Below, one piece after another: positions 1 to 58,732 of a DNA stretch of 58,732 bases. Source of the stretch: Rhizaria sp. SCN 62-66 (taxonomy: Eukaryota). The notes under the pieces were generated by a model. The model saw only the letters and a list, made by a program, of their open reading frames with translations, did no database searches and had not been told where the DNA came from. Location of the stretch: assembly GCA_001724265.1 (NCBI GenBank), contig MEDY01000165.1, forward strand, positions 1-58,732, in the 5' to 3' direction. Both the position numbers and the translations under genes were made by a program. Position 1 is the first letter of the stretch. Every line of letters begins with the position of its first letter.

Positions 1-66
1 CCGCCAAGTACATCGAACTGCTTGCAACCTTAACATCATTAGATCGACAGATTACAGCAATAGAAC

Positions 67-138
67 GGTCAATTAGCTCAGCGGTAGATCGTTGCTTTCG
101 TAAAGCAAATGTCGTGGGTTCAAACCCCACATTGACCT
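67..138 (+). tRNA. trnT-CGT: tRNA-Thr (anticodon CGT)
   Basis: Folds into a cloverleaf: acceptor stem GGTCAAT/ATTGACC, D arm GCTC-AGCGGTA-GATC, anticodon arm TTGCT-TTCGTAA-AGCAA (anticodon CGT), T arm GTGGG-TTCAAAC-CCCAC, discriminator T. No encoded CCA. Followed by an oligo-dT run. Confidence 0.92.
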
Positions 139-139
139 G

Positions 140-149
140 TTTTTTTTTT
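140..149 (+). terminator. RNA polymerase III oligo-dT terminator of the tRNA gene
   Basis: T10 run starting 2 nt after the tRNA discriminator base, as expected for eukaryotic Pol III termination. Confidence 0.8.
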
Positions 150-1539
150 CTGCGGCGCTCTCGCTAACTTTCCCGCCCCCTCTGCTGCACTCCGCGTACA
201 TTTTTTTTTGTGGTCCGCGCGCGCCTAGGTGTCCGACCCTCTGTCACGCTCCAGCTGCGGTCCGCCACTGCTGTCAAGTCGCAGGCCACTGCCACTCTAT
301 CTGGTGTCTGTTATTAATACCGCTTGTTCGTCGGACGGATGGTAGTCACGCTGGCGGCGCTGGTGCCGGCGAGAGCACGGCGGTGACGTTCGCCGAGATC
401 GAGACAAGCAAGGGCAGCTGTGCGGAGGTCCTCAGGAGCGCAGCAGAGCACAGCCAATCATTCCTCTGCCGCAGCGACGACTGTTGCCACGAGTGGCGCA
501 TGCGGCGGTGTATTATTCACAACTTGTGTGAAATGCACCGACATGACGTCTCACCGCTGCTGTCGTCTGTTTCGCCACCTGAGGCGACCGCGTTCATCGC
601 CGCGTTGCAAACGTCCACCCCAAGCGACATGCTCGGTGTCACAACAGCGCTGCTTGGTGTGGTCCCACAGGCAGAGCGAGCTGCCTCCTCATCGCGTGGC
701 GTTTCGGGGGTATAGCTTGCTCCATCTTGCCGCGAACTTGCTTGCGACCATGAGCAATGTTTCCCCCGTCACAAAGGAAACATGTTAATTATGTATCGAG
801 TCAGCGGTTTTCACTGGAATACACGTTGTTCCTCTCGTGCGCTGTCACGCGAATCTTCGACAGGGAAAATATCTTAGGGGTGTTCCAGGTCATGGTATAC
901 ACACATGTCCGCGCAGGATTTCAGAGTTGAAAGTAAAATATAATGTATAACCGCGCAAATAAAGTCTAATTGCTTGGTTTATATTGCTATAGCCAAATAA
1001 ACAGTCGCGTTATATCGGTTGGAAGTGCTGCAACTGTCTGACGGTGGGCAGGACCGTGGTGGACCGTGTGGGGGCAAAGGGGTTGAGAGGAGCCCTTGAA
1101 GTCGGTTAAATCATGAGAATAGAGGGTCCAACGCGAGGCAGTAAAGTCATGTTTTTGACTCCCGTTATTTTGTATTGATGTTCATATTGCATTCAATTTT
1201 TGGGCTCTGTTGACGGAGACCTGCCTCGTCTGAGCCTTGCGCCAACACAGCTCTTTGAGGAGGCACTGGAAGACAGGCCAATATCTCTCATTCCAGTGTT
1301 TCGAACCGTCATATCCATTTCTTTACACTTCTGACTGATTTTTGTTATTTATCACACATTTAATCATAATTTCATTTGTGCTCGTTTTCTCAACTACTGT
1401 TCTTCTCTCGCTACGTCTTCTTTTGTTCACCCTTAGTGGATTGCGTCAGCAACTTGGCGCAAAACTCCCAGTACCGTTTCGCTGCGAGCCCTCACCTGAC
1501 GGAGTGCTGAGTTCTTCGCACCCGCCTTTGCACGGTTCC

Positions 1540-4500
1540 ATGCGCGGTGCTTTCCGCTCCCGGGCGCTTTGTCGGGAAAGCGGCTCCAGGCTTGATGAGC
1601 CCACACCAACAACAACTCGTCATTCCTCTTCGTCGGGAGATTCTTCTGCCACTACCTCTCTCCCCGCCGCAGTAGCCAGGATCTCAGACTCGAACGGCTC
1701 TTTGATATTGTTTGCGCCGCTACAGCAGCGTGGTTTCCGCGCCCTTACGGCCCTGACGATCTTCATCCTTGCGATTCTCTCCGTTCTCACCTCTTTCCCT
1801 CTATCCGCCACCGCCACCGCCACGGCAGCCGCAGTCTCCCACGCTGAGTCTGCGTCTAACCCCTCCGCCGCTACCGGCTCCCCTGCCGCCGGGTCGCACC
1901 CGCGCTTCTCTCGCGCGCACGCTGAGACGGTTTCGGACGTCTCCTCCCGCGTGCGCGAGGTCCGCGGGCTCGCCAACGATGTGGAGAAGTTCGCAGCCTT
2001 CACCGACGACAGTCTCGACGAGTTCGAGCGCCAGATCGAGGAGATGGCCGCCGAGGCTGTGCAGAACTCGCTCAACAAGGCCGTCACAGAGCTCACGCAG
2101 CTGGCCGCCTCCGCGGCGCCCGGATCGCTGCCCGCGACGATCGTGGCGGCCACGCAGGAACTCAAGAAGCTGCTGGCCAGCGGACACGCAGAGAAGTCCC
2201 ACAACGCCGAGACGCATCTTCAGGACAAAATCGCCCGGTACGCTCGTAAACTATCTTTAAACGAGTTTAATTTTGTACAATTAAACTTTATTTTAGTCAT
2301 AATTTATTGCAATCTCTTTTTCTCTTAAAACTCATAATTTGTGTTCTATACCTCGCTCGTTTTTCTGGACTTTCTCGTTTTCAGGCTGCAGACGCTGCGC
2401 CGCGTGGAGACGGCCCTGCGCAGCGCGCTGGCGACGCACGGCTCGGTGCCGGTGGAGACCGCGGCCGCGCTGGTCTCCGTGGCGCTGCGCGAGCACGCGG
2501 CGGGCACGGCGGAGGAGCTGCTGTCACACGCGCAGAGCCAGGCCGAGACGCAGGTGAAGCGCGCGCGCAAGGGCTACGAGGCCACGGGCTCGGGCGCGGA
2601 CGCCGTGATGCAGCGCGAGTATGCGACGCAGGTGCTGCTGCTCAAGGACCTCACGCGCCAGCTGCGCGACGAAGCCATCAACGCCGCCGCCCCCGCTACG
2701 GACTCGGCGAGCGGCCACGTGGGCGAGGCGCTGACGACGACGGCGACGCAGGCCAAGATCGCGCAGGTGGACGCGCTGCTGGCCGCGCTGTCCAAGGGCG
2801 TGCAGTCGAAGCCGGTGCGCGAGGCTGAGGCGTTCATCCAGGACATGCGTGACTCGCTGGCCGAGGCGGCCACGCCCGGCATCGCGACTGCGCGCGAGGC
2901 CATCGAGTCGCTGCTGTACCGCGCCACGGGCCACCTCACCAAGGCGCCGCCGCATAAGGACATCGACGTCGCGTTCGATCTCATCGAGAAGGTGCTGCAC
3001 CGCGGCCAGAGCGCGGGCAACTATGCGCCCTCGCAGTACGAAGTCACGCAGATGATGATCTCGGACGCCGAGAAGCTCCTGTCGCAGCTGCCACGGCAGA
3101 ACGGCCACGTTCACGCCGCGCGCGCGCTGCTGCGCGTCGCCTTGCGTGGAGAGATGATTGACAAGGCGCGCCAGGCGCTCGAGTCGTCGATCGCGAACTC
3201 CCACGGCAGCCCGAGCCGCAACGGCGACAGCGGCAACGGCGACGGCAACGTGCGCGTGTCGATTCCGCCCGCGGTGGCGGCGGCGGTGCGCGAGGCGCAG
3301 TCGCGGCTGCACTCGCTGCTGTCCCCCGCGGCTGCGGACGGCGACGCGCGGAGCGAGCGCGCGGCCAAGCTCAAAGAGATCGCGGCGATCCGCGCCCTGC
3401 TGAGTCAGCAGGCCGTGGCGCAGCTCGCGGGCAAGGACGTGCTCGCGCTGCTGCGGGAGATTGAGGACCGCGTGCGCGGCGACGACGAGGGCGACGACGA
3501 CGTGCTGGCCGGCGCGCAGGACGACACTATCGACCCCTTCACGGGCAAGCCGTACCCGGTCTCGAAGCACTACGGCAAGAGCGACAAGAGCGGCGGCGGC
3601 GCGTCGGGCCAGGCGCACGAGGACTCGGCGCCGGTCGACGACGCCGACGCGCGCGACGCCAGCGCGCTGCAGGCCATCAAGTACGCGCGCGCCGCGCTGG
3701 AGGTGATCGTTCCCTCCGCCGAGGAGGCCGACGCGCTCAGCGAGCACAGCGAGGCGCTCAATCTCGCGGTCAACGAGCTGCACTTCGCGCAGCGGTCGAT
3801 CACCAAGCGGCGCGCGAGCAAGCTGGAGACGCCCGAGGAGCTCAAGGCGCGCGGCGCGACCATGGGCTCCGAGGCCGCGGCTCTGCGTCTCTCGTGCGCG
3901 CAGACAGTGAACCACCTGGAGCAGGCGGCCAAGCACGTGCGCAACGCCGAGGCGCTGCACCAGGGCAAGTGGACGCAGGAGCAGCTCACGGCGCTCAAGA
4001 ACGGCGAGGCCAGCGTGTTGGAGGGGCTCTACGCGGCGCAGGAAGGGCTCGTGTTGCTGACTGTGCAGGAGGAGAACAGCATCGAGATGCGCGCGGCGCG
4101 GGCGGCGCAGAAGATGGCGGACAAGGAGATGATCGCGAAGCTGGTGCAGTCGGCCGAGGACGCGCTCTCCCGCGTGACCGCGATCGACCCCCGCGTGCGG
4201 CGCGCGCAGGAGATCCTAGCGACGTTGTCGCACCCTTCGCTCGAGATCGGCGAGGCCGAGCGCCAGGTCAACGTCGACAACGCGGAGCGGCTGCTCGCCG
4301 AGGCCGCGGTCGCGCACGCGTCGCCTGAAGTGCAGATCGCGCTGCACGATTTGGCGACGTTTGCCGAGATGCGCGACCTGGATAACGCCAGGACGGCGCT
4401 GTCGCACGCGCCACAGACTCTCGAAGTGGTCTCGGCGCTGGCCGACATTGAGGAGGCCAAGCTCGACCTCACACACCCGGGCCGCAGCCCGCTGGGCTTG

Positions 4501-7500
4501 ACGCGCGAACGCATCCGCCGTGCGCATGGCACACTCATCCAGACCGAGAAGGACATGGACAACATCGCCTCTGCCGGCGTCACGTCGTCCCACGCATCGC
4601 GTTTCCTCGAGTCCGTCGGTGCTCGGTACGTTACGCACACATTCTCTTTTTATTGTCTCGTCATATTGTTTAGCACATTTAATATTAAGCTTTGGACGCT
4701 TTGAATTTTACTCACACCTTTCTGATTCCTGTTTGTTCACCTCTTTCTATCCTTCTCTCAGCATGGAGGCGCTGGCCGAGAAGGGCATCGAGCACCCGGC
4801 GGACCTGTCGCACCACGACAAAGAGCTGGTTGAGGCTGCCTCGCTGGTCAACGCGCTGCACCAGGTCGACGAGCTGGACAAGGCGCGCGACATGCTCAAC
4901 AAGCTTGAAGAGATGCAGCTGCTGCGCATGCGGCCCGCGGACAAGCGCGCGCTGATGCGCGAGCTGCAGGCGCGGCTGGGCGCGGCGGAGCGCACAGTGG
5001 TGACGCGGCGCGCGCACCGGCTGCTGCAGAAGGAGCAGCAGCACAAGGCGATCGACCGCGAGATGGACGAGCTGCGCGCGCAGGCGCACTCGGAGATCGG
5101 CGACGCCGGGCTGGTGGCCGCGATCGACGAGCTGCACGAGCTACAGGAGAAGCTGCACCGCGACTTCAAGCAGGGCAAGGACCTGACGCACCGCGAGGAC
5201 GGGCACGGCATGGGCGACAACAACGACAAGGACGGCGACCAAGAGCCCGACAAGGTGTCGTTCGTGACGCACCGCGCGCAGGACTACGTCAGCTCGGTCC
5301 GCTCGCAGCTCTACGGCGAGAAGGAAACGGACGAGCAGATGACCACGCGCGAGCTCCTCGAGGTCGACGAGATCCTGCGCGAAGTCAAGCCGCTGCACCG
5401 TGGCTTTGCTTCTGCCGGCGAGAACGACCACGAAGAGGGCGAGGACGCTCTCCCGTCGACACACGACGACCTCGCCGCCGCGCTCGCCGCCGTGGAGGAG
5501 CTGCGCATCGCCAAGGTGCGCCAGCACTCGGACGCGGCGCAGCGTGCGCGCATGACGGCGCTGCAGCGCATCGCGTCGCTGATCTCGCGCACCGCGCAGC
5601 GCATGAACCCCGACGATCGCAGCGACGCGTTCCTGCTCTCGCGCGCAGAGCGCATGGTGCGCAAGGCGCTGACCGAGGAGCGCATCGCCGAGGCCGCGCT
5701 CGAAGTCAAGGATCTCCGCAACAGCACTGACGGCAACAAGACGGCCGCGCTGCAGGCCGTCGAGGCCAAGCTGCGCGCCGCGCAGGTCGTCGGCCGCGGC
5801 GGCGACGGCGACGCCGCGAGCAAGCTGCTGTCGTCGGTGCGCGCCGACCTGGAGCGCGCACAAGCCCCGGTCCCGCAGCACCAGATGGCGCGCCTGGCCG
5901 CGCTCGACGCCCTGCGCGAGGCGCAGCGGCCCGGCGCGCGGCCCGAGGAGGAGCTCACCCTGACCGTCAAGGACCTGGGCGTGTTCGGCGACGCCGACGC
6001 GGCGCGCGAGGTGCGCACGGTCATCGAGGGCGTGCTGGTCGCGATCAAGGCACGCGGGCACAAGGACGACGACTACGCGCGCCGCGCGCCAGACTCGAGC
6101 GAGAACCGCGAGATCGTGTCGCTGCTGGCACAGGCCGTGGAGCGGCTTGACTTCGACCACGCGGCCTCGCCCGAGAGGACACGTCATGCGAGCAGCGCGG
6201 AGAAGGCCCGCGTGCGCCGCGCAGAGCTGCTGATCGACTTATCCGAGGCCGAGAAGGCGCTTGAGACGGCGCTGGAGCTGCTGCAGCCACTCGCCAGCGG
6301 CGAGAAGGCCATCGGCCGCGCAGTCAAGATGATCACCGAAGTCTACCACGAGCTGGACCGCAACATGGGCGCAGTCACCGAAGACGACGCCAACAGTGGC
6401 GGCGACAGCAGTAGAGACCGCGAGCGCGCGATGACTGCGGGCCGCACTGAGGTTCTCCGCGAGCTCGACCAGGCCCTCGGCGACATCGCGATCGCGCCGC
6501 TCGAGGTGCAGGAGAAACGCTCTGTGCGCCGCGCCGAGCGCCTGCTCCGCAACGCCTACACCATCTTGGTGCGCCACCACAGCGCCGCGTACGCGATGCG
6601 CTTCCCCAAGACGCCGCCGTTCACGCGCCGCCGCGCCTTCGACCGCGCGCAGCGCGGCCTCCCGCCGCTCGAGAAGTCGCCCAAATCCCGTCATGGCGAC
6701 GACAACGACGACGACGACGAGGACGAGGACGGCGCGAGCAGCGCCGCCGCGCGCGGCAACGGCGACGAGCTGGCGCACGTTGAGGGCCTCATGGAGCAGC
6801 TCAAGTCGATGCCCGCGCTCGCTGACGGGCAGCGCGACGCCGGCGCCGCCCGCCGCCGCGAGCAGCAGCGGTCGCAGCTGCTGGACGAGTTGGAGAAGAC
6901 GGCCGAGGACATCCGCGCGCGGCGCCCCGGCGACCTGGCGCGGCGCCTCGTGCTGCCCGCGCGCGTGACGGAGCGCGACGTGCGCCAGGGCGTGCCGATG
7001 AGCCAGAAGGGCACGTGCACTCACTACCCAGGCGGCGGCTTCCACCTCGCCGCGAAGCAGTGCGTGCCCGACTCGGTCTGCACGCCCACGTCGTGCAACC
7101 ACCACGGGCTGTGCACCATCCTCAGCGGCTCCGTGCACTGCCTCTGTGACCCCGGGTTCGCGACTGAGGGCTCGCGCATGTGCTCCACGTGCACGGCCCG
7201 GTCCGCGCGGTACCCCGACTGCTTCACGCGCGAGCTCACAGACGACTTCGTGCGCGACGCGCTCAACCCGGAGTCGTGCACGGCGCCGCTGCTGCCCACG
7301 TCGCTCAACGCGCCTGGGCTGCTGCACAGCGCGCAGCGCACCGTGCACGTGCAGCAGCAGTACTTCATCAACACGGCCGTCAACTCGCAGTCGACGCACG
7401 TCGTCGTCGAGGAGGAGTCGCTGCTGCGCGTGCACGTCTTTGCCGAGCACGGCGACTTGCTGCAGAGCGCGCGCACCATCGCCGTGCAGCTCGTGCTGCT

Positions 7501-10500
7501 CGACTCGCGCACTGTGATCCACGACGCGTCGCTCTTCTTCGGTGAGCAGGAGGCCGTCATGGCCGCCATCCTCGCCCCCGGCGTCTCGTACGGCATCGTC
7601 TTTACCTACGACGGCGAGGAGATCCACAAGCGCTCGCTTGCGACGCAGCGCGCGTGCCCGACGATGCACTTGGACCTCGCGCTTACGCCGGCGTCTAAGC
7701 TGCAGCAATACGGCGAGACCGCGGCGACCGACGCCATGGACTCCCGCCTCACCGCTGACCCCACGCTCACCCACCAGGTACGGAAAGCAAAGGTCATTCT
7801 CTTCTCCACATTTTTATCAACACTTGAATGCACACAATTATTTCTCTCTCTCTTTCTCACACACTTCATTTTCGCTTGTTTGTGAATCTTTCTTAGGGAA
7901 CGAACCGCAATCCTATTGCGCCTGGCCATGTGCTGGCCCAGGGCGTCATGGAGGGCGCGATCACGCCCGTTGAGGCGGCCGCGCTGGCCGCGGGCCACGG
8001 CGCGTGCGTGTCGCGCCCGCACATCCCGACGTTCCCGGTGGACAAGGACGGCGTGTTTGACGTCCCCACGCTGGGCTTCTACAAGGACGAGCAGCTGGCC
8101 ATTATGACCGGCGACACGGGCCGCGGCCGCGAGACGGCCGACGCGGCGCGCTCCGCGGGGCGTACTGGCGAGCAGCTGGAGCAGGTGGTGTATCTGCTCA
8201 CGTTTGACATCCCCGAGGTGCAGCAGCGGCAGGCCTTTGTCGAGGCGCAGGTCGAGTTCAACTTCGTCTACGGCGACCTGCGCATGATGCTGCGCAACGC
8301 CGCCTCGGAGCTGCTCTACCTCGCCACGCCCGCGCTCAACAGCAACTCGCTCCGTGTCCCGCTGGGCCCCGGGCGCTACTCGCTGACCGTGCTGCTGCTG
8401 CGGCCCAAGGCGGCGCCTGTGCCCGAGCTGCCGTTTAACCTGCCGCACGTGTCCGGCGCGGCGACGGAGCACGCGGTGACGATGCCTGAGTGTCTGATGT
8501 ACACGTTCCGCTTTAAGGCCGACTTCGTGGCCGTGCCCGAGCTCCCCAGCGGCGAGCACCTCGCGCCCGACGACATTTTGACCGAGGACTGCGGCTACAA
8601 CCAGCTGCCCGCGCACCTTAACGTGCCCTCGCTCATGGGCTACCACGGCAACACGCTGCACTTCTTTGACACCTTCCGCTACGAGCCGTTCCAGATGACG
8701 CGCTACACGCACTTTGAGCTGCGTGAGCCGTCGCTGGTGCGCCTCTTCGTGCCGCACGACTCGAACCACCAGCAGGTCGAGATCCGCCTCGTGCACCTGG
8801 ACCACGCTAAGAACTCGTCCGCAGCGCACCGCGGCCACAGTACGGACGCCACTCACCGCGCCGGCTACGGGCTGGACGAGACGCTGTCCGAGGGCGACGC
8901 GTGGGGCGCGCACGACGAGGAGAAGGCGTGGGGCGACTACTCGCAGTACGCCGGCGACTACGACAACGAAGACGGCGTCGCCACCGCGCAGCACGGCGTC
9001 AAGGTCATGGACTACGACAACACCGAGGAGGAGCGCCTCGCCCGCGCGACGCGCCGGCTGCGCGGCGTGCAGGCCACGGACTCAGTGCACACCAACGCCG
9101 CGGAGCACATCGTGGACCGCGGCCGCAACTCGCGCGCGCGCGCCGCCGTCGACGCCACGATCGTGTCCGTCGGCATCATCTCGAAGCGGTACAAGTCCGA
9201 GTGGGTCGTCGCCGAGCTGGCGCCCGGCGCTTACCGGCTCGACTTCCGCGTCTCCGCGTCGCGCTTCTTGCCGCTGACCGAGACCAAATGCGAGGGCTTT
9301 TCGCTCGAGATGTCGGTGCAGCCCGTGCCGCGCGTCGAGAGCATGTCCAACGCCGAGTGCGTCGTCACCGAGACCAACGCGCCCACCATCCCCGAGGACA
9401 TCGTCGACGGGACCGTGATCTTCGGCGCGCGCGCGCAGGCCGCGACCCCCGGCAGCGGCGACGACGAGCGCGAGGGCGCTCGCGCTAAGTCGCTGGGCTA
9501 CTCGTACGTGGCCCGCGTGGAGCGCCAAAACTGGTCGCCGCAGACGCCCGTGGCAACGTGGGAGTTCTGGGTGCGCCAGCTGCCCGAGGACCAGGACGGA
9601 CTTATCTTCGACCTGGAGCTCGAGTACGACTTCACGCGCATCCCGCTCATCGCTTACCTGGAGGAGTCGCTCGACCCGCGCGACAAGGCCGCCGCCGAGT
9701 CCGCCGCGCGCGCACACGCCGTGCGTCGCGCCGAGGAGCGCGACGGTGACGACGCCGCGGACCGGCTGCGCGCGCGGCAGGCCAAGGCGCAGCGCGGCGG
9801 GCTTAAGGGCTTCAAGAGCGCGAACAAGACTGCGGCCGAGCTCGCGGACGAAGTTCTCGCGACCGTGGGTACGCAGGCTCGCGAGCGCCGCGCCGACGGC
9901 GAGCCCGCGACGCTGCAGGACCGCAACTACCAGACGCTGCGCCGCAAGCTCGCGCCCGGCTTCTACCGCCTTGCGCTGTACCTGCTCGCGCCGTACCCGT
10001 TCATCACGATCGGCGTCGACGACGGCCGTCCCGGCCCGCTGGACGACTTTGCGTGCGTCGAGTACGACATGCGCCTGCGCGTTATCTCGCCCAAGGAAGA
10101 GCCGCTTGTCGGCCGCTGCCTCGAGCGCTCGCACCTGCGCCCCGGCCTGATGCGACTGCCCTCGTCGCTGACGTCGATGCGCTTCCTCGGCTCTGACATG
10201 CTGGCGACGCAGACGCAGGTGCAGGGCAGGTTCTTCTTCCCGCGCATGCAACAGACGCAGCACTCGCTGCAGGAGCACCTGGACGCCATCGATGCCGACC
10301 AGTCGCACGCCGTCGCCTTCCACGACTCCAAGGCGCTGTCCAAGCGCCCACCGTCGGTCAAGCGCGTCGAGCTCGTCGTGCCCGCCGTCGCGCTGCTGCG
10401 CTTCGCCGTCGACGCGCTGGGCGTGCCGATGAAGGTGTCGCTGAACCGCGTGCTGTGTCTCTCGCACCCTGGCCGCCCGCTGTCTGAACAGGCCGAGGGC

Positions 10501-13500
10501 AGCGCCACGCGCGCCGAGCCCTGGGTCAAGTACGACATGCACCGCACACTCGCGCGCTCTAAGACCGCCGTGGGCTGCATCGAGAGCGTGTTCTCGTCCA
10601 AGCAGGGCCAGTTCTCGACCGCGCGCTTCGTGGACCCCGGCGTGTACGAGCTCGTGTTCGAGCAGGCGGCGCAGACGGTGGGCGACGACGCGCACGACGC
10701 GGCCGACTGCGTGGGCTTCACGCTGCAGCTCGCGCTCAGCGCCGTGCACGCCATGGCCGAGCCTGACGTGGTGGCCAGCAAGGTCTTCCGCACGGATCGC
10801 GAGTCGGGCCAATACGCAGCATGGGAACACGCCAACCGGCGCGAGCGCGACCGCGACGCGTACGACAAGGACGAGGACGTCGACCCCGAGTTCCTGGCCC
10901 ACGAGGAGACGCGCCGCGAGCTGGCGATCCACCAGAACTTCCGTCCCCACGCGCTGTTGTCGGACCTGGCGCTGTTCCAAGACTTCATTCCACTGTGCCC
11001 CGTGGTGGGCTCGGACCACTCGCCGCCGTCGCCGCCGCCCAAGGTCGAGTCGCTGTATCTGTACGACAGCGTGCGCCGCAACGAGCACCTGTACCTGCAG
11101 CAGCGCTACAACGAGCCGCGCTCGCACTCGATCCGCTTCAGCGTTGCGCACGCGTTCCGGCTCTACGCGCGCATCGCGTTCCCGTTCCTCTCAACGCACC
11201 TCACGCTGACGCTCACGAGCGTGGCCGCCGACGGGCTAACTGAGTACCTGGGCGAGGCGCGCTACAACAGGCATGTCATCGCCGTCGACGTCGCGCACGC
11301 CGGGGAGTGGATCCTCACCATCGCCGACGCGCCGCGCGCGCGCGAGGATACGCTCAAGCACCAAGGCCTCTTCTGCTCGTGGTACACCTTCCGCCTCGAG
11401 ATCGAGCCGCTGTCGCTGTCCGGCGCCGGCCCCTACGGCGGGCTGCTCCCAGCCGCGCTCAACATCCCGCCGCTGAACCTGCTCATGTCTTCGCTGGACC
11501 GCGTGCTCCCGCGCTTCCCCGAGGTGCCTGCGACGCTCAACTCGCCCGCGATGCTGGTGCCGCACCACTCGTTCCACCACTTCGGCGCGCACTCGCTGCT
11601 GCCGCCCGCGCGCCGCGCCGGCACCGCGGCTCACGTCCAGGCCGGGTACCGCCGCAACGAGATCCGTTTCCGTCTGCTGCACCGCTCGCTCGTGCGCGCG
11701 CTGGTGACGCCGGCGGTGCGGCCCTACCTGGACGCGCACATGGGCGCGAAGCTGCTGCTCGACTGCGACGCGTGCGACCCCGTGGCCGTGGGCAAGCGCG
11801 TGGCCGTGCACACGACGCGACACTACTCGTGGCTGCACGGCGAGCTCGACGTGGGCGACTACACGCTCACGATCGAGCCCAAGACGGGGCAGATGCCGCA
11901 ATCGTGGTTCCCGCTGCGCGGTGGCATGGACGTCGTGCTCGAGCTCGCGGTCGCGCCCGTGGCGCACATCCTCACCGGCGCCGACGACAAGCCCTACGAG
12001 CACGACGCGCAGCTGCACCACGCGGCGCCGACGCCCCGCGGCCGCACCGAGGACGGCAAGCGGTACGCGCTGCCCTCGGCCGACGCCGCCACGGACGCGA
12101 GCCGCGGGTGCGTCAAGGTGCTCAAGGAGCAGTCGTTCCACGTGTGCGCGCACTCGGAGACGATGTTCATCCAGCGCGAGAAGAGCCCCGACGACGCGCT
12201 CTCGCTCCACGGCGAGTACGCGCTGTGCCCCGAGCTCCAGGGCCACCGCGTGCACACCATCACGCTGGCGCTGCGCGAGCAATCCACCGTTGGGCTGGCG
12301 CTGCACTACGACTTCCTCATGACGGCGCTGCTGCCCACCATCACGGACGTCGTCAACGGCCACCGCTGGCACGGCGAGCGTATGCAGAACAGCTACCAGC
12401 TCTTCTCCGTGCTGCCCGCCGGCTACTACAACCTCACTATCGACTCGCTCGGTGCGCGCTCCGGCTCCTTGCTGACCGACCCCTGTCTGCGCGACACCTA
12501 CGGCTTCACGCTGCAGGTCACCCCCGTGCGCCCCGACGCCGAGGCGCCCGATGCCGCGGCGCAGTACCAGTCGTGGGCCAAGGCGCAGAAGCTCGCGCAC
12601 ACGATCCGCAAGCACAACATCCCAGCCGCCGCGCTGACCGAGACGGACCCGCTTGCGCGCGCCGTCCCGGCGAGAGCGGCCGCCGACGCCGCGGGGGCCA
12701 CGGTGGCGACCCCGGCCGAGCGCGCGCAGATCCACGCTCGCATCGCGCTGCTGCGCGCCGCCAAGGCGTCGCACCAGGGTCCCGCGTCTGAGGCGGCGTC
12801 GCTGGCGCTGTCGCCGGTGCTGCAGGCGTTCCACGCCGACGCCGCCGACGCGCAGATCGCGCGCGCGCTCGCCGCGGGCGCCACATGCCCGAATCCCGAG
12901 ATCCCCGCGCTGCTGCTGCCGCGCGACACCGAGGTCGTGATCACGTCGGCCGACGGGACGCAGATGCAGCAGGCGCGCCGCACGTGGCAGCCGCGCACGC
13001 GGTCGTCGCTGCAGAAGCTGCACAGCGATGAGGAGGCCGTGCGTCGCGACCACGTGGGCGTCAGCGAGGCGGGCGAGTTCGCCGAGCAGGCCGCCAAGGC
13101 GGGCCACGGTGAGGCCGTCGAGGCCAGCAACCTCAACGCACTCGCACTGGCTTACACGCCTGAGTTCTTCGCGCGCCTCTCGATGCCGTATGTGCGCGCG
13201 TACCCCGGCGACGGCTCCGTCTCGGCGTGGGTGCCCGAGTCTGGCGAGGCGCTGCCGCACGGCGTCACGCGCACGCTCGGCCTCAGCACGGTCGAGGAGT
13301 CGCTACTCTTCGTCGACATCCGCGCGCACTCGCCCGCTGTGCGCGAGCGCGCGCTGCAGGCCTGGTCCGTGGCGGCCGATGGCACGCGCCACGACGCCGA
13401 GGACGAGAAGGACGCGTCGCTGGCGCTGCCCGACGAACGCACAGGCGCGCACTCGGGCATCGACCTGCGTCCGCGCATCACGTACGAGTTCAACCGCGGG

Positions 13501-16140
13501 CCGCGCCACCAGTCGGTGTTCTGGCTGCCCGCCACGTACCGCCGCGCGCGCCGCGGGTGGCACCAGTTCGAGCTCGAGATCGCCGTCGCGACGGGCATGG
13601 AGCACGACCTCGACACCTCTGCGGCCACTGGCGGCGACGACGAGGGCGAAGGCTGCCACCTGTATTCGCTCGAGCTCGCCGTCGTGCCCGTCGCGGCGCT
13701 GCAGGAACACCTGTTCCGCTCCGACTGCGTTCAGAAGCTGCCCCCCGCGCACATCCCGTTCGACGAGCTGGGCCGCGGGCTGCTGTCGCTGCCCGACGGC
13801 GTATGGCAGTCGGGCCTGGTGGACCAGGCGCAGGGCGCGACCCGCGGCGACGACGCCACGATTGCGCACGGCAAGAGCTACCGCATGCGGCTGCACGTCA
13901 TGGAGGACGCGATCATCTCCTCTCAGCTCCGCTTCTCGTTCGTCACGGCGTCGTTCCGCATGATCATCTACAAGATCGAAGACGACGGCGAGGCTTACGA
14001 GTTCGCTCGCGCGCGCAACGTGCCTGCCGTGCTCTCTGGCCGCCACGAGGTGCCGCTGGGCCACGCGCTGTCGTTCGACCAGTCGCTCGACGTGTCGATC
14101 CGCCTGCCGCAAGGCAACTACCACATCGAGATCCAGGAGCAGATGTCCACTGCGCTGCACGAGATCTTGGGCCGCCTCGCGCTCATGCGCGCTGAGAAGA
14201 ACGGTGCGACCACGGTGACCAAGATGGAGCTCAAGTCGCTCACGTCGCAGCCGCTGTGCGTGCCGTTCGCTTTCTTCTTCGAGATGACGCCCGTGTATGC
14301 CGCGCGCGAGCACGGCACTGGCACGCACATGGCCATGCAGCGCATCGCTGCCGAGGCGCAGCAGCTCGCCGCCGCCGCCGCCGCCAACGGGGGTGTGCTG
14401 CCGCCGGAGCTCGCCGCCAGCGCCAGCGCGGGCTCGGCCTTCAGCCACGGCGAGAGCGTGTGCCGCGTCGAAGCCTGCGGCTGCAAGAACGCCGACGTGT
14501 TCGCGCACTCGCGCGACGACGCCAACACCAATACCGTCTCCGCGGCCGTCGCGACGCTGCCGCGCGGCATGCGCGCGAACCAGTGCCAGGTCGCCGGCAC
14601 GTGCACGCCGCTGGCCACGGCCGCCGCGAAGCGCAATGCGTTCGTGTGTCAGTGCGCGCGCGGGTACTCCGGCGCTCGCTGCGAGCGCTGCGCGTACGGC
14701 TACGCCAACTACCCCACGTGCACGCGGCTCCCGACCAAGGAGGAGCTGGCCGAGGCCGAGGAGGAGCGGCTGGCGGCCGAGGAGGAGGCCGAGGTCGCGG
14801 CCGAGGAGGCCGCTGCGCAGGCTGAGGCGCAGAGCCTGGTGGACGAGTGGGGCAGCCCGTCGTCGCTGATCGATACCAAGGTCGTCAACGGCACCACGAT
14901 CATCTCGATCCCGACCGACTTTGACATCGAGAAGGCCTTCTCGAACCCGTTCGTGGTGCCCTTCGACGTGCATTCGCTGGCCATCGGCGCCGACCTCAAG
15001 AAGAACCTCATCTCGGAGCCCGTGCTGCCGCCCACGCACAGCAAGGAGCTCGTGTCGAAACGCACCGGCAAGAAGTACCACCCTGCAGTGACGATTCCGA
15101 CCACGCCCAACCACATCAAGGGCAAGGGCGCGCCCATCACCAAGTCCGGCAGCGCCGCGGCAGCCTCTGGCGTCGACACCGGCGCCAGCGCGGGCGTGGT
15201 GTTCACGAGCGCGCCCACGGGCCCATCCGGCGCGGGAACGGCTGCATCCGCGGCAGCGACGGGCGAGCGGCGCATCCACTGCGCGCGGCCGTGCTACCGT
15301 GGCCGGTGCGACTACACGACGGGCCGGTGCGTGACGGACATCGACGTGGTGACGCCGTCCAAGGGCGACGTGTCGACGGGCCACGAGGGCACGGGCCGCG
15401 AGACGTCCGCGAGCGAGACCGTGGTGGAGGAGACGACCCCCGCAGAGTTGCTGGAGCAGGAGGCCCTCGCCAAGGCCAAGGCCAAGGCGCACGCGGGCAA
15501 GTCCACCACCGGCGCCGGCGCCAGCGCGGGCGTGCGCCCGGCCTTAGGCGGCGCGGGCGGGACCGCGGGCGTGATGTTCATCGACCCGCGCGCCTCGGCC
15601 TGGGACCGGCTGCTGTCGGCGCTGGCCTACACGCTCGGCGCGCTCATCTGCGTGCTCGCGTGCGCCGTGTTGGGCCTGCTCGCGCTCGACTCCAACTCCA
15701 ACGCCAACGGCAACCGGCAGCGCTGGCCGACCTCGGCCGCTGAGTGGGCTGCGCTCCTCGCCAGCGGGCTCGGCGCCGCCGCGGGCCGCGCGAGCGCCGC
15801 CGCGGGATGGGCCTTCCGCGCGTCGGGCGCCCGCTCTGGCGTGCGCTCGCTGGGCAAGAAGGTTGGACTTCAGCTTTTTGCGGGCGAGGGCGAGGACCGC
15901 GCCGCGCTCATCCACGGCCGCGGCGGCGCCGGCGCCAAGGGCGCGGGCGCGGCGCGGCACCAGGGTGTCACCTTCGGCGAGTGCGTGACCGCGACGGGCG
16001 GCCGCGCTGGCAGCGGCAACGGCAACGCCAACGGGGAGCTAAGTCTGGACGACGATGCCAGTGAGATGGAGGGCGGCGGCCGCATCAGGCGGACGGCGAC
16101 TGGGAACGGTGGCGCTGGCATCGCGCGTGTGTTGCAGTGA
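1540..16140 (+). CDS. Giant (~4,732 aa) predicted membrane-anchored surface protein: long helical N-terminal region, EGF/laminin-EGF-like domains, ten beta-sandwich-like modules, C-terminal TM helix
   Basis: Exons 1540-2237, 2385-4625, 4762-7777 and 7897-16140 join in frame across GT-AG introns 2238-2384, 4626-4761 and 7778-7896; stop TGA. N-terminal hydrophobic segment ALTALTIFILAILSVLTSF. Cys patterns CNHHGLC..CLCDPGF..CSTC..YPDC, CQCARGYSGARCERCAYGYANYPTC and CARPCYRGRCDYTTGRC. TM segment LLSALAYTLGALICVLACAVLGLLAL. The start is uncertain: the frame is open upstream and there is a possible acceptor AG near 1436. Confidence 0.85.
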
Positions 16141-16775
16141 AACAGACAGAGAGAAACACCTGTCGCAGCAGCACATAATCGGCACGGCTAGTAATGCTTG
16201 TCGTGTGAGTAGTTATGAGCTGTGAAATATTATTTGATATGAATATGCTTACGTTAGTTAGCACTAGTGTTAGTGATGCACGCTATAAGAGAGCTTTTCT
16301 GGTTACTGTTTGTTTATAACAAAAGTAATTGTGAGAAAAGCGGAGCGAAGAAGTTTGCAAGGAAGGAGGGTCAGTTATTTTCAACAAGATAATTACGTCC
16401 AAAATGATTTCAATAGAAACAATATTTTCAACAAACTTTGATTTAATTTCAACAATTCTTATTGAGTAGCAGCGTTCAACCTCCGAATGTCTTATTTGAC
16501 AGCGCTTATGTTGCCAGATGTAAGCGTAACTGAGGTTCGCTTGTTGTTGTGACACTGGGAGGGGTGACAATGCAAGCATGCCCAGGAAGGACATGCTTGC
16601 ATTCCGCAGATTGTCGAGATCGATTATCGTTGTGATGATGTCGAAGGATGCCTCTGTGGTTCAATCATCGGGTGTGTTACATATTAGAATATATAATTCA
16701 ATTTTAAATATCTCACAAAACCCTATTGTTACGTGTATATGACCTCCGTCTTGGTCCCTTAGCCCAGTCTGTCCG

Positions 16776-19404
16776 ATGGACCCTGAGCCGTGGTACTGGG
16801 CATCCCACCCTGCCGAGGGGTGGGTGCCAGTGCGCGTGCAGTCCGCCCCAGAAGGCGGTTCCATTGGTACTCTGCCTTCTGGAGAGCAGATTTTGCTCAA
16901 CAATACGTCATCACTGCTCCCCGCGAACGAGAAGTCGCTGCAGCCATGTGAGAACTTAACCTCGCTTCAGGAGCTGACCGAGCCTGCCCTGCTTTGGTGC
17001 CTCAAGCAGCGTTTCCTAAGTCCTCGCTGCGACATGTACACCTACATCTCGTCTATTCTTGTCTCCGTGAACCCGTTCAAGCAGATCCCGTCCCTCTTCT
17101 CGCCGCATGTGATGACGACGTATCGCGACGCTCTCTCGCGCCGTGCCGAGATGCCGCCTCACGTGTACGCGCTCGCGGACCGTGCTTTCAAGTCGCTCTC
17201 TACCGCGCCCACGGCGGCGACTACGGGAGCGCGCGTGGCCGTTGTTATCTCCGGTGAGTCCGGAGCAGGCAAGTCAGAGGCCACGAAGCTTGTGATGCAA
17301 TATCTAGCAGAGTGTTCCGGACAGGTACGTTTCGACAACTAGTACATTTAAAGCCTCTGTAGTTCATTGTAATTACTCCATGTACGAAATATATTTGAAT
17401 ATAATGTTACATATGTTTATTAGTAGCTTATAAGCGCGATATTTTTTGGTTTTGCTCAACTTAGGGGAGTGATGTGGAGCAGGCAGTGCTCGAGTCAAAC
17501 CCGATTCTCGAGGCTTTCGGCAACGCCAAGACCGTGCGCAACGACAACTCGTCCCGCTTTGGCAAGTGGATTCAGATTTGGTTTGACGACCGCCACTGCA
17601 TCGCCGGCGCGTCCATTACGTCGTACCTGCTCGAGCGCTCCCGCATCGTCACGCAGTCCCCCGGCGAGCGCAACTACCACATCTTCTACCAGCTCCTCTC
17701 CGGGCTCGACCCCGCCGAGCGCGCCGAGCTGGGCCTGACGCGCGCCGCGGACTTTGCGCTGCTGCGCGGCGGCGGCGCGGCGGCGGCGTCGGTGGCGGGC
17801 ATCGACGACGGCGACGACTGCCAACGTGTGCGCCACTCGCTCCGCGTGCTGGGGCTTTCACAGCAGGAGACGGCGGAGGTCTTCCGCCTCACCGCCGCGC
17901 TGCTGCACCTCGGCAACGTGCAGTTTGCGGACTCGCCCGCCGCGCCCGACGCCGCAGCCCTCGCGCCGGGCCCCGCACTGGCCACGGCGGCGCGGCTGCT
18001 GCGGGTCGACGCCGCCGCGCTCGAGGCCGCGTTGCTGACGCAGAGGCGCTCGATGGGCAAGGAGAGCGTTGTGTCGCACAAGTCGCGCGTTGCCGCCGAG
18101 GCCGGGCTGCTGGCTGCGATTAAGACCGTGTACGCACAGCAGTTCGAGTGGATCGTGCAGCGCATCAACCAGTCGCTGCAGCCGCCGGCGACTGCGCGCG
18201 CGAAGCATTTCGTCGGCGTTCTCGACATCTTCGGGTTTGAAGTGTTCGAGAGCAACTACTTTGAGCAGCTGTGCATCAACTTCACGAACGAGTCGATGCA
18301 GGCGCACTTCAACCAGCACGTGTTCCGGCTCGAGCTGGACGCGTACAAGGCCGACGGTGTCACCGACGTCGACACTGCGTCGGTGGGCTTCATCGACAAC
18401 CAGGGCTGTCTGGACATGATCGAGAAGGGCCGTCAGAGCGTGTTCGCGCTTGTCGATGACGAGATCCGCACCCCCAAGGGCTCCGACGCCGGGTTATTGG
18501 ACAAGCTGCACAGCACGTTCGCGGGCAACGGCTTCTACAGCCGGCCGAAGCTGCGCGCTGACAAGAGCTTCGTGGTCAAGCATTACGCGGGTGAGGTTGA
18601 GTACAACATCGAGGGCTTTCTCGCCAAGAACAAGGACACGGTCGAGTTGGGCGTGGCCGCGGTGCTCGCCGCCAGCGCATCGCCACTGCTGTCCGCGATC
18701 ATGAAGCAGCAGCCCTCGGACTCGGCGGCGACGGCGGCCAACACGAGCGTGGTGTCTATGTTCAAGCGACAGCTGCAGGCGCTCGTGGCCGTGTTGTCGT
18801 CGTGCGAGCCGCACTTTATCCGCTGCATCAAGTCCAACCTCTCCAAGAGTGCGGGCGTGTTCGATGGCGACCTGGTGCTCAAGCAGCTCCGCTACCTCGG
18901 TTTGCGCGACGTCGTGCTCATGCGCCAGCAGGGCTTCCCCATCCGTATCCCGCACGGCGACTTCGCCGGCCGCTACCGCGCGCTGCTCCCGGCCGCCGCG
19001 CAGCGCCAGGCGCTCTCGGCCGCGGCGCGCGGCAGTAAGGAGCAGCTCGCACAGGCCGCGCGCGACACCTGCCAGGGCATCCTCGCGCTCGCCGACCCGG
19101 CCCGCGTGCTGTCGCGCCGCGGCCTGACGCTGATCTTCCTGCGCGCCGAGCTGCAGGCGCAGCTGGAGGCCGCGCGCGACGCCGCGCTGTCCGGCACCGT
19201 GCTGCGGCTGCAGTGCGCCGTCCGCATGTGGCTACACCGGCGGCGCTTTCTCCGCGTGCGCGCCGCTTCGCGGCAGCTGTCAGCCGCGATCGCTGCCGCG
19301 CACAACGCCGTTGCCGCTGGGTGCAGCGACGTTGCCGCCGCCGCCGCCGCGCTCGCCGCGCTCGACGCCGCCGCGGACGCCGCCGACGCCTGCTCCGCCG
19401 CCGC

Positions 19405-19435
<31 letters not shown>

Positions 19436-22400
19436 AACGCGGCCAACGCACCCCTGGTCGCGCCGTGCGTGCCTCCGACGGCGCTGATGCAGGCGCTCGA
19501 GCTGCGCGCGCGCCTGGACCGCGCCACGGCGGCCACGCGCGCGCTGCTCTCGGCCACCGCGGCCAAGGACGCCGGGCTGCTGTCGGCCGCGCTCGCCGCC
19601 GCCGCGGCCGCCAAGCTCACCGCGGCGAGCTCTCCCGCGCTTGCGGCCGCGCAGTCGCTGTCCCTGGAGCTCGCGACGTTCGCCGCCGTCAGCGCCGCCG
19701 CGGTCAAGTCACGCGCGCTGGCCGAGCTGGACGCCGCGCTGGCCACCGCCGCGCGGCTGCAGCTGTCCGCGCAGGCGACCACGGCGCTGGCCGCGACGCG
19801 CGCCGCCGTCGTGGCAGAACAAGAGGAGCAGCAGCGGCAGCAGCAGGCCGCCGAGGAGGCGACGGCGGGCATCCTGACCGCGCTGGCCGCGCTGGCCGCG
19901 TCCGCCGCGCCTAAGCGCGTGGCGCTGGAGATGGCCATCGACCGCGCGCGCAGAGCCGGCGTGGCCGAGGCGGCGCCGGAGCTGGCGGCCGCGGTGGCCG
20001 CGCTCGAGGTGGTGAAGCAGAAGCAGCAGGCGATGACTGCGCGCGGATCGGTGGTATCGACCACAACCGGCGCGCTGCTGCCGCCGCCGCCGCCGAGACA
20101 CTCCCAGGTCTTTACCGCGCCCCGCGCGAACAACGGCGTCAACACCAACGACCACGCCGCCGCTGCTGCGGCCGCCGCCGCTGCTGCCAGTGCTGCGGGC
20201 GGCGTGCACTCGCTGCCCCCGCCGCGGTTTGTGCCGGGTACGCGCGCGTCGCGCCCGCTGCCGCCGCCGCCGCCGCTGGCCTCGCCCTCGAGTGCGGGGG
20301 CTTTCCCCGGCGGCACGGTGCGGCCCAGCCCCTCGCCATCGCCACCGCCGCCGCCGCCGTCCAAGTACTCGGTCAGCACCAGCGTCCCGCCGCCGCCGCC
20401 GCCGGTGCCGTTCACGGCCCGCGGCGGCGACGGCCACTGCGACATCGACGACGAGGCCGGGGACGTCTACGGCTCGTTGCCGCCGCCGCCGCCGCCGCCA
20501 CCGCCGCCGGCCGACGACGACGACACGGCGAACCCCTGGGACGGCGTCTCTCTGCCCGTGCTCGAGTCGTCTCTGGCCGAGGCGCTGGCGGCGGGCGTCG
20601 ACGACTCGGCACTGACGGACCTCCGCGCCGCGCTGGCGTCGCGCACGCGCACGGCGCACGCCGCCACGCTGTTGCGCGCCGCCGCGGCCGCGGAGGACGA
20701 GAGCCTGCTCACGCACGCGCTCGCCGCCGCCGCCGCCGCCGCCGCCCCCGCGCCTGCGGCGGCCCCGTCCGTTGCGCGCGCTGACCCGGACTTCGCAGAG
20801 GCCTACGCCTCCGCCGCGGACGCGCACGCGCGGCTTATTAGCGCCCGCGCGCTGCGCTCGCAGCGGCTTGCGTCTGCGCGCCGCTCCGTGCTGCACCTCG
20901 GCGCGATCGCAGGCGCGGTCAACTCGATCCGCGCGGGCACGGGAGGCAAGCGCGGCGCTGCTGCCGGCGAGGCCGCGGCCGCCGTCGCCGCCGCAGTCGC
21001 TGCTTCGGCCGCCTCGGCTGCGGCGACGGCGGCTGCGGCAGCCGCAGCCGCGGACCCGCGCGTGCTGGCCCGCAACGACCTGGAGGCCCTGGCGGCGATG
21101 TCGGAGCCCGAGATCGCGGCGGCGGTGGCGCGCGCGTGCGACCCCATCGCGGCGTGCACGGTCGCCGACGTTGAGATCACGGTCACGGCCACCGGCGGTG
21201 CCACGGCGGGCGCGCGCGTGGGCGACGACGACGGCGCGTACGCGCTGTCTAAGTTCCCGCACCTGCGCGACGTGGGTGACTTTGCCGCCAAGGCGAGCTG
21301 GTTCCGCCGCGACACGTCCCCGTCTGCAATGCTCGCACACACGACGCACGACCTGCCCGCCACGCTCACGCGGCTGGATAAGTTCAACCCGGCAACGCTG
21401 CGCTACCGGCCCGACCCCGCGCTGCCCCGCTCAGCGCGGCCCGACGAGGCGGCGCGCGAGGCCAAGTACGCCACGTCGCTGTTTAAGACGGTGCAGGCGT
21501 ACATGCTGGACCGCAAGCTGTCGTTTGCCGACGCGCTGGTGGCCGAGCTGCTGCTGACCGCGCACGCGCTGCCGCAGCTGCGCGACGAGCTCTACGCGCA
21601 GATTATGAAGCAGCTCACGCTTACGCCCACGGCCGCGGGCTTTCTCGCCGGCTGGCGCCTGTTATGCCTCTGCTGCCTGCACTTCGCGCCCTCGCTGACC
21701 GCGACGCCGTTCGTCGTGCGCTTCATCATGCGCCACCTCGCGCGGCTGCCGGCCAACTGCCCGCCCGCGCATGCGCTCGCGCTCGCCGCCAAGGCCGCCG
21801 ACGCCAGCAGCTCCGGAAAGAGCTCCGGCGTCGCCAACATGAACAGCAGCGGTATCGAGATCTTGACTCCGGAGCAGGCGGACTATATCAACTCCTGCGC
21901 TCTGTACTGTTCGAACGTGCTGCCGCGCACGCTGCTGGAGACTGTCGTTACCGCTTCGGCCGCCGCTCGCACGCGGCTCTCCAACGCCAACAGCAATCCC
22001 GCTGCCGCCACTCTGAGCGCGACCAACTCGCTCACGGCAAAGGACCGGGACTCGTACACCGTCGGCGCGGTCCTCACGCCGTCATACACGCTGTCCCCGC
22101 CGTGCTTCTCGCTGTCGCTCTTCACGCCGCCGCCGCTGCTCGCTCTGTCGCTGCTGGACGCCGTGACGGCCTTCCCGTCGCGGCTGCTGCGGCCCGGGCT
22201 CGCGCTGTGCCACTTCCCCGACGGCTCTGCGCTCTCGGTCCGCGCCTTCCCCTGGGACAGTGGCCGCGACGTCGCGCGCCGCGCCGCCGCCGCCGCAGGC
22301 ATGACAGACCTCACCGGGCTCGCGCTGTACGAGTCCGTCGCGGGCGCCTGCTACGAGTTGGCGGATACTGAGTCGCCGCTCGACGTGCTGCAGCGCTGGG

Positions 22401-23854
22401 AGCTGCTGCGCATGGCCGCCACGGCTGGCGCGGGGGACGACTTCGAGTCCGCGCTCCAGAGCAACAATACGAATGAGGGTAGTTCTAGCAGTAGCGAAAA
22501 CGAGGCGCATGTGTCCGCGACAGTTAAGCGCAGCTTCTTCAAGTCCCTGTTCAAACGCAACAAGACGGCTTCGGAGCAGCAGAAGCAGCGCATCGTCGCT
22601 CTGGCCGCGAACAACAGCACGGGTGCCAGCAGCTACAGCGGCGCTGGCGCGAGCGCGTCGGAGTTGACCGTGGCTGACGCGTGCGGACTGCCGCTGACGG
22701 ACCCGCTGGGCCGGCGCAAGCTCCTGGTCCGCAAGCGCGTGTCGTACCCACACCCGCCGACGCTGTCGCCGGACCCTGTGCACAACCTGTTCGTGTTTCA
22801 CCAAACGCGCGCGGATATCGAGGCCGGGCTGCACCACCTGCATCTCGACTCGGCCGCCATGCTCGCCTTCATCGTGTGCCATCTGCTCCCGCGCCTCACC
22901 CCCATCGCGCACTGCGCCGACAGGACCATCGCCCTCGCCAACTCGGCCCGCGCGCCCGCGCTGTACCCGCCCGCGCCCGACCTCCCCGCCTCGCTCGCCC
23001 CGCGCTGCCCGCTGAACTTGCTCGCGGGCCCGCAGCGCGTCACCCCGCCGGCCTTTGCCGCGGCCACCTCGGCCGTGTCGGGCGTGCCAGTCGACTCGCT
23101 GTCCCCCGAGCAGTACGTCATGACTGCGGCCGGGCTGCCGACCTTCGGCGCGGTGTTTTTCCCCGCTGACGGCGCGCCGACGCTGGCACCCGCGCTGCCG
23201 CCCTTGGTGATGCTGGGCGTCAACAGCGTCGGCGTGTTCCTGCTGCACGGCGTCACGCGCGAGCCCATCGCCTCGTACCCGCTGCAGGACGTGCTCAGCT
23301 GGGCGCTCACGCCGCTCGCCGCCTCGCCGCTGCTGCCCCCGCTCTCCAACCACGGCAACAGCGGCAGCAGCGCCGCCACTGCGAGCGCCGACGCCTCCAG
23401 CGCGAGCGCGAGTGCGGGCGCTGGCGCTGGCGCGGGGCCGGAAGGCAATGAAGACGGCGGGCTGACGATCAAGGGCGGGAGCAAGATGCGCGCCGCCGCG
23501 CTCGCCGCCGCCGCCGCCGCAGCCGTCAACCCCAACGGCGCCGCGGGCCACACCGCCGCTGCTGCGACGAGCAGCCACAATCACCACGTGACTGCCGGTG
23601 CGGCCGGCAGTGGCACTAGCGGCGGCGCTGGCATTGCTCGCGCGCCGCAGCAGATCGTGATTAAAATCCAGGTCGCTGCGGCTGCGACGGCGGCGGCGCC
23701 GGGCACGGAGGCCGCTGCGGGTGCCAAGGCGGCGCCGGGCACCACGGTCACGACACTGCGGCTTAACTTTGATGAGGGCAGGACGGGCAGGGAAGTGTGC
23801 GATTTGCTGGCGTTTTATGCTGAGAAGCTTGTTCAGAAACTCAAGCAGCAGTAA
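16776..23854 (+). CDS. Unconventional myosin heavy chain (~2,312 aa): motor, IQ, Ala-rich helical and polyproline tail, MyTH4-FERM
   Basis: Exons 16776-17324 and 17465-23854 (intron 17325-17464); stop TAA. P-loop GESGAGKS, switch I NDNSSRFGK, switch II DIFGFE, EQLCINFTNE, PHFIRCIK. IQ-like LQCAVRMWLHRRRF. MyTH4 LRDELYAQIMKQLT..GWRLLCLC...FAPS. FERM-like lobes HFPDGS, KLLVRKR and LPTFGAVFF..LGVNSVGVFLL. Confidence 0.95.
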
Positions 23855-24732
23855 TAACAGCGTGCAGCAAACTAAGTGCAAGTACGAACTTTCACACTTT
23901 CAACAAGTTTCCAGTGCTAATTGTTAGGCACTTAAAATTTCGGAATTTTGATTTAGTTTGCAGTCAAAGAAGAATGCATTGCACTATACTGACGTAAAAA
24001 AAGACCTTAAAAGAAGCTCTTATTCATCACCCTGTTTTGTCTACTACAAGTACGAGATACGGCGATTTGAATTGAAGCTCACACAAAATTGATGATTGTC
24101 TGTTTTCTTTTCTAAATGTCACGTTTTATTTGTAACAATTATGAGTATCCCTCTATTAATACAGATACCTCGTTTTTTCTCGAACTTGATTCTTATATTT
24201 GCAATGAACTGTTAGAAACGAAGCGTTTCCGGAGAAAAATCAATCCAAATCATATTTTTTTCAGAATGATATTAAGGTAATAGGTCAATTGCATATTCTT
24301 AAGTGTGAAATTGACATATAATCCAGATTTCTTTTGTTTTGGTCGAGAAATCATTTCCGAGTAAAGTCGTTTGATCGCGTGAAAAATGATTGTTGAATGA
24401 GTTGATAAGTGTGTGATGCAGATGCTGAATTACAGGACACATATTGTATTCCCCAAGCACGTATACAGCAAAATAAAGCTATTGTAACATAAAATAATGT
24501 TCATTTCACAAATAAATACACTGTTGTTTCATCGTGTTTCGACTCGAATTCGACGAGTAAGAGTGAAAAGACAGTTCATTTACTTGCATTTAAGATTTAA
24601 GAAGAGTTTAGACACATTCTAATTGGTGCTTAAACCTTTAGACTACAGTATATAAATTACATTGTACATATTTCTTTGTCATGATAATAGACAGTGGTAT
24701 CGCAACTTTCACTCACTTCCGTATGAAAGTGC

Positions 24733-27700
24733 TTAAATTTCGCGTTCGTAAAACAGCACATACCCCTCGCGTCCCGCCCTGGCGCCCCACACCTGCTCCT
24801 CTTCGAGGCCAACCATGACCAGGTCATCGTCAAACCGGCACCACACACGTTGACTTGCGCCGCTCGCGGTACCCGCGCCACCAAGCGCAGTCGCAGTAGA
24901 AGCGGCATTGGCGCAGGCGACCTGGGCGCTCGCGGCGGCGGCGGCGGCGGCGGCGTTTTGCGCCAGCTGCACTTCGGCGGGCAGCGTGCGGCAGCGCGTG
25001 GAAAAGCGCGAGCTGCCCACGCCCGCGGCACCGCTAAGTCCGGCCCCCGCCGCGGCGCCCAGGCTGCCCGGCGCGCCGAGGCCGAGGCCGACGGTACCGC
25101 TGAGGGAGCCCGGCTGGAAGGGCGACGACAGCGGCGGCGAGGGAGACGGCGACGGCGACGGCGAGTACGGGGACTTGTCGCTGTCGCTCATTGCCGCACC
25201 GCTCGCCGCTGCAGCAGTCAATGTTGCAGCTGCTGAGCTCGCCGTAGGAGTCGCGCTGAGTGCGCTGTGGTCGCTCGTCTTCACCAGTGCAGTCGCCGCC
25301 AACCCACCGGCAGTGGCGGCGTCGGCCTCAGCGATCGCCGCGAGCGCCGCCGCCGCGTCCGCCGCCGAGGCAGCCGTGCCTCCCAAGCCCGCGCCCGCGC
25401 CCGCGCCGGCGGCCACGGCGCCCGCGGTGGCGTTGGCCTGCGCGAGAAGCGCGGCGGCGAGCGCGCGGCGCGGCGGGCGCGGAAGCGCGCAGTCAGCGAG
25501 GTAGTGGCCCGAGAAGGCCAGCGGACCGCGGTGGCGCACCGAGGCCACCAGCTCATAGCACGACGACTGCAACAGAGACTGCGACTGCGAAGGTGACTGC
25601 GAGGGGAGCTGAGACGAGGGCACGAGAGCAGTGCTACTGGACGTGTTGTTGTTGATGGCGTTTGTGAACGAGTAGAAGGGCGCGAGGTAGAGCGCGATCG
25701 AGTCGAGCAGACTACGGCTGTCCTCGTCGGACAGAGGCAGTGAGAGCGGAGACTGCAACTGCAGCTGCGACTGCGAGCCAGCGACAACGACAGCAGTACT
25801 ATCATTACTGGGAGTCTTGTTGCCGCTGCTCTTGCCACCCTTAGGAGCGAGCGCAGCACTGTTGACTGTGCTCTTGGTCTTCTTGCTGTCGTTGCTGCTA
25901 AAGCTGGAGTCAGAACTAGAACTAAAGCTAAAGCTGGAATTCGAGCTCGAAGTACCGCTATTCATCGCACTGGCAGCGACAGAGCGAGAGTTCTGCTGCT
26001 GTTGCTGCTGCACAGTGAAGCGACCGAGGTCAAGACGGGCAAAGTGCCGCACGGGGTCCTGGCGCTTCACAGTCATCATCTGCGATGTTAGAACAAAGAG
26101 GAACAAAGAAAGTAGTGAGATAAGCTGAATGAGCGAATCGAAAAAAAGCACACACTTCGAATCATGAATACAGATCACAAACACATTGATAAGGAAACTC
26201 TCAAGCAATAAATTGATAAGTCTTGCGCAGTTTGTTTCACGTACGGGGTTCTTCTCCGACTGCGCGAAGCGCATAATGTGCGCGATCACGACCTGGGGCT
26301 GCTTGCGCACCTTGGTGGTGACGACGCCGACGGTGCCGCCGCAGCCGGGCCGTGCGCACACGGTGTCGACCTCGCGCGGCTCGAAGTACCGCGTCAGCAG
26401 CGACGCCACGCTGTTCGGGTCTCGCAGGTACCCCGCTGCGGCGTCCGCCTCGGCCGCGGCTGCGGCGGCAGCAGCGGCAGCGGCAGCGGCGCGCGCGGCG
26501 GCGGCCGCGGTCGCGGCGGTCACGCGCATGCCACGGCCGGCGTTGGCAGTGTCGACAACGTCGCTGCTGCTGTTGGCCTTAGAGCCGTCGCCGTCAGTCA
26601 GGCGGTCGCTGTTGCTGCTGTGACCGCCGCGGCCGCTGCCGCCGCCGCGGCTGCCGCCCCGGCTGCCGCCCCGGCTGCCGCCGCGCCCGCGCCCGCGGCC
26701 CGAATTGCCGGCACTCGCGCTTACGCTGACGCTGTTCGCACTCACTCCAGTGCCAGCGCCGTTGCCGTTGCCGGCGTTGGCGTTGTTGCTGTTGGGGGGC
26801 CGGCGCTTCGCGGGGTCGGGTAGGCCCAAGGAGAGAATAAACATGTCCTCCAGCGTGACGCGCTCCAGCCCGCACCCCTTAGACGGGGAACACTTAGACG
26901 AGTCAACATCAGTGTCGGTGTCGGTGTCGCTGATGTCGTCGCTATCACTCATCTTAGCAGTCTTAGTCTTGCTCTTCGCGTTCGCCTTGCTGCCGCCGCT
27001 CTTCGCGTTCCTGCCCTTGCCCTTGCCCTTGGCAGTCAAGCTCTCATTGTCGCTCCCGCTGTCATCGCTGTTGTCCGCGTTCGCGTCGTCGCCCTTGGCG
27101 CCGCTGCCGCTGCCGTTGCACTTGAGCGTGACGGCAACCTGCGTGCCGAACGTCTGCGCGACGGGGGACAGCTCGACCGCGAGGGCGGCGACCAGCTCAG
27201 ACAGCCGCAGCTGCAGCAGACACACCCACTCGCTGCCGCTGCCACCGTCGCTCAGACCAGCGCCGCCGCCGACGCTGGAGCCGGAAACGGGGCTGCGCTG
27301 GTTGAGCGCGTGGTTGTGGTGGTGCGGGCTGTGCGTGCGGCTGTGCGACCGGCTGTCGCCGGCGGCCGCAGCGTTGGCCACGCCACCAGCGCTTGTGCCG
27401 ACGCTGGCGCCGCGGCGCGAGGGCGTCGCAGCGGGCGTCCTGACTTTGAACCCGTCGCTGGCGCCGTTGTTCGAGAACGAGGCCGTCGCGGACAGCGGCG
27501 CCGGCGCGAACGGCGCTCCGTGCGAGCTGCTGCTGCTGCTGCCGCTGTTGTTGTTGCCGCTGGCGCTAAAGCTGGCCGCCGCGGAGACCGCGGCCGAGGA
27601 GGAGGACTTGTTGAACGCGGGGCGCGAGACGGAGATGGAGCGGCGCAGCGACGGCGAAGCGAGCGCCAGCTGCGCCGACTGCGACTGCGAGTGGGAGTGC

Positions 27701-30700
27701 GAGTACGACTGCGGCAGCAGCTGCGGGTGCGGCATCGACGCGGCGGCGGAGTTGCCCGCGTGCGTGAGGCTCTGGACCGGTCTAAGGGCCTCGGCCGCGT
27801 GGAAGTGCGGCGCCCCCGCGACGGCCACGTGGTCGGAGCCCGTGTTCACGGTCGGATGAGGCAGCGAGGACGACGAGGCCAGAGAGGTGCGCGGGGCCGA
27901 CCGCCGGCTCCGCACAGTTAAACCCGCGTTAGAACTCGAGCTGTCGCTCTCGTTGGCGCTGGTGTGGGGCTTCGAGACGCTGGCGTGGGGCGTCAGCGTG
28001 GGGGGCTGCAGCATCTGAATGCCGCTGCTGTCCGCGTCGGCGCCGTGGTTGCCGCTGCTGCCGTTGCTGGTGCTAAAGCTGCTGGCAGCGCTGAGCGAGC
28101 TCAGCAGCGGCAGCACTCCGCCGCTGCTGAGGAGGGAGGCGTTCGGGAACAGAGCGCTGCGGGGCGCAACGACGACGACAAACGGGTCCTCGTCGAGCTC
28201 GCCGTCGTCGTCTAAGGGGGTAGTTAGACCGCAGTAGTCGGACTGCGGCTTCTGGAGCAGCGCGAGAGTGACCGTGACAGCGCGGGTCGCTTGGGCAGTC
28301 GGGCTATCGCCACTGCCGCCGCTGCTGACGCCGTCATTGATGCTGTTGTTCGCGAGAGTCACGGTGAGTTGGCAGCCCACAGTCTTGCTGAAGTACTCAC
28401 TGTACGCAGCAGCGACATCAGCAGCACTCGTACTCTCGCCGCCCTTGAGCTTCTGCTCACGGTCACCGGCAGCCGCAGACGTCGCAGCAGTCGGGACTGG
28501 AGGGGGGACGACCTCTCCACTCTTGGTACAGAGCACGCCGCCCCTGCCCACCATCACAGCGTCCTCGTCCTCATCCTCATCGTTCTCACTCTCGCTTCCG
28601 AGGCCGTGGCGGCCGCGACTATGGGCGCTGCGGTGGCGCCAGCGCGGCCAGAGCCTTTGCGCGACGGCCCGGACGCCCTTGGCGGCCACGGCCTCGGCCT
28701 CGGAGTGCAGCGCGCCCAGCAGCAGACACAGCAGCTCGTGCGCGTCTTCCTGCTCGAAGGACGCAAACGGCGCGTGAACGCACCCCAGCAGCTGCTTCAG
28801 CCGCGTCAGCCGCAGCGGCGCCGGCGGGACGTCGTCGCAGCTGCCTTCGCTGCAGATGTTGTTGTGGATGCTGCTATTGGGCGAGTTGTTGCAGCTACTG
28901 TTGGAGTATGACGAAGGGAGCAGGGATGCGACTGCGTCGGACAGGACTTCGTAGAGTTGCAGCTCTGCCGGGATGGGCGGCTTGACATCTGCAGCAGACG
29001 GCTTAACTTCGACGCCGTTGACTGTGCGCCGCCGCTTCAGCGGAGACATGTCAGTCGGCATATCGCTGTTATCGACGCCGGAGCTGGCGTTACTCAAGTT
29101 ATTGTTGTTATAGATGACTTGTAAAGGAAGGCTTGCGTTGAAACCGCCACTGCCAGTCGCACTCGCAGAGCCGCACGGGCCGTTGACAGCGGATTTAGCG
29201 ACTGCGGAGGCACCGGGCTCCTCCTTCACCTTGACGGCGCGCGAGCTAGAGCTAGAGCTGTTAGTAATCGTCACGCTGCTGTTGCTGCTGCTATTGTTAG
29301 GAGGTAGCACAGGGCCGAAGATGTCCTTGCTGTCAGCGCCAGAGCCGCTGAGTACCTGCGACGGCGCCCGTGTAAGGGCCCAGGGCAGAGTACCCGCCTC
29401 TGCGGCCACCCGCAGCAGCTCCGCACTCAGCCCGCCCTCGGTCTGCGCCCCGCTCTGACCGTGGCCGTGGCCCTGGGCGTGGCTGCCGTCGCCCCAGTGC
29501 ACGGCCTCCCCGCCGTGCGCGCCGGCGCGCGGACCACCGGAGAGCGCGCGCGCGTGGAGCGCGAGCCCCCAGAGCCCGTGCAGCAGCGGCGGGAGGCGGA
29601 CGAGCGCCTGCGTCACTGAGGACAGGTAGCAGCTGTTGCCCAGGTTCGTCAGCCCCGCGCCCGGCCAGTGACGCGACGGCACGTGCGCCGCCGCGCCCGC
29701 CGCCAGCGAGGCCGCGGTCGCCGCCGCCAGGGACTGCGGGCTCACGGTCGCGCTCGCGGCCGCTTGCGGGGAGCCGTTGGGGTCACTGTTAGTGCCGCTG
29801 CTCATGGTGCTGCTGCAGGAGGTGAGGCGGCCGTGACCGCGGCCGCGGCCGCTGCTGCCGCCGCGCGCGCTGCCGCCGCCAAGCTTGTCGGAGCGCTGTG
29901 TCACTTCATTGTCGGTGTCCTCGCCACTGTCACTGACATTGTCGCTCTCGCTGTCAGTGTCGCTGTCGCCGCCTTCAGAGCCACTGTCGCTCTGACTGTC
30001 GGCGTCGTCGTCGTTGTTGCTGCCCTCAGCGCTGTCGCCCTTGCCCTTGCTGCCGTGGACGGAGCGACCTGCGCCAGCACCTGCGCCACGGCCACGGCCA
30101 CGGCCGCGACCGCGAGCGCTGCTGCTGCCACCGCGCGCACTGGCAGTCGCACTGGCAGTAGCGCTGCCCTTGGACTTGGCCACAGCGCCCTTCGCCGGCC
30201 GTGAGGACGGCTTGGCGTCAATCTTGTGATCGCTATCGTCGCCACTGCTTTCATAATCATCATAATCGTCATCGTGGTTGCTTTCGTCGTCGTCTTCTGA
30301 GCCGGACTCGGCCTTCTTGCCAGTCTTGGCACTCGCATTAGATTTGGTCGCATCAGCAATTGCCTTAACCTTGCCTGCAGCGGCCTTAGGTGCGTCGCTG
30401 CCCTTGGCCAAAGCAGCCTTAGACTTGGTAGCGCCCTTAGCAGCAGTCTGAGCAGCCTTTGCCTTCGACTTGGGCTTCGCATCTGACTCAGATCCAGAGC
30501 TTGACCTAGACTCAGTCCCGGATTCAGAGCTGGACTCAGCTTTCGCATTCTTGCCATTCGCGGCCTTTGTCTTACTGCTGGTGTTCTTGTTCGCACTCAC
30601 AGACTTAGCAGTTGCAGCAGCAGCCGTTGACTTTGTAGCAGAACTTGAGGTCGTTACAACAACGCTATTATTGTTGCTGCTGGAGCTCTCGTTCTTCTGC

Positions 30701-31242
30701 TTCTCCTGCTGGCCCTTTTCATACTTCTCGTCGACGTTGAGCCGCTTCCCGCCCGTGGCGGCGACGATGATCTGCTCGCCCCAGGCCGCGGACATGGCGC
30801 TGGCTGTACGGCGCCGCGTGTCGGTGCCCGGCGGGGGCCACACCAGCGCCATCTTCAGCATCGCCAGCTGACGGCTCACGCCCGACGCAGCCTTCGCGGG
30901 GGACGCGGGCGCCGCCGCCGCCGCGGGCTTCGCGCCCGCACCCGCACCGGCGCTGGCGCTGCCGCTCGCGTTGGCTTTGTTTGCAGTTGACGACGCGGAC
31001 GCGGGCGCACCTGACGCAGCCTTACCAGCGGTAGCCGTGGTTGCCGCGTTACCAGCGTCGGCGCTATTGTTGTTGCTGTTGTTGGCGAGCGCTGCAGCAG
31101 AGCGGAAGAGCTCGAGGCCGAAGCCGCCTGCCGCCGCTGCTGCCGCCGCCGTCGCTGCGGCCGCGTCAGCGGTCTCGGCAGCGGCCGGGAGCGGGGGAGG
31201 CGCGCCGCCGGAGGCCGGCGGGGTCGCGCGCTTGGGGGGCAT
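24733..31242 (-). CDS. Ubiquitin-specific protease (peptidase C19/USP family, USP26/29/37-like motifs), ~2,114 aa with large low-complexity insertions
   Basis: Exons 31242-26245 and 26079-24733 (intron 26244-26080, GTACGT..CAG); stop TAA. Cys box GLTNLGNSCYLSSVTQAL, QEDAHELL, HIMRF...K..V....LDL (restored by splicing), His box YELVASVRHRGPLAFSGHYLAD, WCRFDD, GYVLFYER. Confidence 0.92.
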   Translation of the reverse strand: MPPKRATPPASGGAPPPLPAAAETADAAAATAAAAAAAGGFGLELFRSAAALANNSNNNSADAGNAATTATAGKAASGAPASASSTANKANASGSASAGAGAGAKPAAAAAPASPAKAASGVSRQLAMLKMALVWPPPGTDTRRRTASAMSAAWGEQIIVAATGGKRLNVDEKYEKGQQEKQKNESSSSNNNSVVVTTSSSATKSTAAAATAKSVSANKNTSSKTKAANGKNAKAESSSESGTESRSSSGSESDAKPKSKAKAAQTAAKGATKSKAALAKGSDAPKAAAGKVKAIADATKSNASAKTGKKAESGSEDDDESNHDDDYDDYESSGDDSDHKIDAKPSSRPAKGAVAKSKGSATASATASARGGSSSARGRGRGRGRGAGAGAGRSVHGSKGKGDSAEGSNNDDDADSQSDSGSEGGDSDTDSESDNVSDSGEDTDNEVTQRSDKLGGGSARGGSSGRGRGHGRLTSCSSTMSSGTNSDPNGSPQAAASATVSPQSLAAATAASLAAGAAAHVPSRHWPGAGLTNLGNSCYLSSVTQALVRLPPLLHGLWGLALHARALSGGPRAGAHGGEAVHWGDGSHAQGHGHGQSGAQTEGGLSAELLRVAAEAGTLPWALTRAPSQVLSGSGADSKDIFGPVLPPNNSSSNSSVTITNSSSSSSRAVKVKEEPGASAVAKSAVNGPCGSASATGSGGFNASLPLQVIYNNNNLSNASSGVDNSDMPTDMSPLKRRRTVNGVEVKPSAADVKPPIPAELQLYEVLSDAVASLLPSSYSNSSCNNSPNSSIHNNICSEGSCDDVPPAPLRLTRLKQLLGCVHAPFASFEQEDAHELLCLLLGALHSEAEAVAAKGVRAVAQRLWPRWRHRSAHSRGRHGLGSESENDEDEDEDAVMVGRGGVLCTKSGEVVPPPVPTAATSAAAGDREQKLKGGESTSAADVAAAYSEYFSKTVGCQLTVTLANNSINDGVSSGGSGDSPTAQATRAVTVTLALLQKPQSDYCGLTTPLDDDGELDEDPFVVVVAPRSALFPNASLLSSGGVLPLLSSLSAASSFSTSNGSSGNHGADADSSGIQMLQPPTLTPHASVSKPHTSANESDSSSSNAGLTVRSRRSAPRTSLASSSSLPHPTVNTGSDHVAVAGAPHFHAAEALRPVQSLTHAGNSAAASMPHPQLLPQSYSHSHSQSQSAQLALASPSLRRSISVSRPAFNKSSSSAAVSAAASFSASGNNNSGSSSSSSHGAPFAPAPLSATASFSNNGASDGFKVRTPAATPSRRGASVGTSAGGVANAAAAGDSRSHSRTHSPHHHNHALNQRSPVSGSSVGGGAGLSDGGSGSEWVCLLQLRLSELVAALAVELSPVAQTFGTQVAVTLKCNGSGSGAKGDDANADNSDDSGSDNESLTAKGKGKGRNAKSGGSKANAKSKTKTAKMSDSDDISDTDTDTDVDSSKCSPSKGCGLERVTLEDMFILSLGLPDPAKRRPPNSNNANAGNGNGAGTGVSANSVSVSASAGNSGRGRGRGGSRGGSRGGSRGGGSGRGGHSSNSDRLTDGDGSKANSSSDVVDTANAGRGMRVTAATAAAAARAAAAAAAAAAAAAEADAAAGYLRDPNSVASLLTRYFEPREVDTVCARPGCGGTVGVVTTKVRKQPQVVIAHIMRFAQSEKNPVRETNCARLINLLLESFLINVFVICIHDSKCVLFFDSLIQLISLLSLFLFVLTSQMMTVKRQDPVRHFARLDLGRFTVQQQQQQNSRSVAASAMNSGTSSSNSSFSFSSSSDSSFSSNDSKKTKSTVNSAALAPKGGKSSGNKTPSNDSTAVVVAGSQSQLQLQSPLSLPLSDEDSRSLLDSIALYLAPFYSFTNAINNNTSSSTALVPSSQLPSQSPSQSQSLLQSSCYELVASVRHRGPLAFSGHYLADCALPRPPRRALAAALLAQANATAGAVAAGAGAGAGLGGTAASAADAAAALAAIAEADAATAGGLAATALVKTSDHSALSATPTASSAAATLTAAAASGAAMSDSDKSPYSPSPSPSPSPPLSSPFQPGSLSGTVGLGLGAPGSLGAAAGAGLSGAAGVGSSRFSTRCRTLPAEVQLAQNAAAAAAAASAQVACANAASTATALGGAGTASGASQRVWCRFDDDLVMVGLEEEQVWGARAGREGYVLFYEREI

Positions 31243-32147
31243 GCGCGTGGAAAACGGGGAGGCACGCCGAGGAAGCGCAGGAATAGAGGGGCGCGCGCGT
31301 CGGGGCGGGATGGGTGGTCGGTGAGAATCAGAACACCGAGTGGTAGTTACACGGAGAGGAGAAAAACTGCATTATAGACGTATATAAACAAGGAATGACA
31401 GGATAGAAGTGAGATTCGGGAGCAAAAAGTAGTTTACGAAAACGATTTTGAGGTTAAATGCGAAAACAGTGTGATACAAAGGCGTGGGAATCAGGTTAAA
31501 GGAAAAGGATTGGGACTGGTTGGAACGAATCGGGAGTATCAACTGAAACGATATTGCACCAATTTTCTACATGCTATAATTAAATTCAACAATAATTCAA
31601 GGGCGGATTTTTCTAAGGAAATTAACTATAGTCAGATTTAACCACCTCATTTTGAAATGTATCACTGCAAAGTCTAAGCGAACTGGCGCCGCCACCCGCA
31701 ACCCCCCCACCTCAAGTTTTTGCCTCGAGCAACCACAGGCCAAAATTACACAAAACACAGTTCACAGCATCATTGATCAAGGTTTGAGCAAACAATTCGA
31801 GGGATACATGGTATGACCTATTAAGGATTATCTGTATTCTAATGTAAATCTGAATTCTGCATCAAAAGTGCGGATATAACGGCCATTTTACAGCATTAGT
31901 TCTGCCGAGTGCAGCATTAAAAGCGGCACTAAGTAGACATAAAAAGCATTATGAGAATAAAAGGGCGTTAAAATAAGTTACAACACAGTAATTTACATAA
32001 AAAATATCACTTTCACCACAATTTGTGATTGTTGTGTCTCGTTCGAACATTAATGAGTGAGTTTTCTGGTGACTGCAGAGTAACACGCCTACTTCAGCCA
32101 TATACGTACAGCTGGACCGTCTTAGTCCCATACTACTTCGCACGCTC

Positions 32148-33371
32148 TCACTCCCATTCGTCATCCTCCTCCTTCTCCGCACTTGCAGCACTCGTCGCAG
32201 CGGTCCCAGGAGCAGCAGCAGGAACAGGAGCAGGAGCAGTCGCACCAGATGGCGCATCTGTCGTTGCAGTGTTGCTGCTGCCGTTGCTGCATGCGCCGCC
32301 CCCCACACTCTGCTCCACTTCGTCCTCATGCGCCGCCTCCCCGTCGCTCTTATTCCCGTCCTCATCATCGTCGTCGTCGCTGCTGAGCACCCCGTGTTGC
32401 TTGAGCAGCGCCCTGGCCTCGCGCGCGGCGCGCTCCAGCCCGCGCGCCTTGGCCCGCATGCGCGCATTCTGCGCCTGCGTCAGGGCGACCACGCCCGCGC
32501 GCGCCTGCGCCCTGCGCGCGAGCGACAGGAGCACGGCCATGTTGTTGAGCGCGGACCAGAGCTCGTGCAGCGCCTCACCCGTCCGCGGCGGGGGCACACC
32601 GGGGGGCACTTCCAGCGTCGGGGCCGGGGCGGAGACCACTGGGGGAACGCGGGACGCAGCGGGCAAGAAAAAAGCGAAGACGAGGCAAGGAAAAGAGAAC
32701 ATGTCAAGAAGAAAAAGAAGAGCGAAGGCAGAGTTAAAGTTACGCGTTTAGATCAAAAGTGAAGTGGTTCATAGCGCCGTTAGATAAAAAAACAAAAGCA
32801 CAAATGACAAATGTTGAACTCAATAGAATACATGTAAGAAATACGGGATTCAAGCGTACCTTTGAGGAGGTTGAGGAAGTTGTCCGTGACGGCCGTGTTC
32901 ATTGCGGCCACTTGGTGCGCAAACACGCCCGGTCCGGCCTCCGCAACCGTCTCTGAGGTGGCCGCGCGGCCGTCGTCGGCGCCCGACAGCGCGTCGCGCG
33001 CGAGCGCCGCGGCCACGGAGCCCGCGGCGGCGACGGCGGTGGCGTTGGGCAGGGTGAAGAGGCGGCGCACGTTGGGGTCCAGAGTGAGATTTTGGTGCGA
33101 GCTGGTCTGTGGAACACGAGAAAACAAAGGAAATAGAATGATAACACGCAAAATGTGGTGGTTAGCATGCCTTTTGCGCATTTCAGAAATGTTTGCGTGC
33201 GGTATTCAGTGGTGAGTGAAAACGTACCCACATGTCGTGGAACTTGAGGAAGGTGCCCTCGATCGGGGGCGGCGGCGTGAACAGAGCATGGTCCACGTGC
33301 GCGGGGTCGTCGCGCGCAGCGTCAGTAAAGAGTTCATAGTACGGCGGGGGGCCGAGGCTGTTGTGAGCCAT
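32148..33371 (-). CDS. MED7: Mediator of RNA polymerase II transcription subunit 7 (~293 aa)
   Basis: Exons 33371-33228, 33106-32860 and 32638-32148 join in frame; stop TGA. MED7-like motifs PPPYYELFT...PPPP..F..F, NFLNLL and NMAVLLSLARRAQARAGVVALTQAQ (compare NMHHLLNxxRPHQAR). Acidic low-complexity tail. Confidence 0.8.
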
Positions 33372-34077
33372 CGGGGCGCACGAGAGGAGGCGGGTAGACT
33401 CAAGAGTAAGTTGTGCTTGGACTGTGGATTGTCAAGGCGCGCCTTGGATTGTGGGTTAGATAAAGGTTCTAAGAAATATAATTAAAATATATGTAAGAGA
33501 TCTGTATGTTCAGCAAGAAAAATATGGTTATGGATCGAATAACGGATATTGCAGTGGATGTGAGCTCTGTTTACGATAGCCCTTGTTGGTGGCTAGTTCG
33601 ACGGCACTGGGCCGAAAAAAGATTTTAACCGGAAGGGCGGAGTCTTGAGGTTGACGATTCGAAGTGAGGTTCTTCTGCAGCGTCATACATTACGGAATCC
33701 TTTCGAATGTCGGTCACTCCCGGTTATGTCATTCACGACATTGATGTACGTTTTTAATCTATTTTACGCGCTCGTACGCGGCCATTATTTGATGCATTTC
33801 GCTCTTGAAAAGTATCGACCGTTGGAGTCATAGCCAGCCAATCTTCAGACTCTATCTCCATCCCTTTTTCCCACACCACCTGCCCTCAAACAGCTATTAT
33901 ACTTTCAAACCACTTGTAAAACAACTTGTATTCTCAAAATATTCATACTTTAACAACTTTCACCACATAATTCTCGTGATACTCACATTCTGCTTCCTCT
34001 TTCCGGTGCCATTTGTCCGTTATCTGCCATCACTTTTCCCCCTTTGCATCACTTGCTTGCGTGCGTCCCTCGCCGTC

Positions 34078-34457
34078 ATGTCACAGACCCGCTCCAGCTC
34101 CCGCGTGCTGGCCCGCCCCGGCGGCGCCTCGAGCATGGGTTCCATTCTCGGCGACCCCAACGCGCGCTTTGACGCCGGTGCCCCGCGCCAGCAGCAGCGC
34201 CCCCAGCAGCAGCAGCAGCAGCAGCAGGCTCCCCAGCAGCAGCAGCAGCGCCCCCAGCAGCAGCAGCAGCAGGCTCCCCAGCAGCAGCAGCAGCAGCAGT
34301 ACGGCCAGGCGCAGACCCGCGGCGGCGCGAGCCAGCTGACTCAGCAGCGCCACGACGCTTTCACTGCCGGCTTCAACAACGCCTCGCAGAACAGGAACCG
34401 CAACCAGGTCTCGAGCGTCTTCGGCGACGCCCCCCCGCCCCAGCAGCGCGCTGCCCC

Positions 34458-34490
<33 letters not shown>

Positions 34491-34586
34491 CCAGCAGGCG
34501 CCTCCCCAGCAGCAGCAGTCGCGCTACGGCTCCCAGGCGCAGGCGCAGCAGTACGGCCAGCAGCAGCAGCGCGGCGCCCCCGCCCC

Positions 34587-34631
<45 letters not shown>

Positions 34632-34701
34632 CAACGGCCAGCACACCAGTGTGCGCGTTCGTGCGCCCCCCGGCGGCCAGTCCTCCATCACCTTTGGCTA
34701 A
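34078..34701 (+). CDS. PolyQ-rich SPIRAL1/Jupiter(HN1)-like putative microtubule-associated protein (207 aa)
   Basis: Single exon from ATG 34078 to TAA, with GC-rich codon bias starting at the ATG. Terminal motifs SSRVLARPGGASSMGSILG and TSVRVRAPPGGQSSITFG resemble the PGG-SS motifs of SPR1 and Jupiter/HN1 proteins. Confidence 0.7.
34190..34629 (+). repeat. Coding CAG (polyGln) microsatellite tracts, longest (CAG)14 at 34588-34629
   Basis: Several pure CAG runs are directly visible in the sequence. Confidence 0.95.
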
Positions 34702-35348
34702 GTGCCCTCTTAGACCGGCCCGGAGAGCAAGAAAGCGTCTGCTGCTGTCTTCATCTTTATTTGGGATCTGTACACATCGAGCGATGCATGTGTGCGCATG
34801 TGTGTTGTGGTGACTTCAAGTAGTTTCATCACACGCCGTGATCAGCACCAGCATCAGCAACAATAGAAGCAGCAGCAACGTAAGCACTCACATGTGGTAT
34901 AATAATGCGAGTAATTGTAATGATTGACAGGTGTAGGTGTGTCAACAATAGCAAAACAAAAGACACATTTCAACCACAAAGATTACTCACTCATCAATAG
35001 TACGAATCGTACAAGTTAAAACCAATATTGCAAACAAAATCTAACACTTGAATACATAGTACTTGCCCCTTTCTTTTTCATTCCCAATCAACAACTTTTT
35101 TTGTTCAAAGTCAGCGAGTTAGCCTAGCAAACGGTTTACACGAGTCTTAAGTTACACATCTTGCTTTCAACTTAAGGTTAGATCAGTTGCGATATCGTGG
35201 ATATATAAAGCTTCATAATGTATTAGATCTTATCTATATAACATAAACATGTTCATTTTGTAAATCATTGCCGTAAAAAAACGTCATATAACAAGGATTA
35301 AGCGTAACATACAACAACCTACGTAGTCAAGTCACTGTTCACACTTAC

Positions 35349-38300
35349 TCACTTGCGCCTCCTGCCGTCAGGCAACGCGTCCCCCGCTGCCGCCGCGGTG
35401 CTAACATGGGAGGCCAGTCCCGCCGCGCCCCTGCCGAGCGCCGCCGCGGCCGCCGCAGCCGCTGCGGCGTCGGCAGCCAGCTGCGCGCGCTCGCGGCCGA
35501 CGCGCACGCGGGCCCGTGTCTGCGCCTGCTGCAGCCGCAGGCGCTGCTCGGAGCGGTGCAGCAGCGCCAGCAGCTGCTGGTTGCCGTCGCGCGGCAACAA
35601 CCGGTCGCCGATGATCAGCTTGTCGTCTAAGGGGGTACTTAGATGCGCGCGCGACGATGCCAACCTGGCGCCGCCCAAAGCAGATGCTGACGCTGAGGAT
35701 GACGCCATTGCGATCGCAGTCGCGGGGGATGCAAAGAGACCGGAGCCCGGCAGACGTGAGAGTCCGTGTGAGGGGGTGCTTAGACTACCATCATCGAGCG
35801 GAAAGCTGTTGGTGCTGTGCTGGTACCGGCTGCGCAGCTGTTGCAGCAGCGCCTCGTCCTCGCCCTTTAGATCACGTCCGCGCGCACTGACGCCCATCGG
35901 AGCGATATCTGTGGCAGTAGCGTCACTGACGCTGGCGTCGTCGCCCACGCTGTTGTGGCTGTTGCCGGCGTTGTTGAGCCGCGCGGTGGCGCGGACCCGG
36001 TGGCGCCGGCTGGCGGACCGCGCGCGCGCTGCCTCGGCCGCCTCGGCCGCTGCGCCCGCCGCGAGAGCCGCGTGCTGCGTCAGCAGCTCGTCGGCCCAGC
36101 GCAGGTCGCGCGACAGCTGTTGCGCCGTCGCCGTCGATGCCGACGCGCGCGGGGACTGCGGGCGCGACGCCGCGGGCAGCTGCAGGTGAAGCTGCGAGTA
36201 CGAGTACTGCTGCTGGAGCTGCTGTTGCAGGTGCAGCTGCTGCAGCTGCGCGTGCGACAACGACTGTGTGGGCGACTGAGCGCGCGACACCACGCTACCA
36301 ACAGCAGCAGCAGCATAAGTCGCGTTATAAGGCGGCGGCGATGGGGGCAGCAGGAGGGCCGCCGCGTTGTTGGTATTGTTGAGCGCAAAGAGCGGCGCGT
36401 CGCTGTACTTGTACGTGTCGACGGCCGCGACGACGCCGTGGTCGTGTTGTACCACGACGAGCTCGCGCTCCTCGCCGTCTTCGTCCACGTCGTCGTTCAC
36501 AGCCCCAACGCCAAACTGCTGCTGTTGTTGTTGAGCGTTGTTGTTGTTGCTGTCGTTGTTGTAGTTGTAGTAGCCGTTGCCGTCGTCGTTGTACTCATCG
36601 TCGACGTCGTCGTCGTCATAATATGCAAACGAGGGCCGGTCGCGCGGCGGCGGCGCCAGTAGCGCAACCGCACCCGCACCAGCGCCCTGCTGCTGCTGGT
36701 CAGTGTTGAGCTTGACGCGGGGACCAGTGAGCAACTGCATGCGCGGCGACTGCGCTTTGCTGCCGCTGCTGCTTCTGGTGTTGTTGCGGCCACTGCCGCG
36801 GACGGGACTGCTGCCCCAGCGCCCTCTCTGGCCCTGCTGCTGCTGCTTAGTAGGCGACATTGAGTACTGGTCGGTGGCCGCGGTGGCGTCCTCATCAAAC
36901 GAAAACTCTTGACCGTGACCGTGGCCCAGGTGACCGTGAGCACCACCGGTACCGCCGCGGCCACCCATCGCGCCCATGGCGTTGTTGTTGGAGAGAACGC
37001 GCGGGTCAAACACACTCAGGCCCCCCGCATCCAAGGAGCTGCCGACCCGGCCGCGGTTGCCGCCGCTGCCCGGGAGCGAGATGCCCACCGCGGCGGCGGC
37101 GGCGCGGCGGAGCCCGGGCGACAGCGCACCCATCGCGACCGCCGCTGCCTCTACCGCCGCGGCCTCGGCCTCCTCGGCGGCCTCGCGCGCGGCGGCGGCG
37201 TCGGCGGCGGCGCTCTGCCCGCGCTGGCCGGCGTGGCGCGGGGACGCGTTGCCGTAGCCGCGCCGGCCGCTCGCGCCGTTGCTGCCGCCGGTCTGGGAGG
37301 GCGAGCGGACCGACTCGAAGCCGAAGCGGTTCATCGCCGAGTCCTCCCGCCGCACGCCCACGCTCGCGCCCATGCCGAACGCGCTGCGCGTCACGCTGCC
37401 GCCGCCGCCGGCGTCGCTGCCGGCGCCGGCGGGGCTGAGACTGCCGCCGCTGCCGTCCGCGGAGGTGCGGCTGCGGCGGCTGCGCATTGTCGCGAAGGCC
37501 TGCGACACGATGCCGCGGAGCAACTCGCTGTCGCCGCCGTCGCCGTCGCCGCCGCCGCCGCCGCCACCGCTGCCGCTGCGCGGAGCGCCGCTGCTCTTGA
37601 CGCCGTCGCTGCTGTCGTTGCTGTTGACCGATGCAAATGCGTCGTGCCAGGCTGCGGCGGCGTTGTCGTCGTTGAGCAAGTACTGCTTCAGCGCGAGCTC
37701 CAGCCCGTCGTCGTCGCCTGCGCCGCCACCGTGGCCGCGGCCGTGCGCCGCGGGCCCCGCACCTGCGCCGGTGCGGCCGTGGGCGCGCGGGGTGCTGTCG
37801 TGGAGCGAGGCGTGCGCCGCGGCAGCCGCAAACACGTCCGCGGCGCGCGTGCTCGGCGGCAGCGCCCACGCGCGCGGGTCCTTGTGGCCGGTGGACTCGA
37901 GCGCCCAGTACGGGATCAGCTCCGCGCCGCCGACACCGGGGGTGCTGGCCACGCCGGGCGCCACGGCATTCGCGTCAGACTGCGACGCGCCACCGCCGCT
38001 GCCGGTGACGGCGCTGACGGCGGCGGCGTTGTTGTTGGAAGCGAAGTTGGACATGAGCAGCTTCATCTCAGCGTCGGCGTCGGCGTCAGTGTAGCCGTTG
38101 TCGTCGGCCACGCTCACCGCGGCGCTCGCGGCGACCGAAGCAGCGGCCGCGGCCTTGGCGGCGGTGACCGTGCCACGGACAAAGCCCCTCGTTGTCCCCG
38201 TCGGTACCAGCAGCTCAGCGTCGGTGCCCATGGTCATACGAGTCGCCCCGCGGCCGCGGCCGTGCCCACGGCCGCGGTGGCCCGAGCGCGAGTGCGAGCG

Positions 38301-41300
38301 CGACTGCGCCTGGGACTGCGACCGCGACTGCGAGTCGGCCGTGCTGTCGTACTCGCCGTAGTCATCATCGTCGGTGTTGAAGTAGTCGCTGTCATCATCG
38401 TCGCCGCTTGGCTGCTGGTCGCCAGCGACCGCGTCAGCGTTCTTGTCGGAGCTGTGGGCCGACGCCCCCTTGCCGCCCCTGCCAAGATACCGCCGGCCCC
38501 CGCGGCCGGACTCGTTGTCCCCCAGTCCGGCCTCGCTGCCAGTGTGCGCGAGCTGCGTGAGGGCGTTGATGCCCGTGACGGTCGGCCGCAACGGCACCAT
38601 AGGCGACGCCGGGCCCGTGTAGTAGTGCTCGTCGTCGAGCTCGCCCGCCGTGACGGTCGGCAGACGCGAGCCGCCCTTGCTGCTTTTAACATCGCCCCTG
38701 TCAAAGCGACCACTCGCCGCAGCGCTGCCGAGAGCAGTTGCAAGGCTCGTTTGACTGGCTACGTCATCGGGAGTCGAATCAGCGACTGTGGGCATGTCAA
38801 TTCCGACAACTCCGACCAGTTGTTGCGACTGCTGCCTCAGCGGCCGCGGCTGCCGCGCGAGCGAGCCCTTGGCGCCGCCCTTGCCATTGGTCGCGACCGC
38901 AGCGCTGTCGCCCTTGCCCTCAGCCCTGCTATCCTCCTCGGCGGCAGCAGCTGCAGCGGCGGCGGCATTAGCGGCAGCAGCAGCGGCGACCGTGGCGGCC
39001 TTGGTGGCGTCACTGCGCGCCTTGTCGATCAGCGCGAGCAGCTGTGCCCGCGCGTCGATGGCGCTGGTGCCGGCCTTGCCGACCGTGCCGTACTGCGGCA
39101 GCAGCGTGCCCAGCGCAAGGTGCTGTCCGGCCACTGCGGTGCCCAGCGGCGACCCCGGGGGCGAGCCCGCGCCCGCGCCAGAGGCGGCGACGTCTGAGGG
39201 CGCGGTCGAGAGTGAACCGGCCCGGGCCCGGAGCGCGGCGAGGAGGTTCTTGTCGCCCTGGGTCAGCGACGCCGGGTATGCGGCCTCGAAAGCGGCCAAG
39301 TACGCGTCAACGTCGTCTAGGCGAGAGAGCAGCGAGGGAACAGTATTGAGCGCGTTGAGCATCCCGTCCGACAGCGACAGGTCTTGCGCGCGGCTGGCCG
39401 CCGCGGCTGCGTGCGCAGACGGGGTGATAATCCCCACGTGCGGACTGCGGCTGCGGCTGTCGGCGTCGCTGCCCGCGCTCACGCTGTCGCCCTCGTCGCT
39501 GTTTGTATCGAGCTCCGAGTCGGGCGCGGGCAGCGCGTCTAATAACATAGATTCGCCGTCGGCGTCGCCAATGCTCGCGCTCACGCTGCCACGCGCCCGC
39601 GCACCCGAGGCCCGGGCCTTGGCCTTCGCAGCGGCGGAGACGACAGAATTGCGCTTCCGTCTCTGCTCAGCACTGTCCGCACTGGAGTCGCGCGCAGAGG
39701 CAACGCGCACCGCGGCCGCACCGGTCACGCCGGCGCCCCGCACGCCGACGCCGAGGCCCTCTGCAGCCAAATCATCCAGCGTGCTGTGGCCGCCCACACT
39801 GCTGCCGGAGGGCGCGGGGGACGGCACGGTCAGCTTGCCGGTCAAGCCCGCGCCCGCGGGTGGCTTGACTTCCTCGGTCTGGACGCCGCGGCTCACGGTC
39901 GCCGCGCTGGCCTGCACGGCCTTCTGCCCCTTATGCATGCCGCCGCGCCACGCCGCGACTTCGACGGCGGCTAGCTGCACGGCCAGCTCGCGCAGCGCCG
40001 AGTGCAGCTCGCGCTGCTCCGCGGTGAGCCGCGCCGACAGCGACGTGACCGTGCGCAGCTCAGCTGTCATGCCGGTCGTGCCGCGGCGGCGGCGCAGCGT
40101 CTCGGCGCGCCACAGCCGCGCACTCGCCTCGGCCGCGGCTACGGCGACGGCCAGCTCAGCCTCGGTCGCACTGCCGTCCGCCGCTGTCGCACGCGCTGCG
40201 TTCGCGGCCGCAGTAGCCGCGGCGTGGTCTGCCTCGGCCGCGGCGACGGCGGCGCGCAGCGAAGCCAGCGTGGCGGTCAGCTCATCTGCGTCGCGCGCGA
40301 CCGCGGCGCCGTCGGCGGCGTTGGCGTTCTCGAGTGCGTGGAGCTCTGCCGCGGCCGTCGCGCGCTGGTGCTCGAGCGCGGCCGTCTCAGCGATGTTGTC
40401 CTGCCGCTTCGCCGCGAGCCCGCGCCGCAGGTGCGAAGTCTGTTTCGCCAGCGCGTCGTTGCGCGCGCGCAGGTCTGCAATTTCGCGCTGAATCTCGCTC
40501 CGCTGCAGCGCCATCGAGCTCGCCTCCTCGCGGATGCTGTCCAGCAGGGCCTCGCTCGCGGCCGTGTGCGACGCCGTCTCAGACTGTAAGGTCGCAAGCT
40601 TGCCCACGGCGACCGCAAGCTCTTTCTCCTGCGCGGCAAGCTCGGCGTCCACGGCGGCAAAGCGCACTGCCGCGGTGTCGCGCGCGGCCAGCGAGGCCGT
40701 CTTCTGCTCTTGCAGCGCGCTCACAGCGGTCTCGGCGTCGCGTGTGCGCTCGCGGATGTCCTTGAGCGTCTTGATCGTGTCGAACTTGCGCTTGCGCATC
40801 TCCACAATGGCCTCGAACCCGGACCGCACGTGACCCTCGAGCACGGTGACGTCGCCCGCCGCGGCGGCCACGAGCGCGCGCGCGCCCGACTGCGCCGTCT
40901 CCAGCTCACCCTCGGCCTTGCGGCGCTCCGCGATCGCGCGCTGCGCAGTGCGGTGCGCCGCGGCGGAGGCCTCGGTGCGCGCGGTGTGCGCGTCGCGGGC
41001 CTCAGCCAGGCGCGACGTCGCGTCCAACAACGCAAGCTCCAGCGCCTCCGCCTGCGCTTGCGCAGAAGACAGCGACTGTGAGACAAAAACAGCATAAAGA
41101 AGCGAAGAGATGTGAGATGTGGAAAGATAACAAACAAAGTTGATATGCGACCATAACTTAACAATTTGCAACTATTGCCACAATAAACGTACCTTAACTT
41201 CGTTTTCTTCAAGCGCTTCTTGTGCGCCGACCTTGGCTTCCCGCCACCTCTCCCTCTCGGCCACGAGGCCCCTGAGCACCTCGTCAAGCGCACTGGCCTC

Positions 41301-44300
41301 GTCCTCGGCGGCCCGCGCACGCGCGACGACCTCGCTGTACTGCTGCTCGAGCGCCTGCAGCCGGTGCTTGAGCATGCCTTGCCGGTTCGCAATGACAGCA
41401 CGGTGACGCTCGTTGCTGGCGACGAAGCCGGCGGCGTCGCGCTGCTGCGCCGCCAGGTATTGCTCCTTGAGCGCCGCCGCCTGCCGCTTGCGCTCCAGTG
41501 AGAAAACCACGGCCGGGTCGCGCGCGCCGGGCGCGGCGGCCTTGGCGGCGGCGAGCGCGGCGGCGTGAGCGGCGCGGTCGGCCCCGCGGATGCCGCTGCC
41601 GGCGTGGCGGCCGCCCAGGTCCAAGATGCGCAGGATGAGCATCTCCTCGGCAATGGCGGCGGACATGAGCGAGCGTGCCGCGCGCTGCTCCTCGAGGAGC
41701 AGCTGGCGCGTGCGCGCAAGGTCGAGCTCGCGCTGCGACAGCGACGCCGTGGCGGCCAGCAGCTGCGTGTCGAGCAGAGAAGCCGCATCGATAACCTTCA
41801 AGTTGTTGAATAGAAACAAACGACACAACAAAAAACATTAGTGTGAGATCAAGTTGTGATGGTTGAAAAAGGTAAAACGTGGAACTTAAACATTATTTGT
41901 GCGTACCCGTTTGCGGTCGTCCTCGGCCCTGGCGAGCGTCCTCTCGAGCGCCTCCAGCTCCTGCTTTTTGCCGCCGACCTTGCCCTTGAGCGCCGTAGTC
42001 GCACGCCGCTGGTCTGCGAGCGCGGCCAACAGACCGCGGAGGGCAACGCGGAGCTCGGTGCCGTGGATAAGGTGGCGGTGGTAGCGGGCGCCCCACTCGG
42101 AGGCCTCGGCGCGCGCGCTGGTGGCGTCTTCGACGACTTGCTCGAGTGACAGGCGGGCCTGGGACAATGACTGCTTGGCCAGAGCGATCTACACAAAAAA
42201 AAACACACACAATATTGACACACGAAATCACAATAATATTCATTAGCAAGATATTTGGGGATCAAAAAAGAAAGACCTAGCTTACAAAACATGTCTCTTT
42301 GAATATCGCTCATCGATATTTGTTACAAAGTGATGCTACGTACGCGGGCCTTGTCGGCCTTGAGCATGCCGACGGCGTCGACGAGGCTCTCCTCGCCGCG
42401 CTTGATGCTTTCGCGGACGCCGTCCTGCATCTTGCGCACGGCGCGCGCGCGCTCCTTGTGCTCCTTCTCGACGATCATCTCGCGGTGGCGGCCTGCGAAG
42501 ACGACGCAGCCCAGCACCCAAGCCGTGACCGCGGGCTCAGCCGTGTCGATGAGCCGCATGTAACCGCGCCAGTGCAGCGCCAGCAGCGCCGCGGCCTGCG
42601 GCGAGTGGCCCAGCAGCCCGCGTAGCAGCGAGAACACGCCCAGCGAGTACGTGAAGAGCGACACGTACGCGCGGTCGATCAGCGCGGGCGGGAGCGCGGA
42701 CTCGCGGAGACCGCGGCGGCCCAGGCCCAGCGTGTCGATGGCAGAACGCAGTAGCAGCGAGTGTGGCGGCGCTAGCACTGCGATGGCGGGGCAGCGAGAA
42801 GACAACAGACGCCGTTCGCGGGCCGCGAGGGCCTCGGAGAGGCGCGCCTGCTGTTGCTGCTGCTGTTGCTGCTGCTGTTGCTGCTGCAAGGCCGTGTTCG
42901 CGTTCGCGAGAGTGTCAGTGTCCACAGTCATGTACGCATCAGCGTCGTCGTCATCGTCAGTATTAGTCGCGCTAGAAACATCGCCGTTGTCGCTGTCGTC
43001 AGACCCAGTGGTGTCACGGTCACTCTTGTTCTCATTGTCACCACCCTCAGCAACGCCAGTCAGAGTCTGAGCCTGCGCGACGCGACGCGCCTTGGCGCTG
43101 CTGCTCTTGCTCATGCGCTTGTTTTTGCCTCGCTTAGAGCCGTCGTCGCTGTGCTTGGTGTACTCGTAGCTGCCGGGGCCGACGATCTTGGCCGACACCG
43201 AGGCCAGCCACGACTCAGCCAGCGCGACGTCGGTCACCACGAAGCCGCTGCTGTCCACCGTCGTGCCTGCGCTTGCGGCCGCGCTGATGTTGCTGTTGCG
43301 GATCGCGCTGCCGCTGCCTGCGCCAGGGGCGGCGTTGTTACTGTTCGCGTTCGAGAGCATCATACCCTTGCTAGGGCTGAACGCACCAGTGCCAGAGAGT
43401 GTACTGCCAAAGCCACCAATGATGGTGTTGTTGTTCCCGCTGGGATTTGCGCTAGTCGTGGTCGTAGCAGCGGCTGCGGCTGCAGCAGCCATTGCGGCGG
43501 CGGCTGCAACGGCGTCGGACGTAGTCACACTGGCGTGGGAACTTAAGCCGCCCGCGCCGCCCGAAGTTAGGCCGCCGCCGGCACGCTTGTTCGGACTCCG
43601 CACATCAGTATGCTGCGAGCGCTGACTGGCACTGCCCCCTCGAGCGCTGGCGGAAGCGCCGTTGTCCGATTGGTTCGCGTTGACGTGGGTGAACTTGGCC
43701 GTCGCAGACGCAGTGGCGGCCGCGGCGTCGCCCCGGGGCGCGAGCGGCGGACCCACAGTCACGTGTAGACCGGTGATGAACTCGATTTCGGCGACGTTGC
43801 CGCCATCGGTACCGCGGTCCTCAGCGCCGGCGGCGTGGCCGTGCACGCCGGTCTGGTGGCCGTGCGCCGGGGCGGGGACTGCGCGCGTGACGGCGATGGA
43901 GAGCGGGTGGTAGCCTGTGCCGGCCAGCTGCGCGCGGGCCGCGACTGCAAGCCAGGACGCCGCCAGCGCGCTCAGCGTCGCGTGGGCCCGTGACTGCGCT
44001 TGCAACCGCGCCTGAGACCGAGGCTGGGGTTGGGCCTGGGGCTGACTCTTCTGAGACGGTGACAGCGACTGCTTTTGAGGCTGCGAGAGTTCGGTGGTTG
44101 TGTCGAAGGTGTCTGCGCCCTCGTTGTCACTCTCGGAGCCGGATTCGCTGTCGTCATGGTCGTACTTGCTGTCACTCTGAGCCTGCACATCGGATGCTGA
44201 AGACGGCTTCTTGCCATGGTGTTGCTGTTGCAAGAGAGCGCGCGAGACTCGCTTGACTTGTTTCGCAGTCGGCAGTGGGAACAACACGTCACCGAAGTCG

Positions 44301-46128
44301 CCGCTCACAGTCACTGCGGTGAGGGGCAGCGGGGGCAGGCCGCTGACGTCGTCCTCCTGCTCCGCTTCGTCTTCTTCGAACAACATCTGTTGCTGCGGCT
44401 CACGGTCGCTGCTGCCGGTGCTGGCGAACGCGGTGCGCGGGTCGCTGCCCACAGTCACGCGGCCTGACTTCGATCCCGCAGACGAAAGCACGCCGAACTT
44501 CTCAAACAACGCACGGGGCACAGCACTGCTGTCGCCCGCGGCCGTCGTCTGCTCTGCACCTGCTCCCGCTGCGCGCGTCGCTGCCGCATTGGCGTTGGTG
44601 TTGGTCGCAGTCGCCGCATTCGCCGCAGCCGCTGCTGAGACCGCGACTGCCGCGGCGGCCGTCGCCGACAGCGTCTGCGGCTGCCCGCGCAGCGTCTTGA
44701 GGATGAACAGCGCGTTGCGCATGACCGAGTCGGCAAAGCGGTGGTGGCGGCGCTGCTGCTGCTGCCGCTGGTGCAGCTGCTGCTGTTGGTAGTAGTAGCC
44801 GTTGCCGCCGCGCGCCGTGCTGCCGAAGACGTGGCCGGGCGGCATGACGCCGTAGAGCGCGCGCGTCGCCTTGTCTTGCTCGATTTGCTGCTGCTGCTGA
44901 TGCCTGCGCGCGCTCTCGCCCGCGGTGGTGTAGCCGTACCCGTACAGTCTCGCCGCGTTTCTGCCCGCGCCGCTGCTGCCCGCATCAGGGTCAGCACCGC
45001 CCTGCGGCCACTCGGCAGCGTTAGCCGCGCTAGCCGTAGTGGCGCCTTGGCGACTTGCGCCCCTAGCAGAGCCCAGCCGTCCCCCGGCGCCGTTGACGCC
45101 GCCGTTGCCGAGGGCCCCGACGCCGCGCGCCGAGCCCAGGCGGTCGAGCGGGAGCACACGCGGCACCATCGCGCCGCCGATGACGCCGCCGGCCTCGCCG
45201 CGCGAGCCGCCGCGCATCAGCCACCCGATCCCGCCGCCCGCGCCCGCCGCGCCCGTCGGGGCCGCCCCCGCCGCGTCACTATGGACGCCGCTCGAGCCCG
45301 CGGCGCCGGCGCTGGCCGCGGCGCGCAGGCGGTGCTTCATGTCCGTCTTCTCGCCCTCGCGCAGCAGCGTGAGCGCCGCGTAGAGCCCGCTGCTGTGCCC
45401 GGGGCCGCTGCTCGCGCCGCCGCCGGCGCCGCTGCCGCCGAGGCCGCCCAGCCCGAGGCTGCCCGCGGCGAGCGGCCGGGAGCCGCCCTTGCCGCCCATG
45501 GTGTTGGCGGTGCTCGAGGCAGACTGGCGGCTTAATTTCGCGGCGTCCCGGAAGGATGTCTTGAGCGCTGAGGTGCGATACAGCGCGCGCAAAGCAGCGT
45601 CAGTGTCGCTGTCACTGCCGCTGCCGTCGTCGCCCGCGCCGGGGCCCGCGCCGACAGGAGCGCTGCTGCGCTTTTGGCCGTGGTGCGTGTTAGAGTAAGA
45701 CTGAGTGTGAGAATCTTCACCCTTAGATGATGCAAGGGGCAGGGATTCTCCAGGATGACGCGACAGTAGCGCTTGTTGCATGCGGGAAGCAACCGCAGTC
45801 AGAGATGCCGCACTGGTCATCGTCAACGGCATCACCGACACAGCGTCGCCCTCAGCAGCAGCTGGGCTCGCGTTCGCAGTGACTGTAGCAGCGCCGGTGC
45901 CAGTGGCGCTGAGACTGTGGTCCGGCGCGAGCGACAGGCCGTGCTGCGGCTTGGCGGGGATAGCGGCAATGGTCGCGTCGGTCTGCGGCCGCGTGATGTG
46001 CGGGCCGAACGCCGCGGTCAGCATTGTCGTCATCGGCATCGCGTCCGGGTCCGCACTCGCACTCGGATTCGCACGAGTCCTTGGACGCTGATCTGCGTTG
46101 TTATCAACGACATTGCAGTTCGTGTTGC

Positions 46129-46162
<34 letters not shown>

Positions 46163-47167
46163 GCTGCTGCTGACTGCGGGGGCCAGCACAGCGAGCGGGA
46201 CGCCCGTGGTGCTGGTGGGAGCGGTCGCAGGGTCCAGACTGCTGGGCAGGCGCGACGGCTCGCGCCAGTGCAGCGTCGCCAGGCTCTGCGTCGTCTGCGA
46301 CAGCATCTTCTGCCGCAGCACCAGGTTGATGCGCGTCGAGGCGGCGCCCGCGCTGACCGGGGGCCCGCTGTTGGGGGTGAAGATGCCGATCGTGGTCGCC
46401 GCCGAGGCGGTGGCGGTGGCGCCGCTCGAGATGGTTCCGCCCGTTGCCGCCACATCACGGGCAAGACTAGTGCCGTTCACGTTGGGGGTGGGCGTGTTGG
46501 CGGTCGCTACGGGGTTCGGACTCTTGGCGTTAGTCAAGTTGGCATTACCAGGCTTGTTTGCGGCACAATTAGGAGCATCACTTGAACTACCAGTGGTAAA
46601 GTCTGTAGTTAAGTCAACGGGCGGCGCAAAGCGATCCAAAGCCGCAGCCAGCGCGGCTGCGGTCGTGGGGCGCACAGGCAACAGCGCGGGCACAAACTGA
46701 GACTGCGACGGTGGCTCTGCAAAGATATATCCAGCCGAAGCAGACGGAGAGGCTGAGGAGGACGATGACTGAGACGCAGAGAATGGAGCGCGGGGCTGCA
46801 GCGGCTGCAGCAGCGGCGGCGCGGGCGGCAGCTGCGGGCCAAACGCACCGCCAGGAGTGACAGCAGAACTAGCAGCACTGCTACTGTTGCTCTTGGAGCC
46901 GACGGTGGGACAGAGCACTTTGTTAACGGGCGTCCGCGCGGTGGCCGAGACCGTGGGCTTGAAATAGCGCGACTCGACCGACGCGTACGGCGCGCGCGCA
47001 GGGACCAGCGCGCCCGAGGTGGAAGTCGAGGGCCGGGACGATAGAGCCACGGGGCCCGGCGCTGCAGCGGCTGCAGTGGCGGCCGTCGGCGAGGCTGCAG
47101 GGGCAGCGGGAGCTGGGGCCGGGACGGTGTAGCGACCGCGCCCGGGGTCGGCCGGGGGCGCAGACAT
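35349..47167 (-). CDS. Very large (~3,811 aa) low-complexity/disordered protein with a central coiled-coil region; function unknown
   Basis: Exons 47167-42344, 42188-41907, 41795-41193 and 41075-35349 join in frame across phase-0 introns with GTACG donors; stop TGA. Heptad-like A/E/L/R-rich region at about 42500-39950. Flanks are S/A/G/Q/N-rich. Confidence 0.82.
46130..46163 (-). repeat. Coding (AAC)n microsatellite encoding polyAsn
   Basis: A (GTT)n run on the + strand translates to NNNNNNNNNNN in the minus-strand CDS. Confidence 0.9.
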
Positions 47168-47930
47168 CGCGAGCTACGCCCAATAAAAGTGGACAGGGAT
47201 TTACTGTGGAAGTAGCGCGACCGGAGATTGTTTCGGTGTCCAAGTCGCTGGGTTGGGGGACAGTTTGGAGGACAGGGCGACAGAGAATAACAGCTCTGAG
47301 TGAGGCAGGGGTTTGAGAAAGATAAGAACAATTTGGAATGATCGAAAAGAAATATAATAAAAAAAAGAATGTGTAATTGTAGGTTAACATAGACATAACG
47401 ACAACAACGGATAATAGAATGCGTTGCAGATGAAAGAAGTCAGCCTCAGTTTGAACAAGGACTGTGGGCACACCGATGGCCGATCGCGGACCAGCAGGAG
47501 AGATGCTGTCGGTCAAGGTAGCATGACACGAGCTCAAATGGACACTCAATCAAGGTGTATTGCAATATCCTTTTGCACCAGTATATAAAATGATGCATAG
47601 GAAACCTTCATTTTATACGAAGAGCTGTCGGACTAAGGTCACGTCTGTGGGCCGCTTTCAGATTCTTTCCGAACCCAGCCTCGGCAGTCGTGTCTTAAAC
47701 CAACCTTGGCACCCTGCAGCGCTCTTGTGTAAACCCCAGCGTCAATGCCGTTTTTCAAAATGCTCATGTCTCGCACTTGTAATTCTATTCCGTTTTCTCT
47801 CTTTCACTTTGACGTTGCATTCACTCCGCAAATCACCAATCCCCATCGTGTCCCCGATCTGCGTCGCTCACCTGCCCCATTGTGTCACACCGCTGCACCC
47901 GCTGCTTGTCTCACAAAGCCTGAAGACAAG

Positions 47931-48979
47931 ATGAAGGTTCTGGTTCCCGTCAAGCGTGTCGTCGACTTTGCCGTGCGTGTCCGCGTCAACCCGGCCAAGA
48001 CCGCTGTTGACCTCACCGGTGTCAAGATGTCCATGAACCCTTTCTGCGAGATCGGCATTGAGGAGGCCAGTACGTTCCCCACCTTCACGCCGCATTTTCG
48101 AATAATATTCATCCTGTCATGGAAAATTCTTTGGATTTCACTTAACTTCCTTCCTTTATTTTATTCCATGCGTTCGCTTGTGTCTTGTTTAGCCCGCCTG
48201 AAGGAGAAGGGCATCGCCACCGAGGTGATCGCCGTCACCATCGGCCCCAAGGCTTCCTCCGAGGTCCTCCGCACTGCCCTCGCCATGGGCGCGGACACCG
48301 CTATCCACGTCGAGCACGAGGCCCGCACTGATCAGGAGCTCCAGCCCCTGGCCGTGGCGAAGCTGCTGCAGAAGATCGTCGACAAGGTCAAGCCCGACCT
48401 CGTGATCGCAGGCAAGCAGTCGATCGACGACGACTCGGCGCAGACGGGCCAGATGCTCGCCGGCCTCCTCGCCTGGCCCCAGGCCACGTTTGCGTCCAAG
48501 CTTGACGTCGACGTCGGCGCCAAGAAGGCGACCGTCGTGCGCGAGGTCGAGGGCGGTCTCGAGACAATCTCGATGGCGCTGCCCGCTGTCGTCACCACGG
48601 ACCTCCGCCTCAACGAGCCCCGCTACGCCACGCTCCCCAACATCATGAAGGGTACGCATATCGACGTTACACAACTCAACAGAGAAACACTCGACAACGT
48701 AGCTGCTATGCTAGCAAGCAAAACCCACCTCGTGCCTTGTATCTCAGTTTATCGCCGACCTCTCACTTTTGACTTCTTTCTTTCTCTCTTATTCTATTTA
48801 CTCCTCGTGCAGCGCGCAAGAAGCCTCTCGAGGTGATCCCGGCCGCGTCGCTGGGCGTGGACCTTACCCCGCGCCTGCAGGTCCTCTCGGTCGAGGAGCC
48901 CCCCAAGCGCGCCGGCGGCGTCAAGGTCGAGTCCGTCGACGAGCTCGTCTCCAAGCTCAAGGACAAGGGCCTCATCTAA
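47931..48979 (+). CDS. ETFB: Electron transfer flavoprotein subunit beta (254 aa)
   Basis: Exons 47931-48069, 48193-48651 and 48813-48979; stop TAA. Motifs [67 protein letters not shown]. Confidence 0.97.
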
Positions 48980-49705
48980 GCCAGCGTCTCGGTCCGCTGC
49001 TGCCGCTGTCGCGGCTGCTGTAGTTGAAAACAACTGGAGTCGAATGTTGGTTAGAATTGGCTTTCTTTAATAAGCTCTATTATTATAGAGACGGGAGAGT
49101 TAGGGGAGTTTCAGGCTTTTAAAATATGATCAAAAACACAAACATGAGAGATTCGTTCGTTTCGTTTTGCTGTCATGTCGCGTTTTGTATTTTCGTGTTT
49201 TCGTGTTTTGTTTAAAAGAATGTGTTCTGTGTGTATCTGAAGCGTTTGAGCGAGAGTGATTGTGACAACACACCACACACGTTTGCTAATTCGTTTATGA
49301 ATGGACGAACTTGGTGACGTTATTTAAGTTGACATCTCTCGATTAAGTACTTCTCTACACATATTCACAGACACGCGACTATGCTGAAAACATCACACAA
49401 ATTATCACAAACGAGTAACATTGCGTAACGCATGAGCGATTTCATACACATTACAAACTATTTACACCATGCTTATGCACTCATCCTTTTGTAAAACTTG
49501 TTTGTATTGTTATAAAATATCAATCCTGGCCATATCCATGCCATTTACACACGTTCAACAAACGGCATGCAATAGTTTCTATTTATCGTTTATTGTTCTA
49601 CACGTTCCGTGTTCCGTCATCGCGGAACCTAGTCGGTATTTTCCGCGTGCGCGGTATGAACTGTTAACGGTGGTCTCGTCTTGATGAGAACATTTGATGC
49701 TGCGT

Positions 49706-51318
49706 TCAGTCGTTGCGGCGCACGAGAGGCTTCCACTTGCGCTTGCGCAGCGCGAAGAGGTCTTCGATCATAAAGCGCGCCCGGCTCGAGAGACCGATCT
49801 TCTGGGCGACGACGGGGTCCTTGAACGGGCCGAGGCGCGAGAACAGCTTTTGCATGACGTGGCCGTCTTTCTCGTTCTGGTACGACTCGAGCTGCTCGCC
49901 GACGACAGTGAACAGGGACACGAGGGTGTCGACCTACAACAGCAAAATGCGCACAAAGGCAACAGATTCATGAGAGGATTTACAAAACAGATGTCAAAAT
50001 AACATAGATCAGACTGTCATAGAACCACGTGTCAATGAATAAGCATATACGGGCATGGATATATCCTTAAATGTTATAAAACGCGAGTGACGTACGTCTT
50101 CATCGACCACGGGAGGCGAGCTCATATCCTCAATCTGCATATCGAGGATATAATAGACAATGATGGGCACAATGACATCTTCCTTGTACAGCGCGCCGAT
50201 AAACGTGGCAAATCCGCGGCAGGCGCGGCGGAACACGCTGTATTCGGGCTCCTGCAGACACGTAGCAGGATCGCTGTTGGCCTTGATTTGGGCAGAGACC
50301 TTGGTGTACTTGGCCTGGCAAGCGCGCGCAACAGTGTTCTTGATAACTTTCGCTATATGATAAGCAGTAGCAGAGCGAAAAAAGATCGTTGGAGTGATTG
50401 TGAGAGGTGCGAGAGGTACAAAAACAAATTAATAGAAACAAATTAACAGAAACAAATTAAAATCCTTCGACGCGGAGAGTTGTACGGAACACATCGAATT
50501 TGCTTGAACAAAGAGAGAGGTACGTACGTGCAATCTTCTCGTTCATGTCGGACATTTTGCGAATGAGCGTCGCATAGAGCGGGACAAACGCAATCTCAAG
50601 CTCTGCCTTGGACATCAGGATGTCGATGATTTTGGGCCACAAGTCCTACAGAAACGTAAAAAATTATACATGCCCAAAAGCACAAATATGAGATGTTTGC
50701 GAACAAAAAAATAACTTAATTGAGAGAGATGGGCATCATAAGCTAATAAAATGAAGTCGAAACACTGTCAAAATCACAAAAAGTCAGAGCGACAAAGCGT
50801 GATTTCTCGTCCATGTTAGCACATACCTGTGCAGGCGCCACAGCTTCGGCAATCTGCTTCGCGAACTTATCCATCGTGCTGGTGTTGAGCTTGTTCAACG
50901 ACATGCGCACCATCTTCAGCGTGTCCTTCTCAAACGCCGCCTTGCGCGCCGCCTCCGCCTCCGCCTCCGCCGCCTTGGCAGCAGCCTCCGCCTTGGCCTT
51001 GGCCTCGGCATCGCCGGCCCGGGCCGCCGCTGCCGCGCGCACCGCCTCCTCGGCCGCCTTGGCCTTGGCCGCCGCCGCCGCAGCCTCCTCAGCCGAGCTC
51101 TTGCCGCTGCGCAGCGCGGTGGGCACGAAGCGCGTCTCGCTCGCCACGAGCGGCGCCGAGAGCTGGCTCTTGTCAATCAGGTTTCCTTCACAGTCGTACT
51201 TCAGAGCGGGCTCACTGCGCATGCCGCCGCCACCGCCGCCGCCGCCGCGGTAGCCGCCATGGCCCCCGCCGTGACCTCCACCGTGACCCCCACCACCGTA
51301 GCCACCACCACCACCGTA

Positions 51319-51351
<33 letters not shown>

Positions 51352-52700
51352 GCCGTAACCGCCGCCGCCACGGCCGCGGCCGCTGTCCCGGTTGCTGCGC
51401 TCCTGCTGCTTCTGGCGCCACAGCGCAAACGCGTCTTCATCACTCGCGGTCTCAAACGTGCGCGTCTGGAAGCCCGCCACGAGCTGCTCAGGCGCACCCC
51501 GGCCCCCGTGGCCGCCGCCGTGCCCGTGGCCGTGCGAGGGGGAAGAAAACTTCTCGCGGCGCAGCGCAGCGTTGCGCTACCATACGCCGTCGCCCGTGGG
51601 CGCGCCGGTGACGCGCGCGCGTGGCGTCACGGCGACCGCGGTGGCAGCGGCGGCGGCGGCGTGGCGCGAGATGGTCTTGTAGCCCTCGGCGAGGATGTCG
51701 CGGTAGATGGACGGCGAGAAGACGGGAAAGGCCTCGCGGTAGTGGGCGGTCGCCATCAGCGCGGGCCGCAGCTCCATCAGGCGCGTGCGCGAGTAGAACT
51801 TGCGGTTGGGCCGGTCTGACGCCTGAGTCGAGCAGAAAGCAAGCATTGAAAAATAAATAAATGAGAAGTGAGAATCGGAGTAGGCAAGAGCGCATAATTC
51901 TGCTGAATAGAAAGTCATTTTGAAGTTTCAGAAGTCGCCAAAACGCGTACCTTGACGTTGTCGTGCGCGTTGGGGGCGAGGCTCACCGAGTTGAGCTTCT
52001 GCGTTGTCGCCGCGCGGACGGCCTGTGTCAACATGCGCCGACCGGCAGCCGCGACCACCGGGCGCGAGGGTGTCGCCACCGGATCCGCGGCGGCACCGGC
52101 GTCGCCCGCGTCACTCGCCTCAGCAGCAGCTGCAGCTGCAATGGCCGAGCTAGACGGGGCGGGCGTGGCGAATGCTGAGCGCGCGGTAAACAGCACGCTG
52201 GCAGGGGTGCGCGGTGCCGCGCCAGCGGTGCTGCTCGAAGCAGCAGCAGCGGCAGGACGTGATAGCAGGATGGCGATTGTGGCACTGTTCTGCGCATCCT
52301 TGGCCTCAAGCTCCTCAACGCGGCCAAGCAGCGCGTCGTTTTCCTTGCGCAGGTCGTCGACGAGGCGCACCAGACCGTGCTCAGACTCGGGGTTCAGGTT
52401 GTCCATGACGAAGCTGAGGTCTTCCTCGACTTTCTCACGGTGCTCGCGCTCGTTCGCGAGGTCTTCGGTGAGCTCGTCGACCAGGCCCTCAAGGCTGCGG
52501 AGACGCATGGTGATGTACTTAATGTGCTCGACGGTGAGAAAGTTCTCCGGGTTGTTGGATGACGCCGCAGACTGGGAACTCGCTGTGAGGGTTGTAGCCG
52601 TTGTTGGGTCTGCAGCGCCCTGTTCGGGGCTGGCGACGGAAAAGTCATCAGCACCCTCGGGCTGGGGGTCCGCAGAGGGATGGGACTTCTCGGTGCTCAT
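49706..52700 (-). CDS. EIF4G: eIF4G-like MIF4G-domain translation initiation factor (~782 codons) containing one in-frame TAG at 51579-51577
   Basis: Exons 52700-51951, 51822-50827, 50645-50528, 50352-50096 and 49933-49706; terminal stop TGA. eIF4E-binding motif YxxxxL-phi (YSRTRLM, 51795-51775). G/R-rich region. MIF4G motifs VRMSLNKL..MDKF, KAELE...LYATL, FIGALYK, LFTVVGEQLE and SSRARFMIEDLFALRKRKW. Confidence 0.85.
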
Positions 52701-53102
52701 CGGGTAGAGAAGGACAACGAGGCTGCAAGGAAGTGCGCCTCGGTCTGCAGGGGCAAGGGAAGGCGGGAAGCAGTGGAGCGGGTGTTTCCAGAGCGGGCGG
52801 CGTCAGACTAGGGTTAGACAAGGATAGACATGACTGGAGATAGTATAATTAACAAAGCAGTCAGAAAATAGGCAATCATATACATACAGGAAAAGAAATT
52901 CCGTCTGACGACGTATTTGTCGCGCTACAGTTCGTCCAATATTTAGATAAATCTGACTGACTGGCGACCGTGGTTAGAAAGTGCGCACGGTCACTTGCCC
53001 GGTGGCAGACCGAGACACCGACCAAACCGTGGTCACGATCAAGTGACCTGATCCAGTGCTTTTGCACTGTCACTTCGAGACTTACTGTTTCGTTAGCACA
53101 TT

Positions 53103-55080
53103 ATGGTACGTGATCCCGCGATACCCGTTGGGTTTATTAACATGTTTTGTTTTTTATATCTTTCCCCGCGACCGTTAACCGCGTCATCTGGGCAGCGGTT
53201 GCGAGCGGCAAATGAGAGTGTGACACAGCGACGCACAAGCCACACGCACGCACCGATCCGCACACCTCACTCTCACTCTTTGCTTATGTCTCTTCCTTCT
53301 GTTCCTCACAGAGCACTACTCTTAAGTCCCTGAGTCTGCAGGAGCAGGACCCCGAGATCTTCGACCTCATCGCGGCCGAGAAGGACCGCCAGGTCAACGG
53401 CATCGAGCTCATCGCCTCTGAGGTCCGTCGCACTTTTTCTTTCGACGCATTTGCGTCGCTATTCCTGTCAATTCTTCTTCATGTTTCTGATTTTGATCTT
53501 TATATTCAAACACGATCTACGAGTTCTCTTGGTTAATATGCATTTTTGTCTGCATTTGCGCTCGTTGTATTCAAAAAAATATATCTCATCATCCTCCCAC
53601 GTGCCTCCCCATCGCCCCTTTCACCCCGCGCTACACCACGCGCTATTTTTTCTTTTTCACTTGACTCCCCCGTTCCCTTTTACAGAACTTTACCTCCCGC
53701 GCCGTGATGGAGTGCCTGGGCTCTTGCCTCACGAACAAGTACTCTGAGGGCTACCCCGGCAAGCGCTACTACGGCGGCAACGAGTTCATCGACAAGATCG
53801 AGAACCTCGCCATCTCCCGCGCGCTCGCCGCGTTCCGCCTCGACGCCGACAAGTGGGGTGTGAACGTTCAGCCTTACTCTGGCTCCCCCGCCAACTTCGA
53901 GGTCTACACCGCCTTGATCAACCCCCACGACCGCATCATGGGCCTCGACCTTCCCTCTGGCGGCCACCTCACCCACGGCTTCTACACCGCCAACAAGAAG
54001 GTCTCGGCGACCTCGATCTACTTCGAGTCGCTGCCCTACAAGGTCGATCCCGCGACCGGCCTCGTTGACTTTGTCAAGCTCCGCGAGTCCGCCAAGACGT
54101 TCCGCCCCAAGATCATAATCTGCGGTGGCTCAGCCTACGCGCGTGACTGGGACTACGTGCAGTTCCGCGCCATCGCCGACGAGGTCGGCGCGATGCTCAT
54201 GTGTGACATGGCGCACTTTGCCGGCCTGGTTGCCGCCGAGGCCGTCAAGAACCCCTTCGACTACGCCGACATCGTCACCACCACCACGCACAAGACGCTC
54301 CGCGGCCCCCGCTCCGGTGTCATCTTCTACCGCAAGGACGCCCGCGACTTCGAGAGCAAGATCGGCCAGGTACATTTAACAATATTCGGAATTGAACTTG
54401 TATATTTACTTTTGTATTTTCTTAAATTTAATGTTGATTCTCAAATGTGCGCATATCGTTCTTATATTCCCACATTTGTTTGTGTCTTTATAATGACTCT
54501 CCGATCGTAGGCCGTGTTCCCCGGCTGCCAGGGCGGCCCCCACAACCACCAGATCGCCGGCATTGCCGTGCAGATGAAGGAGGTTGCCTCGGCCGAGTGG
54601 CGCGAGTACGCCAAGACCGTTCAGGCTAACGCGCAGACCCTGTGCAAGGTCCTCACGACCAAGGGCTACGACATCGTCTCCGGCGGCACTGACACGCACC
54701 TCGTCCTGCTCGACCTCCGCAAGCACGGCATCTCGGGCGGCAAGATGCAGATCATCTGCGACGAGCTTGACATCACGCTCAACAAGAACGCCGTTCCCGG
54801 CGACCTCAGCGCCATCAACCCCGGCGGCGTCCGCATCGGCGCCCCCGCGATGACTTCGCGCGGCTGCGGCGAGAAGGAGTTCGAGCAGATCGCCGAGTTC
54901 CTGCACCGCGCAATCACGCTCGCCAAGGAGGTCGACGCCGCCGCCAAGGCCGCCAGCGCCGACGGCGTCGTCAAGCTTGCCGCCTTCACGGCCGCCGTCG
55001 CTGACTTCAAGGAGCAGACCAGTGCAATCCGCACTGAGGTCCGCCAGTGGGCCGGCGCCTTCTTCATGCCCGGCAACTAA
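53103..55080 (+). CDS. SHMT: Serine hydroxymethyltransferase, probably cytosolic (455 aa)
   Basis: Exons 53103-53105 (ATG only), 53312-53422, 53686-54369 and 54511-55080; stop TAA. Motifs [43 protein letters not shown]-lysine motif [25 protein letters not shown]. No transit peptide evident. Confidence 0.97.
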
Positions 55081-55787
55081 GTGCCGCCGACAGATCCAAT
55101 GTGAAGGACTACCGGTGAACTACGTGCTACCAACGAAGCACTCTGCATTACCTGAGAGGAAGTGGCTGTGTGGCTGCGGCGGCGGGGTGTAAGCGTTTAT
55201 TTTAAGAGCAGAGTTGTTGTTGTACGTGCGATGCGAGCTACTATTATCTTGTGTAAGATTACTAGTAGACGCCGTCGTACAAATGAATTATTCTTTGTAA
55301 TGTTTAATGACAGTAATTGCGCGATAAAATCGCGAGTAATTTTGTTTCCCCAATACAAAATGATAAAAAGATGTGAAAAGAAAATGCTTCCAAGTAACGT
55401 TGTGTGATACGCAGAGGTCGTCCGGAGGAAGTGAAATAACTTTATGGGGTCTACAAATCGATTAACTACTACAGTATAGCATACCCATGGTAGCTTTAGA
55501 ATGCAAACATTACAACAGAAAGGGAGCTCTCAATACAAGCATCGATAACAGATGCAAGTACACGATGAGCAATAACAATTACACTGACATCACATCAAAG
55601 TCACCAATAGCTGTCACTCAAGCGAACCGTTTTTCTAGTGCGAGTTTTCTTATAAGCTTATCCAAATTGACTGACAATAAACTGTTCAGTCCTCAAATCA
55701 CACAGCATGGCAAAGTAATGTCATTTTTGCAGCGAGCGATGTGTTACATGTACTTTGAAATGCGGATACTGCACACACACGTGTCGC

Positions 55788-57954
55788 TCAAGTCGCAGGC
55801 GTGGGCCGCTGGTCGGTGACACCGCAGCGGGGGCACGTGCGGCCTTCCTCGTCGCCGTAGTAGCTCACGATGCCCTCCTTGACCTGCCTGCCAAGGTCCT
55901 GGCAGTCGAACTCGCGTCGCCACAGTGCCGCAGTGCTGGCAGTGCCCGTGGGCTGCTCGCCAGTGACCGTGGGCGCTACAGTGACCGTGGTGCCAGTGAA
56001 GTCTCCCGGGCCGCCGATGCCGCCGAGACAGCCCGGTGTGCGGCAGTAGTACATCAGCGCGTCCTTCACGGGGCCCGTGGCGGCCGCGTGCTCGCTGCTC
56101 GCGCAGGCCACATTAGCATTCGCGGAGACACCAGAGGACACAAAGCCTGCGTTGACCGCGGTGGCACAGACGGGCTTCGCAGCGAAAGGGTTGGGGATCG
56201 CGCGGGAAACCTCGATAACGAGCCCGAGCGTGTCGGCAAAACGCTGCGGCGAGTGGGGGACGTTACCGGGCAGCAGGAAGCAGTGGCCCTGGGGGATGGG
56301 GACCGACTTGAACGCGCCAGCGTCGACGATGTCGAGCTGCATATCACCCTATCAAGAAAAAGGAATCAAAATTAGAACAATTTAGATTATGTTAATACCA
56401 TATATGTGATAGTGGCAGCTTATCTCGATTTCATTCGTTTGGGGACAGACATGTTTGTTTTGTGGCGACGTACTTTAAGCTGGTAAAACCACTCCTCGGT
56501 GGGGTTTACGTGATAATCCGTCCGGCGATTCGGTCCGCCGACAACCATAACCTTGAACTGTGTGCCGTTGCTGTGAAGAAGCTTGTTGCACACCGGGGGA
56601 AGTCTGTTGTTCCAAGTGTGCACACGGAGGTTAACAAAGTGTGCAGTGAACATGGTAAGCAAAGATATGACAGTGAGATAGAAGTAGTCAGGTGTACATG
56701 TGTACTAGAACGTTCATTGACATCACAAATATATGATATGATGCTATTTCAGTCTAAGCGCGCATATCAATAAATTCACGTACAATTCATGCTTATTGTC
56801 TTCGATCCAGCCCATCAGACTGCAGGGCGCGGGGTGCGTCACCGTGTTGATGACCGGGGCCGCCAGGTCACTTGACACACGCACACGTGCAGGCGCAGAG
56901 CCGCTGTGCTCGCTGTCAGCAGCGCCAGCGTAGACGGGGGCGGAGGCGGCGCCGGTATTTACATCAGGGTAAGGGGCGACGATGCTAACAAAGGAGACCG
57001 AGTCGGATGCAGGCAGACCGCCAGCACCGGCGGCCAACGCAGCGGTAGCCGCGGCGGCCTCACCAGCAGCAGCGGCAACAGCAGCGGCCTCAGCCGCCGC
57101 CTTCTGCTCGCTCTCGCCCTCAGTAGCGTTACTGGTGTCGTTCGCCTTTGCGGACTGCGCTTGCTTGGGCGGCTGGTCAACGACGCCGCAGCGCTTGCAG
57201 GTGCGCTTGTCCTCGCTGCCGTAGTAGTCCTGAATGACGCCGACGAGCTGCGTTCCAAGGTCGCTGCACGCGAAGCTGTCCTGGTGAGTAATGGCGCCGC
57301 ACCCGGGCGCGCGGCAGTACCACCGCAGCGAGTCCGTCGCGCCAGGCGGCCGCTCCAGCTCCAGCACCAGCCCGACCGAGTCGGCAACGCGCTGCGGCGA
57401 GTGCGGCGTGAAGGCGGGCAGCAGGAACTGCTCGCCGGCGCGGATGGTGATGTTCTTCTTGATGTTGCCGTCGATGACTGTGAGCGTCATCGAGCCGCGG
57501 AGCTGGTAGAACCACTCCTCCGTGGGGTTGACGTGGAAATCCGTGCGAGTGTTGGGGCCACCGACAATCATGACCTTGAATTGGCTTCCTGGAGCGCCGG
57601 GGAAGCAACGGGAATGAGTACATATGAGTTAGCAGGTGTGCGTTATTGATTGAAACCACAGTTTGGCGTAAGATAGGGCAAGACAGACCAAGTCTCCCAG
57701 GAGCAAAAACATGCTCAGCATGTACAAATATCGGCATCCTTGTTCTAAGCGACGTGAATTCGCTTACGCAAGGGATTCGAGACGCAGGTTATGCGAAGGG
57801 TAACATTTATCGAGGGTGAAGGAGGAAACGAACCTTTGCCATACATGAGCGTGTTGGCAACGGGAGGCTTGAGCTTGTGCCCGTTGGCATCAATCCAGCC
57901 AAGAAAGTCGCGTGCCTCAGCCGGGTGCGATTCACCAAAGGCAGTCGTGTACAT
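55788..57954 (-). CDS. HAAO: 3-hydroxyanthranilate 3,4-dioxygenase with two tandem complete HAAO domains (~538 aa)
   Basis: Exons 57954-57834, 57588-56784, 56603-56474 and 56348-55788; stop TGA. Each half contains GWI..N...L.PPV.N, VGGPN.R.D(F/Y)[20 protein letters not shown]....C and RTC.RCG. The start is provisional because the ATG is directly preceded by an acceptor-like CAG. Confidence 0.9.
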
Positions 57955-58637
57955 CTGGGAAGCTAACGAGATATGCAAAGTAGGACGATAAGGGCAGCAT
58001 GACGAGAGTTACATGGTCGGTTGGTGTGAGAAAATGACTGATTTAACATGTTATATGCTCTTAAAAGGAATAAAAGCTTATTGATAACGCACAATACCAA
58101 CGATTATATAGTATAAACTTAGTTAAAAGTTGGATTATGGTGGTATGGCTGCTTGAAACGTCATAGATATGCTGTGCTGACCGCAAAGCGCGAAAGTCAC
58201 GTGGATGCTTTACTCCGGACTCAGAATAGAGTACGAAGACCGCATGTAGAGAGCAAAATATTTGAGAAACATAGAAAAAGCAATAAAGTAGCATCGAATA
58301 ACGACTCGTCACTCCTTGTGACGATTAGTACAAGTCACAACACAAGTCGAGATCCCTCGTTTCAAGGCCCAATGAAGTGTCACTTCAAGCTCACGTGACT
58401 GCGGGGACACTTTAAGATGAACAGAGAGCGCTGGAAAGGGTTTAAAGTTGTTTTTGTGTATGGTGACATGCATATGTTCGCGATTTGAAACAAGTCGATG
58501 TAGTAACTTTGCGAGTATAGGTAGTAGAAGAGAGAGACATCGCTTGCCGCTCCGCCGTAACGGGGGACTGTCGCAGGAACAGCCACCAGAAGCAGAGGAG
58601 CAGCAGACGACCAAGATCGACAACAGCGGCAAGCTGC

Positions 58638-58732
58638 TTAGACCTTGAAGCCCATGGAAGAGCGACGACCACGTCCGCGCTCGAACTTGCGGCCCTTGGA
58701 CTCGACGAAGGGGCGAGTCTTGGAGCCGGGGG
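58638..58732 (-). CDS. RPL18: 60S ribosomal protein L18 (eL18), 3' end only (partial)
   Basis: Minus strand translates to PGSKTRPFVESKGRKFERGRGRRSSMGFKV followed by TAA, matching the eL18 C-terminus (..TKPYVRSKGRKFERARGRR..G.K). Absent from the ORF track because it runs off the window edge. Confidence 0.93.
   Translation of the reverse strand, partial: PGSKTRPFVESKGRKFERGRGRRSSMGFKV

Follow-up and report, generated by a model that had tools for sequence, protein, structure and literature searches.

An eIF4G-like gene on the minus strand of the window (the whole stretch of DNA that was analysed, 58,732 nucleotides) contains a genuine in-frame UAG, which is kept in the spliced, polyadenylated mRNA. 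Past this codon, the statistics remain those of coding sequence without a change of frame; the TAG thus interrupts what evolved as one reading frame. The preferred explanation, to which we assign a probability of about 0.5, is that translation ends in the ordinary way at a nonsense codon that is young and fixed, with a product of 331 aa. An earlier reading of the DNA, made from the sequence only, had proposed a recoding switch, by which one product of the locus might repress cap-dependent translation and another activate it.

The exon model of the gene was derived from sequence, frame and composition. Splicing by coordinates joins five exons to 2346 nt, corresponding to 782 codons. The single internal stop in the spliced frame is codon 332, and the pre-stop product comprises 331 aa; the two product sizes given by the sequence-only reading (331 and about 782 aa) are therefore both correct. 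Introns 1 to 4 (128, 181, 175 and 162 nt) are all of the GT..AG type and have a GC content of 35–40%. The features are as follows:

51951-52700, minus strand: exon 1, 250 codons, ATG at 52700-52698; N-terminal heptad-like stretch; in-frame coding score 0.656
Exon 1-exon 2 junction, minus strand: bridged by RNA contigs from X5 and X6
51823-51950, minus strand: intron 1, 128 nt, GT..AG, 40% GC; exactly skipped in RNA contigs X5 record 20 and X6 record 28
50827-51822, minus strand: exon 2, 332 codons with 4E-binding motif, TAG, Gly/Arg-rich region, Ala-rich region and probable start of MIF4G
51766-51795, minus strand: extended eIF4E-binding motif YSRTRLMELR, residues 260-269, of the form YX(R/K)X2L-Phi-X2(R/K); core YSRTRLM at 51795-51775
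51577-51579, minus strand: the in-frame TAG (codon 332), with the surroundings UGG UAG CGC AAC
51402-51576, minus strand: the 58 codons right after the TAG, with a coding-like score in the same frame
51223-51401, minus strand: Gly/Arg/Tyr/His-rich low-complexity region, RGG/GYG-like, from the translation
51220-51222, minus strand: first in-frame ATG past the TAG (residue 451), 119 codons downstream; would begin a MIF4G-only product of 332 aa
50646-50826, minus strand: intron 2, 181 nt, GT..AG, 35% GC; deduced from sequence, frame and composition, without a junction contig
50528-50645, minus strand: exon 3, matches MIF4G profile positions 36-67 (PF02854, E 7.9e-5)
50353-50527, minus strand: intron 3, 175 nt, GT..AG, 38% GC; RNA contig X5 record 18 (50464-50637) enters it by 64 nt
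50096-50352, minus strand: exon 4, presumed middle of MIF4G; in-frame coding score 0.757; on its own without Pfam match
49934-50095, minus strand: intron 4, 162 nt, GT..AG, 38% GC
49706-49933, minus strand: exon 5, coding 49933-49709 plus terminal TGA 49708-49706; MIF4G profile positions 143-203 (end of the domain), E 1e-5

The terminal TGA of exon 5 is spanned by two RNA contigs (X5 record 16 and X6 record 22). In the poly(A) run X5, the bins inside introns 2, 3 and 4 had zero depth and no contig joins across them; this was not taken as evidence for splicing. For the putative coiled coil that the sequence-only reading placed in the N-terminal part, a Pfam search with exon 1 gave a weak match to ZapB (E 0.063). 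The last ~450 codons past the TAG, the phase relations and the four GT..AG introns are all undamaged, which confirms that the downstream exons carry no other lesion.

The minus strand reads GAC GGC GTA TGG TAG CGC AAC GCT GCG CTG. The TAG at 51579-51577 lies in frame in exon 2, as claimed from the sequence and as borne out by the contigs and the exon model. Four public runs (X3 to X6) were compared, all of them as Logan contigs, in which minor alleles and isoforms are invisible. At the level of DNA, the TAG is present with zero differences in X3 record 6 (51396-52723), which is possibly not independent of the window, and in X4 record 14 (51536-52051, intron 1 retained), which originates from another study of 2025. 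Run X4 carries the substitution 52705 T>C and is therefore not the sample behind the window assembly. This is the one difference listed over the 3.5 kb compared; population diversity is thus very low. In the protein collection (15 billion), the ORF occurs in two versions, P0002 on seven contigs and P0124 on one. Both versions end with ...GDGVW, and the contigs, which come from JGI/IMG, Logan, ENA and MetaClust, stop at the TAG in eight of eight cases. A run-through version of the ORF was not found in the representative and word-indexed protein searches. The independent DNA run of 2025 and the eight database contigs exclude a base-call error at the TAG. More generally, a sequencing or assembly artefact that conceals a sense codon has a negligible probability: the window, the DNA of X3 and X4, the RNA of X5 and the eight database contigs all agree in sequence here, and nothing was found in favour of an artefact.

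The RNA evidence at the TAG consists of one contig with a k-mer depth of 4.7, record 20 of the poly(A) metatranscriptome X5. In this contig of 597 nt, positions 51411-51821 are joined to 51950-52135 with no mismatch and no gap. Intron 1 is removed exactly, and the contig is colinear through the TAG, where it is unedited and unspliced, as well as through the two atypical introns that the sequence-only reading had considered. The intron 1 junction is also supported by X6 record 28; the listed pieces of X6 stop short of the TAG. Two further ideas of the sequence-only reading were thereby settled for the assembled RNA: there is no RNA editing at the TAG in the mismatch-free contig, and the constitutive excision of a GC-rich intron from 51585 is excluded, as the contig is colinear over 51411-51821. 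An apparent joint of 682 nt (51533-52216) in X5 and X4 was rejected as low-complexity cross-matching, its sides being 18–20 nt long with 32 foreign letters between them. In the Gly/Arg-rich region 51223-51401, the contigs are broken in all four runs examined. Although three exon junctions follow the premature stop and might expose the mRNA to nonsense-mediated decay, this mRNA can be detected.

An open frame past the TAG proves nothing by itself, because the GC-rich DNA leaves several frames open on both strands here. A codon log-odds score was trained on 12,559 codons from the window's seven long ORFs. Exon 2 upstream of the TAG reached 0.78 bits per codon. For the 58 codons past the TAG, the score was 0.605 bits per codon in frame, whereas the two alternative frames gave -0.395 and -1.385. 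Among 426 equally long off-frame windows, none attained the in-frame value; in-frame windows had a mean of 0.75 (sd 0.29). The codon usage beyond the stop is fully coding-like, in line with what had been stated, and exons 3, 4 and 5 gave coding scores of 0.76–1.04. The sequence after the TAG comprises, in this order, a Gly-rich stretch of the RGG/GYG type, an Ala-rich stretch and the sequence that matches MIF4G.

Upstream of the TAG, the YSRTRLM motif (YxxxxL-phi) noted previously begins at residue 260. It also fits the extended eIF4E-binding consensus YX(R/K)X2L-Phi-X2(R/K), as given in the excerpted text of PMC6061780. YSRTRLMELR, with R at positions 2 and 9, is the only match to the extended motif in the protein. 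Shuffling the protein 20,000 times produced the extended pattern in 0.3% of cases, and the other long ORFs (12,559 residues) contain it nowhere; YX4L-Phi, the core, is common (23% of shuffles, 7 background matches). A canonical 4E-binding motif located N-terminally to the MIF4G region, which is a trait of the eIF4G family, is thus present. Judged by its sequence, the 331-aa product contains the motif and lacks the RGG region and MIF4G; it is a putative eIF4E binder.

Downstream of the TAG, the exons were submitted separately to Pfam. Exon 3 matched positions 36-67 of PF02854 (E 7.9e-5, 22.9 bits) and exon 5 positions 143-203 (E 1e-5, 25.8 bits), the protein ending about 10 residues past the end of the profile. 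Both matches are collinear and each is under the cut-off of 30.8 bits. Pfam searches of exon 4 and of the end of exon 2 gave no match. A PDB search with exons 4 and 5 gave nothing significant, the best hit of exon 5 being eIF4G1 (E 0.52). Of the intact MIF4G domain that had been described, the two collinear matches stand; with both of them below the cut-off and with exon 4 and the end of exon 2 matchless, the domain can only be presumed intact. It is justified to regard this part as a probable, divergent MIF4G domain. No Pfam match was found to the MA3 and W2 domains, which belong to eIF4G of the metazoan and plant type, and the ORF closes at TGA 49708-49706. MA3 and W2 are also missing from yeast eIF4G and do not define the whole family. 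The protein is classified as eIF4G-like and lineage-specific.

Searches for orthologues returned the gene itself. When metagenome contigs were scanned with the 140 aa that surround the TAG, 594 matches to the pattern appeared, of which none was confirmed. A full HMMER search of 1.84 billion representatives with the same 140 aa gave two matches, the gene's own ORF P0002 and P0003; the latter, a cadherin-repeat protein matching residues 17-49, was judged spurious. A word-indexed protein search (77–245 aa) found P0002 only, and exon 5 had no relative among longer proteins (133–2000 aa).

The surroundings of the gene are eukaryotic. Exons in the window have a GC content of about 68–72%, introns and spacers are short and AT-rich, and the window also encodes a MyTH4 myosin, a UCH deubiquitinase, a serine hydroxymethyltransferase (SHMT), ETF-beta and a 3-hydroxyanthranilate dioxygenase (3-HAO). 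SHMT is the divergently transcribed neighbour of the eIF4G-like gene. Its closest named relatives show 70–77% identity and are scattered among plants, stramenopiles and one chytrid. An unnamed metagenomic relative, P0005, has 89% identity and is located on a contig of 6.9 kb, which indicates that a related organism exists; a second one, P0007 from an ENA contig, has 84% identity. A metagenome scan with P0005 yielded 80 other SHMT loci with at best 69% identity, and P0005's own contig was absent from the result. The public runs with the locus are metagenomes and metatranscriptomes from bioreactors, wastewater and activated sludge, which were collected in several studies between 2015 and 2025; the source is regarded as an uncultured protist.

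It was further asked whether the organism reads UAG as a stop. An in-frame TAG occurs nowhere else in 13,772 coding codons of the window, of which 12,559 belong to the seven long ORFs (788 to 2,747 codons) that are TAG-free by construction; the remainder are pieces of SHMT, ETF-beta, two 3-HAO units and a Q-rich ORF without Pfam match. When TAG was read as sense, six of the seven long ORFs lengthened by at most 23 codons and the seventh by 222 codons. The TAG responsible for the latter (41174-41172) was rejected as a sense codon, since it sits inside an AT-rich in-frame intron. The ten gene ends that could be placed in the window are TAA (6/10) and TGA (4/10), and none is TAG, an outcome with a chance of roughly 0.1 if a TAG share of 20% is assumed. 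TAG is not avoided globally, as 59 were counted in the off-frames of the long ORFs. The sole tRNA in the window is Thr-CGU, and none with the anticodon CUA was found there.

These numbers bear on a reassignment of UAG, for example to Gln, which the sequence-only reading had considered. The zero in-frame TAG in 13,772 other coding codons disfavour it, and we regard it as very improbable, also in the form of an early stage in which UAG is still very rare as a sense codon. The small sample of ten gene ends is compatible with a UAG that is no terminator, and known lineages with a UAG-only reassignment likewise keep UAA and UGA as stops, according to the excerpted text of PMC5304391. However, the same excerpt gives 1.6–5.4 in-frame UAG per gene for such lineages, whereas the TAG of the eIF4G-like gene stands alone, the only other candidate being intronic. 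The 59 off-frame TAG, the chance of roughly 0.1 for ten gene ends without TAG and the identity of the only tRNA in the window argue in the same direction.

Signals known to promote readthrough are sparse around the stop. The sole favourable feature of its context is the C at position +4, which in mammalian cells lifts UAG readthrough above the series mean in nearly every context, as stated in the excerpted text of PMC5829715; for UAG in these cells, the claim that a C after the stop favours readthrough is thus supported. The same excerpt describes UAG as by nature a far less leaky stop than UGA. For the segment 51585-51480 (106 nt), the folding energy is -46.8 kcal/mol, compared to -50.45 ± 3.14 kcal/mol for shuffled sequences (z +1.16); a fold of equal or greater stability was obtained with 178 of 200 shuffles. 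CAR-YYA is the type of readthrough motif found in plant viruses; the CGC AAC after the stop does not fit it. The trait of a stop that is kept in the mature mRNA and followed by a coding-like in-frame continuation is present.

In the preferred reading, the UAG would keep its standard meaning, and the premature stop would persist into the mature polyadenylated mRNA. Ribosomes would mostly terminate at this codon and release the 331-aa protein, which would consist of the heptad-like N-terminus and the extended eIF4E-binding motif, without RGG and without MIF4G. That the 450 downstream codons are intact would most probably reflect the youth of the nonsense change and its fixation in a population that is widespread and almost clonal, with no need for programmed decoding; the very low diversity fits a recent lesion, which would explain why the downstream exons have not decayed. 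The 782-aa protein would arise only by basal near-cognate readthrough, slightly aided by the C after the stop. Termination is supported by the end ...GDGVW in eight of eight ORF contigs, by the standard code and by the lack of a readthrough stimulator. Against it, the intact downstream codons, introns and phases are exactly what maintained readthrough predicts. Moreover, the TAG recurs from 2015 to 2025 in several studies and also in the run that bears the SNP, so that a mutation confined to a single sample is excluded. The detection of the mRNA with the premature stop, the C at +4 and the absence of TAG among the ten terminators also speak against plain termination.

A rival reading is programmed readthrough, in which a regulated fraction of the ribosomes would decode UAG by a near-cognate tRNA and both a 331-aa 4E-BP-like protein and a 782-aa eIF4G-like scaffold would be made. 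We consider it possible but unlikely. It would agree with the retention of UAG in the mature mRNA, the unbroken same-frame coding signature with undamaged downstream exons, the fixation of the TAG in all samples accessible to examination, and the location of the stop exactly between the 4E-binding region (motif and hydrophobic stretch, residues 260-300) and the RGG/MIF4G part; the C at +4 is favourable for UAG (PMC5829715, excerpt). However, the known stimulatory hexanucleotide and a stable 3' structure are both absent, UAG is much less leaky than UGA (PMC5829715, excerpt), and no orthologue in which the stop might be conserved was found in the collections searched. A bypass in a minority of transcripts or initiations is improbable. 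It would proceed by a rare in-frame splice from 51585 or by an internal start at ATG 51222-51220, which would give a MIF4G-only protein. The excisions from GTATGG 51585 to AAG 51550 (36 nt) or CAG 51484 (102 nt) keep the frame and have a GTATG donor like that of real introns, a minor isoform could escape since contigs drop rare variants, and the in-frame ATG follows 119 codons past the TAG. On the other hand, the assembled poly(A) RNA is colinear over 51411-51821, the candidate introns with 36 or 102 nt and 67–74% GC differ from real ones (128–181 nt, 35–40% GC), and exon 2 lacks an AT-rich, promoter-like gap. Eukaryotic reinitiation after an ORF of 331 codons is inefficient. Ribosomal hopping, selenocysteine and pyrrolysine were dismissed because of a wrong codon or a missing take-off/landing pair; to our knowledge, eukaryotic nuclei have no machinery for such recoding. 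Few known readthrough genes have extensions of 450 residues that comprise an entire domain. The facts are explained by a young, fixed nonsense allele as well as by a recoding switch. The nonsense allele is the more probable of the two: no special mechanism is required, and such alleles are far commoner than domain-sized programmed readthrough. A maintained leaky stop is favoured by where the stop lies, by its occurrence at every examined instance of the locus and by the C at +4, with no positive signal otherwise. That one mRNA encodes an eIF4E-sequestering protein and an eIF4G-like scaffold split by a leaky UAG is, in our view, doubtful.

If the UAG were leaky in this way, the efficiency of termination would determine how far cap-dependent initiation is repressed or activated, and a feedback loop would lead from the termination machinery to initiation. 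In a limited literature search, no readthrough eIF4G was found in titles and abstract openings, which concern termination and NMD factors; the absence of a published case is thereby weakly indicated. Should the stop cause plain termination, the eIF4G-like, lineage-specific gene would bear a nonsense allele of the ordinary kind, and the locus would mainly call for caution when genes are predicted on protist metagenome contigs. The locus is well defined and experimentally testable.

The gene resembles known readthrough genes, such as kelch and headcase of Drosophila and the replicases of plant viruses with UAG-CAR-YYA, in that an in-frame stop in the mature mRNA is followed by a long coding-like ORF. 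It differs from them by the context UAG CGC AAC and by the lack of a stimulatory structure. With the UAG-only nuclear codes described in the excerpted text of PMC5304391 (the rhizarian exLh, UAG = Leu; Iotanema spirale, UAG = Gln), it shares UAA and UGA as the sole terminators seen (10/10) and a UAG in a coding frame. However, the counts of in-frame UAG there are 384 over 71 genes and 204 over 126 genes, compared to one in about 14,500 codons here. The order and spacing of the 4E-binding motif, the RNA-binding-like RGG region and the MIF4G/HEAT part are typical of the eIF4G family. In contrast to other members, the gene has a divergent MIF4G, no MA3 and W2 and a heptad-like N-terminus, a homologue beyond its own species was not detected in the collections searched, and an in-frame UAG parts the two functional halves. 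The 331-aa product is similar to 4E-BPs and other eIF4E-binding repressors, which pair a canonical with a non-canonical motif and have no MIF4G, following the motif rules in the excerpted text of PMC6061780, in that it has a canonical motif and a hydrophobic/aromatic stretch 12–25 residues further on and lacks an eIF4A-binding domain. With its N-terminal region of 250 aa it is far larger than 4E-BP1-3, it has no sequence homology to any 4E-BP, and both its binding to eIF4E and a competition with eIF4G for eIF4E are putative. It would thus resemble a 4E-BP by its mode of working and not by ancestry.

Stop codons were tallied at the ten gene ends that could be placed in the whole window. TAA terminates six and TGA four of these genes, and TAG is found at none (0/10). 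Third codon positions in this genome are 86% GC. Apart from the TAG of the eIF4G-like gene, the only other seemingly in-frame TAG of the window lies within the AT-rich intron of a 1,940-codon gene. The window contains a single tRNA gene, and the sequence reveals AT-rich introns that are in frame within long ORFs:

67-138, plus strand: tRNA-Thr (CGU)
26056-26263 and 41060-41200, minus strand: AT-rich introns, in frame within long ORFs

The in-frame AT-rich intron of the UCH deubiquitinase gene is free of stops; the 2,212-codon ORF therefore continues uninterrupted across it.

Two further regions of the window were read as follows:

2398-16140, plus strand: three long ORFs of 788, 1,127 and 2,747 codons
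55788-58008, minus strand: two tandem 3-hydroxyanthranilate 3,4-dioxygenase units (Pfam 3-HAO, E-values of 2.6e-43 and 1.5e-16)

The three plus-strand ORFs are separated by AT-rich gaps of approximately 170 nt each (4607-4775 and 7765-7930); together they resemble a single giant gene exceeding 4,600 codons. Much of this putative gene is Ala/Glu/Leu-rich and coiled-coil-like, and a Pfam search of it gave no match. For the dioxygenase units, the ORF of the upstream unit is stop-free across an Ala-rich linker and into the apparent N-terminal exon of the second; the two may constitute a single fused, tandem-duplicated gene.

Among the assembled contigs of the poly(A) metatranscriptome, one, matching 50464-50637, spans exon 3 of the eIF4G-like gene and extends 64 nt into intron 3. 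This extension could reflect intron retention, pre-mRNA or carry-over of DNA into the library. A spacer of approximately 600 nt (52700-53300) separates the eIF4G-like gene from the SHMT (serine hydroxymethyltransferase) gene, and transcription of the two diverges from it. The SHMT of a related organism (P0005) is 89% identical and is encoded on a 6.9 kb metagenome contig. Given the divergent arrangement of the pair, this contig might also hold an orthologue of the eIF4G-like gene.
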